NCBI RefSeq assembly: GCF_000143415.4
Contig: NW_003314364.1
Span: forward strand, 124,001-188,000
Origin: Selaginella moellendorffii
Lineage: Eukaryota; Plantae; Lycopodiophyta
DNA length: 64,000 nt
Direction: 5' to 3'
Part shown: one piece after another, positions 1-64,000 of the stretch
Layout: each line of letters opens with the position of its first letter
How positions within the stretch are numbered: position 1 is the first letter of the stretch
Translations under genes and position numbers: made by a program
The notes under the pieces: generated by a model
Told to the model about the DNA's origin: nothing
Database searches by the model: none
What the model saw: only the letters and a program-made list of their open reading frames with translations

Positions 1-2898
1 TTGTTAACTACGACCCCGGGGGCATCCCCCACACTTGGCGGTGCGCCCAAGCCAGCCCTTCCGGCCAAGGGTCCATAGCAACTGAGATTGGGTGTCCCCA
101 TCTCACTCACCACGTCCTTGGTGCCACTTGCACCAAAGCGTTCAAGTTAGATATGCTGAGCTTTCACACTAAGCAATCTAACCGTGCATCACGACTCCGA
201 GGCATCCCTCGCTTGGCGGTGTGCCCAAACCAGTCTCCCCACTGACAGTCCATGACCACCGAAATATGAGTGTCCTCATATTCCAAACCATCACCACGCC
301 CTAGTGATTTGGGACTCGAACCCAAGCACTAGAGGGTCGGGACTCGAACCCAACCTCCGTATATGCATATACGGACGGCATCACACAAGATGCCTGGCGT
401 GACTCCCCACGCCGGTGCACCAACTTATATTTAAAGCGCGCTATAGATCACAGCTTAGGAACCTAATTCCTCCCCACTGCCAAGTCCTCTCACTTGACAA
501 GCCTGTGATCATGCATGGACTCCTCCATGCTTGGCCCCATGGCCCACCCTTTTTGAAGTTATCACCTTCAATTAGGGTATTTGTTCCCCTGACTTGCCAA
601 TCTCGCTTTGGCAAGTCCTCTGACCACTGTAACATGGTTCCTGCACAAGCGTGAAAGCCCTTGATCACCGACTTTCGTTCAAAGCCCTCTCTTTGAACAC
701 TCGGGAACTTCTTCCCTAACCTTGATAGCCTTGCCTCATGGCAAGCTTCAAGACCACGCTTCTGCTGCGCCACTCTGATTTCGCGCGTTCCTTGAACCAT
801 TTACGCTTGGCCTTTCTAGGTACTAAGCTACCTAGAATCATCTTTGGGAACCTTGAAGGAACTCTGTCCCTTAGCTTGCTAAAGCCTCCCTTTTTGCAAG
901 CTTTCCAATTACTATATAGTCTAACATGGACAATTCCATGTTTTAGACTCTCCATGGCATCACGGTTGCTAGCGGCAACACCCTCGAGCCCCCACTTCAT
1001 TCTCCACTCCCAGTTGGCATAACCAACCTTGGTTATGCCCTTCGATTCCTATGGTTCGGTTCTATCCCCTTACTTCTTGCTTTTGGCTTCACATCTTTCC
1101 TTCAGTCATTCTCCTCTAGACTAGGAGGATAGCTTTGCACTTTCTATCATGCCTTAGCAAGTATTTTTAAGGATGAACCTACCCAATAGCCCAGGGACTG
1201 GTTCCTCAATCCGGGTATGCTCACCTTATAATCCCACACACTGGGATTACATTGTTGCTTATGGGCCTTTACATGCCCATCACTAGCCTTGCCAAAATTC
1301 CATTTTTTGGCTTTGTCCAACTCGGGTAGACAGTCTTCTTCTGTCTCCGCAACCTTGGACATTTGGATAGCACCTTCTATCCATCATTTGTTAGGGACTT
1401 AGTCCCTTGGGCTTCATCCATTGCCCTCGCGATATCAAACACCACCTTCTGGTGTTCTAGAGTGTTCGGGTGTCTCAATGATGGCTTTCTTGACAATGAG
1501 TATTTCCTTTTATGACATTGACTTACTATATCGCAACATAAGCAACTTATCCCCCGTAAGGGTATATCCAACTTCCCTATGCTATTAAGAAGTCTTAGGT
1601 AGCTATCTTCTACCCGTTTAACCAGTTATTTTGCACCTCTTGCTTAGTTGCGTTATAGTTGTCAAGTCCTACAACTCATTGCTTGGTGCTTCCACACCTC
1701 CATCATTATTTGGGTCACCACACTCCAATTGCATGCTCTGCAGCTTAGGCTATGCCATTCCCATTTCCATTGGGATTCCTTTGGCAAGGGGTTCTCATGA
1801 ACCCACCAACATAGCCTCAAGGTATCACACCTTGGCACATTTGGTGTCTCCACACCATCGGCTCCACGAGCCTACCTCTATGACACTTCCCCTTTGTGTC
1901 TACGTCTTTGCCAAGACCAACACCGCTCTTTCTCATGCTAACCATCCGTTAGCACTGCACCATAGATGTCACACACAACTTTGTGTCAAAGTTGTTTTCT
2001 TCTGGGAACACCTTTCCCATAACTTTGGTATGACACATTTTGCCATCGATGAGATACCCTCTATTCTCATCCTTGGATCCTATGATCCCCCCCCATCCTT
2101 CATGGGGTACAACACACCTCAGTCCAAATGCTTCCATCAGTCCTTTAGGACCATTCCTTGACTCTTCTTGAGTCATCCAGCAGTTTTGGACTTGGTTAAT
2201 CCACAGACCCGTAAGGTCCTACTTGTGAGGCACTAGCTCACTGGAATTCACTTCTTGCATTCATGTCCTACTCACAAGGACTATTTTCACAAGTGTTACT
2301 CTGACACTTGATTTTGTTCTCTGGGGGCAACCTCTGCCCCTTAGGACTACTTGTCCATGTAATGAGAATACCAACTCATCTTTAGGTACACCTCCCAACT
2401 CTTGGGTTGTTCCAGCATTTATTAAAGGTAGCCCCGGCTACCATTTCAAGGACTTGAGTCCTCTTCCGTATTTGACCTCCCACGGTCATTACCTCTGGTC
2501 TCACATTCATGAGCACCAACCTCAACTATATGAGGATAATCTTGTGACTCCTTTATTTTTTTTGGAGTCTACATCTTTCCCGTGATCCCAACTATAGTTG
2601 TTTATCACAACTACGTTAGCCCGTTTGCTGCGTCAAACGTTCATTTGGATCACATCCTCAGCTCTCCTAGGAGACCTTATATTGTTCCCAAGATCCCAAA
2701 GTCGTTCCATTATTGGCCCTTTTCTATCCACCACATTGTGCCCAAGTTCACGCATGAACTTGAGTGGAGAGCCATGTCCTCTCGACATGCTGCTCCTCCA
2801 GGATAGGCCCACTCCTAGGACCTTTCGATGCCAACATCAATGGTGATATACTTGAGCACCAATAAAAGTCGGACTAAGGAACAGCTCCAATACCAAAT
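1..2898 (-). mobile_element. Degenerate internal region of an LTR retrotransposon (LTR family 1); its 3' LTR probably lies just left of the window
   Basis: A PBS-like sequence abuts the LTR at 2899. Bases 1-430 resemble the pre-PPT region of the gypsy element at ~41750-42010. No intact long ORF. Confidence 0.7.
2884..2895 (-). promoter_or_regulatory. Primer binding site (tRNA-iMet type, degenerate)
   Basis: Reverse complement TGGTATTGGAGC lies 3 nt inside the LTR end; canonical PBS is TGGTATCAGAGC. Confidence 0.7.
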
Positions 2899-3895
2899 TG
2901 TGAGCGACTAATTTTTCCATTTTACTTTAGTCACTTAACCACACCTCCGACCACTTGGAGGAGTCTCATTCACAACCTCCACAAGTCCCAGTTAGGACTT
3001 GGGGCTTGCTAGCCCCGAGAATGGCATCCATACCACTCAACCTTTGCACTTGGTCTAAGTGCTCCACGTGTCCGATCCCATGATCGACACCCGAAGGTAT
3101 CACCGACATATCGGCCCGTTACGCTGAGGCCATACCTATTCACCTTGGTCACGCTGGTGGTCCAACACCACCTACATTGCAATCCTGTCTCTCATAGACT
3201 AGGCCATCCATCCATGAGGGATCATCCCAGATCCACTCCTTAGCATCCTTAGGATGCTCGCAGACTTAGGGAATAACCTTCCCCAATATCTCTTTTCCGG
3301 TCCCCACCAAGTCCCTCTTTGTCGATGGCCATGTTCACCAACACTGCCACTGGATCAAGGCCTGCAGGCCCGACCTCTAAGTCCAACTGTCCTCTGGGAC
3401 TTCCTCACTGGGTGACCGTGTCCTTTGTCACCACACCAGAGGGCTACTCCTCTTCCTTTCCACAACCTGGGACTTTGGGACCACATTTCGGAACACCGTG
3501 GCCTTACGCGAGCCACCTGGGTACTCTCCCCACCTTTTGCCTTTAGGTGCTCTAGCCATGGGCTTAGAGCGAGGTTCCATTGAGCCACGCCTGGTATCCA
3601 AGTAGGTAGTGCCACCCACACTTGGACTAGGAGCATCGGCCAGTCGATCTCCCAGGGGAACTAGAGCCGGCTCTTGAACACTTCACCAAGCTACCCCGCT
3701 TGTCGGTTCGTATTCACTCTAGTCTTGGACTTCCCAGTGGGCAGCTCATCACCCAACACTGGGTCTGGCCTTCCTGGGCCAAACTGGCCTTTCCTGGCCA
3801 AACTGGCTCCACTGCAGACCTCCCCCTACTATACTTTTGGAGCTCACCAAACCCCCCAGGGTCTGGGAGACGAACGCTTTGGGCTTTCACCCTCT

Positions 3896-4405
3896 CAGAC
3901 TCGAACTCGGACTCGAACTCGGACTCGGACTCGGACTCGGCCTCTGCCTCGGCCTCGGTCTCGGTCTCGGTCCCGATCTCGATCTCGGTCTCGGTCTCAG
4001 TCCCGATCTCGGTCTCGGTCTCGACTTCGGACTCCATCTCGGGTCCATCTCGGAGTCCATCTCGGGTCCCATCTCGGACTCCATCTCGGACTCCATCTCG
4101 GGTCCATCTCGGACTCCATCTCGGACTCCATCTCGGGTCCATCTCGGACTCCATCTCGGACTCCATCTCGGGTCCATCTCGGACTCCATCTCGGGTCCCA
4201 TCTCGGACTCCATCTCGGACTCCATCTCGAGTCCATCTCGGACTCCATCTCGGGTCCCATCTCGGACTCCATCTCGGACTCCATCTCAGGTCCATCTCGG
4301 ACTCCATCTCGGGTCCATCTCGGACTCCATCTCAAACTCCATCTCGGGTCCATCTCGGACTCCATCTCGGACTCCACTTCGGACTCCAACTCGAGTCCAT
4401 CTCGG
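3896..4405. repeat. Intra-LTR tandem array of 6-bp and 12-bp units (GACTCG / CTCGGACTCCAT)
   Basis: Directly visible periodicity; the same array recurs at ~15040-15520 and ~34180-34675. Confidence 0.95.
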
Positions 4406-4570
4406 ACCCTTCATCGTGTCTTGTGTTGGCCCTTTTTGGAGCCTCGCTTATTGCTCGCTTCGTGCTCGTTCCTCGAGCACTTTGTTGGGAGTTCCACTCC
4501 TGCTCTTGACTTTTCAAATCGGAGCTTTTGGTCCAAACGTGTTACCACTCCTTTGGCTCTCGCTTCGGCC

Positions 4571-4681
4571 NNNNNNNNNNNNNNNNNNNNNNNNNNNNNN
4601 NNNNNNNNNNNNNNNNNNNNNNNNNNNNNNNNNNNNNNNNNNNNNNNNNNNNNNNNNNNNNNNNNNNNNNNNNNNNNNNNN
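4571..4681. other. Assembly gap with duplicated (overlapping) flanks
   Basis: Run of N; ~4416-4570 is repeated at ~4683-4836. Confidence 0.9.
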
Positions 4682-4895
4682 ACGTGTCATGTGTTGGCCC
4701 TTTTTGGAGCCTCGCTTATTGCTCGCTTCGTGCTCGTTCCTCGAGCACTTTGTTGGGAGTTCCACTCCTGCTCTTGACTTTTCAAATCGGAGCTTTTGGT
4801 CCAAACGTGTTACACTCCTTTGGCTCTCGCTTCGGCCACTACCACGTGGCGCCCTTCCGGCTCCACTTTGGGGCCTAGGGATTTTGTGTCTCACA

Positions 4896-5357
4896 CTCGA
4901 TGGGCGATATGGCGAGCGACGGGAGTCCAAGCCCTTTGGGAAGCACGCAACCGGGCACATTTCGAAGGGACACAGGTCGGAGTATCACAGGTACTGGCAG
5001 AGTGGTGGAGACTTACACTGGCGGCAATACGGCTTCACCATGCTATCCTCCGGGACAGGGGGAAGCTCGAGAGGCTCGAGGAGTGGCAAAAAGCATGGCT
5101 GCCATGTTTTGGTAGAGGAGATCACAAGGAGGTTCGTTGGAGATGGCGCCCCCCGGAGTCGATCTTGCGGTCAGCACGAAGGGGGGATATGGATCTGGAC
5201 GTGATACGACGGAGACGACCGCAGCCGCTTCTACTGCAGGCCTAGTCTCACTTTAGATGAGGGAGATCACCACTAGGTAGCATGAGCTTTGGGCAGCATG
5301 CCCAGTTTTTGTATTAGTCCCTACGGGACATTGGGGAATGTACATACACGTTTCATC
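4896..5357 (+). mobile_element. LINE 3' fragment (copy A), cut by the LTR element insertion
   Basis: Near-identical to ~29574-30034 (ORF2 C-terminus ...LLLQA* plus 3' UTR). Confidence 0.9.
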
Positions 5358-6471
5358 AAGGTGACCAAGTGGGAAAAGCACCTTAGGGAAATAAGCTATG
5401 TCATTGCAATGGCATAGTGTGTCCAAGGAAAGTAGTCTCTAAAGAGACCCATGAAAGGGTCACAAAGTTGGGCTGAGGATAGAGCCCACAGCAGAAGATG
5501 CTAAAGAGACTTACTAGGGGTGAACACCCTAGTATTGGCAAAGCAGAGCCTTTGCTATGGAATCAAAAGAATACCTCAAGGAGGGAGGTAGAGATTTGGT
5601 GTTGCTTGGTGCAACAATCAACGGATAGGACCAAAAGATGAGTGGCCAAGATAGGGCCGTGGAATTCCTTGGAAGGAATCCAAGTGACAAAGTTAGGCGA
5701 GGAACACTAATGTGTTGGACGCTAACAAATTGTGGGAAAGGAAGTGTGTTTCCAAGGATGGATTCCGAATTGCTCCGATTTGGCGAAAGTGGAAGCTCCA
5801 AGGGAGGGAGCGGTAAGGTAGCCAAATGATAGGGCGATGGACAACCCTAGCACAAAGTGTGATAAATGGAACTTAATGCCCAAGGTGGCACGAAATAGAA
5901 GAGAGGATGATGGTGCCCTCAAGTAATGAACTTCCTAGGATAGGGAAGTGGAGTTGCACAATCTGTGCAATGCAAGGTGTTGGAGACACCTAGGAAATTG
6001 ACTTCCAAAAGTCAAAAGAGTAAAAGTTCCAAGGTGCAAACATTCAATACATGGAAATTGAGACTACTCGAGAAGGAGCAGTGGGATTGACTTAGAGAAG
6101 GGTTTCTAAGAGGTTTAGCGAGAACTAAACCAATAAAAGGAGAGAACCACTACATGTGGTCCAAACAGCCTCTAAGTTGGAGAGACTACCCTCCTTAGAG
6201 GATGGGCAACGCATGGTGAGCCTTTGGTGTCAAACCATTGACGAATATGCAGAAGGCATGGTGAGCCTTCAATGTCAGACCATTGACAAATATTGGCTAG
6301 GTGCCAAGGATGGAAATGGTAACACATGAGGGTGTTACTTTATAAAATGGTTTACCGTTTGATGAGGACATCGAACTTCGTCTATGGGTGGTGGAGTTGT
6401 GAGACACAAAATCCCTAGGCCCCAAAGTGAAGCCGGAAGGGTGCCACCTGGTAGTGGCCGAAGCGAAAGCC
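5358..6471 (+). mobile_element. Degenerate LTR-retrotransposon internal remnant with PPT (6384-6397) and the first 74 bp of a family-1 3' LTR (6398-6471)
   Basis: ATGGGTGGTGGAGT is followed by TGTGAGACACAAAATCCCTAGG, matching the LTR start at 14809. Confidence 0.75.
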
Positions 6472-7598
6472 AGACCTGCTGGAGGGCGATGGATCACTGA
6501 TATGGTGGCGACAGCAGCTACTAGAAGATCTAGACTGGGACCCTGCTGCATGGCGACGAGGGACAGGAAGCTTTTTCTCCTATGCAGTCAAGGAAGCGCG
6601 GAATGGACTGCTGACATCACGAGAGGAGGCGAGAGAGGAGATTCCAAAGCTGTGGCAGAAATGGATAGCACAGGGGGTCGGCGCGGAGCAAGTGGTGGAC
6701 AACACGATTCACTTCTGGAAGTTGCCCGTGCAGGAAAAAGTGAAAGTCACCTCGTGGTTGGTAGCGAACAATGGACTTCCGGTTGGACAGCGATTCCAGG
6801 ACGACGCGAGTCGCAGGTGCAGGGAGTGTGACAAAATCGAGACAGTCAAGCATGCACTGTGGGAGTGTGACCACTGCAAAGGAGGTGTGGCGCCAGATTA
6901 TCAACGGCAGGGAAGGAGTTGGGCGTGACACAGGATTTCGAGGCCCGCAGTGGTGGATGTGCTTCACTGGTTTGAGGAAGCGAGGGGCCCAGCCCAGGGC
7001 CCAGCCCTACGACACATCAAGTGCAGAGGACGACACGGCTTGGGGATTCAGGTCCGGTGGGACACGACCGGGGCAGAGGTAGGAGTCCCAGTGTGGGAGG
7101 CGCTTGGACATGCTCGATGGGGGATATGGTGTGCGACGGGAGTCCAGGCCCTTTGGGAAGCACGTAACCGGGCGCACTTCAAAGGGACACAGGTCAGAGT
7201 ATCACAGGTACTGGCAGAGTGGTGGAGACTTACACTGGTGGCAATACGGCTTCACCATGCTACCCTCTGGGACAGGGGGAAGCTCGAGAGGCTTGAGGAG
7301 TGGCAGAAAGCATGGCTGCCATGTTTTGGTAGAGGAGATCACAAGGATGTTCGTTGGAGATGGTGCCCCCCGGAGTCGATCTTGTGGTCAGCACGAAGGG
7401 GGGACGTGGATCTGGATGTGATATGACAGAGACGACTGCAGCTGCTTCTACTGTAGGCCTAGTCTCACTTTAGATGAGGGAGATCACCACTAGGTAGCAT
7501 GAGCTTCGGGCAGCATGCCCAGTTTTTGTATTAGTCCCTACGGGACATTGGGGAATGTACATACACGTTTCATCGACCCAGGGACCTAATAAAAAAAA
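6472..7598 (+). mobile_element. 5'-truncated LINE (copy B) ending in AATAAA/A-tract, head-to-tail with copy C
   Basis: Matches ~28935-30036, including the zinc-finger region CRECDKIETVKHALWEC; ends CTAATAAAAAAAA. Confidence 0.88.
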
Positions 7599-7805
7599 TG
7601 ATTGGCTTGTTAGGGCGTGGAGGAGCACAGCTTCTAGCACCATGGCTTCCGTGATCGGAGGCGCGGCCAGAGGAGGGAGAGCGCAAAGTGGAGAGCGCCC
7701 AATCTCCCCACACTTGCTACCGACAGCGGGGGCATCTGCTGTGAGATTCAGGTAAGAATCACTCCAGAATCTCTCTGTTTTTTCTTTTACACTGCTGTGT
7801 CCAGG

Positions 7806-10800
7806 ATGGAACGTCATCCAGCACCCAGCAACAGTGGAGGACGAGCCAAGCCTCAGCCATTCACACTTGGAAAGGGCACTCGAGGCCGCGGCCTCAGTAT
7901 TTGACTGCCCCAGGGAGGGATGCTGAAGGGAAGAGCTGCCAACAGCAAAACCCCAATCACTGGCAAGAGGACATCGCTGGGCTCTCTAGGGGACAGTGAG
8001 AAGCTAGGTCCAAGTGGCACGGCAGGAAGCAGTGAGCACACAATCAGTGATCAAACAGGCTCGAGGCAGAAATCACACCACACGGACAGTGACTACCTTG
8101 CAGAGTGCGCAGCCATAGATCTTCATGAAGAAGTCGTGCAGGATACCAGGGAGATGATGATCAGGGCTCAGCACACTCATCAGCTTCTCAAAGAACTGGC
8201 AAACACACCAAAGAATACGCTGGAAAAGCTAGTCTCACTGGAACAGGACGGTGGTGCACACAGAAGTAGCTTGGCAACCAAGGAGGAGCCACCAGCACCA
8301 GATACAGTCCTTGAGCCCAGTTCAGGATGTCTTGGGAACCAACAGGAAGAAGATGAAGCAATGGACGAGGTGATCCTGCCTGGAAACACAGGGGTGGCGA
8401 TGCACAAGTCACTAGAAGAGGAGCTGCGCAGGAGCAGTGACGGCGCAGGAGAGCAGAAGCCTTCAAGGGCACAAGGACCTGGGCCAAGGATGTCTCAACC
8501 AGCCTCACCACCCACGCAGCATGGTTCCCCAGTACAACAAAGCTGTGCGCTGAACAGAGAAGTACAGGAAGTAAGTGGATTCCTAGGCTCGGGGGATCTA
8601 GCCAGTGGAAATGGACCACGGGAAGAGGTGGCCACAAGCAGAGCTCTAGACTTGAACTTCCTCACCCCCATCACTGAGTGCATGGGACGCAGAGTGGCTC
8701 TCAACGTGGGGAAGACTGCCTCTGGAAAAACCAAAGGTAGGACATGCCCTAATCCAAGTAAGAACAGGAGCGGCGTCACCACTAGGGCAGCGGCAGCAGC
8801 GATGAGGGCAGCCACGGTTGTGGAGATACCAATAGGTTGTCATGCACAAGAGTCAAGAGTGGATCCAGAAGAAGAGAAGGGCTTGGAGACGCCAAATGAC
8901 CAAACGAGAGGGCACAAGGAAACGCTAGAGGCACACAGGACCGAGGCAAAGGAGCCGGTCCAGGGGGAAGAGGTGAGCCACTGCCTCACCAAGGCGTCAA
9001 GTGAAAGCCAGGGCCAGTCCAAGAGAGGGCCACTCAGCCAGAAGTTTTCCCACAGGTGCCTCTCGGATCTGACCAACAAAGTGAAAACATCTCTACCGGG
9101 CTCTCCGGTGAAGTCGGTAGGATCTCGACTTAAGAGCAGGACGTCTCCCAGTCATCAGCCTGACCGTGAGCCCCAGCTATCGGTGTTGCAACAATGTATG
9201 CCACACCAGACAGAAGAAGGACTGCTGCAATGGGATCCCCGAACCTTTGCGAAGGCTTTGCGGGAGGCCACTCAGAACGAAGTTTACCTCCACCAAGACA
9301 TACTCACCGCTGAAGTATGGCACCAGGAGACTCACCCCAAGGGAGAAGACCGAAATCTTGGCCCCGCTCTCAGGGAAGCCCTCGATCTCGCGACTGAGGC
9401 ACTAGTCACACCAAAAGAACAAGAGTACACAAACAGCCAGGAGGCCCAACAAACTAAAGTGCAAGAGGAAGTTACAAGCACGTGGAAGGAACAAGAGGAG
9501 CAGGAAGTGGAACAACAAAGAGACCAAGACAAGGAGATCCCGGAAGCTAGCAAAAAGGTGGAGATGCAAAAGGAGGAATCGATTCTGGGGAAAAGAGCGA
9601 AGCCTCTGGCGCTACTGCTGGAAGAACAGGAGGAGGAGATGAAGCGAATGGGACAGGAGAGGGAAAGAGAGGCCAAAAAGAACAGGATGGAGAAAAAGAA
9701 AGAACGCAAGGTGGCGCGTAGGAAGTTAAAGACCCAAAGTAGTTCAAAGGAGGCCCTCGCGTGGGAAAAAGAGGTGGAGGAGTTCCTCCACGAGGAGGAA
9801 ACGTGTTCTGAGGAGGACCAAGAGCAGCAGAAGGGTAGCACAGCAAAAGAAAAAGCACAGGGAGCCTCGGCAGGACGTGGGTGGGAAAAGGTGGAGGACA
9901 AGTGTCGGACCACACCACACCAAGGCCCGGAGGACCCAGGGGAGCAAGGTGACTTGGGAGTTGAGCAAGAACAAGAAGGCTGCCCCGCACAAGGAAAGGT
10001 GGTAAAGGAAATCCCGCACACAAAAGCCCCTAAGACGAAGCCTCACGCCGGAGAGTCAGGGAAACGTGCTGGAACAGCGCTAGATGCCAAGGGGATGGCA
10101 AAGGCAGTCAAGCTGGGCGAGGCTCTCAGCCAGGTGGTGGCGGCTAGGGAAGAAGAACTATGACATAGAGCAGTGATTGCAGTATTCAGGGGGAAGTTTC
10201 CCACTGGCCGCATGGCCATGGACTGGCTGAATGCTACGTTGGAGCAGGGGATTACAATCAAGAACTTGCTCCCACATGGTCGTGGATGCTACACAGTGGT
10301 GTTTGAGATAGAGGAGGCGCAGGCTCGAGCAGAGGAGCTGCATGGACTCATCGATGATATCTGGGCGGTGTCCTTCCAAGGTTCACGGCAGATGACCAGG
10401 CACGGCTGAAGGGGGGAAGTGTCCCACTTAACGTGGCACTGTGGGACATCCCAATGGAGATGAGGATTAAAGAGGTGATATGAAAGCTCGTCGAGGGAAG
10501 CATCGGGCAGATCGCCTCGGGACTAGACACCATGGATGCGGAGGGCATTTTGGGCCCTGTGAGACTTAAGGTCTTTGTCTCATCCCCAGCAGAACTCCCT
10601 ACGGAGATAGCAGTCCTGGGACAGTACGTTCGTATACAGGTGGAAAACGCAGCACCACGCTGTGGTTTGTGCCTACAGTCTGGGCACAGCGAGAATGCGT
10701 GCATGACCAAACGACCCAAGCTTGCTCCAGGACATCCCTTTGAACTCCCAGAGGCCATGGAGAAGCAATTGAAGCAGCGTCCTCCAGAGCAGGCTCCACA

Positions 10801-11209
10801 CATCCGGTTTCCAAGTGCACCACCTTTCTCGGGACCTGATTCACGGCCCAGAATGTTCGAGAGCCCGATTGCTGAAAAGGATGGAGAAGGCTTTCAGCAG
10901 GTTCTTCCTCGGACTGTGAACATGGCAATCAGATGGATCCCACCCAAGAGAGAATTAACAACCACAGAGGCGGGAGACTGGCTGATGTACCGAGGGCACA
11001 CGGCCTTCCCAGAGGTCATCACGCTCGGCGATTACCAGACCCGAATGGAACATGCCATCACCGAGTGGACGGGATTTTCAGAATATGCAGTGCGGGGCTT
11101 CTCCTGGACTAAGTACAGGGGGAGGCTCACTGCAGTATGGACCATCTCCTCGGAATGGAGGGCGAGGCCTAACAGCACGGTTTTCTCTTGGAAATACATT
11201 GCTCCATGA
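7806..11209 (+). pseudogene. LINE ORF1 (long low-complexity and coiled-coil N-terminus, CX2CX4HX4C knuckle), disrupted
   Basis: ORF pieces 7920-10163, 10173-10409 and 10532-11209; motif CGLCLQSGHSENAC; the stop overlaps the ORF2 start (ATGA, 11206-11209). Confidence 0.8.
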
Positions 11210-11316
11210 CTACGCTCACAGTGCTCACGTGGAACTGTCGGGGACTCAGCTCTGAGGACAGTAGACTCAACAAGAGAGTACAGCTCAAGTCCCACATCCG
11301 GGAGATTGGCTTAGAG
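11206..11316 (+). pseudogene. LINE ORF2 N-terminus (start of APE endonuclease)
   Basis: MTTLTVLTWNCRGL...IGLE; continues in frame at 26247 as GRIDILCIQEHK once the transposon and one AGAG are removed. Confidence 0.9.
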
Positions 11317-11340
11317 ATGCTCTATTTCGTTAAAGTGGGA
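11317..11340 (+). repeat. Left TIR ATGCTCTATTTCGTTAAAGTGGGA
   Basis: Inverted match (1 mismatch, position 2) to 26219-26242; the same end occurs at 52058-52081. Confidence 0.93.
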
Positions 11341-11976
11341 TTTATTCAGTAAAATGGGACTAGGTACAAATTTTCAAGTATTTGAAAATGACGTGAAATT
11401 ATATGTTTTTTGTCCAGGGGCTAGACATATCTGGGGCATGGTGACTAGCGCGGTGACTTTATGTCCAGACTGAGTCCATCTGGTTGTATAATAAATCTCA
11501 TTGTCAAGGTGAACAAGCCGAATCTGAAGCTAAAGAAGAGCGATGGCATGCACGCACACACTATTTGTTTGTTCATTGAGCATGTGGTGAGCTTTCCAAG
11601 ATGAACGTCATTCCTATTAGCCAGACATATAACTTAATGGTGAGAACATTTAGATATTATTCAATGTTATCTTTTTCTAACGAATCTAATTGTGAAGGTG
11701 TAGCAAGAGGCATTGCTAGTCTGGAGAAGTCATTTAACTCATTTGACCCTTAGTGTATTTTCATGAAACTAAATAACATTCATATTATTAAGGAATTTCT
11801 CTAGTACCTTTTTTTTACGACATAGAGGCTTGCATTTCTTTCAAAGGTGATTTAGTAAAAGGCCTAAGGGCACATGCCATTCTATTTCTCAGACCGGTAT
11901 TAAGATATACTAGTGCAAAGGGAAAAAGGTATTTGGTGATCAAGTAAATGGCATGAGGGCACACGCCATTATAAGG

Positions 11977-12336
11977 CTAAGCGCTAGTGGACACCTCCTT
12001 TTTGGTACTCTCAGCGGTACTATCATCCTTCTCCGGGTCAGTTGTTTTGCTTTGGATTGTTGTCTCTGACGTTACTGGGGCGTTCTCGATAGTTGTTAAT
12101 GTTGCCGTTTGTCCAGAAAAATGATCACCTGGAGTATAGTACGGGGAGTTTGGAAGATTTATATATTCTACATCTTCACCTATCTCCTTCTCCGTCTCCT
12201 TTTCTGCCTCACTTACAGATTTTGTGTTTGCCATGAGAACGCTCTTCACCCTAAAATATGGAGTTCGTTGTGTTATAAAAGGAAACCAACACACACGCTT
12301 CAAGGGAATGATGGTACATAAAGCACGTAAGCCCAC
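11977..12336 (-). other. Small acidic, Thr-rich ORF or exon downstream of the transposase, function unknown
   Basis: Open in both copies (51062-51421); no recognisable domain or clear ATG. Confidence 0.25.
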
Positions 12337-12674
12337 AATATGGGTTTATGTGCCATTAATATGGGCCACACGCCATATTATTAGATTTATGCACGTGTGA
12401 TTGGTAAATGCATATGTCACATCATCTTTGTTTTACCTCACACACTATATCAGGCCTAATGAACCATATCACATGTGCGCACATGCTATATATATGGAGA
12501 AGTATTATGCAAGGATAGAAATTCAATGCATGATTGTGGAGAGCAATGGCATGAAGCCACATGCTAAATAACATTTTAGAGAAAGATCTTGTTATTTGTT
12601 ATTTGTATTATCTCACTTAGGAATGGCGTAAGGCCACATGCCATCACGCCTCCTCTGATTCAGATTCGGATTGT

Positions 12675-15600
12675 TCACCTTGAAATAAAATACATTAGAA
12701 ACTTAGTAAAGGAATATTCATGAATCTCACCTTGAACCCGGGTTATGAATGCTCTTGCTGCATCTCTTGCATGGTCTGGCAAGGTGATGGTGGCACTCTG
12801 CTTCCGCATCCAACCATGCACAACATTATCCACCGATATGCTCATGCTGGGATCCCTTGGATTCAGCACCCATCTCTTTTCTAGGCAATCGTTCGTATAT
12901 CCGGAACTTGGCTTGAACCACTCCACAGTTACATTGAAGGAGTTAGTTTCCGCGTCCTCCTCTGCATCAGTGATGCAGCGCCCCACCCATATCATTTGTT
13001 TTTTATTACTGGGTCTGACAAGCACGACCATTCCTTTGCAGACCTGTACTGGATTGAATGCTGAATCCGGCTTCTTGTTCCTCGGCCCACAATAGTGATC
13101 CTCAACATCGTTATCTGTCACTGCATTTCCAGAGGACATTGTTCCGCTACTATCTAGTGCTCTGGGTTCTGGCCAAAAGGACTCTTCCAATTCTTCATAT
13201 ACAACCGGCCCATTTTGGATAGCAGATATAATCTTCTCCCAGTATTCGAGCAAAGGTTTGCACCTCTGAAAATAGGATTCTCCACCAAACACCAACCCCC
13301 TCTTCCAGAAGGCAATATGCTGTCTAATCCCGGCCACTATACTTTCCTGGTCTTTGAGTCCATCCGGGTGCATCGGCCGTGGGGAACCCTGAGGAATCAT
13401 AGGTTCCCCAGTTATGGGATCTCTCTTGAAGAGTTCAATGCCGTCCACTGGCAGCCACACTGTGTCCCATTCTCTCATCTTGTACCTCATCATTGGAGCA
13501 CCGTCACACATGCTGAAATGAAACTGAAGAGGCTTGGAGTGGCCAATCAGCGTTTCGGATCCGTCCCTGATGTAGCCTCTTACAAACCCCTTAAAGTCTG
13601 GAACCTCTGTCAAAAGTGCAGCTTCAACAGTGCCTTTGATGCAATTTTGGAATTGATCGTAGAGTTGTGGGAGGGTGAGGACATTGGATCGCCGGAGGGA
13701 CTCTGCCAGGTGACTGAACATGGCATCGACGTCTTCATGAGTGTGCCCAACCATGAGAAAGCCAAGTGTAACCGTTTCAAATATGCCTTTGGCAACAAGC
13801 ATCGCCAAGTACGCGAAGACGTACATGTTTTTGTTCTCACTGCCAGCATTGTCTGTTTGGAGCAGAAGATGGGGTGGAAGGCCACATCGGCCGCAAGAAC
13901 TTCCTTGAGATTCTGCTTCGTTTGGATGAGGCTGTGCATTCACCGGGCGACCAGCCTCGTCGGAATGGCATGAGGCCTCACGTGATAACCCTACAATCTG
14001 ACGGCCAACATATTCACTGGGATGGCATGGGGCCCCACGCGATACTGCAAGCCTTTGCTCCTCCTCCAGCTGAACCCTGTATGGGGTTCGATCGACAAGG
14101 GCCTTATGCAAGGGTTGGCCGTTCAGCTCAGTCTGCGCACTTTGCAGAGACCTTAAGTGTTTTGCTAGGGACGCAATCATCATGTTTGCACCCCCGCCAC
14201 CCCATAGAGGTACAAAGAAGTTCCCATAGTTCTGGGCACCATGCCCATGAGCGATTATGCCAAATAGAGACAGAGGCAGCTGCATGGATGAAGAGATTGC
14301 CTTGGGGGCAGGATTGAGTCGAGGTAAGCACGTCTTTTTCTGGTCCATTTTGTCGTGGATGATGCAGAGGTAAGAGTCAGGTCTCTCCATGGAGAGAATC
14401 CTGTTATGATAATATGCAGTCCTGCAGCTTCTCTGCTCGATGTTGTGGTCGAGCTGCCTTCTAACCAACGTCTCTCGCTCTTGAGCGCTACAAGAATTCT
14501 TCGACAAAGCCATTTTGATAGCAGTGCACTCGTCACACTTTGAAAAGTTGGAGTACTTTCCTATACTCACATCCCTGAACCTGTTGCTCCACAATCTACT
14601 AAATCTAGATTGGCTCAGCTTCCTGTAGCCATTACTCTGGAGTTCCCGATTCACATCTTCCAATATGGCCCCCTTGGTATACATGGAAGGGAGAACTCAT
14701 TGGGTGTCTCGTGTTCCATCTTCCAAGAGGCGGGTTTTATGTGGTTGCTGCTCGCTACATGTCTCAACAAACCTCTTGAAGATTGCCTCTCCATATACAA
14801 CATGACCCTGTGAGACACAAAATCCCTAGGCCCCAAAGTGGAGCCAGAAGGGCGCCACATGGTAGTGGCCGAAGCGAGAGCCAAACGAGCGTAACACGTT
14901 TGGACCAAAAGCTCCGACTTGAAAAGTCAAGAGCGGGAGTGGAACTCCCAACGAAGTGCTCGAGGAACGAGCACGAAGCGAGCAAAAGGCGAGGCTCCAA
15001 AAAGGGACCCAAAAGGACCAACACATGACACGTGGGAGTGTCCGAGATGGACTCGAGTTGGAGTCCGAAGTGGAGTCCGAGATGGACCCGAGTTGGAGTC
15101 CGAAGTGGAGTCCGAGATGGACCCGAGTTGGAGTCCGAAGTGGAGTCCGAGATGGACCCGAGTTGGAGTCCGAAGTGGAGTCCGAAGTGGAGTCCGAGAT
15201 GGACCCGAGTTGGAGTCCGAAGTGGAGTCCGAGATGGACCCGAGATGGACCCGAGATGGAGTCCGAGATGGAGTCCGAGGTGGACCCGAGATGGACCCGA
15301 AATGGAGTCCGAGATGGAGTCCGAGATGGACCCGAGATGGAGTCCGAGATGGAGTCCGAAGTCGAGACCGAGACCGAGACTGGGACCGAGACCGAGACCG
15401 AGACCGAGATCGGGACCGAGACCGAGGCCGAGGCTGAGACCGAGCCCGAGCCCGAGTCCGAGTCCGAATCCGAGTCCGAGTCCGAGTCCGAGTCCGAGTC
15501 CGAGTCCGAGTCCGAGTCCGGAGCCTGAGAGGGTGAAAGCCCAAAGCGTTCGTCTCCCAGACCCTGGGGGGTTTGGTGAGCTCCAAAAGTATAGTAGGGG

Positions 15601-17505
15601 GAGGACTGCAGTGGAGCCAGTTTGGCCAGGAAAGGCCAGTTTGGCCCAGGAAGGCCGGACCCAGTGTTGGGTGATGAGCTGCCCACTGGGAAGTCCAAGA
15701 CTAGAGTGAACACAGACCGACAAGCGGGGTAGCTTGGTGAAGTGTTCAAGAGCCGGCTCTAGTTCCCCCGGGAGATCGACTGGCCGATGCTCCCAGTCCA
15801 AGTGTGGGTGGCACTACCTACTTGGATACCTGGTGTGGCTCAACGGAACCCGCTCTAAGCCCATGGCTAGAGCACCTAAAGGCGAAAGGCGAGGAGAGTA
15901 CCCAGGTGGCTCGCGTAAGGCCACGGTGTTCTGAAATGTTGTCCCGAAGGCCCAGCCTGTGGAAAGGAAGAGGAACAGTCCTCTGGGGTAGTGACCAAGG
16001 ACACAGTCGTGTGGTGAGGAAGTCCCAGAGGACCGTGGGACTTAGTGGTCGGGCCTGTGGGTCTCGATCCAGTGGCAGTGTTGGCAAACACGGCCAGGGG
16101 CAGAAAGGGACTTAGTGGGAACTGACAGAGGGATATTGGGGAAGGTTATTCCCCTTGTCGGTGGGCATCCTAAGGATGCTAAGGAGTGGATCTGAGATGA
16201 CCACTCACGGATGGTTTGCCTAGTCTTGGAGAGCCAAGACGGTGATGCAAGTGGTATTGGACTACCAGTGTGGCAAAGGTGATTGGGCATGGCCTTAGCG
16301 TAACGGGCTGCTATGTCGGTGGTACCTTTGAGTGTTGGTCATGGGATCGGACACGTGGAGCACTTGGACCAAGTGCAAATGTTGAGTGGCATGGATGCCA
16401 TTCTCGGGGCTAGCAAGTCCCAAGTCCTGGATTGGACTTATGGAGGTTGTGAATGAGACTCCTCCAAGTGGTCAGAGGTGTGGTTAAGTGACTAAAGTAG
16501 AATGGAAAATTTAGTCCCTTACAGACCCCTGGTTTTGTGTGTACCGTCGTTCCCATGGACTGCCTGTTGAACCCTTTGTTCCTCGAACTCAGTTTTGATT
16601 CTATAGAATGTGGTTCGAGGGACTCCATAAATGATTCTCCATGCCTTCATGCAGACCAAACCCCTCTGGAAGACCATGCCCGCCACCTGATGTTCTGAAG
16701 CATGAACAGATGACCGTAATGCCTCATACACAAAATTGCGAGCTGCCTTCCAGGACAATGTCTTGTATCTTGCTCTCTCCTCTTCAATAGCATCCCAATC
16801 AGCATGTTGACAGCACCTCCTCTTGCAACAAGCAACTGTCGAGACCATTCGAACCTCCATCGCCATTTTCTGCCTTTTCGGTTCGTTGCTCAGATCCCTT
16901 TGGCTGCGCTTTAGGAAGGTGTACTTTCTTTTCCCATGAAGAGATGTTCTGTCATCAGTTGTAGTGGTGTTTGATTGTGAATCCTTCACATTCTCAAACA
17001 CTAAGTGCCTCAATTTCCACTGCACAATGCTTCCAATAGTCAGACTGTTTTCTTCTGTGTCAACAACCTCTAAAGTCGCAACTCCAATATCATCCCAGCC
17101 CAATTCTTGATTAGCAACCGCATCTCTTGGATCGACAACTGTGGCTAAGCCCTCAGCTACCACCTCCCCCTCGGGGTTGTTTAGAAACACCTTTGCCTGA
17201 ATCCATGTAGCACGGTTCTTAAGATCCACGGAGGGAACATGCGTCGCACTTGCGCTGTCCCCAACATCTGCTTTCTTCTGAAAATTTTTCAAGGCAACAA
17301 CAACATTTACCCCGACGACCATCTCTCCTCGTTCAATAGCGACCACATTCCCATCGAAGACAGTCTCTACTGATACAGCAGCATTGCCTTCCCCAAGCCT
17401 TTGACAGTGTATAACAAAGTTCCGATCCATAGACACAAGGGTCCCTTTTGCAACTCTCTTCCCACCATTCAAAATGTAAACCTTTTCCCCAACCCTGAAG
17501 GCCAT
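12675..17505 (-). pseudogene. Sola-like DDD transposase (~1036 aa reconstructed), split by a solo LTR and one TGA (14697-14699)
   Basis: Motifs CCKRRCC, SKCDEC, IIHDKMDQKKTCLP, LQTDNAGSENKN and FLMVGHTHEDVDAMFS. ORFs 16519-17505 and 12675-14684 join in frame (HKTRG|HVVYG) once the LTR and one TSD are removed. Confidence 0.85.
14809..16523 (+). mobile_element. Solo LTR, family 1 (1715 bp)
   Basis: TG...CA ends; 5-bp TSD GACCC at 14804-14808 and 16524-16528. Confidence 0.95.
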
Positions 17506-17870
17506 TCTGAAAGTGCAGAAAAGAAGTTAAGACTATACAAAAAATGATTGGAGAATGGCCTAAATCATAACATACCAAACAACCTCAATAGCATGAGGCC
17601 ACATGCCATTATTCAAACATGCTATTGACACCCACGTGAAATTTCGCATTCACAAAATTGGCATGAGCCCTCATGCCATCTTGATATACACACAGCTGCA
17701 GGCAAGCAAAAACATACATGACAATACGCTAGCCATGAAATTGCAAGGGCCCAAGATGGCATGTGGCCTCATGCCATTTCTAAATGTGGTCCTAAGCCAT
17801 TCCATGGTGAACATACCAGGAAGCACAAGTGCCGAATATCAAGAGGAAGCGGTAGCCACACCAAAGACAG

Positions 17871-18003
17871 TGCCGCTCGCAACACCGCAACTACTCGTAG
17901 CGCCGCTCGCAACACCGCAACTGCTCGTAGCGCCGCTTGCACAAACTGCCACTCGCATAAACTGTCGCTCGCAATAGCGCTCGCAATGCCGCAACCGCTC
18001 GTA
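17871..18003. repeat. CpG-rich ~30-bp tandem repeat upstream of the transposase
   Basis: GCCGCTCGCAACACCGCAACT(A/G)CTCGTAGC repeated; also present at ~47575-47705. Confidence 0.7.
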
Positions 18004-18800
18004 GACGCATAAACCACAGCTCACAACGCCGCTTACACAAGCAGCGCTCACTGCGCTCAGCGGAACCAAGAACACGGCGCACAAAAATGATAGACCTAGG
18101 AATGAGTTCGAGAATTCAAAAATAACACACGCTTGAACGTCACATCAAATCCTCTGACAAACCAGATCTTATGATTCCTCTGACAAATTTCAAACTAAGT
18201 AGCTTCTAGACTTTGCTGTCGGAGGTTGAACTTTGTCACATCATGTCCTTGCCTTGATCCAGCTGTGCCATGTCAGTGATTCGAACTTTGCCATGCTATG
18301 TCAGCGATCCGCACCAAGATTATTCGCCGTGTAAAGGAATAATTATGCTGTGTGTGTACGTCCATTTATGGCAATATAAGGCCACACGCCATTCAAAAAA
18401 TAATGCTAGTCGAGCATTTTTTGGTGCATTTTTGGGTTCAAATTTGCATGAGCCCACACGCTATAAAGTTTACCTGTACCAAAAATAGAAACAGCTTTAT
18501 TTACTTGGGAATTTAAGTGGTTGAGGCATTTTTAAACTTACAAACACATGCTCTACTTACATTCCTTTGGTTGTTTAAAATTCAAAAATATTATAAACCT
18601 TTCTTTTTGCATTTTCAATGTTTTCAATTATGGTTTTTGATTTTCGCAGGACCAGCCTAGTAATCTATTTGCATCCCGTCATGTTTATAGCTAGCTTTCG
18701 TTTGTCCCCTTCGCTAGCCTGAAATACATCTGCTCGGCATCTGCCTCTTACAGCATTTGCCCAGAAAGGGGATCTTTCTTCACGCAGCATTTGCCACATG

Positions 18801-18833
18801 TTTAGGGTTTAGGGTTTAGGGTTTAGGGTTTAG
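18801..18833 (+). repeat. Interstitial plant telomeric repeat (TTTAGGG)4+
   Basis: Directly visible; a shorter homologous tract is at 46759-46778. Confidence 0.9.
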
Positions 18834-20429
18834 CAATTCAGTAGCTTGATAAACATGCAAATATAGAACTTGATTCAAAATCCTTTGATATGTCACAATG
18901 CCCCTAGGACCATAAACACATTTCAATAGAGAGGGTCCTTTCATTTCATAACTCCTTACGTAGATCTTGGTGAAACCAGAGTTAGTGAAGTTAGTTTCTT
19001 GTGATCCCGTATCTGATTGTGATGTCCCTTTGCAATTTCGATGGAAAGGTCAATGCACACCAAATTGTAAAATCTTGGAGCAAAATAACGGTCGGATCTA
19101 TGGCAAATGCCCCTGAAATATTGTAAGGCTCGTGTGGTCTCATGTGGTGTCCGATCGAGATGCTTCTTTGCAGGGTCATCAAGAAAGACATTGTATACCA
19201 TTCTGTAAAATCTAGTTGCGATCTAACGGTTGGATCTCCAGAAAACTCAAAAAAATCTCGCGCGTGTCAGAATATCCTAGGAATATACTCCTATGTGCCC
19301 CTGAAAATGGCATGCGGCCCCACGCCATTCAAGAGATAACGCCAGATGACGCCGAGAATTTTTTGGTGCATTTTTTGGGTTCAAAATTGCATGAGCCCAC
19401 ACGCTATAAAGTTTATCTTTGCCAAATAGAGAAAAATTTATCTGTGTCATGTGAGGTAGTTACAGTCCTTTGTGCTCGGCATGTGCCTCTTGCAGCATTT
19501 GCACTGAAAGGGAATTTTTCTCCATTCAGCATTGGCCCTGAAAATGGCATGCGCCCACACGCCATTCAAGGAATAACGCCTCAGGACGCCTGGATTTTTG
19601 GGTTTAAAATGTTTAGGGTTTTTTGGGTTTTTTCAAAATATTTTGGGTCCAACGTTTTTTGGGTTTCTTTGGTTCAAAATTGCATGAGCCCACACGCTAT
19701 AATATTGATTTGAGAGAAAAATAGAAACAGATAGAATTTCTTTATTTAGCTGAACATCTGCCATTTTTGGAAATACAAGATGCTTTGGAATATCCAATCA
19801 TGCATGGTATAAATATAGCGAGGGTATTAAATGATATCCCAATCATGATCTTTCTTTTGGATTTCGCGTGTATGCAGTCCGAGGAATGATGATGTTGCGG
19901 ATTTCTTTTGGATTTTGCGTGCTTGCATGCGCGCGGCAATCCAGAAATTAATGGTGGCGCCCAAGTCCGAGGAATGATGACGTGGCGGGATTACCAACCG
20001 TTGTGACATTTCGTGCGTGTGAGGTTAGGTTTTGCATTTTTCTTTGTACTCGCACTCGCACACTCGCGCTCGCGCTCGCATCACACTCGCGCTCCCGCTC
20101 GCATCGCGCTCCCACTCGCGATCACGCTCACTTCTCTACAGGTTTCTCGTGTGCATCGGCGTCCACTCGCGCTTGCATCACACTCGCGCTCGCATCACGC
20201 TCGTGTGCATCGGCGTCCACTTCAAGACACACCCAGTTTGTAACTTCGCCGCCAACTCCGCCGCCCACTCCGCCACCCACACGCAGCCCACTTGGCATCC
20301 CGGGAGATTTCAGCACCACTCTCCAACTGTAAGTGGTAGAGTAGCCTTGCTGCTACGATCCGCTGCACACACAGTGCACATTCGCCAGCGAGTCCAGCCT
20401 CGATTGTCACGGCCTCCATTCGGCTTCAA

Positions 20430-23400
20430 ATGGTAAGTCTTTTAGGCCAAGTAGAAAATGGCATGAGGCCACATGCCATTCAGTAGCAACATTGGCATGC
20501 ACCAATTGGGCTCTCGAGTGCAGTCCGGTTACAGATGGCGTGTAGCCTCACGCCATCTTAGGATGCAGCCTCAAGACATCTGATGCAGTGGTGAATGGCG
20601 TGTGGCCTCACGTTATTTCCAGCTGCTAGCTTTTCATCTGTCAGCTCTAATTGTTGTGCATTTCTGAACAGGCGAGGAATTGCGTTCTTCTTCCAGCCAC
20701 TGTCAATGTGGATGCAGAGAAGGGGGAGGAGCTCACCAGTTGGACTTTCGGGATGGAAGGCGAGGATCTGATGCTGTACAACACAGATGGTGGGAGAAAA
20801 GAATGCATGGGGATCCTCATCCAAGTGACAGACACTCCATGCAGTTCCATGCAAGAATATGGACTGGCACTTGTGGTAGAGACAGCGTCCGCCTTCAAGA
20901 TCCATCTTGCACATCCTAGCGGCTTCCCGGAGGGGGGCAGCGGCTATGAGGAATTCCTAGAGGGAGCTAGGGAAAGGTTGTCCAGGAGGCCCACAATTTC
21001 AAAGACGCTGCGGGTCTATGAAGATCACATGGAATCCACGGACCTCACCTACGGCGATGTTCAAAAACTATATTCCAACATTGAGCCGTTGAGAGTGCCT
21101 CCAGGTTGCGAAGCGAAGGGGAAGGGGGTCGATCTGGAAACTACCCCGAAGTAAAAAAGGGTGGTCAAGCTCAAGCCGACGTCCGACTCTGCTGCTCCAA
21201 AAAAGAAGCTACTCGGTGATGCCATTGCCTCGGGTTCGAACACTACACCCACCAAAAAGAAGAGCCGCAAAGAGCAGAAAGAGCAAGAAGAGGCAGCAAA
21301 AATCGTCGCAGATAATAGTACTTGTTACTATTCCAACAAAGTATATACAATCGACGTGAGCCGTATCGAGATCCAAAGCAAATACAACCACAGGCTAGTA
21401 TCTGATGAGTGGGTGGAGAAACTGAAGCAGAAGATGCTGGCAAGTCCAGTAACACCCGACATCGCAGACGTGATCCCCTACTACCGAGGAGGTAAAGAAA
21501 GTCTTCAAGACAAGAGTTGTCCGCCTGATAAAAGGCAACTCGCCCCTCCAATCTATCATATACATCTCCCACGCGCAGAATGTCAAGCAAGAAACGTGCT
21601 ACAAATCGGGTCTGCACGAGACATTGGCACGAACACGAAAGCTCTGGGTTCAACTGAAGAAGCCACAAAAACCAGGACAAGGACGTGCACTAGCAACTAG
21701 CGCCTGGCAGGTAAGCCTCGTTGCATGTAGCATAGCATGTGGCCTCACGCCATTTCCATTGCAGGAATTCTCGAGTCTTCTCTCGAAAACACTGGGGGTC
21801 AATGACACACTCAGCATCCATAACATTCTACTCGCGACAAAAGTTGTTATTGACAAATGGGTAGATGTGCTGAGGAGGTACCATGACGGGGAGTTGCTAA
21901 ACTCAATGGGTGTGGAGGACGGCCGGAAGCCCAATGATTTGAAGCTCAACGCCTTGCGTTTCTCGCGGTCTCCAGACGACGACGACCTTCTGACAGTGGC
22001 TAATGCTCTTCTACGTGGTGAGGTAGTCTTCAACAAGACCAAAATGACTCCCGGCCATATTGTGACATACGAGGACTTGTGCACGACTCTGAGAGCTCGT
22101 GCGCTATTGAAGGATTGGATCTTCGAGCAAGTGGCCGTTGCGAGGGTGAGCATCGACATCACGCAAGAGATGATGGAAGAGCTGGAGTTGTCAAATGAAG
22201 ACATCGACGAGTACGTGAAGGGGGCCCCCAAGTTCATCGATCTGCTGCGGGATGCCACGAAAAGTAAAGCTGAGAAGTTGGATCAGTATCCAAATTTCAT
22301 TAAGAGGGATGTCGACCGCCAGCTTCAGAAACAGCTCGACCCCGCAGCAGAGGCCTATCGAGAACCTTACCGGGTATACGTGAATTCGGATGAGGATCAA
22401 AGGTGGAGGAGCATCGTTTCCCGCGGAGATGAGCAGGTCAAGAATATCTTTTGTGTGATGGACTTCACAAACGAGGAGATCACTCATGCAGACGAAGTCA
22501 GCTCCATCATTGACTTAATGGTGGGACTTGCGGAGGTGGAATCTTCAGTCCACTATATGATCTATGACTCCGAATCCTATCACAAGTTCTGGAAGGCCTT
22601 GAACGAGGTGAAGGCTCGGTTGAAAGGCAAGGAGATGCGGGAGATCCATGGGATAATGGCTAAGAAGAAGATACCGACGAATGTCCGCATCTTCACACTC
22701 GCCCTTGTTATTGGTCCTGCAGCAGAGTGGGACTGGAGTGACTTCCCAGCTTCGTTCAACAAAGCCGATCGAATTGATCTGAGGGAGGTCAATTTACCCA
22801 TGCCTGAGGAACTGAAGACGGCTATGGAGCTTTCGAATCCAAAGAAAGCTCCAGGTGCAGCATGGGAAATGCTCAGCTGGGTCTTCAACGCAATAGCAGG
22901 TGACTCCAAGGGCAAATGCGTTGTCGAGTACAACTGCGGCGGACTATTCTTTCAAGCCGCACTACTCAAGGGTGTCCCGTGTGTTGCGGTGACAAACTCC
23001 ATTGAAGAGGTGACTTCAATGGAGCATATAATTACAGTTGCCAAAGAAAAACAGTATCTTCTCTACGAACCTGGTGAGTACGCACTTTAAGTTTAAATGT
23101 TATCTCACAAGCTCTGTATGCAGGAGCGTGGCCACCCCCAGATGCTGAAACGGCGTTAACAGCTACTGATGTTAGGCCGAGCTCACAACCTGCACAAGGT
23201 AAGGTCACGTGAGGCCTCACGCCATTTTGATTATAGATCGTTGTGAATATTCAGACACGAGGACTGAAAAGCGCACTGGTGGCGCGTCGAAGAAGGACAA
23301 ACAGACAAGCAATAGGAAAAAAGGAGGTACAAATTATATTTGCAATGGCGTGTGGTCTCATGCCATTCCTTGCAGGAGACACTTCTTCAAAGGCAAAACA

Positions 23401-25898
23401 GGCAAGCACCAGCCAAGCTCAAACTGACAGTGGTCATAAAAAGCGAAAGCACGTTGGACAGTCGTCGGGATCAGAGGCGTTTGATTCGAAAAGGAAGAAG
23501 GGCAACGAAAAGATGATAGGTAATGCCTCGCGGTTATGGCGTGTGTGCTCATGCCATTCATTGCAGATCAAGGGCTGAGTGAAAGGAGCCAGTCACCACC
23601 TTCTGACTCAGATTCCTATGGCGGACTCCCCTTCCCCAATCTCAATGGAGAGGTACAATGGATGAGGGATGCTTTTCAAGTCAGGGCCACGTTTTTCTCA
23701 TCTCATCGTCTTCGAAGGGTGCAAGAACGTGCAGAAACCATATTAAGACAGTCGGGTGAGGATACGGTCCTAGGTCACGCACTAAAACAGGCTATGGATG
23801 TCTTGTATTTTGAGATGGAGACTCGGCCAGATGATTTTCCCAAGATGGTCCTGGAAAAACAAGCCATCCAGCCTGAGCAGCCTATGGAAGAAATGTAGGA
23901 GGGGGATGAGGAGCCAGAGAAAGATAATGAGCAGGAAGAGCAGAAGGACGAAGAGGAGGACAAAGAAGAGGAGGACGAAGAAGAGGAGGATGAAGAAGAG
24001 GAGGACGAAGAGGACTTGGATGGTCCTCACAATGGTGACGATCACAATAACGACGATGACGATGATGACGACGATGGCCAGCCTGAGGTGGCCAAAGAGC
24101 AGCGGAGGAAGGTCATACAAGACAAACCATCAGGTAAATAATAGTACATCCATTCCTAACCTTTTACCATTTCTAACATTGTCCATGTAGGTCGCAGAAG
24201 AAATGGTAAGTAGAGATTATTCAGTTGAATTAAGATACAAACTCTAGCCTTTAGTGTCGAGGAAGGATAGTGCCAAGTAAGGGTCGAAACGTATGTCCAA
24301 TCCTTCAGAATCAGCAGTGCGCCCAAGTGATATCGGTCCTAGTTCCTCAATAGCAGTTGATGGTAAATACAGTATAGTCGATTCAATGTGCTAATGAGTT
24401 TGTTTTTAGTAGCACGGGAGGATACCATCTCAATCGAAGGGAGATATTTGGACATGCATATGGATCCGCCAGTGGACTCTACTTGCCTGCAAGAGTCATC
24501 AGAGCTGGTGGAGGCTACTATCCATATCAACGCCAAGCAAGCTGACCATGCTCCACTTGATGCTGCCCATACCACTGAGTCAATCTTGTCCACGTATCCA
24601 ACTGACGGTGACCAGGCGCTATTGGACCCGCATGAGGCCGCCCCAGCCGCCGAGCCGGTCGTATCCTCATTTCCAACGTGTGCCCAATCGTCTGACTACG
24701 CGCCGTTGGAACCTCCCTACACCGCCCCTGCTGCCTGTTTGGTCATGTCCACTTTGCCAACGGAGGCACCAGCTGAAATGGCGTGTGATCACACGCCATC
24801 GGAACCACCCCATGCCACTGTTGAGCCAGTTGTACCAGAGTCTACAGCTGAAATGATGCGTGCCCACACGCCATCGGATGCGTGCCCACACGCCATATTG
24901 CAGAGGAGAGTATTTCCGCCCTTCACGTTTCCTCGACCAAAACCCTCTGAACGACCATCGGGAGCACCATTCGCTAATATTGTAGATGGTAAAATTGACT
25001 TGTACCATTTTTTATGCTAACGCATTTCATTTTAGAGTCACGGCGAAAGTACTGTATCGTTTTTGATCTGAATGGTGTCCTTTTCTCCCATGAGCATGGC
25101 TCGTCCTCGAATGTCACTGCACCCTCCAAAGCCTGCGGTCGCAAGTTGGTCAAAAGAGACAGATTCACATTAATCACACGGGAGAAACTGCGGGATCTAA
25201 TAATGACCATGCGACACTTAAAACAGAGGGCCGGGTTCAATTTGCAATTGGGAGTTTGGACATCCATGATGCGCCACAATGCATTAACGTTGCTACAGAT
25301 GATGCACGATCAGACGCGAGTAATATTACCATTTGACTTTCTCCTAACGCAGGAGGATTGCTTGACTATGGTCCATGTGAGGGGTAGCAAGACCATCTTC
25401 ATCAAGCCAGAGGCTGTAGTGATGAACCGGACTGCTAGGTCAAGTGAAATCCTCATCATCGATGACTCGCCGATTAAAACTGCAGCGAACACGCACACAT
25501 ATGCAGTGCACCCCATCTCTTGCAGTATGGAAACTAGGGAGAAGAAACCGTATGTTCTTGGGGACCTTGCAAAACGGCTTGAAGCGATGGTGATAGAGAA
25601 CCGGCCAGTCCAGGAGGTGGCTGCAGAAATCAACCAAATGGCAGATGGAACGGTATATCAGAAGCCATTTGATTGGACAGACACCAGTCATCATTTATGG
25701 CATGTATATTGTCTAGCCAAGCACTATCCGCATCTCCATAATCTGCTCAACCGGATGGGTTCTTCGACCACTGAACATGAGCGTGGACGTATTAGAGAAG
25801 AGATGGCATTACTATTGGGTTTAAATCCTGATAGTGTGGAGAGTGATGAAATTCCAAGATTATTGTATAGGCGTTGGAGGCAAAAAATAACAGTCTGA
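20430..25898 (+). pseudogene. Transposon cargo gene, multi-exon: ParB/Srx-like + degenerate N6/N4-MTase-like + acidic linker + FCP1/NIF-like HAD domain
   Basis: ATG at 20430, then GT-AG introns 20433-20671, 21711-21764, 23074-23123, 23199-23254, 23327-23375, 23520-23566, 24134-24190 and 24989-25035 keep the frame; the 24200-24410 link is uncertain. Stops at 21152 and 23896 are CAG in copy 3. A 140-bp deletion lies at ~21487. Confidence 0.7.
25036..25898 (+). CDS. Terminal exon encoding an FCP1/NIF-like HAD-fold domain
   Basis: IVFDLNGVL (motif I), LGVWTSMM (motif II), IFIK and ILIIDDSPIK (motif IV) occur in the right order. Confidence 0.75.
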
Positions 25899-26218
25899 GA
25901 TGGCATGTATTTATTTAAAAATGTAACTTATTATGGCATGGGGTTCCATGCCAAGGGGAAAGTAAAGATTGAATGGGGACTTGGGCTCCACCTAGACTCG
26001 GAGCAACTGAGCCAATATTAAAAGGATGGAAAGAAATTGGACGACGATGACAAGGAGAAGAGAGAGGTGAAGCAGTGGCAGGGGGAGGAGAAGTGATTAA
26101 GTAGACATTTCCTTGTTTAAAATAAAATGGCATGTGCCTCAATGCAGTTGAATTTTGTTATATTTATATACTATATAAAGGTTTGGAAACCTTATTTTAC
26201 AAGTGGGATAATGACAAT

Positions 26219-26242
26219 TCCCACTTTAACGAAATAGAGCTT
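26219..26242 (-). repeat. Right TIR (reads AAGCTCTATTTCGTTAAAGTGGGA on the minus strand)
   Basis: The same end occurs at 42897-42920 and 56987-57010. Confidence 0.93.
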
Positions 26243-26246
26243 AGAG

Positions 26247-29200
26247 GGGAGGATCGACATACTGTGCATCCAAGAGCACAAGATGGTGAAGGCTCCAGAC
26301 TTCAATTTGGGCATGCACGGGAGAATTTGGTGGAATCCGGCCACGCAAGTGAGAACACGGTGTGGAGGAGGAACAGCGATCATCGTCTCTACCAAGTGGT
26401 CAGCGCAGGTACGCGACCACAGGGTGCTGGTCCCAGGGATAGCACAGTTGTTGGTCATACACCTACACTTTGGACGTGTTGGGATTGTCAACGTGTATGC
26501 ACCCACTCGAAGAAGGGAGCGCGCACAAATGTGGACAGATATCCAGCAGAGCACTCAAGAAGTGGCAGACGAGTGGCTTGTGGTAGGAGACTTCAACATG
26601 GTGGAGGGTTTGAGTGACCGGCGAGTTTCACTGGAAACCATACAGGGGAGAGAGAGAAAGAGTTGGACAGTGCTAGTCGAAGCCTTGGGAGTCTTGGACC
26701 TCCAGCACGCAGAGGGGTTCGCTGCACACTCCCACCCATTCACGAGACGCCAATCGACAGGGTGCCAAGCTCGACTGGACAGGATTTACACTTCCACCAG
26801 GCTGCGACAAGACGGAGGGGGACTCAAAACGTGGCCCACGTTTGCCACCTTTTCAGACCACGACCCACTCTGAGGCATTCTCAAGCTACAGGCGGTGAAA
26901 GGAACAGCGGTGCAGAGGAAGATCACCAAAGCCACAATGGTTGACCCGGTAGCAGTGAAGCTCGTCCAGGAAACACTGGACAGCAGCAAAGGGGAACTTG
27001 TCTTGGCACTAGGCACTTGCTCCACTAAGCTCCGGGAAAGGCAAGCGGCTCTCAAAGGGGAAGTCTTGAAAGAGGTGAGACTGGCGAGACAAAAGGTGGC
27101 GGCAGCCCAGAGAATGGTCCTACATGCAAACGACAAGGCCAGATGGACAGCAACACTGGATGAGAGGGAAGCAGAGCTGCGGGACAAAGAATATGCAGCG
27201 TGGAGTGGTGGACTCCGATCCCTGGAGGATAGCTGGGTGATGAATGAACGGCTTCTCAACAAAGCATTCTAAAAAGGGATCCGTCCAGTCACCGACTCCC
27301 CCCCGATCCTAGGACTGAGGAAGGACGATGGAGAAGTGGTCGAGGACCAATAGGGAATGCAGGGGCTGGCCCAGGAGTTCTACCAGAAGCTGTACACGGC
27401 CCAGCCCTGGTCCCCGGATAGGAGAGACGCCGCAGGCAGAGTGCTGTCTACTCTTCCACGCAGAGTTCCCGATGAGTACCTGGAGAAGTTGGTGGCCGAC
27501 TTTTCATTGGAAGACCTCCATCGAGCCCTGGAGCAGCGGAACGATGACAAGATGCCAGGTATGGACGGCCTCCATCCGGCATTCTATGAGGAGTATTGGG
27601 ACGACGTTGGCCTGATGCTCCTGGAGACATGGCGAGACGCACAGAAAACAGGGGTGCTGCCAGGAGAGATACTAGAGGGGAAAGCCAGGCATCGAGACTT
27701 GGGGACAGGAGATAGGCTTTCAGTGGCTTCGCCCTGGCGAAGACACTCGGTACCTCGGCATCCAGGTTGGGACCCAGTACAATGCGGCTACACAGGATGA
27801 CACGCTTCTCAGGAGGATCCAGACCGCAGTTCAGAAATGGACACCAAGGAAACTCAGACTCCCAGCCCGGATTGTAGTGGTCAAGAGTGTGATCCTCCCT
27901 AGCATCTGGTACCACCTCTCGATTTGGCCAGTGCTGGAAACTACACTGCAGAAGGTGAGACAGATGGTGCGGACCTACGTATGGCGTGGAGCATTGGCTA
28001 CAGGGTGAACCATGGCCAAGGTGGCATGGCAATCTACAGCGAGGCCGCACATTCTAGGGGGGCTGGGGATCATTGACCCCAGCAACATGGCAAAGGCGAT
28101 GAGGTACAAGATTTTTCTCATGGGCTTGCAACAGGGGAGACAGCCGTGGCGACTCATGTTCTGGCAGAGCCTCCTAGCGATACGCCCCAAACACAATGCA
28201 GCCAAACCGTGGGAGGAGGACCCACGGTGGCTCTTCGCAGAAGGACCGACGCAGGTAGTGAGGGGGGGCAACTTCGTCCAGAGCCTTCATCGACTATAGA
28301 GAGCCTTTCCGCTGGAGCAAACACCACCGACCAGGGCCGAGGAGTGGCTCAACCAGCCTTTGTTTTTCAACGCACTGTTCAAAGAGGGAGGTGTGACACT
28401 AGGACGAGAGACACACCACACGATCTGGAGGAAAATGCATGCAAATGGATTCCGGACAATGAAGCAGCTGGCGGGAGTGATTGACAAGGATTGGTGGCGA
28501 ACAGCGAGAAGGACTCAAGTGTTTGGACCTTGGAAGGGACGTAACATCCTGCTGGACGTTCTGCGACTCCTCCGAGTGGTGAACAACACGAAAGCAGGGA
28601 CGAAGTGGCCGAGAAGATGCCTTCAAGCAGGAGACTTTGTGGCGATCCAGCGGCAAACAGAGTGGGAGGAACACGATGCTGTGCGACGTCCGCTAGGGAT
28701 GTGGACTCGAGCATTCACCGCACCTACACCAGCATGGGAAGAAGGGGACGTTGAGGTGTGGTTCGTTGCTGCACCAGAGCTCAACATAGGACTCCCGTTT
28801 CGCATCACGAGAGGAGACACGCTTCTCCCGACGGGTGAGAGACAAGAGATGCCAGACGTCACGGACGATGAGGTACGTGGGAGAATCCGTGTGCTTAGGC
28901 ACTCACCCAAGAGGCTGGACGTGGTGGACTCAGAAGACCTGCTGGAGGGCGATGGATCACTGATATGGTGGCGACAGCAGCTACTAGAAGATCTGGACTG
29001 GGACCCTGCTACATGGCGACGAGGGACAGGAAGCTTTTTCTCCTACGCAGTCAAAGAAGCGCGGAATGGACTACTAACATCACGAGAGGAGGTGAGAGAG
29101 GAGATTCCGAAGCTGTGGCAGAAGTGGATAGCACAGGGGGTCGGCGCGGAGCAAGTGGTGGACAACACGATTCACTTCTGGAAGTTGCCCGTGCAGGAAA

Positions 29201-29922
29201 AAGTGAAAGTCACCTCGTGGTTGGTAGCAAACAATGGGCTTCCGGTTGGACAGCAATTCCAGGACGACGCGAGTCGCAAGTGCAGGGAGTGTGACGAAAT
29301 CGAGACAGTCAAGCATGCACTGTTGGAGTGTGACACTGCAAAGGAGGTGTGGCGCCAGATTATTAAGGCAGGGAAGGAGTTGGGCGTGACACAGGATTTC
29401 GAGGCCCGCAGTGGGGATGTGCTTCACTGGTTTGAGGAAGCGAGAGGCCCTGCCCAGGGCCCAGCCCTACGACACATCAGGTGCAGAGGACGACATGGCT
29501 GGGGGATTCAGGTCCGGTGGGACACGACCGGGGCGGAGGTAGGAGTCCCCGTGTGGGAGGCGCTTGGACATGCTCAATGGGCGATATGGCCTGCGACGGG
29601 AGTCCAGGCCCTTTGGGAAGCACGTAACCGGGCGCACTTCGAAGGGACACAGGTCAGAGTATCACAGGTACTGGCAGAGTGGTGGAGACTTACACTGGCG
29701 GCAATACGGCTTCACCATGCTATCCTCCGGGACAGAGGGAAGCTCGAGAGGCTCGAGGAGTGGCAGAAAGCATGGCTGCCATGTTTTGGTAGAGGAGATC
29801 ACAAGGATGTTCGTTGGAGATGGCACCCCCCGGAGTCGATCTTGCGGTCAGCACGAAGGAGGGACGTGGATCTGGACGTGATACGACGGAGACAACCGCA
29901 GCTGCTTCTACTGCAGGCCTAG
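26247..29922 (+). pseudogene. Remainder of LINE ORF2: APE endonuclease, RT with core deleted, C-terminal zinc finger
   Basis: VNVYAP, VGDFN, RLDRIY, SDHDP, KMPGMDGL, RYLGIQ, GGLGI and CRECDEIETVKHALLEC motifs; several stops and frameshifts. Confidence 0.9.
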
Positions 29923-30059
29923 TCTCACTTTAGATGAGGGAGATCACCACTAGGTAGCATGAGCTTCAGGCAGCATGCCCAGTTTTTGTATTAGTCTCTA
30001 TGGGACATTGGGGAATGTACATACACGTTTCATCGAACTTCTTCTATGGGTGGTGGAGT

Positions 30060-31219
30060 TGTAAGGAACCAATCGCCGAGGTGTCGTAGGCTAAAAGAGC
30101 CCCGAAAGCTTGACCAAAATGATAAAGAGTTCATTGGAGGGGACCAAGTCTAAGATCGAGTCCAAGACCGACTCTAAGACCGAGTTCGAGATAGAGTCCG
30201 GAATCAAGTCCAAGACCGACTCGGAGACCGAGTTTGAGACCGAGTTCAAGACCAAGCTCAAGACGGAGTCCGAGATCTGAAATCGGGTCCGAGACTGAGT
30301 CCGAGGTCGAGTCCGAGGTCGGGTCTGAGATCGGGTCCGAGATCGAGTCCGAGATCGAGTCCGAGACCGAATCCGAAGTCGGATCCGAGATCGAGTCCGA
30401 GATCGAGCCAGAGACTAAGTCCGAGTACTAATACAGGTCAAGGGGTGAAAGCCCAAAGTGTGCGTCTCCCAGGGGGGGCGGGGGCTGCAAGGGGTTCCAA
30501 ATGTATAGTAGGGATAGTGAGGTCCAGGAACCAGTCTTGAAGGAACTCTCTAGTGGTGCTTCCAAATTGACTTGAGGTTGAGACTGGGGCCGAGGGGCCT
30601 TGGGTGGGAGTGAGTATGGGCTTGGGTGGTGCCGGAGGGGCCACCCAGGGAAGTGTTCAAGAGCAGCTCCCACTCCCGAAAGGGAAACCGACTGCAGTGC
30701 TCCCGGCTCATGTGGAGTGGTGCCCCACTTGAGTACCTTGCGGCTCATTGGTCCTCGCCCTTCCTAGGGGCTTGGGCCTTCCCTTCGGGATGGAAGTGGG
30801 GGGGTAGAGGTACCCATACCGGGCCGTTAGGCCACGGTGTTTCGCCCCGATGTCCCGAAGCAAGTGCTGCACCCAAGGCTTGGGATTTAGAGGGTCCCAT
30901 GATCAAGTCTTGTTGTACCAAGGGGTGTTAGGAACCTGGAGGCTTGGTGTGCTTGGCTGCTTGTACCTGCGGAGAGTGTAGCCGAACCTTAAGTCCAGTC
31001 TAACCCAGGGAGGGGGATTGGGAGAGATTTGGGAATCCGTAGATGGATGGTTAACACTCCGTTGCTCGTGCAGTGAGTAGATGAAACCAACTAGGACCAA
31101 GTAGGAGCTGGTACAATAGGCAAGAACCTTGGCAAGGGAACTTAGCACAAGCCAAGGTAGTGTTGGTCGGACAGACGAGGTAAGCTGGCAAATTGGAAAG
31201 GAAAAATTTGTGGCTTACA
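30060..31219 (+). mobile_element. 3' LTR, family 2, preceded by a PPT (30046-30059)
   Basis: TG...CA ends; inverted homologue at 40517-41684; contains a GAGTCCGAGATC array. Confidence 0.88.
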
Positions 31220-31221
31220 GT

Positions 31222-31491
31222 CTGGCCCCAGACACGTCGGGCACCCGGACATGTCGAGCACTTGATATGTCGGGCCCCGATATGTCGGGCCCCGGACATT
31301 TCCGGCACCCGATATGTCCGGCCCCAGACATGTCGGGACATGTCAGGCACCCGATATATCCGGCCCCGGACATGTTGGGTCCCGGATATGTCGGGCACCC
31401 GATATGTCCGGCCCCAAATATATCGGGCCCCGGACATGTTGGGCACCCGATATGCCGGGCCCCGGATGTGTCTGGCCCTGGATATATCCGA
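31222..31491. repeat. Palindrome-rich tandem array (~16-17 bp units, CGGACATGTCGGGCACC-like)
   Basis: Visible periodicity. Confidence 0.85.
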
Positions 31492-31534
31492 GTTTTATTT
31501 TGACACGTGGCTTGGCCTTTGGTTTGATCTCATA

Positions 31535-31693
31535 GAGTTTTATGGTTTTCAATGTGTGCCACATTGACACATGGCATGCACTTTGGTTCGTGCTCAGAGT
31601 TTTATGGTTTTCAATGTGTGCCATATTGACACATGGCATGTGCTTTGGTGAGTTTTATGGTTTTCAATGTGTGTCACATTGACACATGGCATG
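31535..31693. repeat. Three ~55-60 bp direct repeats (GAGTTTTATGGTTTTCAATGTGTG...GACACATGGCATG)
   Basis: Directly visible. Confidence 0.8.
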
Positions 31694-31982
31694 CCCTTTG
31701 GCTTCTCATAGTTGGAGTTTAGTGTCCTTGTATTCCATGTGAAATACATATGTTTGGACTTGCTTGCCATTCCATGTGGTGACAATCACAACACATTCTT
31801 TGTGACTTATACCCTAGTTAATAACTAGCTAATGGCACAATTTGGCAAATACACCTTACATTGACAATTGTAAGTAGTATTTAAGGACCATACACTTTCA
31901 TGCTATGGAAAAATACTCAAAGTTTATATATTAAAACAGTGATCTTACAAAAATAAATGACTTGTAAGGAAAGAAAAAAAGA

Positions 31983-32096
31983 GGGGGTCATTTGGACTTC
32001 CCATGTGGTCACCCAGCCTAGTACTATTCAAGCCCAGAGACACTTAACTTTGGAGGTCTGATGGGATCCAGTGCCATAGTCACGGTTTGAACCCAC
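31983..32096 (-). pseudogene. Diverged 5S rRNA-like sequence
   Basis: The minus strand reads GCACTGGATCCCATCAGACCTCCAAAGTTAAG...TAGTACTAGGCTGGGTGACCACATGGGAAGTCC, matching plant 5S, and is followed by an oligo-T tract. Confidence 0.75.
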
Positions 32097-32730
32097 TTTA
32101 AAATATTTCACACTCCCCCTACTCTTATAGTGTGGGGCAGCTGATCCAAAGCTGCAGCGTACCTCCACAATCCCGTGTTCTTTTTGGGTGCCAAATTGAC
32201 ACGCTATTTGTCGTGCTTACATCCAGCAAGTCACTATATTGCCCAACACATTATAGTGAGGGTGTTTGGCAAACACGGTAAGCTATCATTCAGTGATATT
32301 GAGGGACTAGTCTCAATATGCAAGGGTTCTTGCTAAGCTAGTGCAAGATAGAGCAAAAGAGAACTAAAAGGCTATGCCAAGTATGCTTGGCCAAATAGAC
32401 ACTTAGGAATTTTGTCCTTATGCTCATCCAGCCAAGTATAGATGCTAAGTCCAATTTACTAACACTTGGAAAAAAGGGGCCAATAAAGGGAACCAGTAAT
32501 ACCGTCATGGTAGTAAGGGGAGAGTGTCCATAAGGACTGGCTGAAAAGTATCTTTCGATACCCGAAGTTATGTTTGTGACATAAGGCCTTGAACCTCAGG
32601 TTCCACACCACTGTCTTATAGACATGTGGCATGTGACACATGGCATATGGAGGGTTTAGGTTCCGCTTCGTGATGTTATCCTATGGTAAATCACCATATG
32701 ATAAAGGGTAAAAACCACGTGTGCTACATT

Positions 32731-32741
32731 TGGTATCAGAG
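32731..32741 (+). promoter_or_regulatory. tRNA-iMet PBS after a probable LTR end (...CTACA, 32728) of an older element
   Basis: CA-TT-TGGTATCAGAG. Confidence 0.6.
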
Positions 32742-33167
32742 AATGAGTCTCGGCGATTACTATTCAATGAGATTGGGCAACTAGTCTCATTGCATACGCA
32801 GAGATGAAACGATGATTCGAATGGGTACACGTTTGGGTGCAAAGGCTTCGCAATTGTTCCTTGGGTATGGATTTGGTTACCTTTTTGTACTGTATTATGT
32901 GAGCTTGCTCTTGGGCTCATAAGAGGGATTGAATTATTCCGGTTGCACGAGTTTGAGCTTGGGCTCATGAGTGAGGCACATTAACAACTCAAGGTTACAC
33001 TTTGAGTTGGCAAGATTAATGTTAGCCTATCGGTGGTTCCATGAGTTGTTCCATGTACCGTGGGTGAAAGTAAACCTTCCTTGGGTTTGCTATGAGTGGC
33101 AAATAGGCTGGTTCATAGCTGTTTAGCACGGCACTAGTGCATCCTTCCTAGGCATGATTAAAGTGGA

Positions 33168-34883
33168 TGTAAGCGACTAATTTTTCCATTCTACTTTAGT
33201 CACTTAACCACACCTCCGACCATTTGGAGGAGTCTCATTCACAACCTCCATAAGTCCAATTCAGGACTTGGGACTTGCTAGCCCCGAGAATGGCATCTAT
33301 GCCACTCAACATTTGCACTTGGTCCAAGTGCTCCACGTGTCCAATCCCATGACCGACACTCAAAGGTACCACCGACATAGCAGCCTGTTACGCTAAGGCC
33401 ATGCCCAATCACCTTTGCCACACTGGTAGTCCAATACCACTTGCATCATAGTCTTGGCTCTCCAAGACTAGGCAATCCATCCGTGAGTGGTCATATCAGA
33501 TCCACTCCTTAGCATCCTTAGGATGCCCATCGACAAGGGGGATAGCCTTCCCCAATATCCGTATGTCAGTCTCCACTAAGTCCCTTTCTGCCCCTGGCCG
33601 TGTTTGCCAACACTGCCACTGGATCGAGGCCCACAGGCCCGACCACTAAGTCCCACGGTCCTCTGGGACTTCCTCACCACACGACTGTGTCCTTGGTCAC
33701 TACCCCAGAGGACTGCTCCTCTTCCTTTCCACAGTCTGGGCCTTTGGGACAACATTTCGGAACACCGTGGCCTTACGCGAGCCACCTGGGTACTCTCCCT
33801 GCCTTCCGCCCTTGGGTGCTCTAGCCATGGGCTTAGAGCGAGGTTCTGTTGAGCCACGCCTGGTATCCAAGTAGGTAGTGCCACCCACACTTGGACTGGG
33901 AGCATCGGCCAGTCGATCTCCCGAGGGAACTAGAGCCGGCTCTTGAACACTTCACCAAGCTACCCCGCTTGTCGGTCCGTGTTCACTCTAGTCTTGGACT
34001 TCCCAGTGGTCAGCTCATCACCCAACACTGGGTCTGGCCTTCCTGGGCCAAACTGGCTCCACTGGGCTCCAACCCCCACACTCTCCCCCTACTATACTTT
34101 TGGAACCCCCTGCAGCCCCCCCCCCCCCTGGGGGACGATCGCTTTGGGCTTTCACCCAACTGCCTGTATTAGTATTCGGATCGGACTCAGACTCGGACTC
34201 GAACTCAGTCTCGGTCCCGGATTCGGACCGGACTCGGTCTCGGTCTCGGTCCCGGTCTCGGTTCCATCTCGGACTCCATCTCGGATTCCATCTCGGGTCC
34301 ATCTCGGACTCCATCTCGGGTCCATCTTGGACTCCATCTCGGGTCCATCTCGGACTCCATCTCGGACTCCCTATCGGACTCCACTTCAGGTCCATGTCGG
34401 ACTCCATCTCGGACTCCATATCGGACTCCACTTTGGGTCCATCTCGGACTCCACTTTGGGTCCATCTCGGACTCCATCTCGGACTCCATATCGGACTCCA
34501 CTTCGGGTCCATCTCGGACTCCATCTCAGACTCCATATCGGACTCCACTTCAGGTCCATCTCGGACTCCATATTGGACTCCATCTCGGACTCCACTTTGG
34601 ACTCCATATCGGACTCCACTTCGGGTCCATCTCGGACTCCATCTCGGACTCCATATCGGACTCCACTTTGGGTCCATTTTGGGTCCCTTTTTGGAGCCTT
34701 GCTTATTGGTTGCCTCGTGCTTGCTCCTCGAGCACTTTGTTGGGAGTTCCACTCTCGCTCTCGACCTTCCAAGTCGGAGCTTTTAGTCCAAACGTGTTAT
34801 GCTCGTTTGGCTTTCGCTTCGGCCACTACCACGTGGCACCCTTTCCGGCTCCACTTTGGGGCCTAGGGATTTTGTGTCTCACA
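33168..34883 (-). mobile_element. Solo LTR, family 1 (1716 bp)
   Basis: TG...CA ends; 5-bp TSD GTGGA at 33163-33167 and 34884-34888. Confidence 0.95.
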
Positions 34884-34888
34884 GTGGA

Positions 34889-37800
34889 TCAATCAAAGAC
34901 TGTAGGGATGAGTCTAATGATTCAAGTATTCATTGCCGTGCTCTCTCATAAACTTTTCTTAGATTGGACTGAAGGCAATGTTAATACAAGTTTGAGGTTT
35001 AGTAAAAAATGAGACCAAAAAGAGAGTCATCAGGGACAAAGGATCAAACACGTAAATCGTCTTTTCTTCTTGGAAAAATGATTTGCAACGAGGTGTGACT
35101 CATTTCTCGTGTTCACATCATGAAATCAAGAGTCTCTACCTTGATGCATATTGGAAATGATGGTTTTACAAATGGTGAGTCGTGGGATGGATAATGGTGA
35201 AGCGCTAAACCATTTTGTCTAAGCTTGCTATTGAAGACTTGGGTTGCAATGCTCAATTCTTTTCCGGGGAACCTTGTTATTGCTCCTTGAATAGCTTGGT
35301 GTTAGATTAGTGTTGAGTTTGGTTGGATAGAGAGTGGCATGAACTTTTCTGTGTTGTAAACAAAAGTTAATAGTGTTGGGTGTTGTAAATCTCTATCGGT
35401 GGAGTGTGGCATTTATGTTACATTTTGTCGAATTGAGTTGACACTTGATACTCACAAAACCTTTGAAGTAATGACATGGGTGTTGCTCATGATGTTGCTT
35501 GTTTGATGATCAAGACATTGTGATTTTTATATCATATCCAAGTGATGATGAGCAATGTGTTTACAAAGTTGCTTAGTTAAACGGTGATCAACCCCAAAGT
35601 GGTTGATGGTGAAGCTAGTCTACTTACATATAGTAGCATTGTAGTAACTTTGACTCGATTCTCGATGGTGATCCATTGTGCTAAGCTTGAGTTGGTATGT
35701 TGTTTCCTTGAGGGTTTGCCCATAAGGTGTTGGAAAAGGGTTATAGCATTCATTTGTTATAGCTTATCAGTTGATCCGTTAGCATTTGGAGTAGATTGTT
35801 GGATGGAGAAGGTGTGTAGTTGAGGCATTGACATCACTAGCACTTGTGTTAATGAAGATGACATTGTTATGTTGAGTGATAAGGAATTTTCCTTAGAGCT
35901 TGATTTTCCATGTCATTCTTTTTATTAGTTTTTGGCGGTGAATCTTATTAGTATTAGCAATGAAGCGCTAAACCATTTTATCTAAGCTTGCTATTGAAGA
36001 CTTGGGTTGCAATGCTCAATTCTTTTCCGGGGAACCTTGCTATTGCTCCTTGAATAACTTGGTGTTAGATTAGTGTTGAGTTTGGTTGGATAAAGAGTGG
36101 TATGAGCTTGTCCGTGTTGTAAACAAAAGTTAGTGGTGTTAGGTATTGTAAATCTCTATTGGTGGAGTGTGGCATTTATATTACATTTTATCGAATCAAG
36201 TTGACACTTAATACTCACAAAACCTTTGAAGTAATAACATTGGCATTGCTCGTGATGTTGCTCAATTGATGATCAAGTCATTGTGATATTTATATCATAT
36301 CCATATGATAATGAAAAATGTGTTTATGAAGTTGCTTGGTTAAACAATGATCGACCCTAAAGTGGTTAATAGTGAAGCTAATTTACTTGCATGTAGTAGC
36401 ATTGTAGTAGCTTTGACTAGATTCTCAATGGTGGTCCATTATGCTAAGCTTGAGTTGGTATGTTGTTTCCTTGAGGATTTGCCTATTAAGGTGTTGGAAA
36501 AGGGTTGTAACACTCATTTGCTATAACTTATTAGTTATTCCGTTAACACTTGGAGTAGATTATTGGATGGAGAAGGTGTGCGGTTGAGGCATTGGCATCG
36601 CTAGCACTTGTGTTACTGGAAGTGGCATTGTTATTTCGAGTGATGAGAAATTTTCCTTAGACCTTGATTTTTCAAATCATTTTTCTTGTTAGTGTTTTGG
36701 CTTCACATTAGATCTTGAAGGTGGTTGAAGAAGAGTGTTAGTGCAATATGGATATTCAAAGATGCAGTCTTCGTGATCAAGCTTTAGACGTTCATTTTGT
36801 ATATTTTTTTTGCGGATATCGATATTAGATATTAGATATATGGGCAGAGATATTCGACACTTAAGCATACTATGGGTCATAAGAATTGGTGCTGAAGTGA
36901 ACTTATATGAAATTTAAAGTAGGAGGAACTTGGTTGAGTCTTGAAAGTTTGCATTACTAGACTGAGAGTCATTCTTTTTCTAGGATGGAAAATTTTCCAT
37001 AAATTTTCTTAAACTTTTCTAATGGCTGATTTGTTGATCACTTTGCCCGAAAACCATTCTATTTTCGTAAGCCAATACAAACTAGTGAAGGGGTTGGAGT
37101 TGACTTTGGTTAACTTAAACCTTAGTAGGTAGTTTGTATAATGCGACCCAAAAGGTATGCTAACTTTTAGGGTTAAGGCAATTGAGTTGGATAAAGTCTG
37201 GAGTTGGTGTAGAAAAGTGGCCGTTGCACTTTTCTAGAAAGGTGACCCTTGTGCCTTTCTTCTAGCATTGTGCTTGGTGACAGGTTGCACCTTTCATTTC
37301 ATTAAGACTCTATGAGAGTAGTGAGCTCTCACTGATCTTGACTTAGTCTTGGTGGCCCTATGCCTTGGCTAAGAATGGTGATGTCCAACTTAGTTGTTTA
37401 AAGTTGAGATGTTAGTACCTGTACTATAACTTTGTCTATGAGGAGGTTGTGTACCAATATAAGTCCATCCATAGTCTTCACTTTAGTTTCAGCTGAGTGT
37501 TGATCTTGCATAGCTAGTCTCTTCAATGCATGCTTAGAGCTATTGGCTAAACGTGTCAGTGAGCTTATTGTGGTTGAGTTGGATTTAAATGGTCATTTAG
37601 TCTGTGCTTGTCTATGAACCTTTATCTCATACATGAGGTGTTATGTTCATGTTAGACAAGTGTATGACTTGATGACATGAGTTTAGTGTTTGGGTCTTGT
37701 GAAAGGCAGGTTGAAAAAGTGATTGTTGGTTACTTTGCAACTAGTGATTGCTTGTAAATTTTGTCGAGGACTATTGACACTTGCTTCACTCGATGAAGAT

Positions 37801-39700
37801 TTATTAGTGATGGGTTTGCTTTACTGAATGGTGTTGCGGAGGATCATGTTGTTAAACTTATATGGGTTTTCCATGTTGGTATATCGATTTTACCTTTGTC
37901 GATGTTATTTAGTTATGTTTAATCTATAGTGTTGGATTTCATGGAGTTTTGGATGTGGTGAATCACTCATTGATGATGTGTTATCTGTAACTGAGTATTG
38001 TTGAAGGTTTTTTCTTGGATTCTAACTAAAGTATCTTTGACTTTGGTTAGCTTAATTGCTAAAGAGTTTGGGTAGTGATTCACTTTTGCCTTTTTTTAGC
38101 TTTGTTATGGTGTTGATGGCATTGAAGTGATGCCTTGTTGTTGACATTGTTAATGTTGAGGCTCAAGTGAAACGAAAAGTCTCTCCTTATGATTGATATT
38201 GAGTTTCATTAGTCTTGATGAAGATAGTGTTGATGATTTCGCTATAACTTTGTGTTATTAACATTCGTGCATTTGCTAGTTACCAACTATGTTGGTGTTC
38301 AGACAAGATAAGTGGCAAGCTGAGTTAGTTGTGTTCTAGACGAGATTGTTTAGTCAAGGTTTAGCTTTGGTTTTTCCTTGAAAAGTGATTTAGTCGTAGC
38401 CTATGTTAACTCTACAAGCAAAAGAGTTAGTGATTGATATTGAAATGTTTAAATCCTTATTGGATTTGAGTTGGAATATATTGATCATTGATGATTTTTT
38501 TTGTACTTGTTATGAAGTGAGTTACGTCTTGCTATAAATGGATTCATGGAGGATCGTTTAATGATCACTTATTGAGCATAACTTTGTTATGCCTAGTTTT
38601 TATATTGATGTAGATATGCTCTTCATTAGCTTTGGCATTATGAAGTTTAGCTTATAGATATGTTGAGGAGGATATTATGGGTTATACCATGATTTCTTCT
38701 TTAGCATTGAAGCTAATTCATGTGAGACTCGTGATCATTGTTAGGTAAGACTTGGCTATAAACTTCTTCAAGCTTTTTCTTCTTTGAGTTTTCATGCTCA
38801 TTGTTCCATTTGTTAGGAGCTGTTGGGGAAGGCATTTTGGCTTATTAGCTTTGATGTTGAAGTTGATTTTTGCATTTAGCAATCATTGGTGATGATTGAC
38901 TATCATCTAGAATAGTTGATTGTCCTTGTCAAAAGGTTTTATTTGATTGTTATTGATATAGAATGATTCGCTATTTTTTGGGATGGCGGATTCTTTCTTC
39001 AACGATGATTTTGTGTCTCTTCATTGATGGGATGATTGATGATCTTTCATGATAGTTAGTTGGTCTCTTTGATGGCTTATGGCTTTTTGCAATATCACAT
39101 ATTCTTTGTGGTTTGTTCTAGATTGGTCTCTTGGGTTTAAGATATCAATAAGATGTTGCTAACACTTGCTTGAGCAACTCTGGTTGCTTAGTATTGTTGA
39201 CGAGGATCTATTTAGATTGACTAATACAATAGTTGGCATGAATGAGTGTTATTGGTCTTACTACATTCATTCTGTTCTATTGATTATTGCTTGAGTTAGT
39301 TCTGATAGATTAGGATGTTATTTCCTTCATGTGATATATTCCTGAGCATTGTGCTTGCCAATCAATGATACTTTGTGTTTTTTTAGTTGTCTTTTGTGAG
39401 TTGTTTTGCATGCTATTTGCAATCTTTGATAATTGTGTTTTGTCATTAAGTGTCCTTGATGATACACTACCTATTGAATTTTGTTGGATAGTGAATCTTA
39501 TGTTTCCCACTGTTATGATTTTGGTGGTCCTATATACTAAAATTAGTTTATCGGATGATAACTTACTTGGAATACATTTATGTTTTAATCTAAGATTTAT
39601 TTACTGATAATTAAGTCTCTAAGATATCATTGTCTTTGACTTTGATATTGTCTATCTATTGATCTTTGAATTTGGGCCAGTATAGGTAGATTGGCTTCGG
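34889..39700 (-). mobile_element. Heavily decayed AT-rich retroelement debris, possibly copia-like
   Basis: CpG-poor and strand-skewed with no long ORF; a faint RLKLD...CIF motif at ~36750-36800. Confidence 0.35.
35198..36700. repeat. Old tandem duplication, unit ~760 bp
   Basis: TGAAGCGCTAAACCATTTT starts at both 35198 and 35961 and the copies remain colinear. Confidence 0.85.
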
Positions 39701-40516
39701 CACTTCGTGTGCATGGTGAAATCTTTAGTCATGGGGTAGCTACTATCGATTGGTCACATAACCCACCTTTCTGTCAATATTCCTTATTTTATTCAAAGGG
39801 CGTGACCGTGTAAACAACTCTAACTACCTGTTTACAATAGTTTATTTAAACCTTACCGATGGGTTTGGTTTCTTTGCTCAAGAGGGTTGGGGCCTCTAGC
39901 TTCTCTCTCTATGTCCCTGCAAGCAAGGGCATATCACACTTTTGTAAGCTGGGTGACAACTAGAGCAGCAAGGGTGGCTGACTCTATTAGTCATTTCCTT
40001 GTCGGCGACGGCCGGAAGGTGTTTGAGTTGGTAGCGCATCCACATTAGACCAAGAGGTTGCCTCCTAACTCATTTAAATCAGTGCATTTCTCATATAGTG
40101 TGATCACCGTGAACTTTTTCTAGAGTTGTTTCCTTAGTGGTGGTCTAGACAGGAGTATGCATCGACGAGGATGTCAATCTTCCCTAAGGGGGGGAGAGTG
40201 TCGTGAATGTGATTTCGGGTATCGAAAGTTACCTATCGGATAGTCCTTACAGACACTCTTTCCTTACTACCACGATGGCAAGAAGTTGGTATTATTGGGC
40301 CTGTTATCAGTTCCCACTTGAGGTAATTGAGAAACTGATCAATAACTGTGCACTTAAATTGGATAAACATAAGGCCCTTTGTGTTTCTTGCCGAGCATAC
40401 TCGGCCTGGTTTGAGAAACTCCTGTCATTGGCTTGCACTTGCTAGTATCAAGAACCCCCATGAGATTGGTCCCTCAATATTCGCAAGATGATAACTTACC
40501 GTGTTTGCCAAACACC

Positions 40517-41684
40517 TGTAAGCCACAAATTTTTTCCTTTCCAATTTGCTAGCTTACCTCGTCTATTCGTCCGACACTGCCTTGGCTTTTGCTAAGTTCT
40601 CTCACCAATGTTCTCGCCTATGGTACCAACTCCTACTTGGTCCTACTTGGTTTCAGCTACTCACTACACGAGCAACGGAGCGTTAGCCATCCATCCACGG
40701 ATTCCTAATCTCTCCCAATCCCCCTCCCCGGGTTAGACTGGACTTAAGGTTCGGCTACACTCCCCGCAAGCACAAGCAGCCAAGCACACCAAGCTTCCAG
40801 GTTTCTAACATCCCTTGGTACCACAAGACTTGATCATAGGACCCTCTAAATCCCAAGTCTTGAGTGCAACACTTGCTTCGGGACGCCGGGGCAAAACACC
40901 GTGGCCTAGTGGCCCGGTATGGGTACCTCTACCCCCCCCCCCCCCCCCACTTCTATCCCGAAGGAAGGCCCAAACCCCTAGGAAGGGCGAGGACCAATGA
41001 GCCGCATGGTACTCAAGTGGGGCACCACTCCACATGAGCCGGGAGCACTGCAATCGGTTTCCCTTTCGGGAGTGGGAGCTGCTCTTGAGCACTTCCTTGG
41101 ATGGCCCCTCCGGCACCAACCAAGTCCATGCTCACTCCCACCCAAGGCCCCTCGGTCCCAGTCCCAACCTCAAGTCAGTTTGGGAGCCCCACTGGAGAGT
41201 CCCTTCTAAACTGGTTCCTGGACCTCACTATCCCTACTATACTTTTGGAACCCCCTGCAGCCCCCCCCCCCTGGGAGACGCACGCTTTGGGCTTTCACCC
41301 CTTGACCCGTATTAGTATTTGGACTTAGTCTCTAGCTCGATCTCAGACCCGATTTCGGATCCGACTTCGGATTCGGTTTCGAACTCGATCTCGGACTCGA
41401 TCTCGGACCCGATCTCGGACCCGACCTCGGACTCGACCTCGGACTCGGTCTCGGACCCGATTTCGGATCTCGGACTCCGTCTCGAACTCAGTCTCGAACT
41501 CGGACTCGAACTCGGTCCCCGAGTCGGTCTCGGACTCGATTCCGGACTCTATCTCGAACTCGGTCTCCAAGTCAGTCTTGGACTCGATCTTCGACTTAGT
41601 CCCATCCGATGAACTCTTTATCATTTTGGTCATGCTTTCGTGGTTCCTTTAGCCTACGACACCTCGGCGAGTTGGTTCCTTACA
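40517..41684 (-). mobile_element. 3' LTR, family 2, with PPT at 41685-41698
   Basis: TG...CA ends; homologous to 30060-31219; lies downstream of the chromodomain on the minus strand. Confidence 0.9.
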
Positions 41685-42089
41685 ACTCCACCACCCATAG
41701 AAAAAGTTCGATGCCCACATTGAATGTCTCTTTTTTAATCCTACGACTTGTTGACCATGTCTCCGGGGGCATCCCCCCACTTAGCGGTGTGCCTAAGTTA
41801 GCCTCCTTGGCCAAGAGCCCATAACAACGGAATATAGGTGTCCCTATACTCCTCACCTCACCATGCCCTAGTATAGGGTCGGGACTTGAACCCAGCCTTG
41901 CTTTACTAGGGGGTTGGGACTCGAACCCAACCTCCGTAGAATACGTCTACGGATTCGACATCCCCGCAGGGAGTTGGGCGTAGCTCCCTCCGCCTGGTCG
42001 ACCTAGCTAACCCATGCTAATTAGCTTACCTTCGGCGCGCCTTCGGGTCCCAACATATGCCACTTGCTCAACTTTGCAAATTGATATTT

Positions 42090-42896
42090 TTAATTGAACT
42101 TTGCATAAGTACATAGAATTCTGCCTTGCAGAAATTCCTCCACTAGATCTCGCGCGTTCGCTAGGTTCTCCTCCGGTTCCCATGTTGCTTCGCAGTGTGG
42201 AAATCCTTTCCACTTCACATGGAACTCTCTCACCTCGCGTCCTTGTCGCTTGCTTTTGCACGCATTGAGGATGGCCTCGACTTCGTATTCCTCTTCCCCT
42301 TGGATAACCTCAGGTAAAGGTCTTACTTGGTCCTTGCGAAGCGGATCCTCAAAGTACGGCTTGAGTAAGTTCACGTGGAACACTGGGTGCATCTTCCCCA
42401 TCTCTCAAGGAAGTCGGAGTCGGTAAGCCACTTTACCGATTTGTGCCTCAATCTCGTAAGGCCCCGCGAACCTACTTAAGGAACTCAAGATCAATTCATT
42501 TACAGGAATACATGCATTTTTACCTTTGGGTCAACTTTCGGCTGATCCCACTTGGTAGCCTGAGGTTCTTGGTGTTCAGACACACCTTCTCCCCAGCTTG
42601 GAACTCTACATCCCGGTGCTTTAGGTTCGCGTACTTGGTTTGCCATTGTTGAGCCTGTATCAAGGAATCCCTCACTAGATTCCAAATGTTGAATCTTTCC
42701 GCCGTGAATGCCTCCACTGCAGGTAGCTCTCCATGATACTCGGCCACGTCGAGCTCCACAGGACCTTCAATAGCTCGCCCATTGATGACTTCCCATGGAC
42801 TCACCCGGATACTCGAATGTGGTGAGTTGTTATAACACATTTCCGCAAGTCCCAAATGACTTACCTAATCGGTCTGGTCTCCCGAGACATAGCATC
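42090..42896 (-). pseudogene. Integrase C-terminus and chromodomain
   Basis: AEMCYNNS, HPVFHVNLLKPY and EYEVEAIL...VKWKGFPHCEATWEPEENL. Confidence 0.9.
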
Positions 42897-43241
42897 AAGC
42901 TCTATTTCGTTAAAGTGGGAATTGTCATTATTCCACTTGTAAAAATAAGGTTTCCAAACCTTTATATAATATATAAATATAACAAAATTCAACTGCATTG
43001 AGGCACATGCCATTTTATTTTAAACAAGGAAATGCCTACTCAATCACTTCTCCTCCCCCTGCCACTGCTTCACCTCTCTCTTCTCCTTGTCATCGTCGTC
43101 CAATTTCTTTCCATCCTTTTAATATTGGCTCAGTTGCTTCGAGTCTAGGTGGAGCCCAAGTCCCCATTCAATCTTTACTTTCCCCTTGGCATGGAACCCC
43201 ATGCCATAATAAGTTACATTTTTAAATAAATACATGCCATC

Positions 43242-46200
43242 TCAGACTGTTATTTTTTGCCTCCAACGCCTATACAATAATCTTGGAATTTCATCACTCT
43301 CCACACTATCAGGATTTAAACCCAATAGTAATGCCATCTCTTCTCTAATACGTCCACGCTTATGTTCAGTGGTCGAAGAGCCCATCCGGTTGAGCAGATT
43401 ATGGAGATGCGGATAGTGCTTGGCTAGACAATATACATGCCATAAATGATGACTGGTGTCTGTCCGATCAAATGGCTTCTGATATACCGTTCCATCTGCC
43501 ATTTGGTTGATTTCTGCAGCCACCTCCTGGATTGGCCGGTTCTCTATCACCATCGCTTCAAGCCGTTTTGCAAGGTCCCCCAGAACATACGGTTTCTTCT
43601 CCCTAGTTTCCATACTGCAAGAGATGGGGTGCACTGCATATGTGTGCGTGTTCGCTGCAGTTTTAATCGGCGAGTCATCGATGATGAGGATTTCACTTGA
43701 CCTAGCAGTCCGGTTCATCACTACAGCCTCTGGCTTGACGAAGATAGGCTTGCTACCCCTCACATGGACCATAGTCAAGCAATCCTCCTGCGTTAGGAGA
43801 AAGTCAAATGGTAATATTACTCGCGTCTAATCGTGCATCATCTGTAGCAACGTTAATGCATTGTGGCGCATCATGGATGTCCAAACTCCCAATTGCAAAT
43901 TGAACCCGGCCCTCTGTTTTAAGTGTCGCATGGTCATTATTAGATCCCGCAGTTTCTCCCGTGTGATTAATGTGAATCTGTCTCTTTTGACCAACTTGCG
44001 ACCGCAGGCTTTGGAGGGTGCAGTGACATTCGAGGACGAGCCACACTCATGGGAGAAAAGGACACCGTTTAGATCAAAAACGATACAGTACTTTCGCCGT
44101 GACTCTGAAATGAAATGCGTCAGCATAAAAAATGGTACAAGTCAATTTTACCATCTACAATATTAGCGAATGGTGCTCCCAATGGTCGTTCAGAGGGTTT
44201 TGGTCGAGGAAACGTGAAGGGCGGAAATACTCTCCTCTGCAATGTGGGGTCAATCGCATCCGATGGCGTGTGGGCACATGCCATTTCAGCTGTAGACTCT
44301 GGTACAACTGGCTCAACAGTGGCATGGGGTGGTTCCGATGGCGTGTGATCACACGCCATTTCAGCTGGTGCCTCCGTTGGCAAAGTGGACATGACCGAAC
44401 AGGCAGCAGGGGCGGTGTAGGGAGGTTCCAACGGCGCGTAGTCAGACGATTGGGCACACGTTGAGTCCGTTGGAAATGAGGATATGACCGGCTCGGCGGC
44501 TGGGGCGGCCTCATGCGGGTCCAATGGCGCCTGGTCACCGTCAGTTGGATACGTGGACAAGATTGACTCAGTGGTATGGGCAGCATCAAGTGGAGCGTGG
44601 TCAGCTTGCTTGGCGTTGATATGGATAGTAGCCTCCACTAGCTCTGATGACTCTTGCAGGCAAGTAGAGTCCACTGGCGGATCCATATGCATGTCCAAAT
44701 ATCTCCCTTCGATTGAGATGGTATCCTCCCTACTGGCTACTGAAAACAAACTCATTAGCACATTGAATCGACTATACTGTATTTACCATCAACTGCTATT
44801 GAGCGCACTGCTGATTCTGAAGGATTGGACATACATTTCGACCCTTGCTTGGCACTATCCTTCCTCGACACTAAAGGCTAGAGTTTGTATCTTAATTCAA
44901 CTGAATAATCTCTACTTACAGCATAATAATAGCATGAGGACATACGCGATGAGCACACAAATGCTTTTACCCTTCCTCCTCTGCCCTGGTCAGTTGTCCA
45001 TCTCTTTGTCTACAGCGTCTGAAAGCTGTTTTGCAGGTAGCCTAATTCGAGGTTCACGACGTCTCCTTGGCACTTGAACTGTATATTATTGCATCAACAC
45101 ATGCAACATCCCATAATATTTTTAAGTTATCTTTCATAAAGTTTTCCATTGGTTCAACTCGTTTCCCTGAAATACAAACTTAGATAAGTGCATGGGGCCA
45201 TATGTCATGATCGTACCTGTTTCAGAAATCTCCTTATCACTCTCCGAGGCCTCCCCCTCCTCCACTGGAGGCACAATGTTCCATTCGATTTCCTCGACGC
45301 GATCTGCAAGAACATTAGTTAATTGCGTGGGGCCACACGCCATCAAACCTTCAGGTTCTTGTCGTGAGGTCTGCGCTGCTTGCCCTAGTCTCTTTGGAAT
45401 TTGAGCTGCAAGAAGCAATGGCATGAGAATTCACGTATAACAAAAATGATTGGTACCTCTCGTCCGTTGTACTTGGCTGGTGCTTGCCTGTTTTGCATTT
45501 GAAGAAGTGTCTCCTGCAAGGAATGGCATGAGACCACACGCCATTGCAAATATAATTTGTACCTCCTTTTTTCCTATTGCTTGTCTGTTTGTCCTTCTTC
45601 GACACGCCACCAGTGCGCTTTTCAGTCCTCGTGTCTGAATATTCACAACGATCTATAATCAAAATGGCATGAGGCCTCACGTGACCTTACCTTGTGCAGG
45701 TTGTGAGCTCGGCCCAACATGGGTATCTTCAATAGTAGCTGTTAACGCCGTTTCAGCATCTGGGGGTGGCCACGCTCCTGCATACAGAGCTTGTGAGATA
45801 ACATTTAAACTTAAAGTGCGTACTCACCAGGTTCGCAGAGAAGATACTGTTTTTCTTTGGCAACTGTAATTATATGCTCCATTGAAGTCACCTCTTCAAT
45901 GGAGTTTGTCACCGCAACACACGGGACACCCTTGAGTAGTGCGGCTCGAAAGAATAGTCCGCCGCAGTTGTACTCGACAACGCATTTGCCCTTGGTGTCA
46001 CCCGCTATTGCGTTGAAGACCCAGCTGAGCATTTCCCATGCTGCACCTGGAGCTTTCTTTGGATTCGAAAGCTCCATAGCCGTCTTCAGTTCCTTAGGCA
46101 CGGGTAAATTGACCTCCCTCAGATCAATTCGATCGGCCTTGTCGAACGAAGCTGGGAAGTCACTCCAGTCCCACTCTGCTGCAGGACCAATAACAAGGGC

Positions 46201-46660
46201 GAGTGTGAAGATGCGGACATTCGTCGGTATCTTCTTCTTAGCCATTATCCCATGTATCTCCCGCATCTCCTTGCCTTTCAACCGAGCCTTCACCTCGTTC
46301 AAGGCCTTCCAGAACTTGTGATAGGATTCGGAGTCGTAGATCATATAGTGGACTGAAGATTCCACCTCCGCAAGTCCCACCATTAAGTCAATGATGGAGC
46401 TGACTTCGTCTGCATGAGTGATCTCCTCGTTTGTGAAGTCCATCACACAAAAGATGTTCTTGACCTGCTTTGACAAGGCGTTGAGCTTCAAATCATTGGG
46501 CTTCCGGCCGTCCTCCACACCCATTGAGTTTAGCAACTCCCCGTCATGGTACCTCCTCAGCACATCTACCCATTTGTCAAAAACAACTTTTGTCGTGAGT
46601 AGAATGTTATGGATGCTGAGTGTGTCATTGAACCCTAGTGTTTTCGAGAGAAGACTCGAG
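43242..46660 (-). pseudogene. Cargo gene remnant (MTase-like and FCP1-like parts; ParB part deleted)
   Basis: Homologous to 21770-25898, with deletions and a premature stop at 43827. Confidence 0.8.
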
Positions 46661-47898
46661 ACTCGAGAAAATGTGTTTATGGTCCTAGGGGCATTGTGAC
46701 ATATCAAAGGATTTTGCATCAAGTTCTGTATTTGCATGTTTATCAAGCTACTGAATTGCTAAACCCTAAACCCTAAACATGTGGCAAATGCTGCGTGAAG
46801 AAAGATGCCCTTTCTGGGCAAATGCTGTAAGAGGCAGATGCCGAGCAGATGTATCTCAGGCTAGCGAAGGGGACAAACGAAAGCTAGCTATAAACATGAC
46901 GGGATGCAAATAGATTACTAGGCTGGTCCTGCGAAAATCAAAAACCATAATTGAAAACATTGAAAATGCAAAACGAAAGGTTTATAATATTTTTGAATTT
47001 TAAGCAACCAAAGGAATGTAAGTAGGGCATGTGTTTGTAAGTTTAAAAATGCCTCAACCACTTAAATTCCCAAGTAAATAAAGCTGTTTCTATTTTTGGT
47101 ACAGGTAAACTTTATAGCGTGTGGGCTCATGCAATTTTGAACCCAAAAATGCACCAAAAAATGCTCGACTAGCATTATTCTTTGAATGGCGTGTGGCCTT
47201 ATATTGCCATAAATGGACGTACACACACAGCATAATTATTCCTTTACACAGCGAATAATCTTGGCGCGGATCGCTGACATGGCATGGCAAAGTTCGAATC
47301 ACTGACATGGCACAGCTGGATCGAGGCAAGGACATGATGTGACAAAGTTCAACCTCCGACAGCAAAGTCTAGAAGCTACTCAGTTTGAAATTTGTCAGAG
47401 GAGTCATAAGATTTGGTTTGTCAGAGGATTTGATGTGACATTCAAGCGTGTGTTATTTTTGAATTCTCGAACTCATTCCTAGGTCTATCATTTTTGTGTG
47501 CCGTGTTCTTGGTTCCGCTGAGCGCAGTGAGCGCTGCTTGTGTAAGCGGCGTTGTGGGCTGTGGTTTATGCGTCTACGAGCGGTTGTGGCATTGTGAGCG
47601 CCATTGCGGGCGGCAGTTTATGCGAGTGGCAGTTTGTGCGAGCGGCACTACGAGCAGTTGCGGTGTTGCGAGCGGCGCTACGAGTAGTTGCGATGTTGCG
47701 AGCGGCACTGTCTTTGGTGTGGCTACCGCTTCCTCTTGATATTCGGCACTTGTGCTTCCTGGTATGTTCACCATGGAATGGCTTAGGACCACATTTAGAA
47801 ATGGCATGAGGCCACATGCCATCTTGGGCCCTTGCAATTTCATGGCTAGCGTATTGTCATGTATGTTTTTACTTGCCTGCAGCTGTGTGTATATCAAG

Positions 47899-48090
47899 AT
47901 GGCATGAGGCCTCATACCATCTTTGGCCCCTGCTAGCCTATTGCCATATTCCTTTTGCCTTGCTGCAACTGTATATATTTCTGTATGGGTGACTAGTCAC
48001 GCACACAAATATATATACAGTTGCAGCAAGGCAAAAGGAATATAGCAACAGGCTAGCAGGGGCCAAAGATAGCGTGAGGCCTCATGCCAT
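47899..48090. repeat. 192-bp near-perfect inverted repeat (hairpin)
   Basis: Symmetric about GTGACT|AGTCAC at 47994/47995; the arms end in the 22-bp motif. Confidence 0.9.
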
Positions 48091-48278
48091 TAGTGGTACC
48101 ACTAATGGCATGAGGGCTCATGCCAATTTTGTGAATGCGAAATTTCATGTGGGTGTCAATAGCATGTTTGAATAATGGCATGTGGCCTCATGCTATTGAG
48201 GTTGTTTGGTATGTTATGATTTAGGCCATTCTCCAATCATTTTTTGTATGGTCTTAACTTCTTTTCTGCACTTTCAGA

Positions 48279-50883
48279 ATGGCCTTCAGGGTTGGGGAAA
48301 AGGTTTACATTTTGAATGGTGGGAAGAGAGTTGCAAAAGGGACCCTTGTGTCTATGGATCGGAACTTTGTTATACACTGTCAAAGGCTTGGGGAAGGCAA
48401 TGCTGCTGTATCAGTAGAGACTGTCTTCGATGGGAATGTGGTCGCTATTGAACGAGGAGAGATGGTCGTCGGGGTAAATGTTGTTGCTGCCTTGAAAAAT
48501 CTTCAGAAGAAAGCAGATGTGAGGGACAGCGCAAGTGCGACGCATGTTCCCTCCGTGGATCTTAAGAACCGTGCTACATGGATTCAGGCGAAGGTGTTTC
48601 TAAACAACCCCGAGGGGGAGGTGGTAGCTGAGGGCTTAGCCACAGTTGTCGATCCAAGAGATGCGGTTGCTAATCAAGAATTGGGCTGGGATGATATTGG
48701 AGTTGCGATTTTAGAGGTTGTTGACACAGAAGAAAACAGTCTGACTATTGGAAGCATTGTGCGGTGGAAATTGAGGCACTTAGTGTTTGAGAATGTGAAG
48801 GATTCACAATCAAACACCACTACAACTGATGACAGAACATCTCTTCATGGGAAAAGAAAGTACACCTTCCTAAAGCGCAGCCAAAGGAATCTGAGCAACG
48901 AACCGAAAAGGCAGAAAATGGCGATGGAGGTTTGAATTGGAAGATGTGAATCGGGAACTCCAGAGTAATGGCTACAAGAAGCTGAGCCAATCTAGATTTA
49001 GTAGATTGTGGAGCAACAGGTTCAGGGATGTGAGTATAGGAAAGTACTCCAGCTTTTCAAAGTGTGACGAGTGCACTGCTATCAAAATGGCTTTGTCGAA
49101 GAATTCTTGCAGCGCTCAAGAGCGAGAGACGTTGGTTAGAAGGCGGCTCGACCACAACATCGAGCAGAGAAGCTGCAGGACTGCATATTATCATAACAGG
49201 ATTCTCTCCATGGAGAGACCTGACTCTTACCTCTGCATCATCCACGACAAAATGGACCAGAAAAAGACGTGCTTACCTCGACTCAATCCTGCCCCCAAGG
49301 CAATCTCTTCATCCATGCAGCTGCCTGTGTCTCTGTTTGGCATAATCGCTCATGGGCATGGTGCCCAGAACTATGGGAACTTCTTTGTACCTCTATGGGG
49401 TGGCGGGGGTGCAAACATGATGATTGCGTCCCTAGCAAAACACTTAAGGTCTCTGCAAAGTGCGCAAACTGAGCTGAACGGCCAACCCTTGCATAAGGCC
49501 CTTGTCGATCGAACCCCATACAGGGTTCAGCTGGAGGAGGAGCAAAGGCTTGCAGTATCGCGTGGGGCCCCATGCCATCCCAGTGAATATGTTGGCCGTC
49601 AGATTGTAGGGTTATCACGTGAGGCCTCATGCCATTCCGACGAGGCTGGTCGCCCGGTGAATGCACAGCCTCATCCAAACGAAGCAGAATCTCAAGGAAG
49701 TTCTTGCGGCCGATGTGGCCTTCCACCCCATCTTCTGCTCCAAACAAACAATGCTGGCAGTGAGAACAAAAACATGTACGTCTTCGCGTACTTGGCGATG
49801 CTTGTTGCCAAAGGCATATTTGAAACGGTTACACTTGGCTTTCTCATGGTTGGGCACACTCATGAAGACGTCGATGCCATGTTCAGTCACCTGGCAGAGT
49901 CCCTCTGGCGATCCAATGTCCTCACCCTCCCACAACTCTACGATCAATTCCAAAATTGCATCAAAGGCACTGTTGAAGCTGCACTTCTGACAGAGGTTCC
50001 AGACTTTAAGGGGTTTGTAAGAGGCTACATCAGGGACAGATCCGAAACGCTGATTGGCCACTCCAAGCCTCTTCAGTTTCATTTCAGCATGTGTGACGGT
50101 GCTCCAGTGATGAGGTACAAGATGAGAGAATGGGACACAGTGTGGCTGCCAGTGGACGGCATTGAACTCTTCAAGAGAGATCCCATAACTGGGGAATCTA
50201 TGATTCCTCAGGGTTCCCCACGGCCGATGCACCCGGATGGACTCAAAGACCAGGAAAGTATAGTGGCCGGGATTAGACAGCATATTGCCTTCTGGAAGAG
50301 GGGGTTGGTGTTTGGTGGAGAATCCTATTTTCAGAGGTGCAAGCCTTTTCTCGAATACTGGGAGAAGATTATATCTGCTATCCAAAATGGGCCGGTTGTA
50401 TATGAAGAATTGGAAGAGTCCTTTTGGCCAGAACCCAGAGCACCAGATAGTAGCGGAACAATGTCCTCTGGAAATGCAGTGACAGATAACGATGTTGAGG
50501 ATCACTATTGTGGGCCAAGGAACAAGAAGCCGGATTCAGCATTCAATCCAGTACAGGTCTGCAAAGGAATGGTCGTGCTTGTCAGACCAAGTAATAAAAA
50601 ACAAATGATATGGGTGGGGCGCTGCATCACTGATGCAGAGGAGGACGCGGAAACTAAGTCCTTCAATGTAATTGTGGAGTGGTTCAAGCCAAGTTCCGGA
50701 TATACGAAGGATTGCCTAGAAAAGAGATGGGTGCTGAATCCAAGGGATCCCAGCATGAGCATATCGGTGGATAATGTTGTGCATGGTTGGATGCAGAAGC
50801 AGAGTGCCACCATCACCTTGCCAGACCATGCAAGAGATGCAACAAGAGCATTCATAACCCGGGTTCAAGGTGAGATTCATTAA
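48279..50883 (+). pseudogene. Sola-like transposase, copy 2 (internal deletion at ~48935; putative catalytic D changed to N in QTNNAG)
   Basis: ORFs 48279-48935 and 48937-50883 are nearly identical to copy 1. Confidence 0.85.
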
Positions 50884-52085
50884 TATTCCTTTACTAAGTT
50901 TCTAATGTATTTTATTTCAAGGTGAACAATCCGAATCTGAATCAGAGGAGGCGTGATGGCATGTGGCCTGAGATGATGTGACATATGCATTTACCAATCA
51001 CACGTGCATAAATCTAATAATATGGCGTGTGGCCTATATTAATGGCACATAAACCCATATTGTGGGCTTACGTGCTTTATGTACCATCATTCCCTTGCAG
51101 CGTGTGTGTTGGTTTCCTTTTATAACACAACGAACTCCATATTTTAGGGTGAAGAGCATTCTCATAGCAAGCACAAAATCTGTAAGTGAGGCAGAAAAGG
51201 AGACGGAGAAGGAGATAGGTGAAGATGTAGAATATATAAGTCTTCCAAACTCCCCATACTATACTCCAGGTGATCATTTTTCTGAACAAACGGCAACATT
51301 AACAACTATCGAGAACGCCCCAGTAACGTCAGAGACAACAATCCAAAACAAAACAACTGACCCGGAGAAGGATGATAGTACCGCTGAGAGTACCAAAAAG
51401 GAGGTGTCCACTAGCGCTTAGGCTTATAATGGCGTGTGCCCTCATGCCATTTACTTGATCACCAAATACCTTTTTCCCTTTGCACTAGTATATCTTAATA
51501 CCGGTCTGAGAAATAGAATGGCATGTGCCCTTAGGCCTTTTACTAAATCACCTTTGAAAGAAATGCAAGCCTCTATGTCGTAAAAAAAAGGTACTAGAGA
51601 AATTCCTTAATAATATGAATGTTATTTAGTTTCATGAAAATACACTAAGGGTCAAATGAGTTAAATGACTTCTCCAGACTAGCAATGCCTCTTGCTACAC
51701 CTTCACAATTAGATTTGTTAGAAAAAGATAACATTGAATAATATCTAAATGTTCTCACCATTAAGTTATATGTCTGGCTAATAGGAATGACGTTCATCTT
51801 GGAAAGCTCACCACACGCTCAATGAACAAACAAATAGTGTGTGCGCGCATGCTATCGCTCTTCTTTAGCTTCAGATTCAGCTTGTTCACCTTGACAATGA
51901 GATTTATTATAAAACCAGATGGACTCAGTCTGGACATAAAGTCACCGCGCTAGTCACCATGCCCCAGATATGTCTAGCCCCTGGACAAAAAATATATAAT
52001 TTCACGTCATTTTCAAATACTTGAAAATTTGTACCTAGTCCCATTTTACTGAATAAATCCCACTTTAACGAAATAGAGCATCATC

Positions 52086-55000
52086 GCAAATAATCCTCCA
52101 GCTGCCTATTCACCCTTTCCGTTTGTCCGTCTGTCAAGAAGTGTTAGTGGCACCAAACTTGACTTAATACCCCATACCTGTCTGTGGGTGATAGGCGGTG
52201 CTGAATTTCAACTTGGTGCGATACTGTTCCAGGAGAGTCCTCTAGAACCTACTAGTGAAGATCTTATCTCGATCTGAGATAATCTCTTCCGGCCTTCCCC
52301 GCACTCGAACCACTTGTTCGAAGAACAGCTTCGCCACACCTTCCGCATCCACTTTCGTTGTGGTGGGTATGAAATGTGCCATTTTCAAAAATCGGTCCAC
52401 CACCACGAATATCGCATCAAACCCCTCGCTTGGGGGAAGTCCCATGATGAAGTCCATTGTAAGACATTTCCACGGACGATCTGGAATTGGGATGCTTTGC
52501 AACAAGCCCCCACTAGCCTTAGTCACGGCTTTGACCTGCTGACATGTTGGACATGTCTTTACATAGTCTTGGACGTCCTTAGCCATATCTGGCCAATGGT
52601 ACTTCCTTTTGAGTAAGCCCATCGTCTTGGGCACTCCGCCGTGTCCCGCAAGAGGTCCGTCATAACACTCTTCTAAGGCTACCTTCCTTAATTCCCCTTC
52701 TGGAACATACACCCTTGTTTGCTTGTAATAGATGAGTCCGTTGCGTTCCGCATAGCCCATTTTCTCTTCCGTTGGCAGCTCACCTCTCTGGTGAGCTTCC
52801 TGCGCCTCTAGATTCCTTAGCAAAACTTCTTGTGCTAGACCATCGTTCTCATATGCTGTCCGCACATTGTCCCAAAAGGTTGATGTTGCGCTGAATATCG
52901 CCAACCTCAAGCTCGCTTTTCGACTTAGCGCATCTGCCACGATGTTGCTCTTCCCAGGCTTGTACAGAATCTCGCAATCAAACTCAGCCAAGGCATTGGC
53001 CCACCGACCTGTAAGCTCCTGAGTTTGGACTTTCCGGGAGGTCACCCAGCCCAATACTATTCAAACCCAAGGACGCTTAACTCCAACTATCCCAAGACCC
53101 TTAACCAATTGGAAAAGGGGGTGCACTCTTGTTCATGGGCCCTTTCCCTCTATATTTGAACCCCATGGATTGTCTCTCGAGTCGTTCCCTTTGGTCGCTC
53201 TCTTGACACCCTACCCCTCGGGTTGAGCCCAGCGGGAGCAAACTGGACCAGCCAGATGTCACATGTGGTGTGATTCTCTTAGCCAACCAAGAGAGTCGGA
53301 CCCGAGACCTCTCTGATACCAAATATAAGCTCCTGAGTTTAGACTTTCCGGGAGGTCACCCAGCCCAGTACTATTCAAACCCAAGGACGCTTAACTCCAA
53401 CTATCCCAAGACCCTTAACCAATTGGAAAAGGGGGTGCACTCTTGTTCATGGGCCCTTTCCCTCTATATTTGAACCCCATGGATCGTCTCTCGAGTCATT
53501 CCCTTTGGTTTCTTACACGACCTTGTTTCCCTCTCAGGTCGGGCTGTGACAAGAAGTGTTTCGTTGCCACATTGTCCGTGTAAACCTTGAAGTGTCTCCC
53601 AAGGTAGTGTCGCCACTCCTTGAGCACCTTGACCACCACAAACAATTCCTTCTCATGGGCAGGCCACTTCCGTTGAGCCTTGTCCAACTTCTTCGAGAAG
53701 AACGCTACTGGATGGTTGTCTTGCTTCAAAACTGCGCCCAACGCAAAGTCCGAAGCATCCGTGTCTACCTCAAAGACCTTACCAAAATCTGGTAATGCCA
53801 ACACCGGAGCCTTCCTCAACTTCCCTTTGAGGTGGACGAATGCCGCCTCGCATTCTGCTGTCCATACCATTTTCCCTTTTCCTGTTTGGTCCGTTAAGGG
53901 TAGGGCTACTCTCGAATAATGTCTGATAAACTTTCGGTAGTAGTTGCATAGCCCCAAGAACGCCCTCAACTCATGTACATTCGATGGTCGCTCCCATTCC
54001 TGGATCGCTTGGACCTTCTCCAGGTCCACCTTGAGCCCGTCCCAGCCCACCACATGCCCGAGAAACTTTACCTCTTGTTGAGCAAAGTCACATTTGCTCT
54101 CTTTAGCATACAGTTGGTGTTCCCTTAGTTTCTCAAACACCTTCGCCAAATGTTCGGCATGCTCCTCTAGCGTCTCGCTATAGATCAGGATGTCATCAAT
54201 ATAGACGACCACGAAGTGATTCAGATAGGGTACAAAGATGTGGTTCATTAGCGCCGAAAACGTTGCCGGCGCATTGCATAGCCCGAAGGGCATCACCAGA
54301 AACTCAAAGCTCCCATACCTCGTTCGACAGGTTGTCTTCTCGACATCTTCCTCGGCTACCCTGATCTGGTAGTATCCTGACCTTAGGTCAATCCTTGAGA
54401 AGTATTTTGCCTTTCCCAACCTATCGAATAGGTCCACAATTCTTGGCAAAGGGTACTTGTTCTTCTTTGTATACTTGTTGAGCAACCGGTAGTCTATGCA
54501 CATGCACATAGAACCATCTTTCTTTTTCACAAATAACACTGGCACCCCATACGGCGACTTGCTCAACCTAACATACCCTTTATCCACCAACTCCTATAGT
54601 TGGCACTTGAGCTCCTTGAGTTCTTTTTTGTTCAAACGATAGGGGGGACGAACCACCGCCTCAGCACCCTCGATCAGCTCAATCTTATGTTCTATCGGTC
54701 GTGCAGGGGGCAACCCCGCCGGTGGCTCCTCCGGCATGGTATCCTGGAATTGGTCCAACACACGCTGGATCACCAGTTCCGTTCCTGTCTTTTTGTCACT
54801 CTTCACCGAGAGTAAGCACAAAAAGGCTGCCTTAGTTCCTTTGGTGAGTTGTCCTCTCGTGAACACCAGATTTAAGCAGGAATCTTTGGCCTTGCTTTGC
54901 CCTACCTTTAGATCCTGGGCCTCCACCCTAGATCTTCTTCCTTGGGCATTTGCCAGTACCACAAGGTTCTTACCTTGTCTATGCAGGGCTACCACGAACC

Positions 55001-55472
55001 GATTAAACCAATCCATTCCAAAGATCACGTCAAATCCCGCCATGTCCAACACGGTGAAATCCATGTCTACTTTCCATGTCCCTACTTCGACTCTCGCTTG
55101 TCGAAGTACCTCATCGGTGCTTTGGCTACCTTGAACAAACTCTATAGTCCTTGGTTCGCCTAGCCGCTGCACCGTTAGTCCGGCTTGCCGAACTATGTCT
55201 GCAGCCACAAAATTATCCGAAGCACCCGTGTCAATAAGGATCTTAACAAAGCTACCTCCGAGATTCCCTCGGAGGGCTAGTAGATGTCGCGAACAATTCT
55301 CTACCAAAGTTGCTCGTGTAATGAGTAACTTTGAGTTAGGGATTGGATCACATACCTCATTTTGGATTTCACCCGACTTGATGGCCATATTGGCTCTGGC
55401 CTTCTTCGGATAGGGACATTCCCTCGAAAAGTGTCCCGCTTCACCGCAGTTGTAGCATACGTTTTTTCCCAT
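52086..55472 (-). pseudogene. Gypsy gag-pol: zinc knuckle, protease, RT, RNase H, integrase
   Basis: [43 protein letters not shown] and GHGG...CPTCQ. Confidence 0.93.
53010..53517 (-). mobile_element. Cassandra-like TRIM with 5S-derived LTRs
   Basis: LTRs at 53010-53208 and 53324-53517 contain the 5S box region; PBS TGGTATCAGAG at 53311-53321; PPT at 53209-53218; TSD CGACC. Confidence 0.9.
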
Positions 55473-55607
55473 GCTGCTATACGACTTGACCTTCTTATCC
55501 GTGGGTTTGTCTTATTTCGCTTGACTCCCCCACGTACTCGCGCGTTGGGCACCGGATTTGCCTTTTCGGAACCCCGAGGACTCATTCTTAGAGAACTCTA
55601 GAGAAAC

Positions 55608-56986
55608 AACGTATGCTACAACTGCGGTGAAGCGGGACACTTTTCGAGGGAATGTCCCTACCCGAAGAAGGCCAGAGCTAATATGGCCATTAAGTCGGGT
55701 GAAATCCAAAATGAGGTATGTGATCCAGTCCCTAACTCAAAGTTACTCATTACATGAGCAACTTTGGTAGAGAGTCATTCGCGACATCTACTAGCCCTCC
55801 GAGGGAAGCTCGGAGGTAGCTTTGTTAAGATCCTTATTGACACGGGTGCTTCGGATAATTTTGTGGCTGCAGACATAGTCCGGCAAGCCAGACTAATGGC
55901 ACAGCGGCTAGGCGAACCAAGGACTATAGAGTTTGTTCAAGGTAGCCAAAGCACCGATGAGGTACTTTGACAAGTGAGAGTCGAAGTAGGGACATGGAAA
56001 GTAGACATGGATTTCATCGTGTTGGACATGGCGGGATTTGACGTGATCTTCAGAATGGATTGGTTTAATCGGTTCGTGGTAGCCTTGCATGGACAAGGTA
56101 AGAACCTTGTGGTACTGGCAAATGCCCAAGGAAGAAGATCTAGGGTGGAGGCCCAGGATCTAAAGGTAGGGCAAAGCAAGGCCAAAGATTCCTGCTTAAA
56201 CCTGGTGTCCACGAGAGGACAACTCACCAAAGGAACTAAGGCAGCCTTTTTGTGCTTACTCTCGGTGAAGAGTGACAAAAAGACAGGAACGGAAGAAAAA
56301 CCTTTAGTGATCCAGCGGGTGTTGGACCAATTCCAAGATACCATACCGGAGGAGCTACCGGCGGAATTGCCCCCTGCACGACCGATAGAACATAAGATTC
56401 TATAGCAAGCTGGTCGAGGGTGCTGAGGCGGTGGTTCGTCCCCCCTATCATTTGAACGAAAAAGAACTCAAGGAGCTCAAGTGCCAACTAGAGGAGTTGG
56501 TGGACAAAGGGTATGTTAGGTTGAGCAAGTCGCCGTATGGGGTGCCGGTATTATTTGTGAAAAAGAAAGATGGTTCTATGCGCATGTGCATAGACTACCG
56601 GTTGCTCAACAAGTATACAAAGAAGAACAAGTACCCTTTGCCAAGAATTGAGGACCTATTCGATAGGTTGGGAAGGCAAAATACTTCTCGAGGATTGACC
56701 TAAGGTCAGGATACTACCAGATCAGGGTAGCCGAGGAAGATGTCGAGAAGACAACCTGTCAAACGAGGTATGGGAGGTTTGAGTTTCTGGTGATGCCCTT
56801 CGGGCTATGCAATGCGCCGGCAACGTTATCGGTGCTAATGAACCACATCTTTGTACCCTATCTGGATCACTTCGTGGTCGTCTATATCGACGACATCCTG
56901 ATCTATAGCGAGACGCTAGAGGAGCATGCCGAACACTTGGCGAAGGTGTTTAAGAAACTAAGGGAACACCAACTGTATGCTAAAGA
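55608..56986 (+). pseudogene. Inverted partial copy of gypsy gag-pol (knuckle, protease, RT)
   Basis: Reverse-complement match to ~54100-55463; interrupted by transposon copy 3. Confidence 0.9.
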
Positions 56987-57437
56987 AAGCTTTATTTCGT
57001 TAAAGTGGGAATTGTCATTATCCCACTTGTAAAATAAGGTTTCCAAACCTTTATATAGTATATAAATATAACAAAATTCAACTGCATTGAGGCACATGCC
57101 ATTTTATTTAAAGAAGGAAATGTCTACTCAATCACTTCTCCTCCCCCTGCCACTGCTTCACCTCTCTCTTCTCCTTGTCATCGTCGTCCAATTTCTTTCC
57201 ATCCTTTTAATATTGGCTCAGTTGCTCCGAGTCTAGGTGGAGCCCAAGTCCCCATTCAATCTTTACTTTCCCCTTATTAATAAAACAACTTCGTAGACTT
57301 CCAATAACATGCTGTAACACGCTGTAACACTTCTAGTATTATGCAAATCCTCTCAAAGAATTGTCTTTTAATATTAATACAATGGCATGGAACCCCATGC
57401 CATAATAAGTTACATTTTTAAATAAATACATGCCATC

Positions 57438-60400
57438 TCAGACTGTTATTTTTTGCCTCCAACGCCTATACAATAATCTTGGAATTTCATCACTCTCCAC
57501 ACTATCAGGATTTAAACCCAATAGTAATGCCATCTCTTCTCTAATACGTCCACGCTCATGTTCAGTGGTCGAAGAACCCATCCGGTTGAGCAGATTATGG
57601 AGATGCGGATAGTGCTTGGCTAGACAATATACATGCCATAAATGATGACTGGTGTCTGTCCAATCAAATGGCTTCTGATATACCGTTCCATCTGCCATTT
57701 GGTTGATTTCTGCAGCCACCTCCTGGACTGGCCGGTTCTCTATCACCATCGCTCCAAGCCGTTTTGCAAGGTCCCCTAGAACATACGGTTTCTTCTCCCT
57801 AGTTTCCATACTGCAAGAGATGGGGTGCACTGCATATGTGTGCGTGTTCGCTGCAGTTTTAATCGGCGAGTCATCGATGATGAGGATTTCACTTGACCTA
57901 GCAATCTAGTTCATCACTACAGCCTCTGGCTTGACGAAGATGGGCTTGCTACCCCTCACATGGACCATAGTCAAGCAATCCTCCTGCGTTAGGAGAAAGT
58001 CAAATGGTAATATTACTCGCGTCTAATCGTGCATCATCTGTAGCAACGTTAATGCATTGTGGCGCATCATGGATGTCCAAACTCCCAATTGCAAATTGAA
58101 CCCGGCCCTCTGTTTTAAGTGTCGCATGGTCATTATTAGATCCCACAGTTTCTCCCGTGTGATTAATGTGAATCTGTCTCTTTTGACCAACTTGCGACTG
58201 CAGGCTTTGGAGGGTGCAATGACATTCGAGGACGAGCCACGCTCATGGGAGAAAAGGACACCGTTCAGATCAAAAACGATACAGTACCTTCGCCGTGACT
58301 CTGAAATGAAATGCGTCAGCATAAAAAATGGTACAAGTCAATTTTACCATCTACAATATTAGCGAATGGTGCTCCCAATGGTCGTTCAGAGGGTTTTGGT
58401 CGAGGAAACGTGAAGGGCGGAAATACTCTCCTCTGCAATGTGGGGTCAATCGCATCCGATGGCGTGTGGGCACATGCCATTTCAGCTGTAGACTCTGGTA
58501 CAACTGGCTCAACAGTGGCATGGGGTGGTTCCGATGGCGTGTGATCACACGCCATTTCAGCTGGTGCCTCCGTTGGCAAAGTGGACATGACCGAACAGGC
58601 AGCAGGGGCGGTGTAGGGAGGTTCCAACGGCGCGTAGTCAGACGATTGGGCACACGTTGAGTCTGTTGGAAATGAGGATATGACCGGCTCGGCGGCTGGG
58701 GCGGCCTCATGCGGGTCCAATGGCGCCTGGTCACCGTCAGTTGGATACGTGGACAAGATTGACTCAGTGGTATGGGCAGCATCAAGTGGAGCGTGGTCAG
58801 CTTGCTTGGCGTTGATATGGATAGTAGCCTCCACCAGCTCTGATGACTCTTGCAGGCAAGTAGAGTCCACTGGCGGATCCATATGCATGTCCAAATATCT
58901 CCCTTCGATTGAGATGGTATCCTCCCTACTGGCTACTAAAAACAAACTCATTAGCACATTGAATCGACTATACTGTATTTACCATCAACTGCTATTGAGG
59001 AACTAGGACCAATATCACTTGGGCGCACTGCTGATTCTGAAGGATTGGACATACGTTTCGACCCTTGCTTGGCACTATCCTTCCTCGACACTAAAGGCTA
59101 GAGTTTGTATCTTAATTCAACTGAATAATCTCTACTTACCATTTGCTCTGCGACCTACATGGACAATGTTAGAAATGGTAAAAGGTTAGGAATGGATGTA
59201 CTATTATTTACCTGATGGTTTGTCTTGTATGACCTTCCTCTGCTGCTCTTTGGCCACCTCAGGCTGGCCATCGTCGTCATCATCGTCATCGTCGTTATTG
59301 TGATCGTCACCATTGTGAGGACCATCCAAGTCCTCTTCGTCCTCCTCTTCTTCGTCCTCCTCTTCTTTGTCCTCCTCTTCGTCCTTCTGCTCTTCCTGCT
59401 CATTATCTTTCTCTGGCTCCTCATCCCCCTCCTGCATTTCTTCCATAGGCTGCTCAGGCTGGATGGCTTGTTCTTCCAGGACCATCTTGGGAAAATCATC
59501 TAGCCGAGTCTCCATCTCAAAATACAAGACATCCATAGCCTGTTTTAGTGCGTGACCTAGGACCGTATCCTCACCCGACTGTCTTAACATGGTTTCTGCA
59601 TGTTCTTGCACCCTTCGAAGACGACGAGATGAGAAAAATGTGGCCCTGACTTGAAAAGCATCCCTCATCCATTGTACCTCTCCATTGAGATTGGGGAAGG
59701 GGAGTCCGCCATAGGAATCTGAGTCAGGAGGTGGTGACTGGCTGCTTTCACTCAGCCCTTGATCTGCAATGAATGGCATGAGCACACACGCCATAACTGC
59801 GAGGCATTACCTATCATCTTTTCGTTGCCCTTCTTCCTTTTCGAATCAAACGCCTCTGATCCCGACGACTGTCCAACGTGCTTTCGCTTTTTATGACCAC
59901 TGTCAGTTTGAGCTTGATCTGCAAGAAATGGCATGAGGACCCACGCAATAACCATGACGCTTTACTTCCCGTCCTTGGAGGCTCTGTCGTGCCTTCCGCA
60001 TCCTCAGGTGCCTGCTCCTCAATTCCCTTTCGCTTTCGTGTCTTATGCGCCCATTCTACAGAAATAGCATGAGGACATACGCGATGAGCACACAAATGCT
60101 TTTACCCTTCCTCCTCTGCCCTGGTCGGTTGTCCATCTCTTTGTCTACAGCGTCTGAAAGCTGTTTTGCAGGTAGCCTAATTCGAGGTTCACGACGTCTC
60201 CTTGGCACTTGAACTGTATATTATTGCATCAACACATGCAACATCCCATAATATTTTTAAGTTACCTTTCATAAAGTTTTCCATTGGTTCAACTCGTTTC
60301 CCTGAAATACAAACTTAGATAAGTGCATGGGGCCATATGTCATGATCGTACCTGTTTCAGAAATCTCCTTATCACTCTCCGAGGCCTCCCCCTCCTCCAC

Positions 60401-63342
60401 TGGAGGCACAATGTTCCATTCGATTTCCTCGACGCGGTCTGCAAGAACATTAGTTAATTGCGTGGGGCCACACGCCATCAAACCTTCAGGTTCTTGTCGT
60501 GAGGTCTGCGCTGCTTGCCCTAGTCTCTTTGGAATTTGAGCTGCAAGAAGCAATGGCATGAGAATTCACGTATAACAAAAATGATTGGTACCTCTCGTCC
60601 GTTGTACTTGGCTGGTGCTTGCCTGTTTTGCATTTGAAGAAGTGTCTCCTGCAAGGAATGGCATAAGACCACACGCCATTGCAAATATAATTTGTACCTC
60701 CTTTTTTCCTATTGCTTGTCTGTTTGTCCTTCTTCGACACGCCACCAGTGCGCTTTTCAGTCCTCGTGTCTGAATATTCACAACGATCTATAATCAAAAT
60801 GGCGTGAGGCCTCACGTGACCTTACCTTGTGCAGGTTGTGAGCTCGGCCCAACATGGGTATCTTCAATAGTAGTTGTTAACGCCGTTTCAGCATCTGGGG
60901 GTGGCCACGCTCCTGCATACAGAGCTNNNNNNNNNNNNNNNNNNNNNNNNNNNNNNNNNNNNNNNNNNNNNNNNNNNNNNNNNNNNNNNNNNNNNNNNNN
61001 NNNNNNNNNNNNNNNNNNNNNNNNNNTACTCACCAGGTTCGCAGAGAAGATACTGTTTTTCTTTGGCAACTGTAATTATATGCTCCATTGAAGTCACCTC
61101 TTCAATGGAGTTTGTCACCGCAACACACGGGACACCCTTGAGTAGTGCGGCTCGAAAGAATAGTCCGCCGCAGTTGTACTCGACAACGCATTTGCCCTTG
61201 GTGTCACCCGCTATTGCGTTGAAGACCCAGCTGAGCATTTCCCATGCTGCACCTGGAGCTTTCTTTGGATTCGAAAGCTCCATAGCCGTCTTCAGTTCCT
61301 TAGGCACGGGTAAATTGACCTCCCTCAGATCAATTCGATCGGCCTTGTCGAACGAAGCTGGGAAGTCACTCCAGTCCCACTCTGCTGCAGGACCAATAAC
61401 AAGGGCGAGTGTGAAGATGCGGACATTCGTCGGTATCTTCTTCTTAGCCATTATCCCATGTATCTCCCGCATCTCCTTGCCTTTCAACCGAGCCTTCACC
61501 TCGTTCAAGGCCTTCCAGAACTTGTGATAGGATTTGGAGTCGTAGATCATATAGTGGACTGAAGATTCCACCTCCGCAAGTCCCACCATTAAGTCAATGA
61601 TGGAGCTGACTTCGTCTGCATGAGTGATCTCCTCGTTTGTGAAGTCCATCACACAAAAGATGTTCTTGACCTGCTTTGACAAGGCGTTGAGCTTCAAATC
61701 ATTGGGCTTCCGGCCGTCCTCCACACCCATTGAGTTTAGCAACTCCCCGTCATGGTACCTCCTCAGCACATCTACCCATTTGTCAAAAACAACTTTTGTC
61801 GTGAGTAGAATGTTATGGATGCTGAGTGTGTCATTGACCCCCAGTGTTTTCGAGAGAAGACTCGAGAATTCCTACAATGGAAATGGCGTGAGGCCACATG
61901 CTATGCCACATGCAACGAGGCTTACCTACCAGGCGCTAGTTGCTAGTGCACGTCCTTGTCCTGGTTTTTGTGGCTTCTTCAGTTGAACCCAGAGCTTCCG
62001 TGTTCGTCCCAATGTCTCGTGCAGACCTGATTTGTACCACGTTTCTTGCTTGACATTCTGTGCGTGGGAGATGTATATGATAGATCGGAGGGGCGAGTTG
62101 CCTTTTATCAGGCGGACAACTCTTGTCTTGAAGACTTTCTTCACCTCCTCGCCCACCATAATATCCACAACTATCTCTTGCATCACCAAGCTAGAATGCT
62201 GCCCAGAGACGGCATAGAACCGGATGTTCTGATCGTCCAACACCTTCCTATTGATCAAGTCTGGAAACCTCGTCTCGCCCTTCATTGTTCGGTAGTAGGG
62301 GATCACGTCTGCGATGTCGGGTGTTACTGGACTTGCCAGCATCTTCTGCTTCAGTTTCTCCACCCACTCATCAGATACTAGCCTGTGGTTGTATTTGCTT
62401 TGGATGTCAATGTGGCTCACATCGATTGTATATACTTTGTTGGAATAGTAACAAGTACTATTATCTGCGACGATTTTTGCTGCCTCTTCTTGCTCTTTCT
62501 GCTCTTTGCAGCTCTTCTTTTTGGTGGGTGTAGTGTTCGAACCTGAGGCAATGGCATCACCCAGTAGCTTCTTTTTTGGAGCAGGAGAGTCGGACGTCGG
62601 CTTGAGCTTGACCACCCTTTTCTGCTTCGGGGTAGTTTCCAGATCGACCCCCTTCCCCTTCGCTTCGCAAACTGGAGTCACTCTCAACGGCTCAATGTTG
62701 GAATATAGTTTTTGAACATCGCCGTAGGTGAGGTGGATTCCATGTGATCTTCATAGACCTGCAGCGTCTTTGAAATTGTGGGCCTCCTGGACAACCTCTC
62801 CCTAGTTCCCTCTAGGAATTCCTCATAGCCGCTGCCCCCCTCCGGGAAGCCGCTAGGATGTGCAAGGTGGATCTTGAAGGCGGACGCTGTCTCTACCACA
62901 AGTGCCAGTCCATATTCTTGCATGGAACTACATGGAGTGTCTGTCACTTGGATGAGGATCCCCATGCATTCTTTTCTCCCACCATCTGTGTTGTACAGCC
63001 TCAGATCCTCGCCTTCCATCCCGAAAGTTCAACTGGTGAGCTCCTCCCCCTTCTCTACATCCACATTGACAGTGGCTGGAAGAAGAACGCAATTCCTCGC
63101 CTGTTTAGAAATGCACAACAATTAGAGCTGACAGATGAAAAGCTAGCAGCTGGAAATAACGTGAGGCCACATGCCATTCACCACTGCATCAGATGTCTTG
63201 AGGCTGCATCCTAAGATGGCATGAGGCTATATGCCATCTGTAACTGGACTGCACTCGAGAGCCCAATCGGTGCATGCCAATGTTGCTACTGAATGGCATG
63301 TGGCCTCATGCCATTTTCTACTTGGCCTAAAAGACTTACCAT
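57438..63342 (-). pseudogene. Cargo gene, copy 3 (retains the ParB-like core FYAVSGQHS and an extra exon block)
   Basis: ORF 61926-62687 plus the same exon-intron pattern as copy 1; contains stops, a frameshift and an in-frame deletion. Confidence 0.75.
60927..61026. other. Assembly gap (100 N; comparison with copy 2 suggests only ~29 bp are missing)
   Basis: The flanks match ~45791 and ~45821. Confidence 0.85.
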
Positions 63343-64000
63343 TTGAAGCCGAATGGAGGCGTGACAATCGAGGCCGGACTCGCTGGCGAATGTGCACTGT
63401 GTGTGCAGCGGATCGTAGCAGCAAGGCTACTCTGCCACTTACAGTTGGAGAGTGGCGCTGAAATCTCCCGGGACGCCAAGTGGGCTGCGTGTGGGTGGCG
63501 GAGTGGGTGGCAGAGTTGGCGGCGAAGTTACAAACTGGGTGTGTCTTGAAGTGGACGCCGATGCACACGAGCGCGATGCGAGCGCGACTGTGATGCAAGC
63601 GCGAGTGGACGCTGATGCACACGAGAAACCTGTAAAGAAGGTAGATGAGCGCAAATGTGAGCGTGATCGCGAGTGGGAGCGCGATGCGAGCGCGAGTGTG
63701 CGAGCGCAAGTACGAAGCAAAATGCAAAACCTAACCTCACACACGCGAAATGTCACGACGGTTGGTAATCCCGCAACGTCATCATTCCTCGGACTTGGGC
63801 GCCACCATTAATTTCTGGATCGCCGCACGCATGCATGACGTGAAATCCAAAAGAAATCCGCAACGTCATCATTCCTCGGACTGCATGCACGCGAAATCCA
63901 AAAGAAAGATCATGATTGGGATATCATTTAATACCCTCGCTATATTTATACCATGCATGATTGGATATTCTAAAGCATCTTGTATTTCCAAAAATGCCAG

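Follow-up and report, generated by a model that had tools for sequence, protein, structure and literature searches.

A dispersed 22-bp palindrome in a Sola-like transposon of Selaginella moellendorffii as a candidate binding site of the element's accessory protein

Introduction

Why would a DNA transposon carry the same palindrome about 30 times along its length? The question arises at a locus of the lycophyte Selaginella moellendorffii, in a 64,000-nt stretch of contig NW_003314364.1 (positions 124,001 to 188,000; hereafter the window). Only a few transposon systems have been proven to recognise and protect their own sequence, and the function of the algal ParB-methyltransferase accessory proteins is still a hypothesis. 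A young, high-copy family offers a sharply defined candidate target together with a candidate reader.

Results

The host element

The palindromes lie in a cut-and-paste DNA transposon of about 14 kb, present in three copies at 95-99% identity in the window. The element is bounded by a 22-bp terminal inverted repeat (TIR) and a 4-bp target-site duplication (TSD), and it carries two divergent genes, a Sola-like DUF7869 transposase and an accessory gene.

11317..26242, strand not assigned: copy A, 14,926 nt including a nested solo LTR, with ends common to copies B and C
11313-11316 and 26243-26246: 4-bp TSD of copy A
11319..11340, plus strand: left TIR, 22 bp, unlike the palindrome
26219..26240, minus strand: right TIR, 22 bp
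12675..17505, minus strand: Sola-like transposase gene with a DUF7869 core, which the solo LTR interrupts in copy A
14809..16522, strand not assigned: palindrome-free solo LTR inside the transposase gene, with TG..CA ends and a 5-bp TSD
20430..25898, plus strand: accessory gene with many short predicted introns and a predicted exon structure
42897..52081, minus strand: copy B, internally deleted, with its own 4-bp TSD, in a Gypsy integrase frame; 19 sites
56987..64000, minus strand: copy C, extending beyond the window; 14 sites

Copy A is inserted at the beginning of a LINE endonuclease reading frame (PF03372 directly past the right end). The TSDs of copies A and B differ, and the host frames continue across the insertion site.

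The transposase core matched PF25273 (E 4.6e-42), that is DUF7869, which we take to be tied to Sola transposases. Intact homologues of about 1,060 aa share 37-39% identity, and there are invariant acidic motifs. The N-terminus gave a weak Tnp1/En/Spm-like match (PF03017, E 0.022, under the curated cut-off). An Atlas search with a transposase N-terminus gave no usable match.

Occurrence and confinement of the palindrome

The 15 good and 11 degenerate copies listed by the first-pass annotation all bear the palindrome, with one start corrected from 19387 to 19386, and we found additional weak copies at 12468, 18371, and 24875. The whole window holds 19 perfect sites, or 37 if one mismatch is allowed; in each of them the spacer is 6 nt long. 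Among spacers of 0 to 14 nt other than 6, the window scan returned no site with fewer than two mismatches; the 32 matches with spacer 11, at two to three mismatches, are probably shifted readings of the 6-nt-spacer sites. The predicted enrichment inside the element was borne out within the window: at up to three mismatches, there are 27 sites per 13,207 nt in copy A, 19 per 9,185 nt in copy B, and 14 per 7,014 nt in copy C, compared with 1 per 34,684 nt outside. Dinucleotide shuffles of copy A (n = 100) gave a mean of 0.26 sites at the same threshold. A profile scan of the window at a score of at least 8 recovered 67 sites in the element and 0 outside. The palindromic motif is real and, within the window, confined to the element.

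Three simpler origins were rejected. The sites are free of tandem arrays except at 24855-24896; their flanks are unrelated, as would not be the case for remnants of a larger MITE; and they are scattered along 14.6 kb, unlike ordinary subterminal repeats. The motif also differs in sequence from the TIR. The first-pass description of it as unrelated to the TIR and not concentrated at the ends agrees with the data.

Sequence of the palindrome

The first-pass annotation had proposed conserved 8-bp arms around a spacer of fixed length and variable sequence, typical of a dimeric protein binding site. The fixed length of 6 nt holds, but the variable spacer does not: spacer positions 10 and 13 carry G in 30 of 32 sites and C in 28 of 32 (1.65 bits) and are conserved as well as arm positions, whereas arm positions 3/20 are loose (0.56 bits). 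With part of the spacer conserved, all 22 bp of the palindrome form the unit. Conservation ends sharply at 22 bp, and just 5 of 351 site pairs have at least 30 of 60 flanking letters in common. Positions 3/20 are paired in 14 of 32 sites, always as G-C, and mismatched in 16, and we detected no compensatory base-pair change. The fixed sequence and length, the unrelated flanks, and the lack of compensation at 3/20 suit a site that is read as DNA rather than a stem. A putative dimeric binding site agrees with the data, but a pair of 8-bp arms around a variable spacer is too simple a model.

An excess of arm conservation among copies, also anticipated, was absent across these three young copies, in a test of little power. 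The arms differ at 18 per 424 positions (8 of these from one shifted site counted twice), the spacers at 2 per 162, the flanks at 26 per 1,501, and the rest at 233 per 12,056.

Positions of the sites along copy A

Most sites fall within predicted introns, where an intron of 50 nt often holds a single site, and five lie in coding frames.

11543..12644: six sites (11543, 11859, 11948, 12468, 12546, 12623) at the 3' side of the transposase gene, in non-coding sequence that is either intron or UTR
13965..14043: two sites (13965, 14022) in the open transposase frame, in a variable insert of the catalytic core
17507..17816, minus strand: predicted 5'-UTR intron of the transposase gene, with sites 17588, 17658, and 17756
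18371..19700: six sites (18371, 18443, 19307, 19386, 19544, 19679) between the divergent genes
20433..20671, plus strand: predicted first intron of the accessory gene, with sites 20458, 20535, and 20595
21732..23557: four sites (21732, 23204, 23345, 23536), each in its own predicted 47-56-nt GT-AG intron
24778..24896: three sites (24778, 24853, 24875) in the open frame of a low-complexity linker exon
25933..26148: two sites (25933, 26127) 3' of the accessory gene

The 5'-UTR intron is predicted from its GT/AG ends, with an ATG two bases past the acceptor, and contains a further copy with four mismatches at 17784. The first intron of the accessory gene is predicted from an ATG followed by GT and an AG followed by an open frame. 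Five of the six intergenic sites are local duplications with flanks in common. In the accessory gene, 10 of 16 sites lie wholly within a predicted 45-56-nt intron scoring at least 8.7, compared with a background of 8% of 740 positions scoring at least 8. The offset of the site inside the predicted intron varies from 5 to 25 nt from the donor. Five more one-site predicted introns occupy a 694-bp stretch that is absent from copy A and retained in copy C, along with the possible ParB-like region described below. Among contigs of four runs compared with 19700-23900, those of the one run presumed to be RNA span predicted introns unspliced and may derive from DNA.

The copy B counterpart of site 17658 has become three:

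47899..48126, strand not assigned: three sites of copy B joined by two fold-back structures, in a stretch 206 bp longer than in copy A

Of nine large indels between copies, four begin or end no more than 1 nt from a site, while sites make up about 5-6% of the DNA.

The accessory protein

The accessory gene lies inside the TIRs, on the strand opposite to the transposase. Its predicted product comprises, in order, a possible ParB-like N-terminal part, a helical part, a methyltransferase fold, a low-complexity linker, and an FCP1/NIF-like domain.

About 22362-23084: predicted amino-methyltransferase fold
About 25050-25496: FCP1/NIF-like phosphatase domain at the C-terminus (PF03031, E 3.5e-6)

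A beta-class N6A/N4C methyltransferase fold is predicted from a structural model of low confidence (pLDDT 45.9, built on 7 sequences; best Foldseek E 5.9e-3), for which the top 11 of 48,161 chains are beta-class amino-methyltransferases, CcrM matching at Z 10.9 and rmsd 4.5 over 187 aligned residues. The single-sequence fold reached a pLDDT of 33.8. In Atlas, a homologue from Selaginella is grouped among N6_N4_Mtase proteins, and several of these are fused to ParB_N; at the sequence level, the methyltransferase part had no Pfam match. Active beta-class amino-methyltransferases carry the catalytic motif (D/N/S)PP(Y/F/W). This motif is absent from the methyltransferase exon in the window and not visible in homologues, where only the aspartate is invariant. 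A protein without the usual catalytic motif would therefore bind or recruit rather than methylate.

The N-terminus is possibly ParB-like, on the basis of analogy and a short GQH motif that is present in the accessory protein of the window and in one relative (L032, below). Tests against Pfam, PDB, phage, and profile data gave no match to ParB, and searches of PDB sequences, PHROGs, and phages with pieces of the accessory gene returned nothing significant. No piece matched VANC-associated families. Searches for longer homologues of the accessory protein came back empty, and a representative search with the protein gave four matches, two of which (P0063, P0066) were discarded as repeat-driven.

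Relatives of the element

Of 80 related loci, 43 hold another 22-bp palindrome, which has the central hexamer in common with that of the window; it occurs 244 times, compared with 1.2 times in shuffles. These counts include 17 sites that served to seed the profile, and 8 of the loci are near-duplicates. The initial kb of the catalytic core is free of this palindrome, as is the sequence past +6 kb, and 32 of the 33 labelled rows belong to one clade. In the AT-rich clade, the palindromes flank the transposase gene, and the last is about 85 bp from the right end. The GC-rich central hexamer is common to this clade and the family in the window, but their palindrome profiles do not cross-match. Judged from these sequences, distant relatives carry their own, lineage-specific palindromes. 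Telomere-like boxes adjoin some sites in relatives. Repeats at loci L079 and L006 probably belong to other elements and were set aside, and an automatic TIR-plus-TSD search in the relatives gave no TSD-flanked pair.

Remnants of the accessory gene occur in 2 of the 80 loci, L032 and L071, as decayed homologues adjoining palindrome clusters; unlike in the window, they lie on the same strand as the transposase. A tblastn search of the 80 loci with accessory-gene pieces gave nothing at E 0.01, and L032 surfaced by profile search only. The L032 piece aligned with the possibly ParB-like piece of the window no better than shuffled sequence did, 420 of 1,000 shuffles scoring as well. At L001 and L002, palindromes stand directly upstream of the transposase start, and neither locus yielded a second gene; L002 has about nine palindromes of its own and no second gene in 1.9 kb of upstream contig. 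Since both contigs end close upstream, a second gene may lie beyond. L052 and L053 contain no accessory remnant between TIR-like ends 9.9 kb apart.

Discussion

Candidate reader of the palindrome

We propose, with a probability of roughly 0.55, that the palindrome is the binding site of the element's own accessory protein, used for a VANC-like self-recognition. The protein would read the palindrome as a putative dimer and label the copies of the element as self; in doing so it would likely maintain their expression despite host silencing, with the FCP1-like domain as a possible effector. Sites would have accumulated where their coding cost is nil, namely in short introns, in the first intron of either gene, between the genes, and in 3' regions, some of them by local duplication. 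An extended version is speculative and rather improbable: land-plant Sola elements would run a parS-like self-recognition, in which a catalytically dead bacterial methyltransferase combined with ParB-like and FCP1-like phosphatase parts reads a family-private 22-bp palindrome. Its sites would spread by fold-back and duplication at bound palindromes, and new ones in the accessory gene would survive as 50-nt introns, the motif driving intron gain.

Alternatively, the transposase may bind the palindrome through its N-terminal domains, for self-activation or synapsis, leaving the second gene a passenger. Palindromes precede the transposase start closely in L001 and L002, and in the AT-rich clade they surround the transposase gene and come near the right end; this speaks for such a role, as does the weak PF03017 match. 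Transposases can indeed act as sequence-specific activators, but the effects described for transposase and TnpA are terminal only (bioRxiv 10.64898/2026.08.24.746577), whereas here the sites run through the body of the second gene. Moreover, the element ends have their own, different repeat, and the short contigs of L001 and L002 leave room for a second gene. We consider this reading unlikely. Still less probable is an RNA hairpin in the pre-mRNA that tunes the splicing of short introns. Many sites do lie within predicted introns, and of 32 sites read on the sense strand, 14 have G-T and 2 have A-C as the R/Y pair, and 14 have T-T at positions 9/14. Plant introns show a T/G skew, and this strand bias is also consistent with it. 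Against a hairpin, the sequence itself is fixed beyond pairing, the mismatches at 3/20 are uncompensated, the intron offset is variable, and many sites are intergenic or coding.

The core may resemble a TCP-type transcription factor site, and a host factor, for example of such a kind, might bind it, the element having gathered its sites. The shared GC-rich hexamer and the telomere-like boxes of relatives would fit, but 22 bp of lineage-specific sequence is longer than the sites of such factors, neither palindrome profile matches the sites of the other, and the profile scan found no site outside the element in the window; we regard the chance as slim. We likewise give little credence to the sites being by-products without selected function, of a fragile palindrome that copies itself through fold-back repair and duplication. 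The tripled site of copy B, the clustering of indel breakpoints at sites, and the lack of excess conservation in young copies would be expected from it. Distant families, however, keep the same length, centre, and placement, and the sharp stop of conservation at 22 bp between unrelated flanks requires selection on the motif over long times.

Relation to known systems

In bacterial ParB/parS, repeated inverted sites are read by a dimeric protein encoded nearby. Here, in contrast, there is no ParA, the setting is a eukaryotic transposon, and ParB homology is only possible. Sola1-1_Ec32 of the brown alga Ectocarpus is a giant Sola element (21.5 kb, 282-bp TIR, 4-bp TSD) with an opposite-strand accessory gene encoding ParB-like and N4C/N6A methyltransferase domains, proposed to bind and modify its own sequence (PMC12477816). 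The present element is likewise Sola-like, with a 4-bp TSD and an opposite-strand accessory gene with a predicted methyltransferase fold and a possible ParB-like part; it differs in the missing catalytic motif, the added FCP1-like domain, and the 22-bp TIR. For Sola1-1_Ec32, term searches covering the PMC12477816 article and five of its supplement files turned up no palindromic internal motif, and we found no report of one in Sola elements in the literature outside subscription papers, Repbase reports, and bioRxiv supplements. For the Plavaka elements of the red alga Bostrychia, which carry PAG2/PAG3, a ParB-like accessory protein is proposed to bind the inverted repeats of its own transposon (bioRxiv 10.1101/2025.02.11.637652). 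They share with our element a methylase-type accessory gene and inverted repeats within the transposon, but belong to the EnSpm superfamily, have the ParB-like domain fused to an oxygenase, and carry their repeats as tandem arrays beside one gene rather than dispersed through predicted introns.

Binding and demethylation are proven for VANDAL/VANC of Arabidopsis, where, as here, a DNA transposon with several genes has gathered short family-specific motifs in its introns, between its genes, and in its terminal non-coding parts, and the motifs differ among related families (PMC5735166). VANDAL elements differ in being of the Mutator superfamily, and their motifs, of 8-9 bp and non-palindromic, form part of tandem repeats; VANC does not resemble a methyltransferase, and its binding is proven whereas here it is proposed (PMC5735166). 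The mark of a VANC-type system, a family-specific motif enriched in the non-coding parts of the element, is found here. The system may act in the manner of VANC, yet it falls outside that group: its transposase is of the DUF7869 type, and the accessory-gene pieces matched no VANC-associated family. Spm TnpA and the AtMu1 transposase also have clustered family-specific motifs, theirs read by an element-encoded protein, but these motifs and effects are terminal and the motifs non-palindromic (bioRxiv 10.64898/2026.08.24.746577). The design is anticipated by Sola1-1_Ec32 and the red-algal Plavaka; new are its occurrence in a land plant, the spread of the sites into predicted introns, and motifs that differ between lineages.

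If the proposed reading is true, sequence-specific self-recognition would extend to land-plant elements of the Sola superfamily, the reader being bacterial in origin, and would provide a compact site-plus-protein module for epigenome work. A candidate site and its candidate reader, together with relatives whose motifs differ, make binding specificity and co-evolution directly testable. The one-site-per-intron pattern is also relevant to how introns are gained.

The TSDs, AGAG and GATG, do not match the AWWT target preference given for Sola1 (PMC3845634), a comparison of two insertions only. Sola1-1_Ec32 is also listed with a target bias other than AWWT (PMC12477816).

Palindromic sites are confined to the transposon

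Self-comparison of the window revealed three copies of one Sola-like DNA transposon, 95-99% identical, which carry the following features.

11317-26242, copy A
52081-42897, copy B
From past the window edge to 56987, copy C
20430 to 25898, plus strand, accessory gene, divergent from the transposase gene

Copies A and B have different 4-bp target duplications; A lies within the reading frame of a LINE endonuclease and B within that of a Gypsy integrase. The minus-strand transposase gene (DUF7869; intact homologues, about 1,060 aa) is interrupted in copy A by a solo LTR. Named homologues of the element proteins come from Selaginella, Ceratodon, and Riccia. Together with a plant telomere-type repeat and very short predicted introns, they point to a land-plant host, probably outside the seed plants. 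The family is high-copy, because 19,778 contigs of one DNA run match 4.2 kb of the element. An in-frame stop at 21152-21154 occurs only in copy A, with a sense codon in copy C and all four sequencing runs compared. Records of a run assigned by its label to a second organism match 19700-23900 too (56 of 112 at 99% identity or more), which may reflect close kinship, mislabelling, or horizontal transfer.

In a half-site scan of the window, 19 sites matched perfectly and 37 had no more than one mismatch, the spacer being 6 nt in every case; a site was present at every position listed in the first-pass annotation. Allowing three mismatches, copy A contains 27 sites in 13,207 nt (nested LTR left out), copy B 19, and copy C 14, as compared with one in 34,684 nt outside the element and a mean of 0.26 in 100 dinucleotide shuffles of copy A. 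The proposed enrichment within the element was thus confirmed, as was the lack of relation to its ends, which consist of their own 22-bp TIR.

The information profile was built from 32 non-redundant sites, 27 from copy A and five (at most four mismatches) from a stretch absent in A. Positions 1, 2, 4, 5, 7, 8, and 10, like their mirrors, carry much information, and 3, 9, and 11 carry little; immediately beyond the 22 bp it drops to background. The repeat unit spans 22 bp and is palindromic (consensus ATGGCRTG WGGCCW CAYGCCAT). Of the 8-6-8 organization originally described, the fixed spacer length stands, but the spacer is not freely variable, given the high information at position 10. The R/Y variation is compatible with CpG decay. 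Most sites are not fragments of a larger repeat, since half or more of the flanks is common to only 5 of 351 site pairs. The palindrome is real, element-specific, and well defined.

Placement of sites and changes between copies

Ten of the 16 accessory-gene sites lie wholly within a predicted 45-56-nt GT-AG intron with a generic splice-site score of at least 8.7, against a background in which 8% of 740 positions score at least 8. One of these, 20458, more likely belongs to the longer predicted first intron; by reading frame, each gene has three sites in its predicted first intron. Six sites are intergenic, eight lie 3' of genes, and five are in open frames.

The arms had been expected to be better conserved than the rest among copies, which was not observed (18/424 versus 233/12,056 changes). 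This result is as expected for decaying copies, yet lends no support to the expectation. Nine large indels distinguish the copies, and in four of them a breakpoint falls no more than 1 nt from a palindrome, although sites make up 5-6% of the DNA (binomial P ~0.01, worked by hand).

12631, indel breakpoint at a palindrome
25953, indel breakpoint at a palindrome
44929, indel breakpoint at a palindrome
48105, indel breakpoint at a palindrome

Three large indels break at or near predicted splice junctions, including one of these four. One of the four is a 206-bp double fold-back in copy B (47899-48126), which has three sites there against one in copy A, with a predicted DNA folding energy of about -105 kcal/mol over 235 nt. 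It is a possible route of site gain, or an ancestral structure since lost from copy A.

The accessory protein resembles a methyltransferase

The last exon of the accessory gene matches the FCP1/NIF phosphatase family. A search of 1.84 billion representatives with the largest exon yielded two homologue clusters that we regard as credible; one of them is from Selaginella moellendorffii. The model from a 7-sequence alignment was poor (pLDDT 45.9); with its residues 199-439, the top 11 of 48,161 chains were beta-class N6A/N4C DNA methyltransferases, and CcrM gave Z 10.9 and rmsd 4.5 over 187 aligned residues. The Atlas model of the Selaginella homologue retrieved the same family, ParB_N fusions included (TM 0.36-0.41 by query). 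As the catalytic motif is absent from the accessory protein, we infer a pseudo-enzyme with a predicted methyltransferase-like fold. A GQH motif in the N-terminal region is, we presume, suggestive of a ParB/Srx-type domain; none of six tests for such a domain there was supportive. Four 'hypothetical' proteins of S. moellendorffii (P0064, P0067-P0069), homologous to the accessory protein and with a methyltransferase-like fold, may be products of transposon genes not recognised as such, or of domesticated copies.

Related families carry different palindromes

We examined 80 metagenome loci (659 kb) that encode related transposases (25-51% identity over the best segment). In them, the window's motif occurs only once at one mismatch and seven times at three. 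In a de novo search of 43 non-redundant loci, 17 had a palindrome family of at least three members close to the transposase, some of the 17 being simple or tandem repeats, as compared with 0 of 43 shuffles. In the 22 loci with far flanks, such families numbered 12 near and 2 far.

One AT-rich clade, sister to a clade containing Ceratodon proteins, has a 22-bp palindrome of approximately AYRYYTRG TGGCCA CYARRYRT, with the central hexamer as in the window and different arms. Its profile, seeded from 17 of the counted sites, gave 244 matches in 43 of 80 loci (8 loci being near-duplicates), versus 1.2 in shuffles; 32 of 33 labelled rows fall in one clade of 36. Matches concentrate at -3 to -2 kb (77) and +2 to +3 kb (64); the catalytic core has none in its first kb, and there are none past +6 kb. 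The sites are internal, because a common right end lies ~85 bp beyond the last one. Tandem palindrome arrays of ~46-bp period occur upstream of the transposase (L024:4477-5060, L068:7085-7740, L070:7156-8130, L075:7381-8090).

Upstream of the transposase start, two of the closest relatives, L001 and L002 (38-39%), carry private palindromes that differ again. At two loci, decayed accessory-gene homologues lie between palindrome clusters or next to them: L032, detected by profile (E 0.004), and L071, detected from L032 (E 1e-6 to 6e-16). The rest of the 80 loci gave no such homologue. A distant DUF7869 relative, L072:79-9757, is an apparently complete 9.7-kb element with a 452-bp terminal inverted repeat.

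Possible function and known systems

In the simplest account, the palindrome would be recognised on the DNA by a dimer that the element encodes, and would have been maintained by selection through each family's history. We infer the identity of the binding protein and the effect of binding. By analogy with VANC, which binds motifs specific to its family in introns and elsewhere in non-coding DNA (PMC5735166), the accessory protein may act through the sites in self-recognition (probability about 0.55). Reading of the palindrome by the transposase is the less likely alternative; TnpA and AtMu1 are described as acting at termini (bioRxiv 2026.08.24.746577). RNA structure, a host factor, and selfish spread jointly share the remaining probability. 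Read on the sense strand, the R/Y pair forms G-T in 14 sites and A-C in 2, as would suit an RNA stem. At position 3/20, however, 16 of the 32 sites have a mismatch, with zero compensation.

The overall design has already been proposed in algae, and the window's element is a variant thereof. Sola1-1_Ec32 matches the element in its gene pair and in the role proposed for it (PMC12477816), Bostrychia Plavaka elements combine a ParB-like gene with inverted-repeat arrays (bioRxiv 2025.02.11.637652), inactive methyltransferase domains of mobile elements and algal ParB-linked methylases are on record (PMC4738411), Marchantia has an active bacterial-type 4mC enzyme (bioRxiv 2021.02.12.428880), and Sola is listed for Physcomitrella and rare in plants (PMC9033089, PMC12973397). 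New here are the land-plant host with a young, testable family, palindromes dispersed through short predicted introns, a dead methyltransferase (predicted fold) with an FCP1-like tail, and evidence for different palindromes kept by related families.

Other features

The Gypsy element has a 1.4-kb inverted duplication at 54096-56990 (95% identity). This duplication stops precisely where copy C has its right end, and may be a trace of alternative transposition. Long tandem arrays of a 12-bp unit occur in LTR-type repeats at 2899-4895, 14809-16522, 33168-34884, 30031-31220, and 40516-41713, among them the solo LTR inside the transposase gene. The stretch 35198-39900 is AT-rich and strand-skewed, with a 740-bp direct duplication and without a long ORF. 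Between the divergent genes of A and B (~18.8 kb and ~46.8 kb) there is a short tract of plant telomere-type repeats, and telomere-like boxes adjoin palindromes in the metagenome loci L036, L061, and L068.
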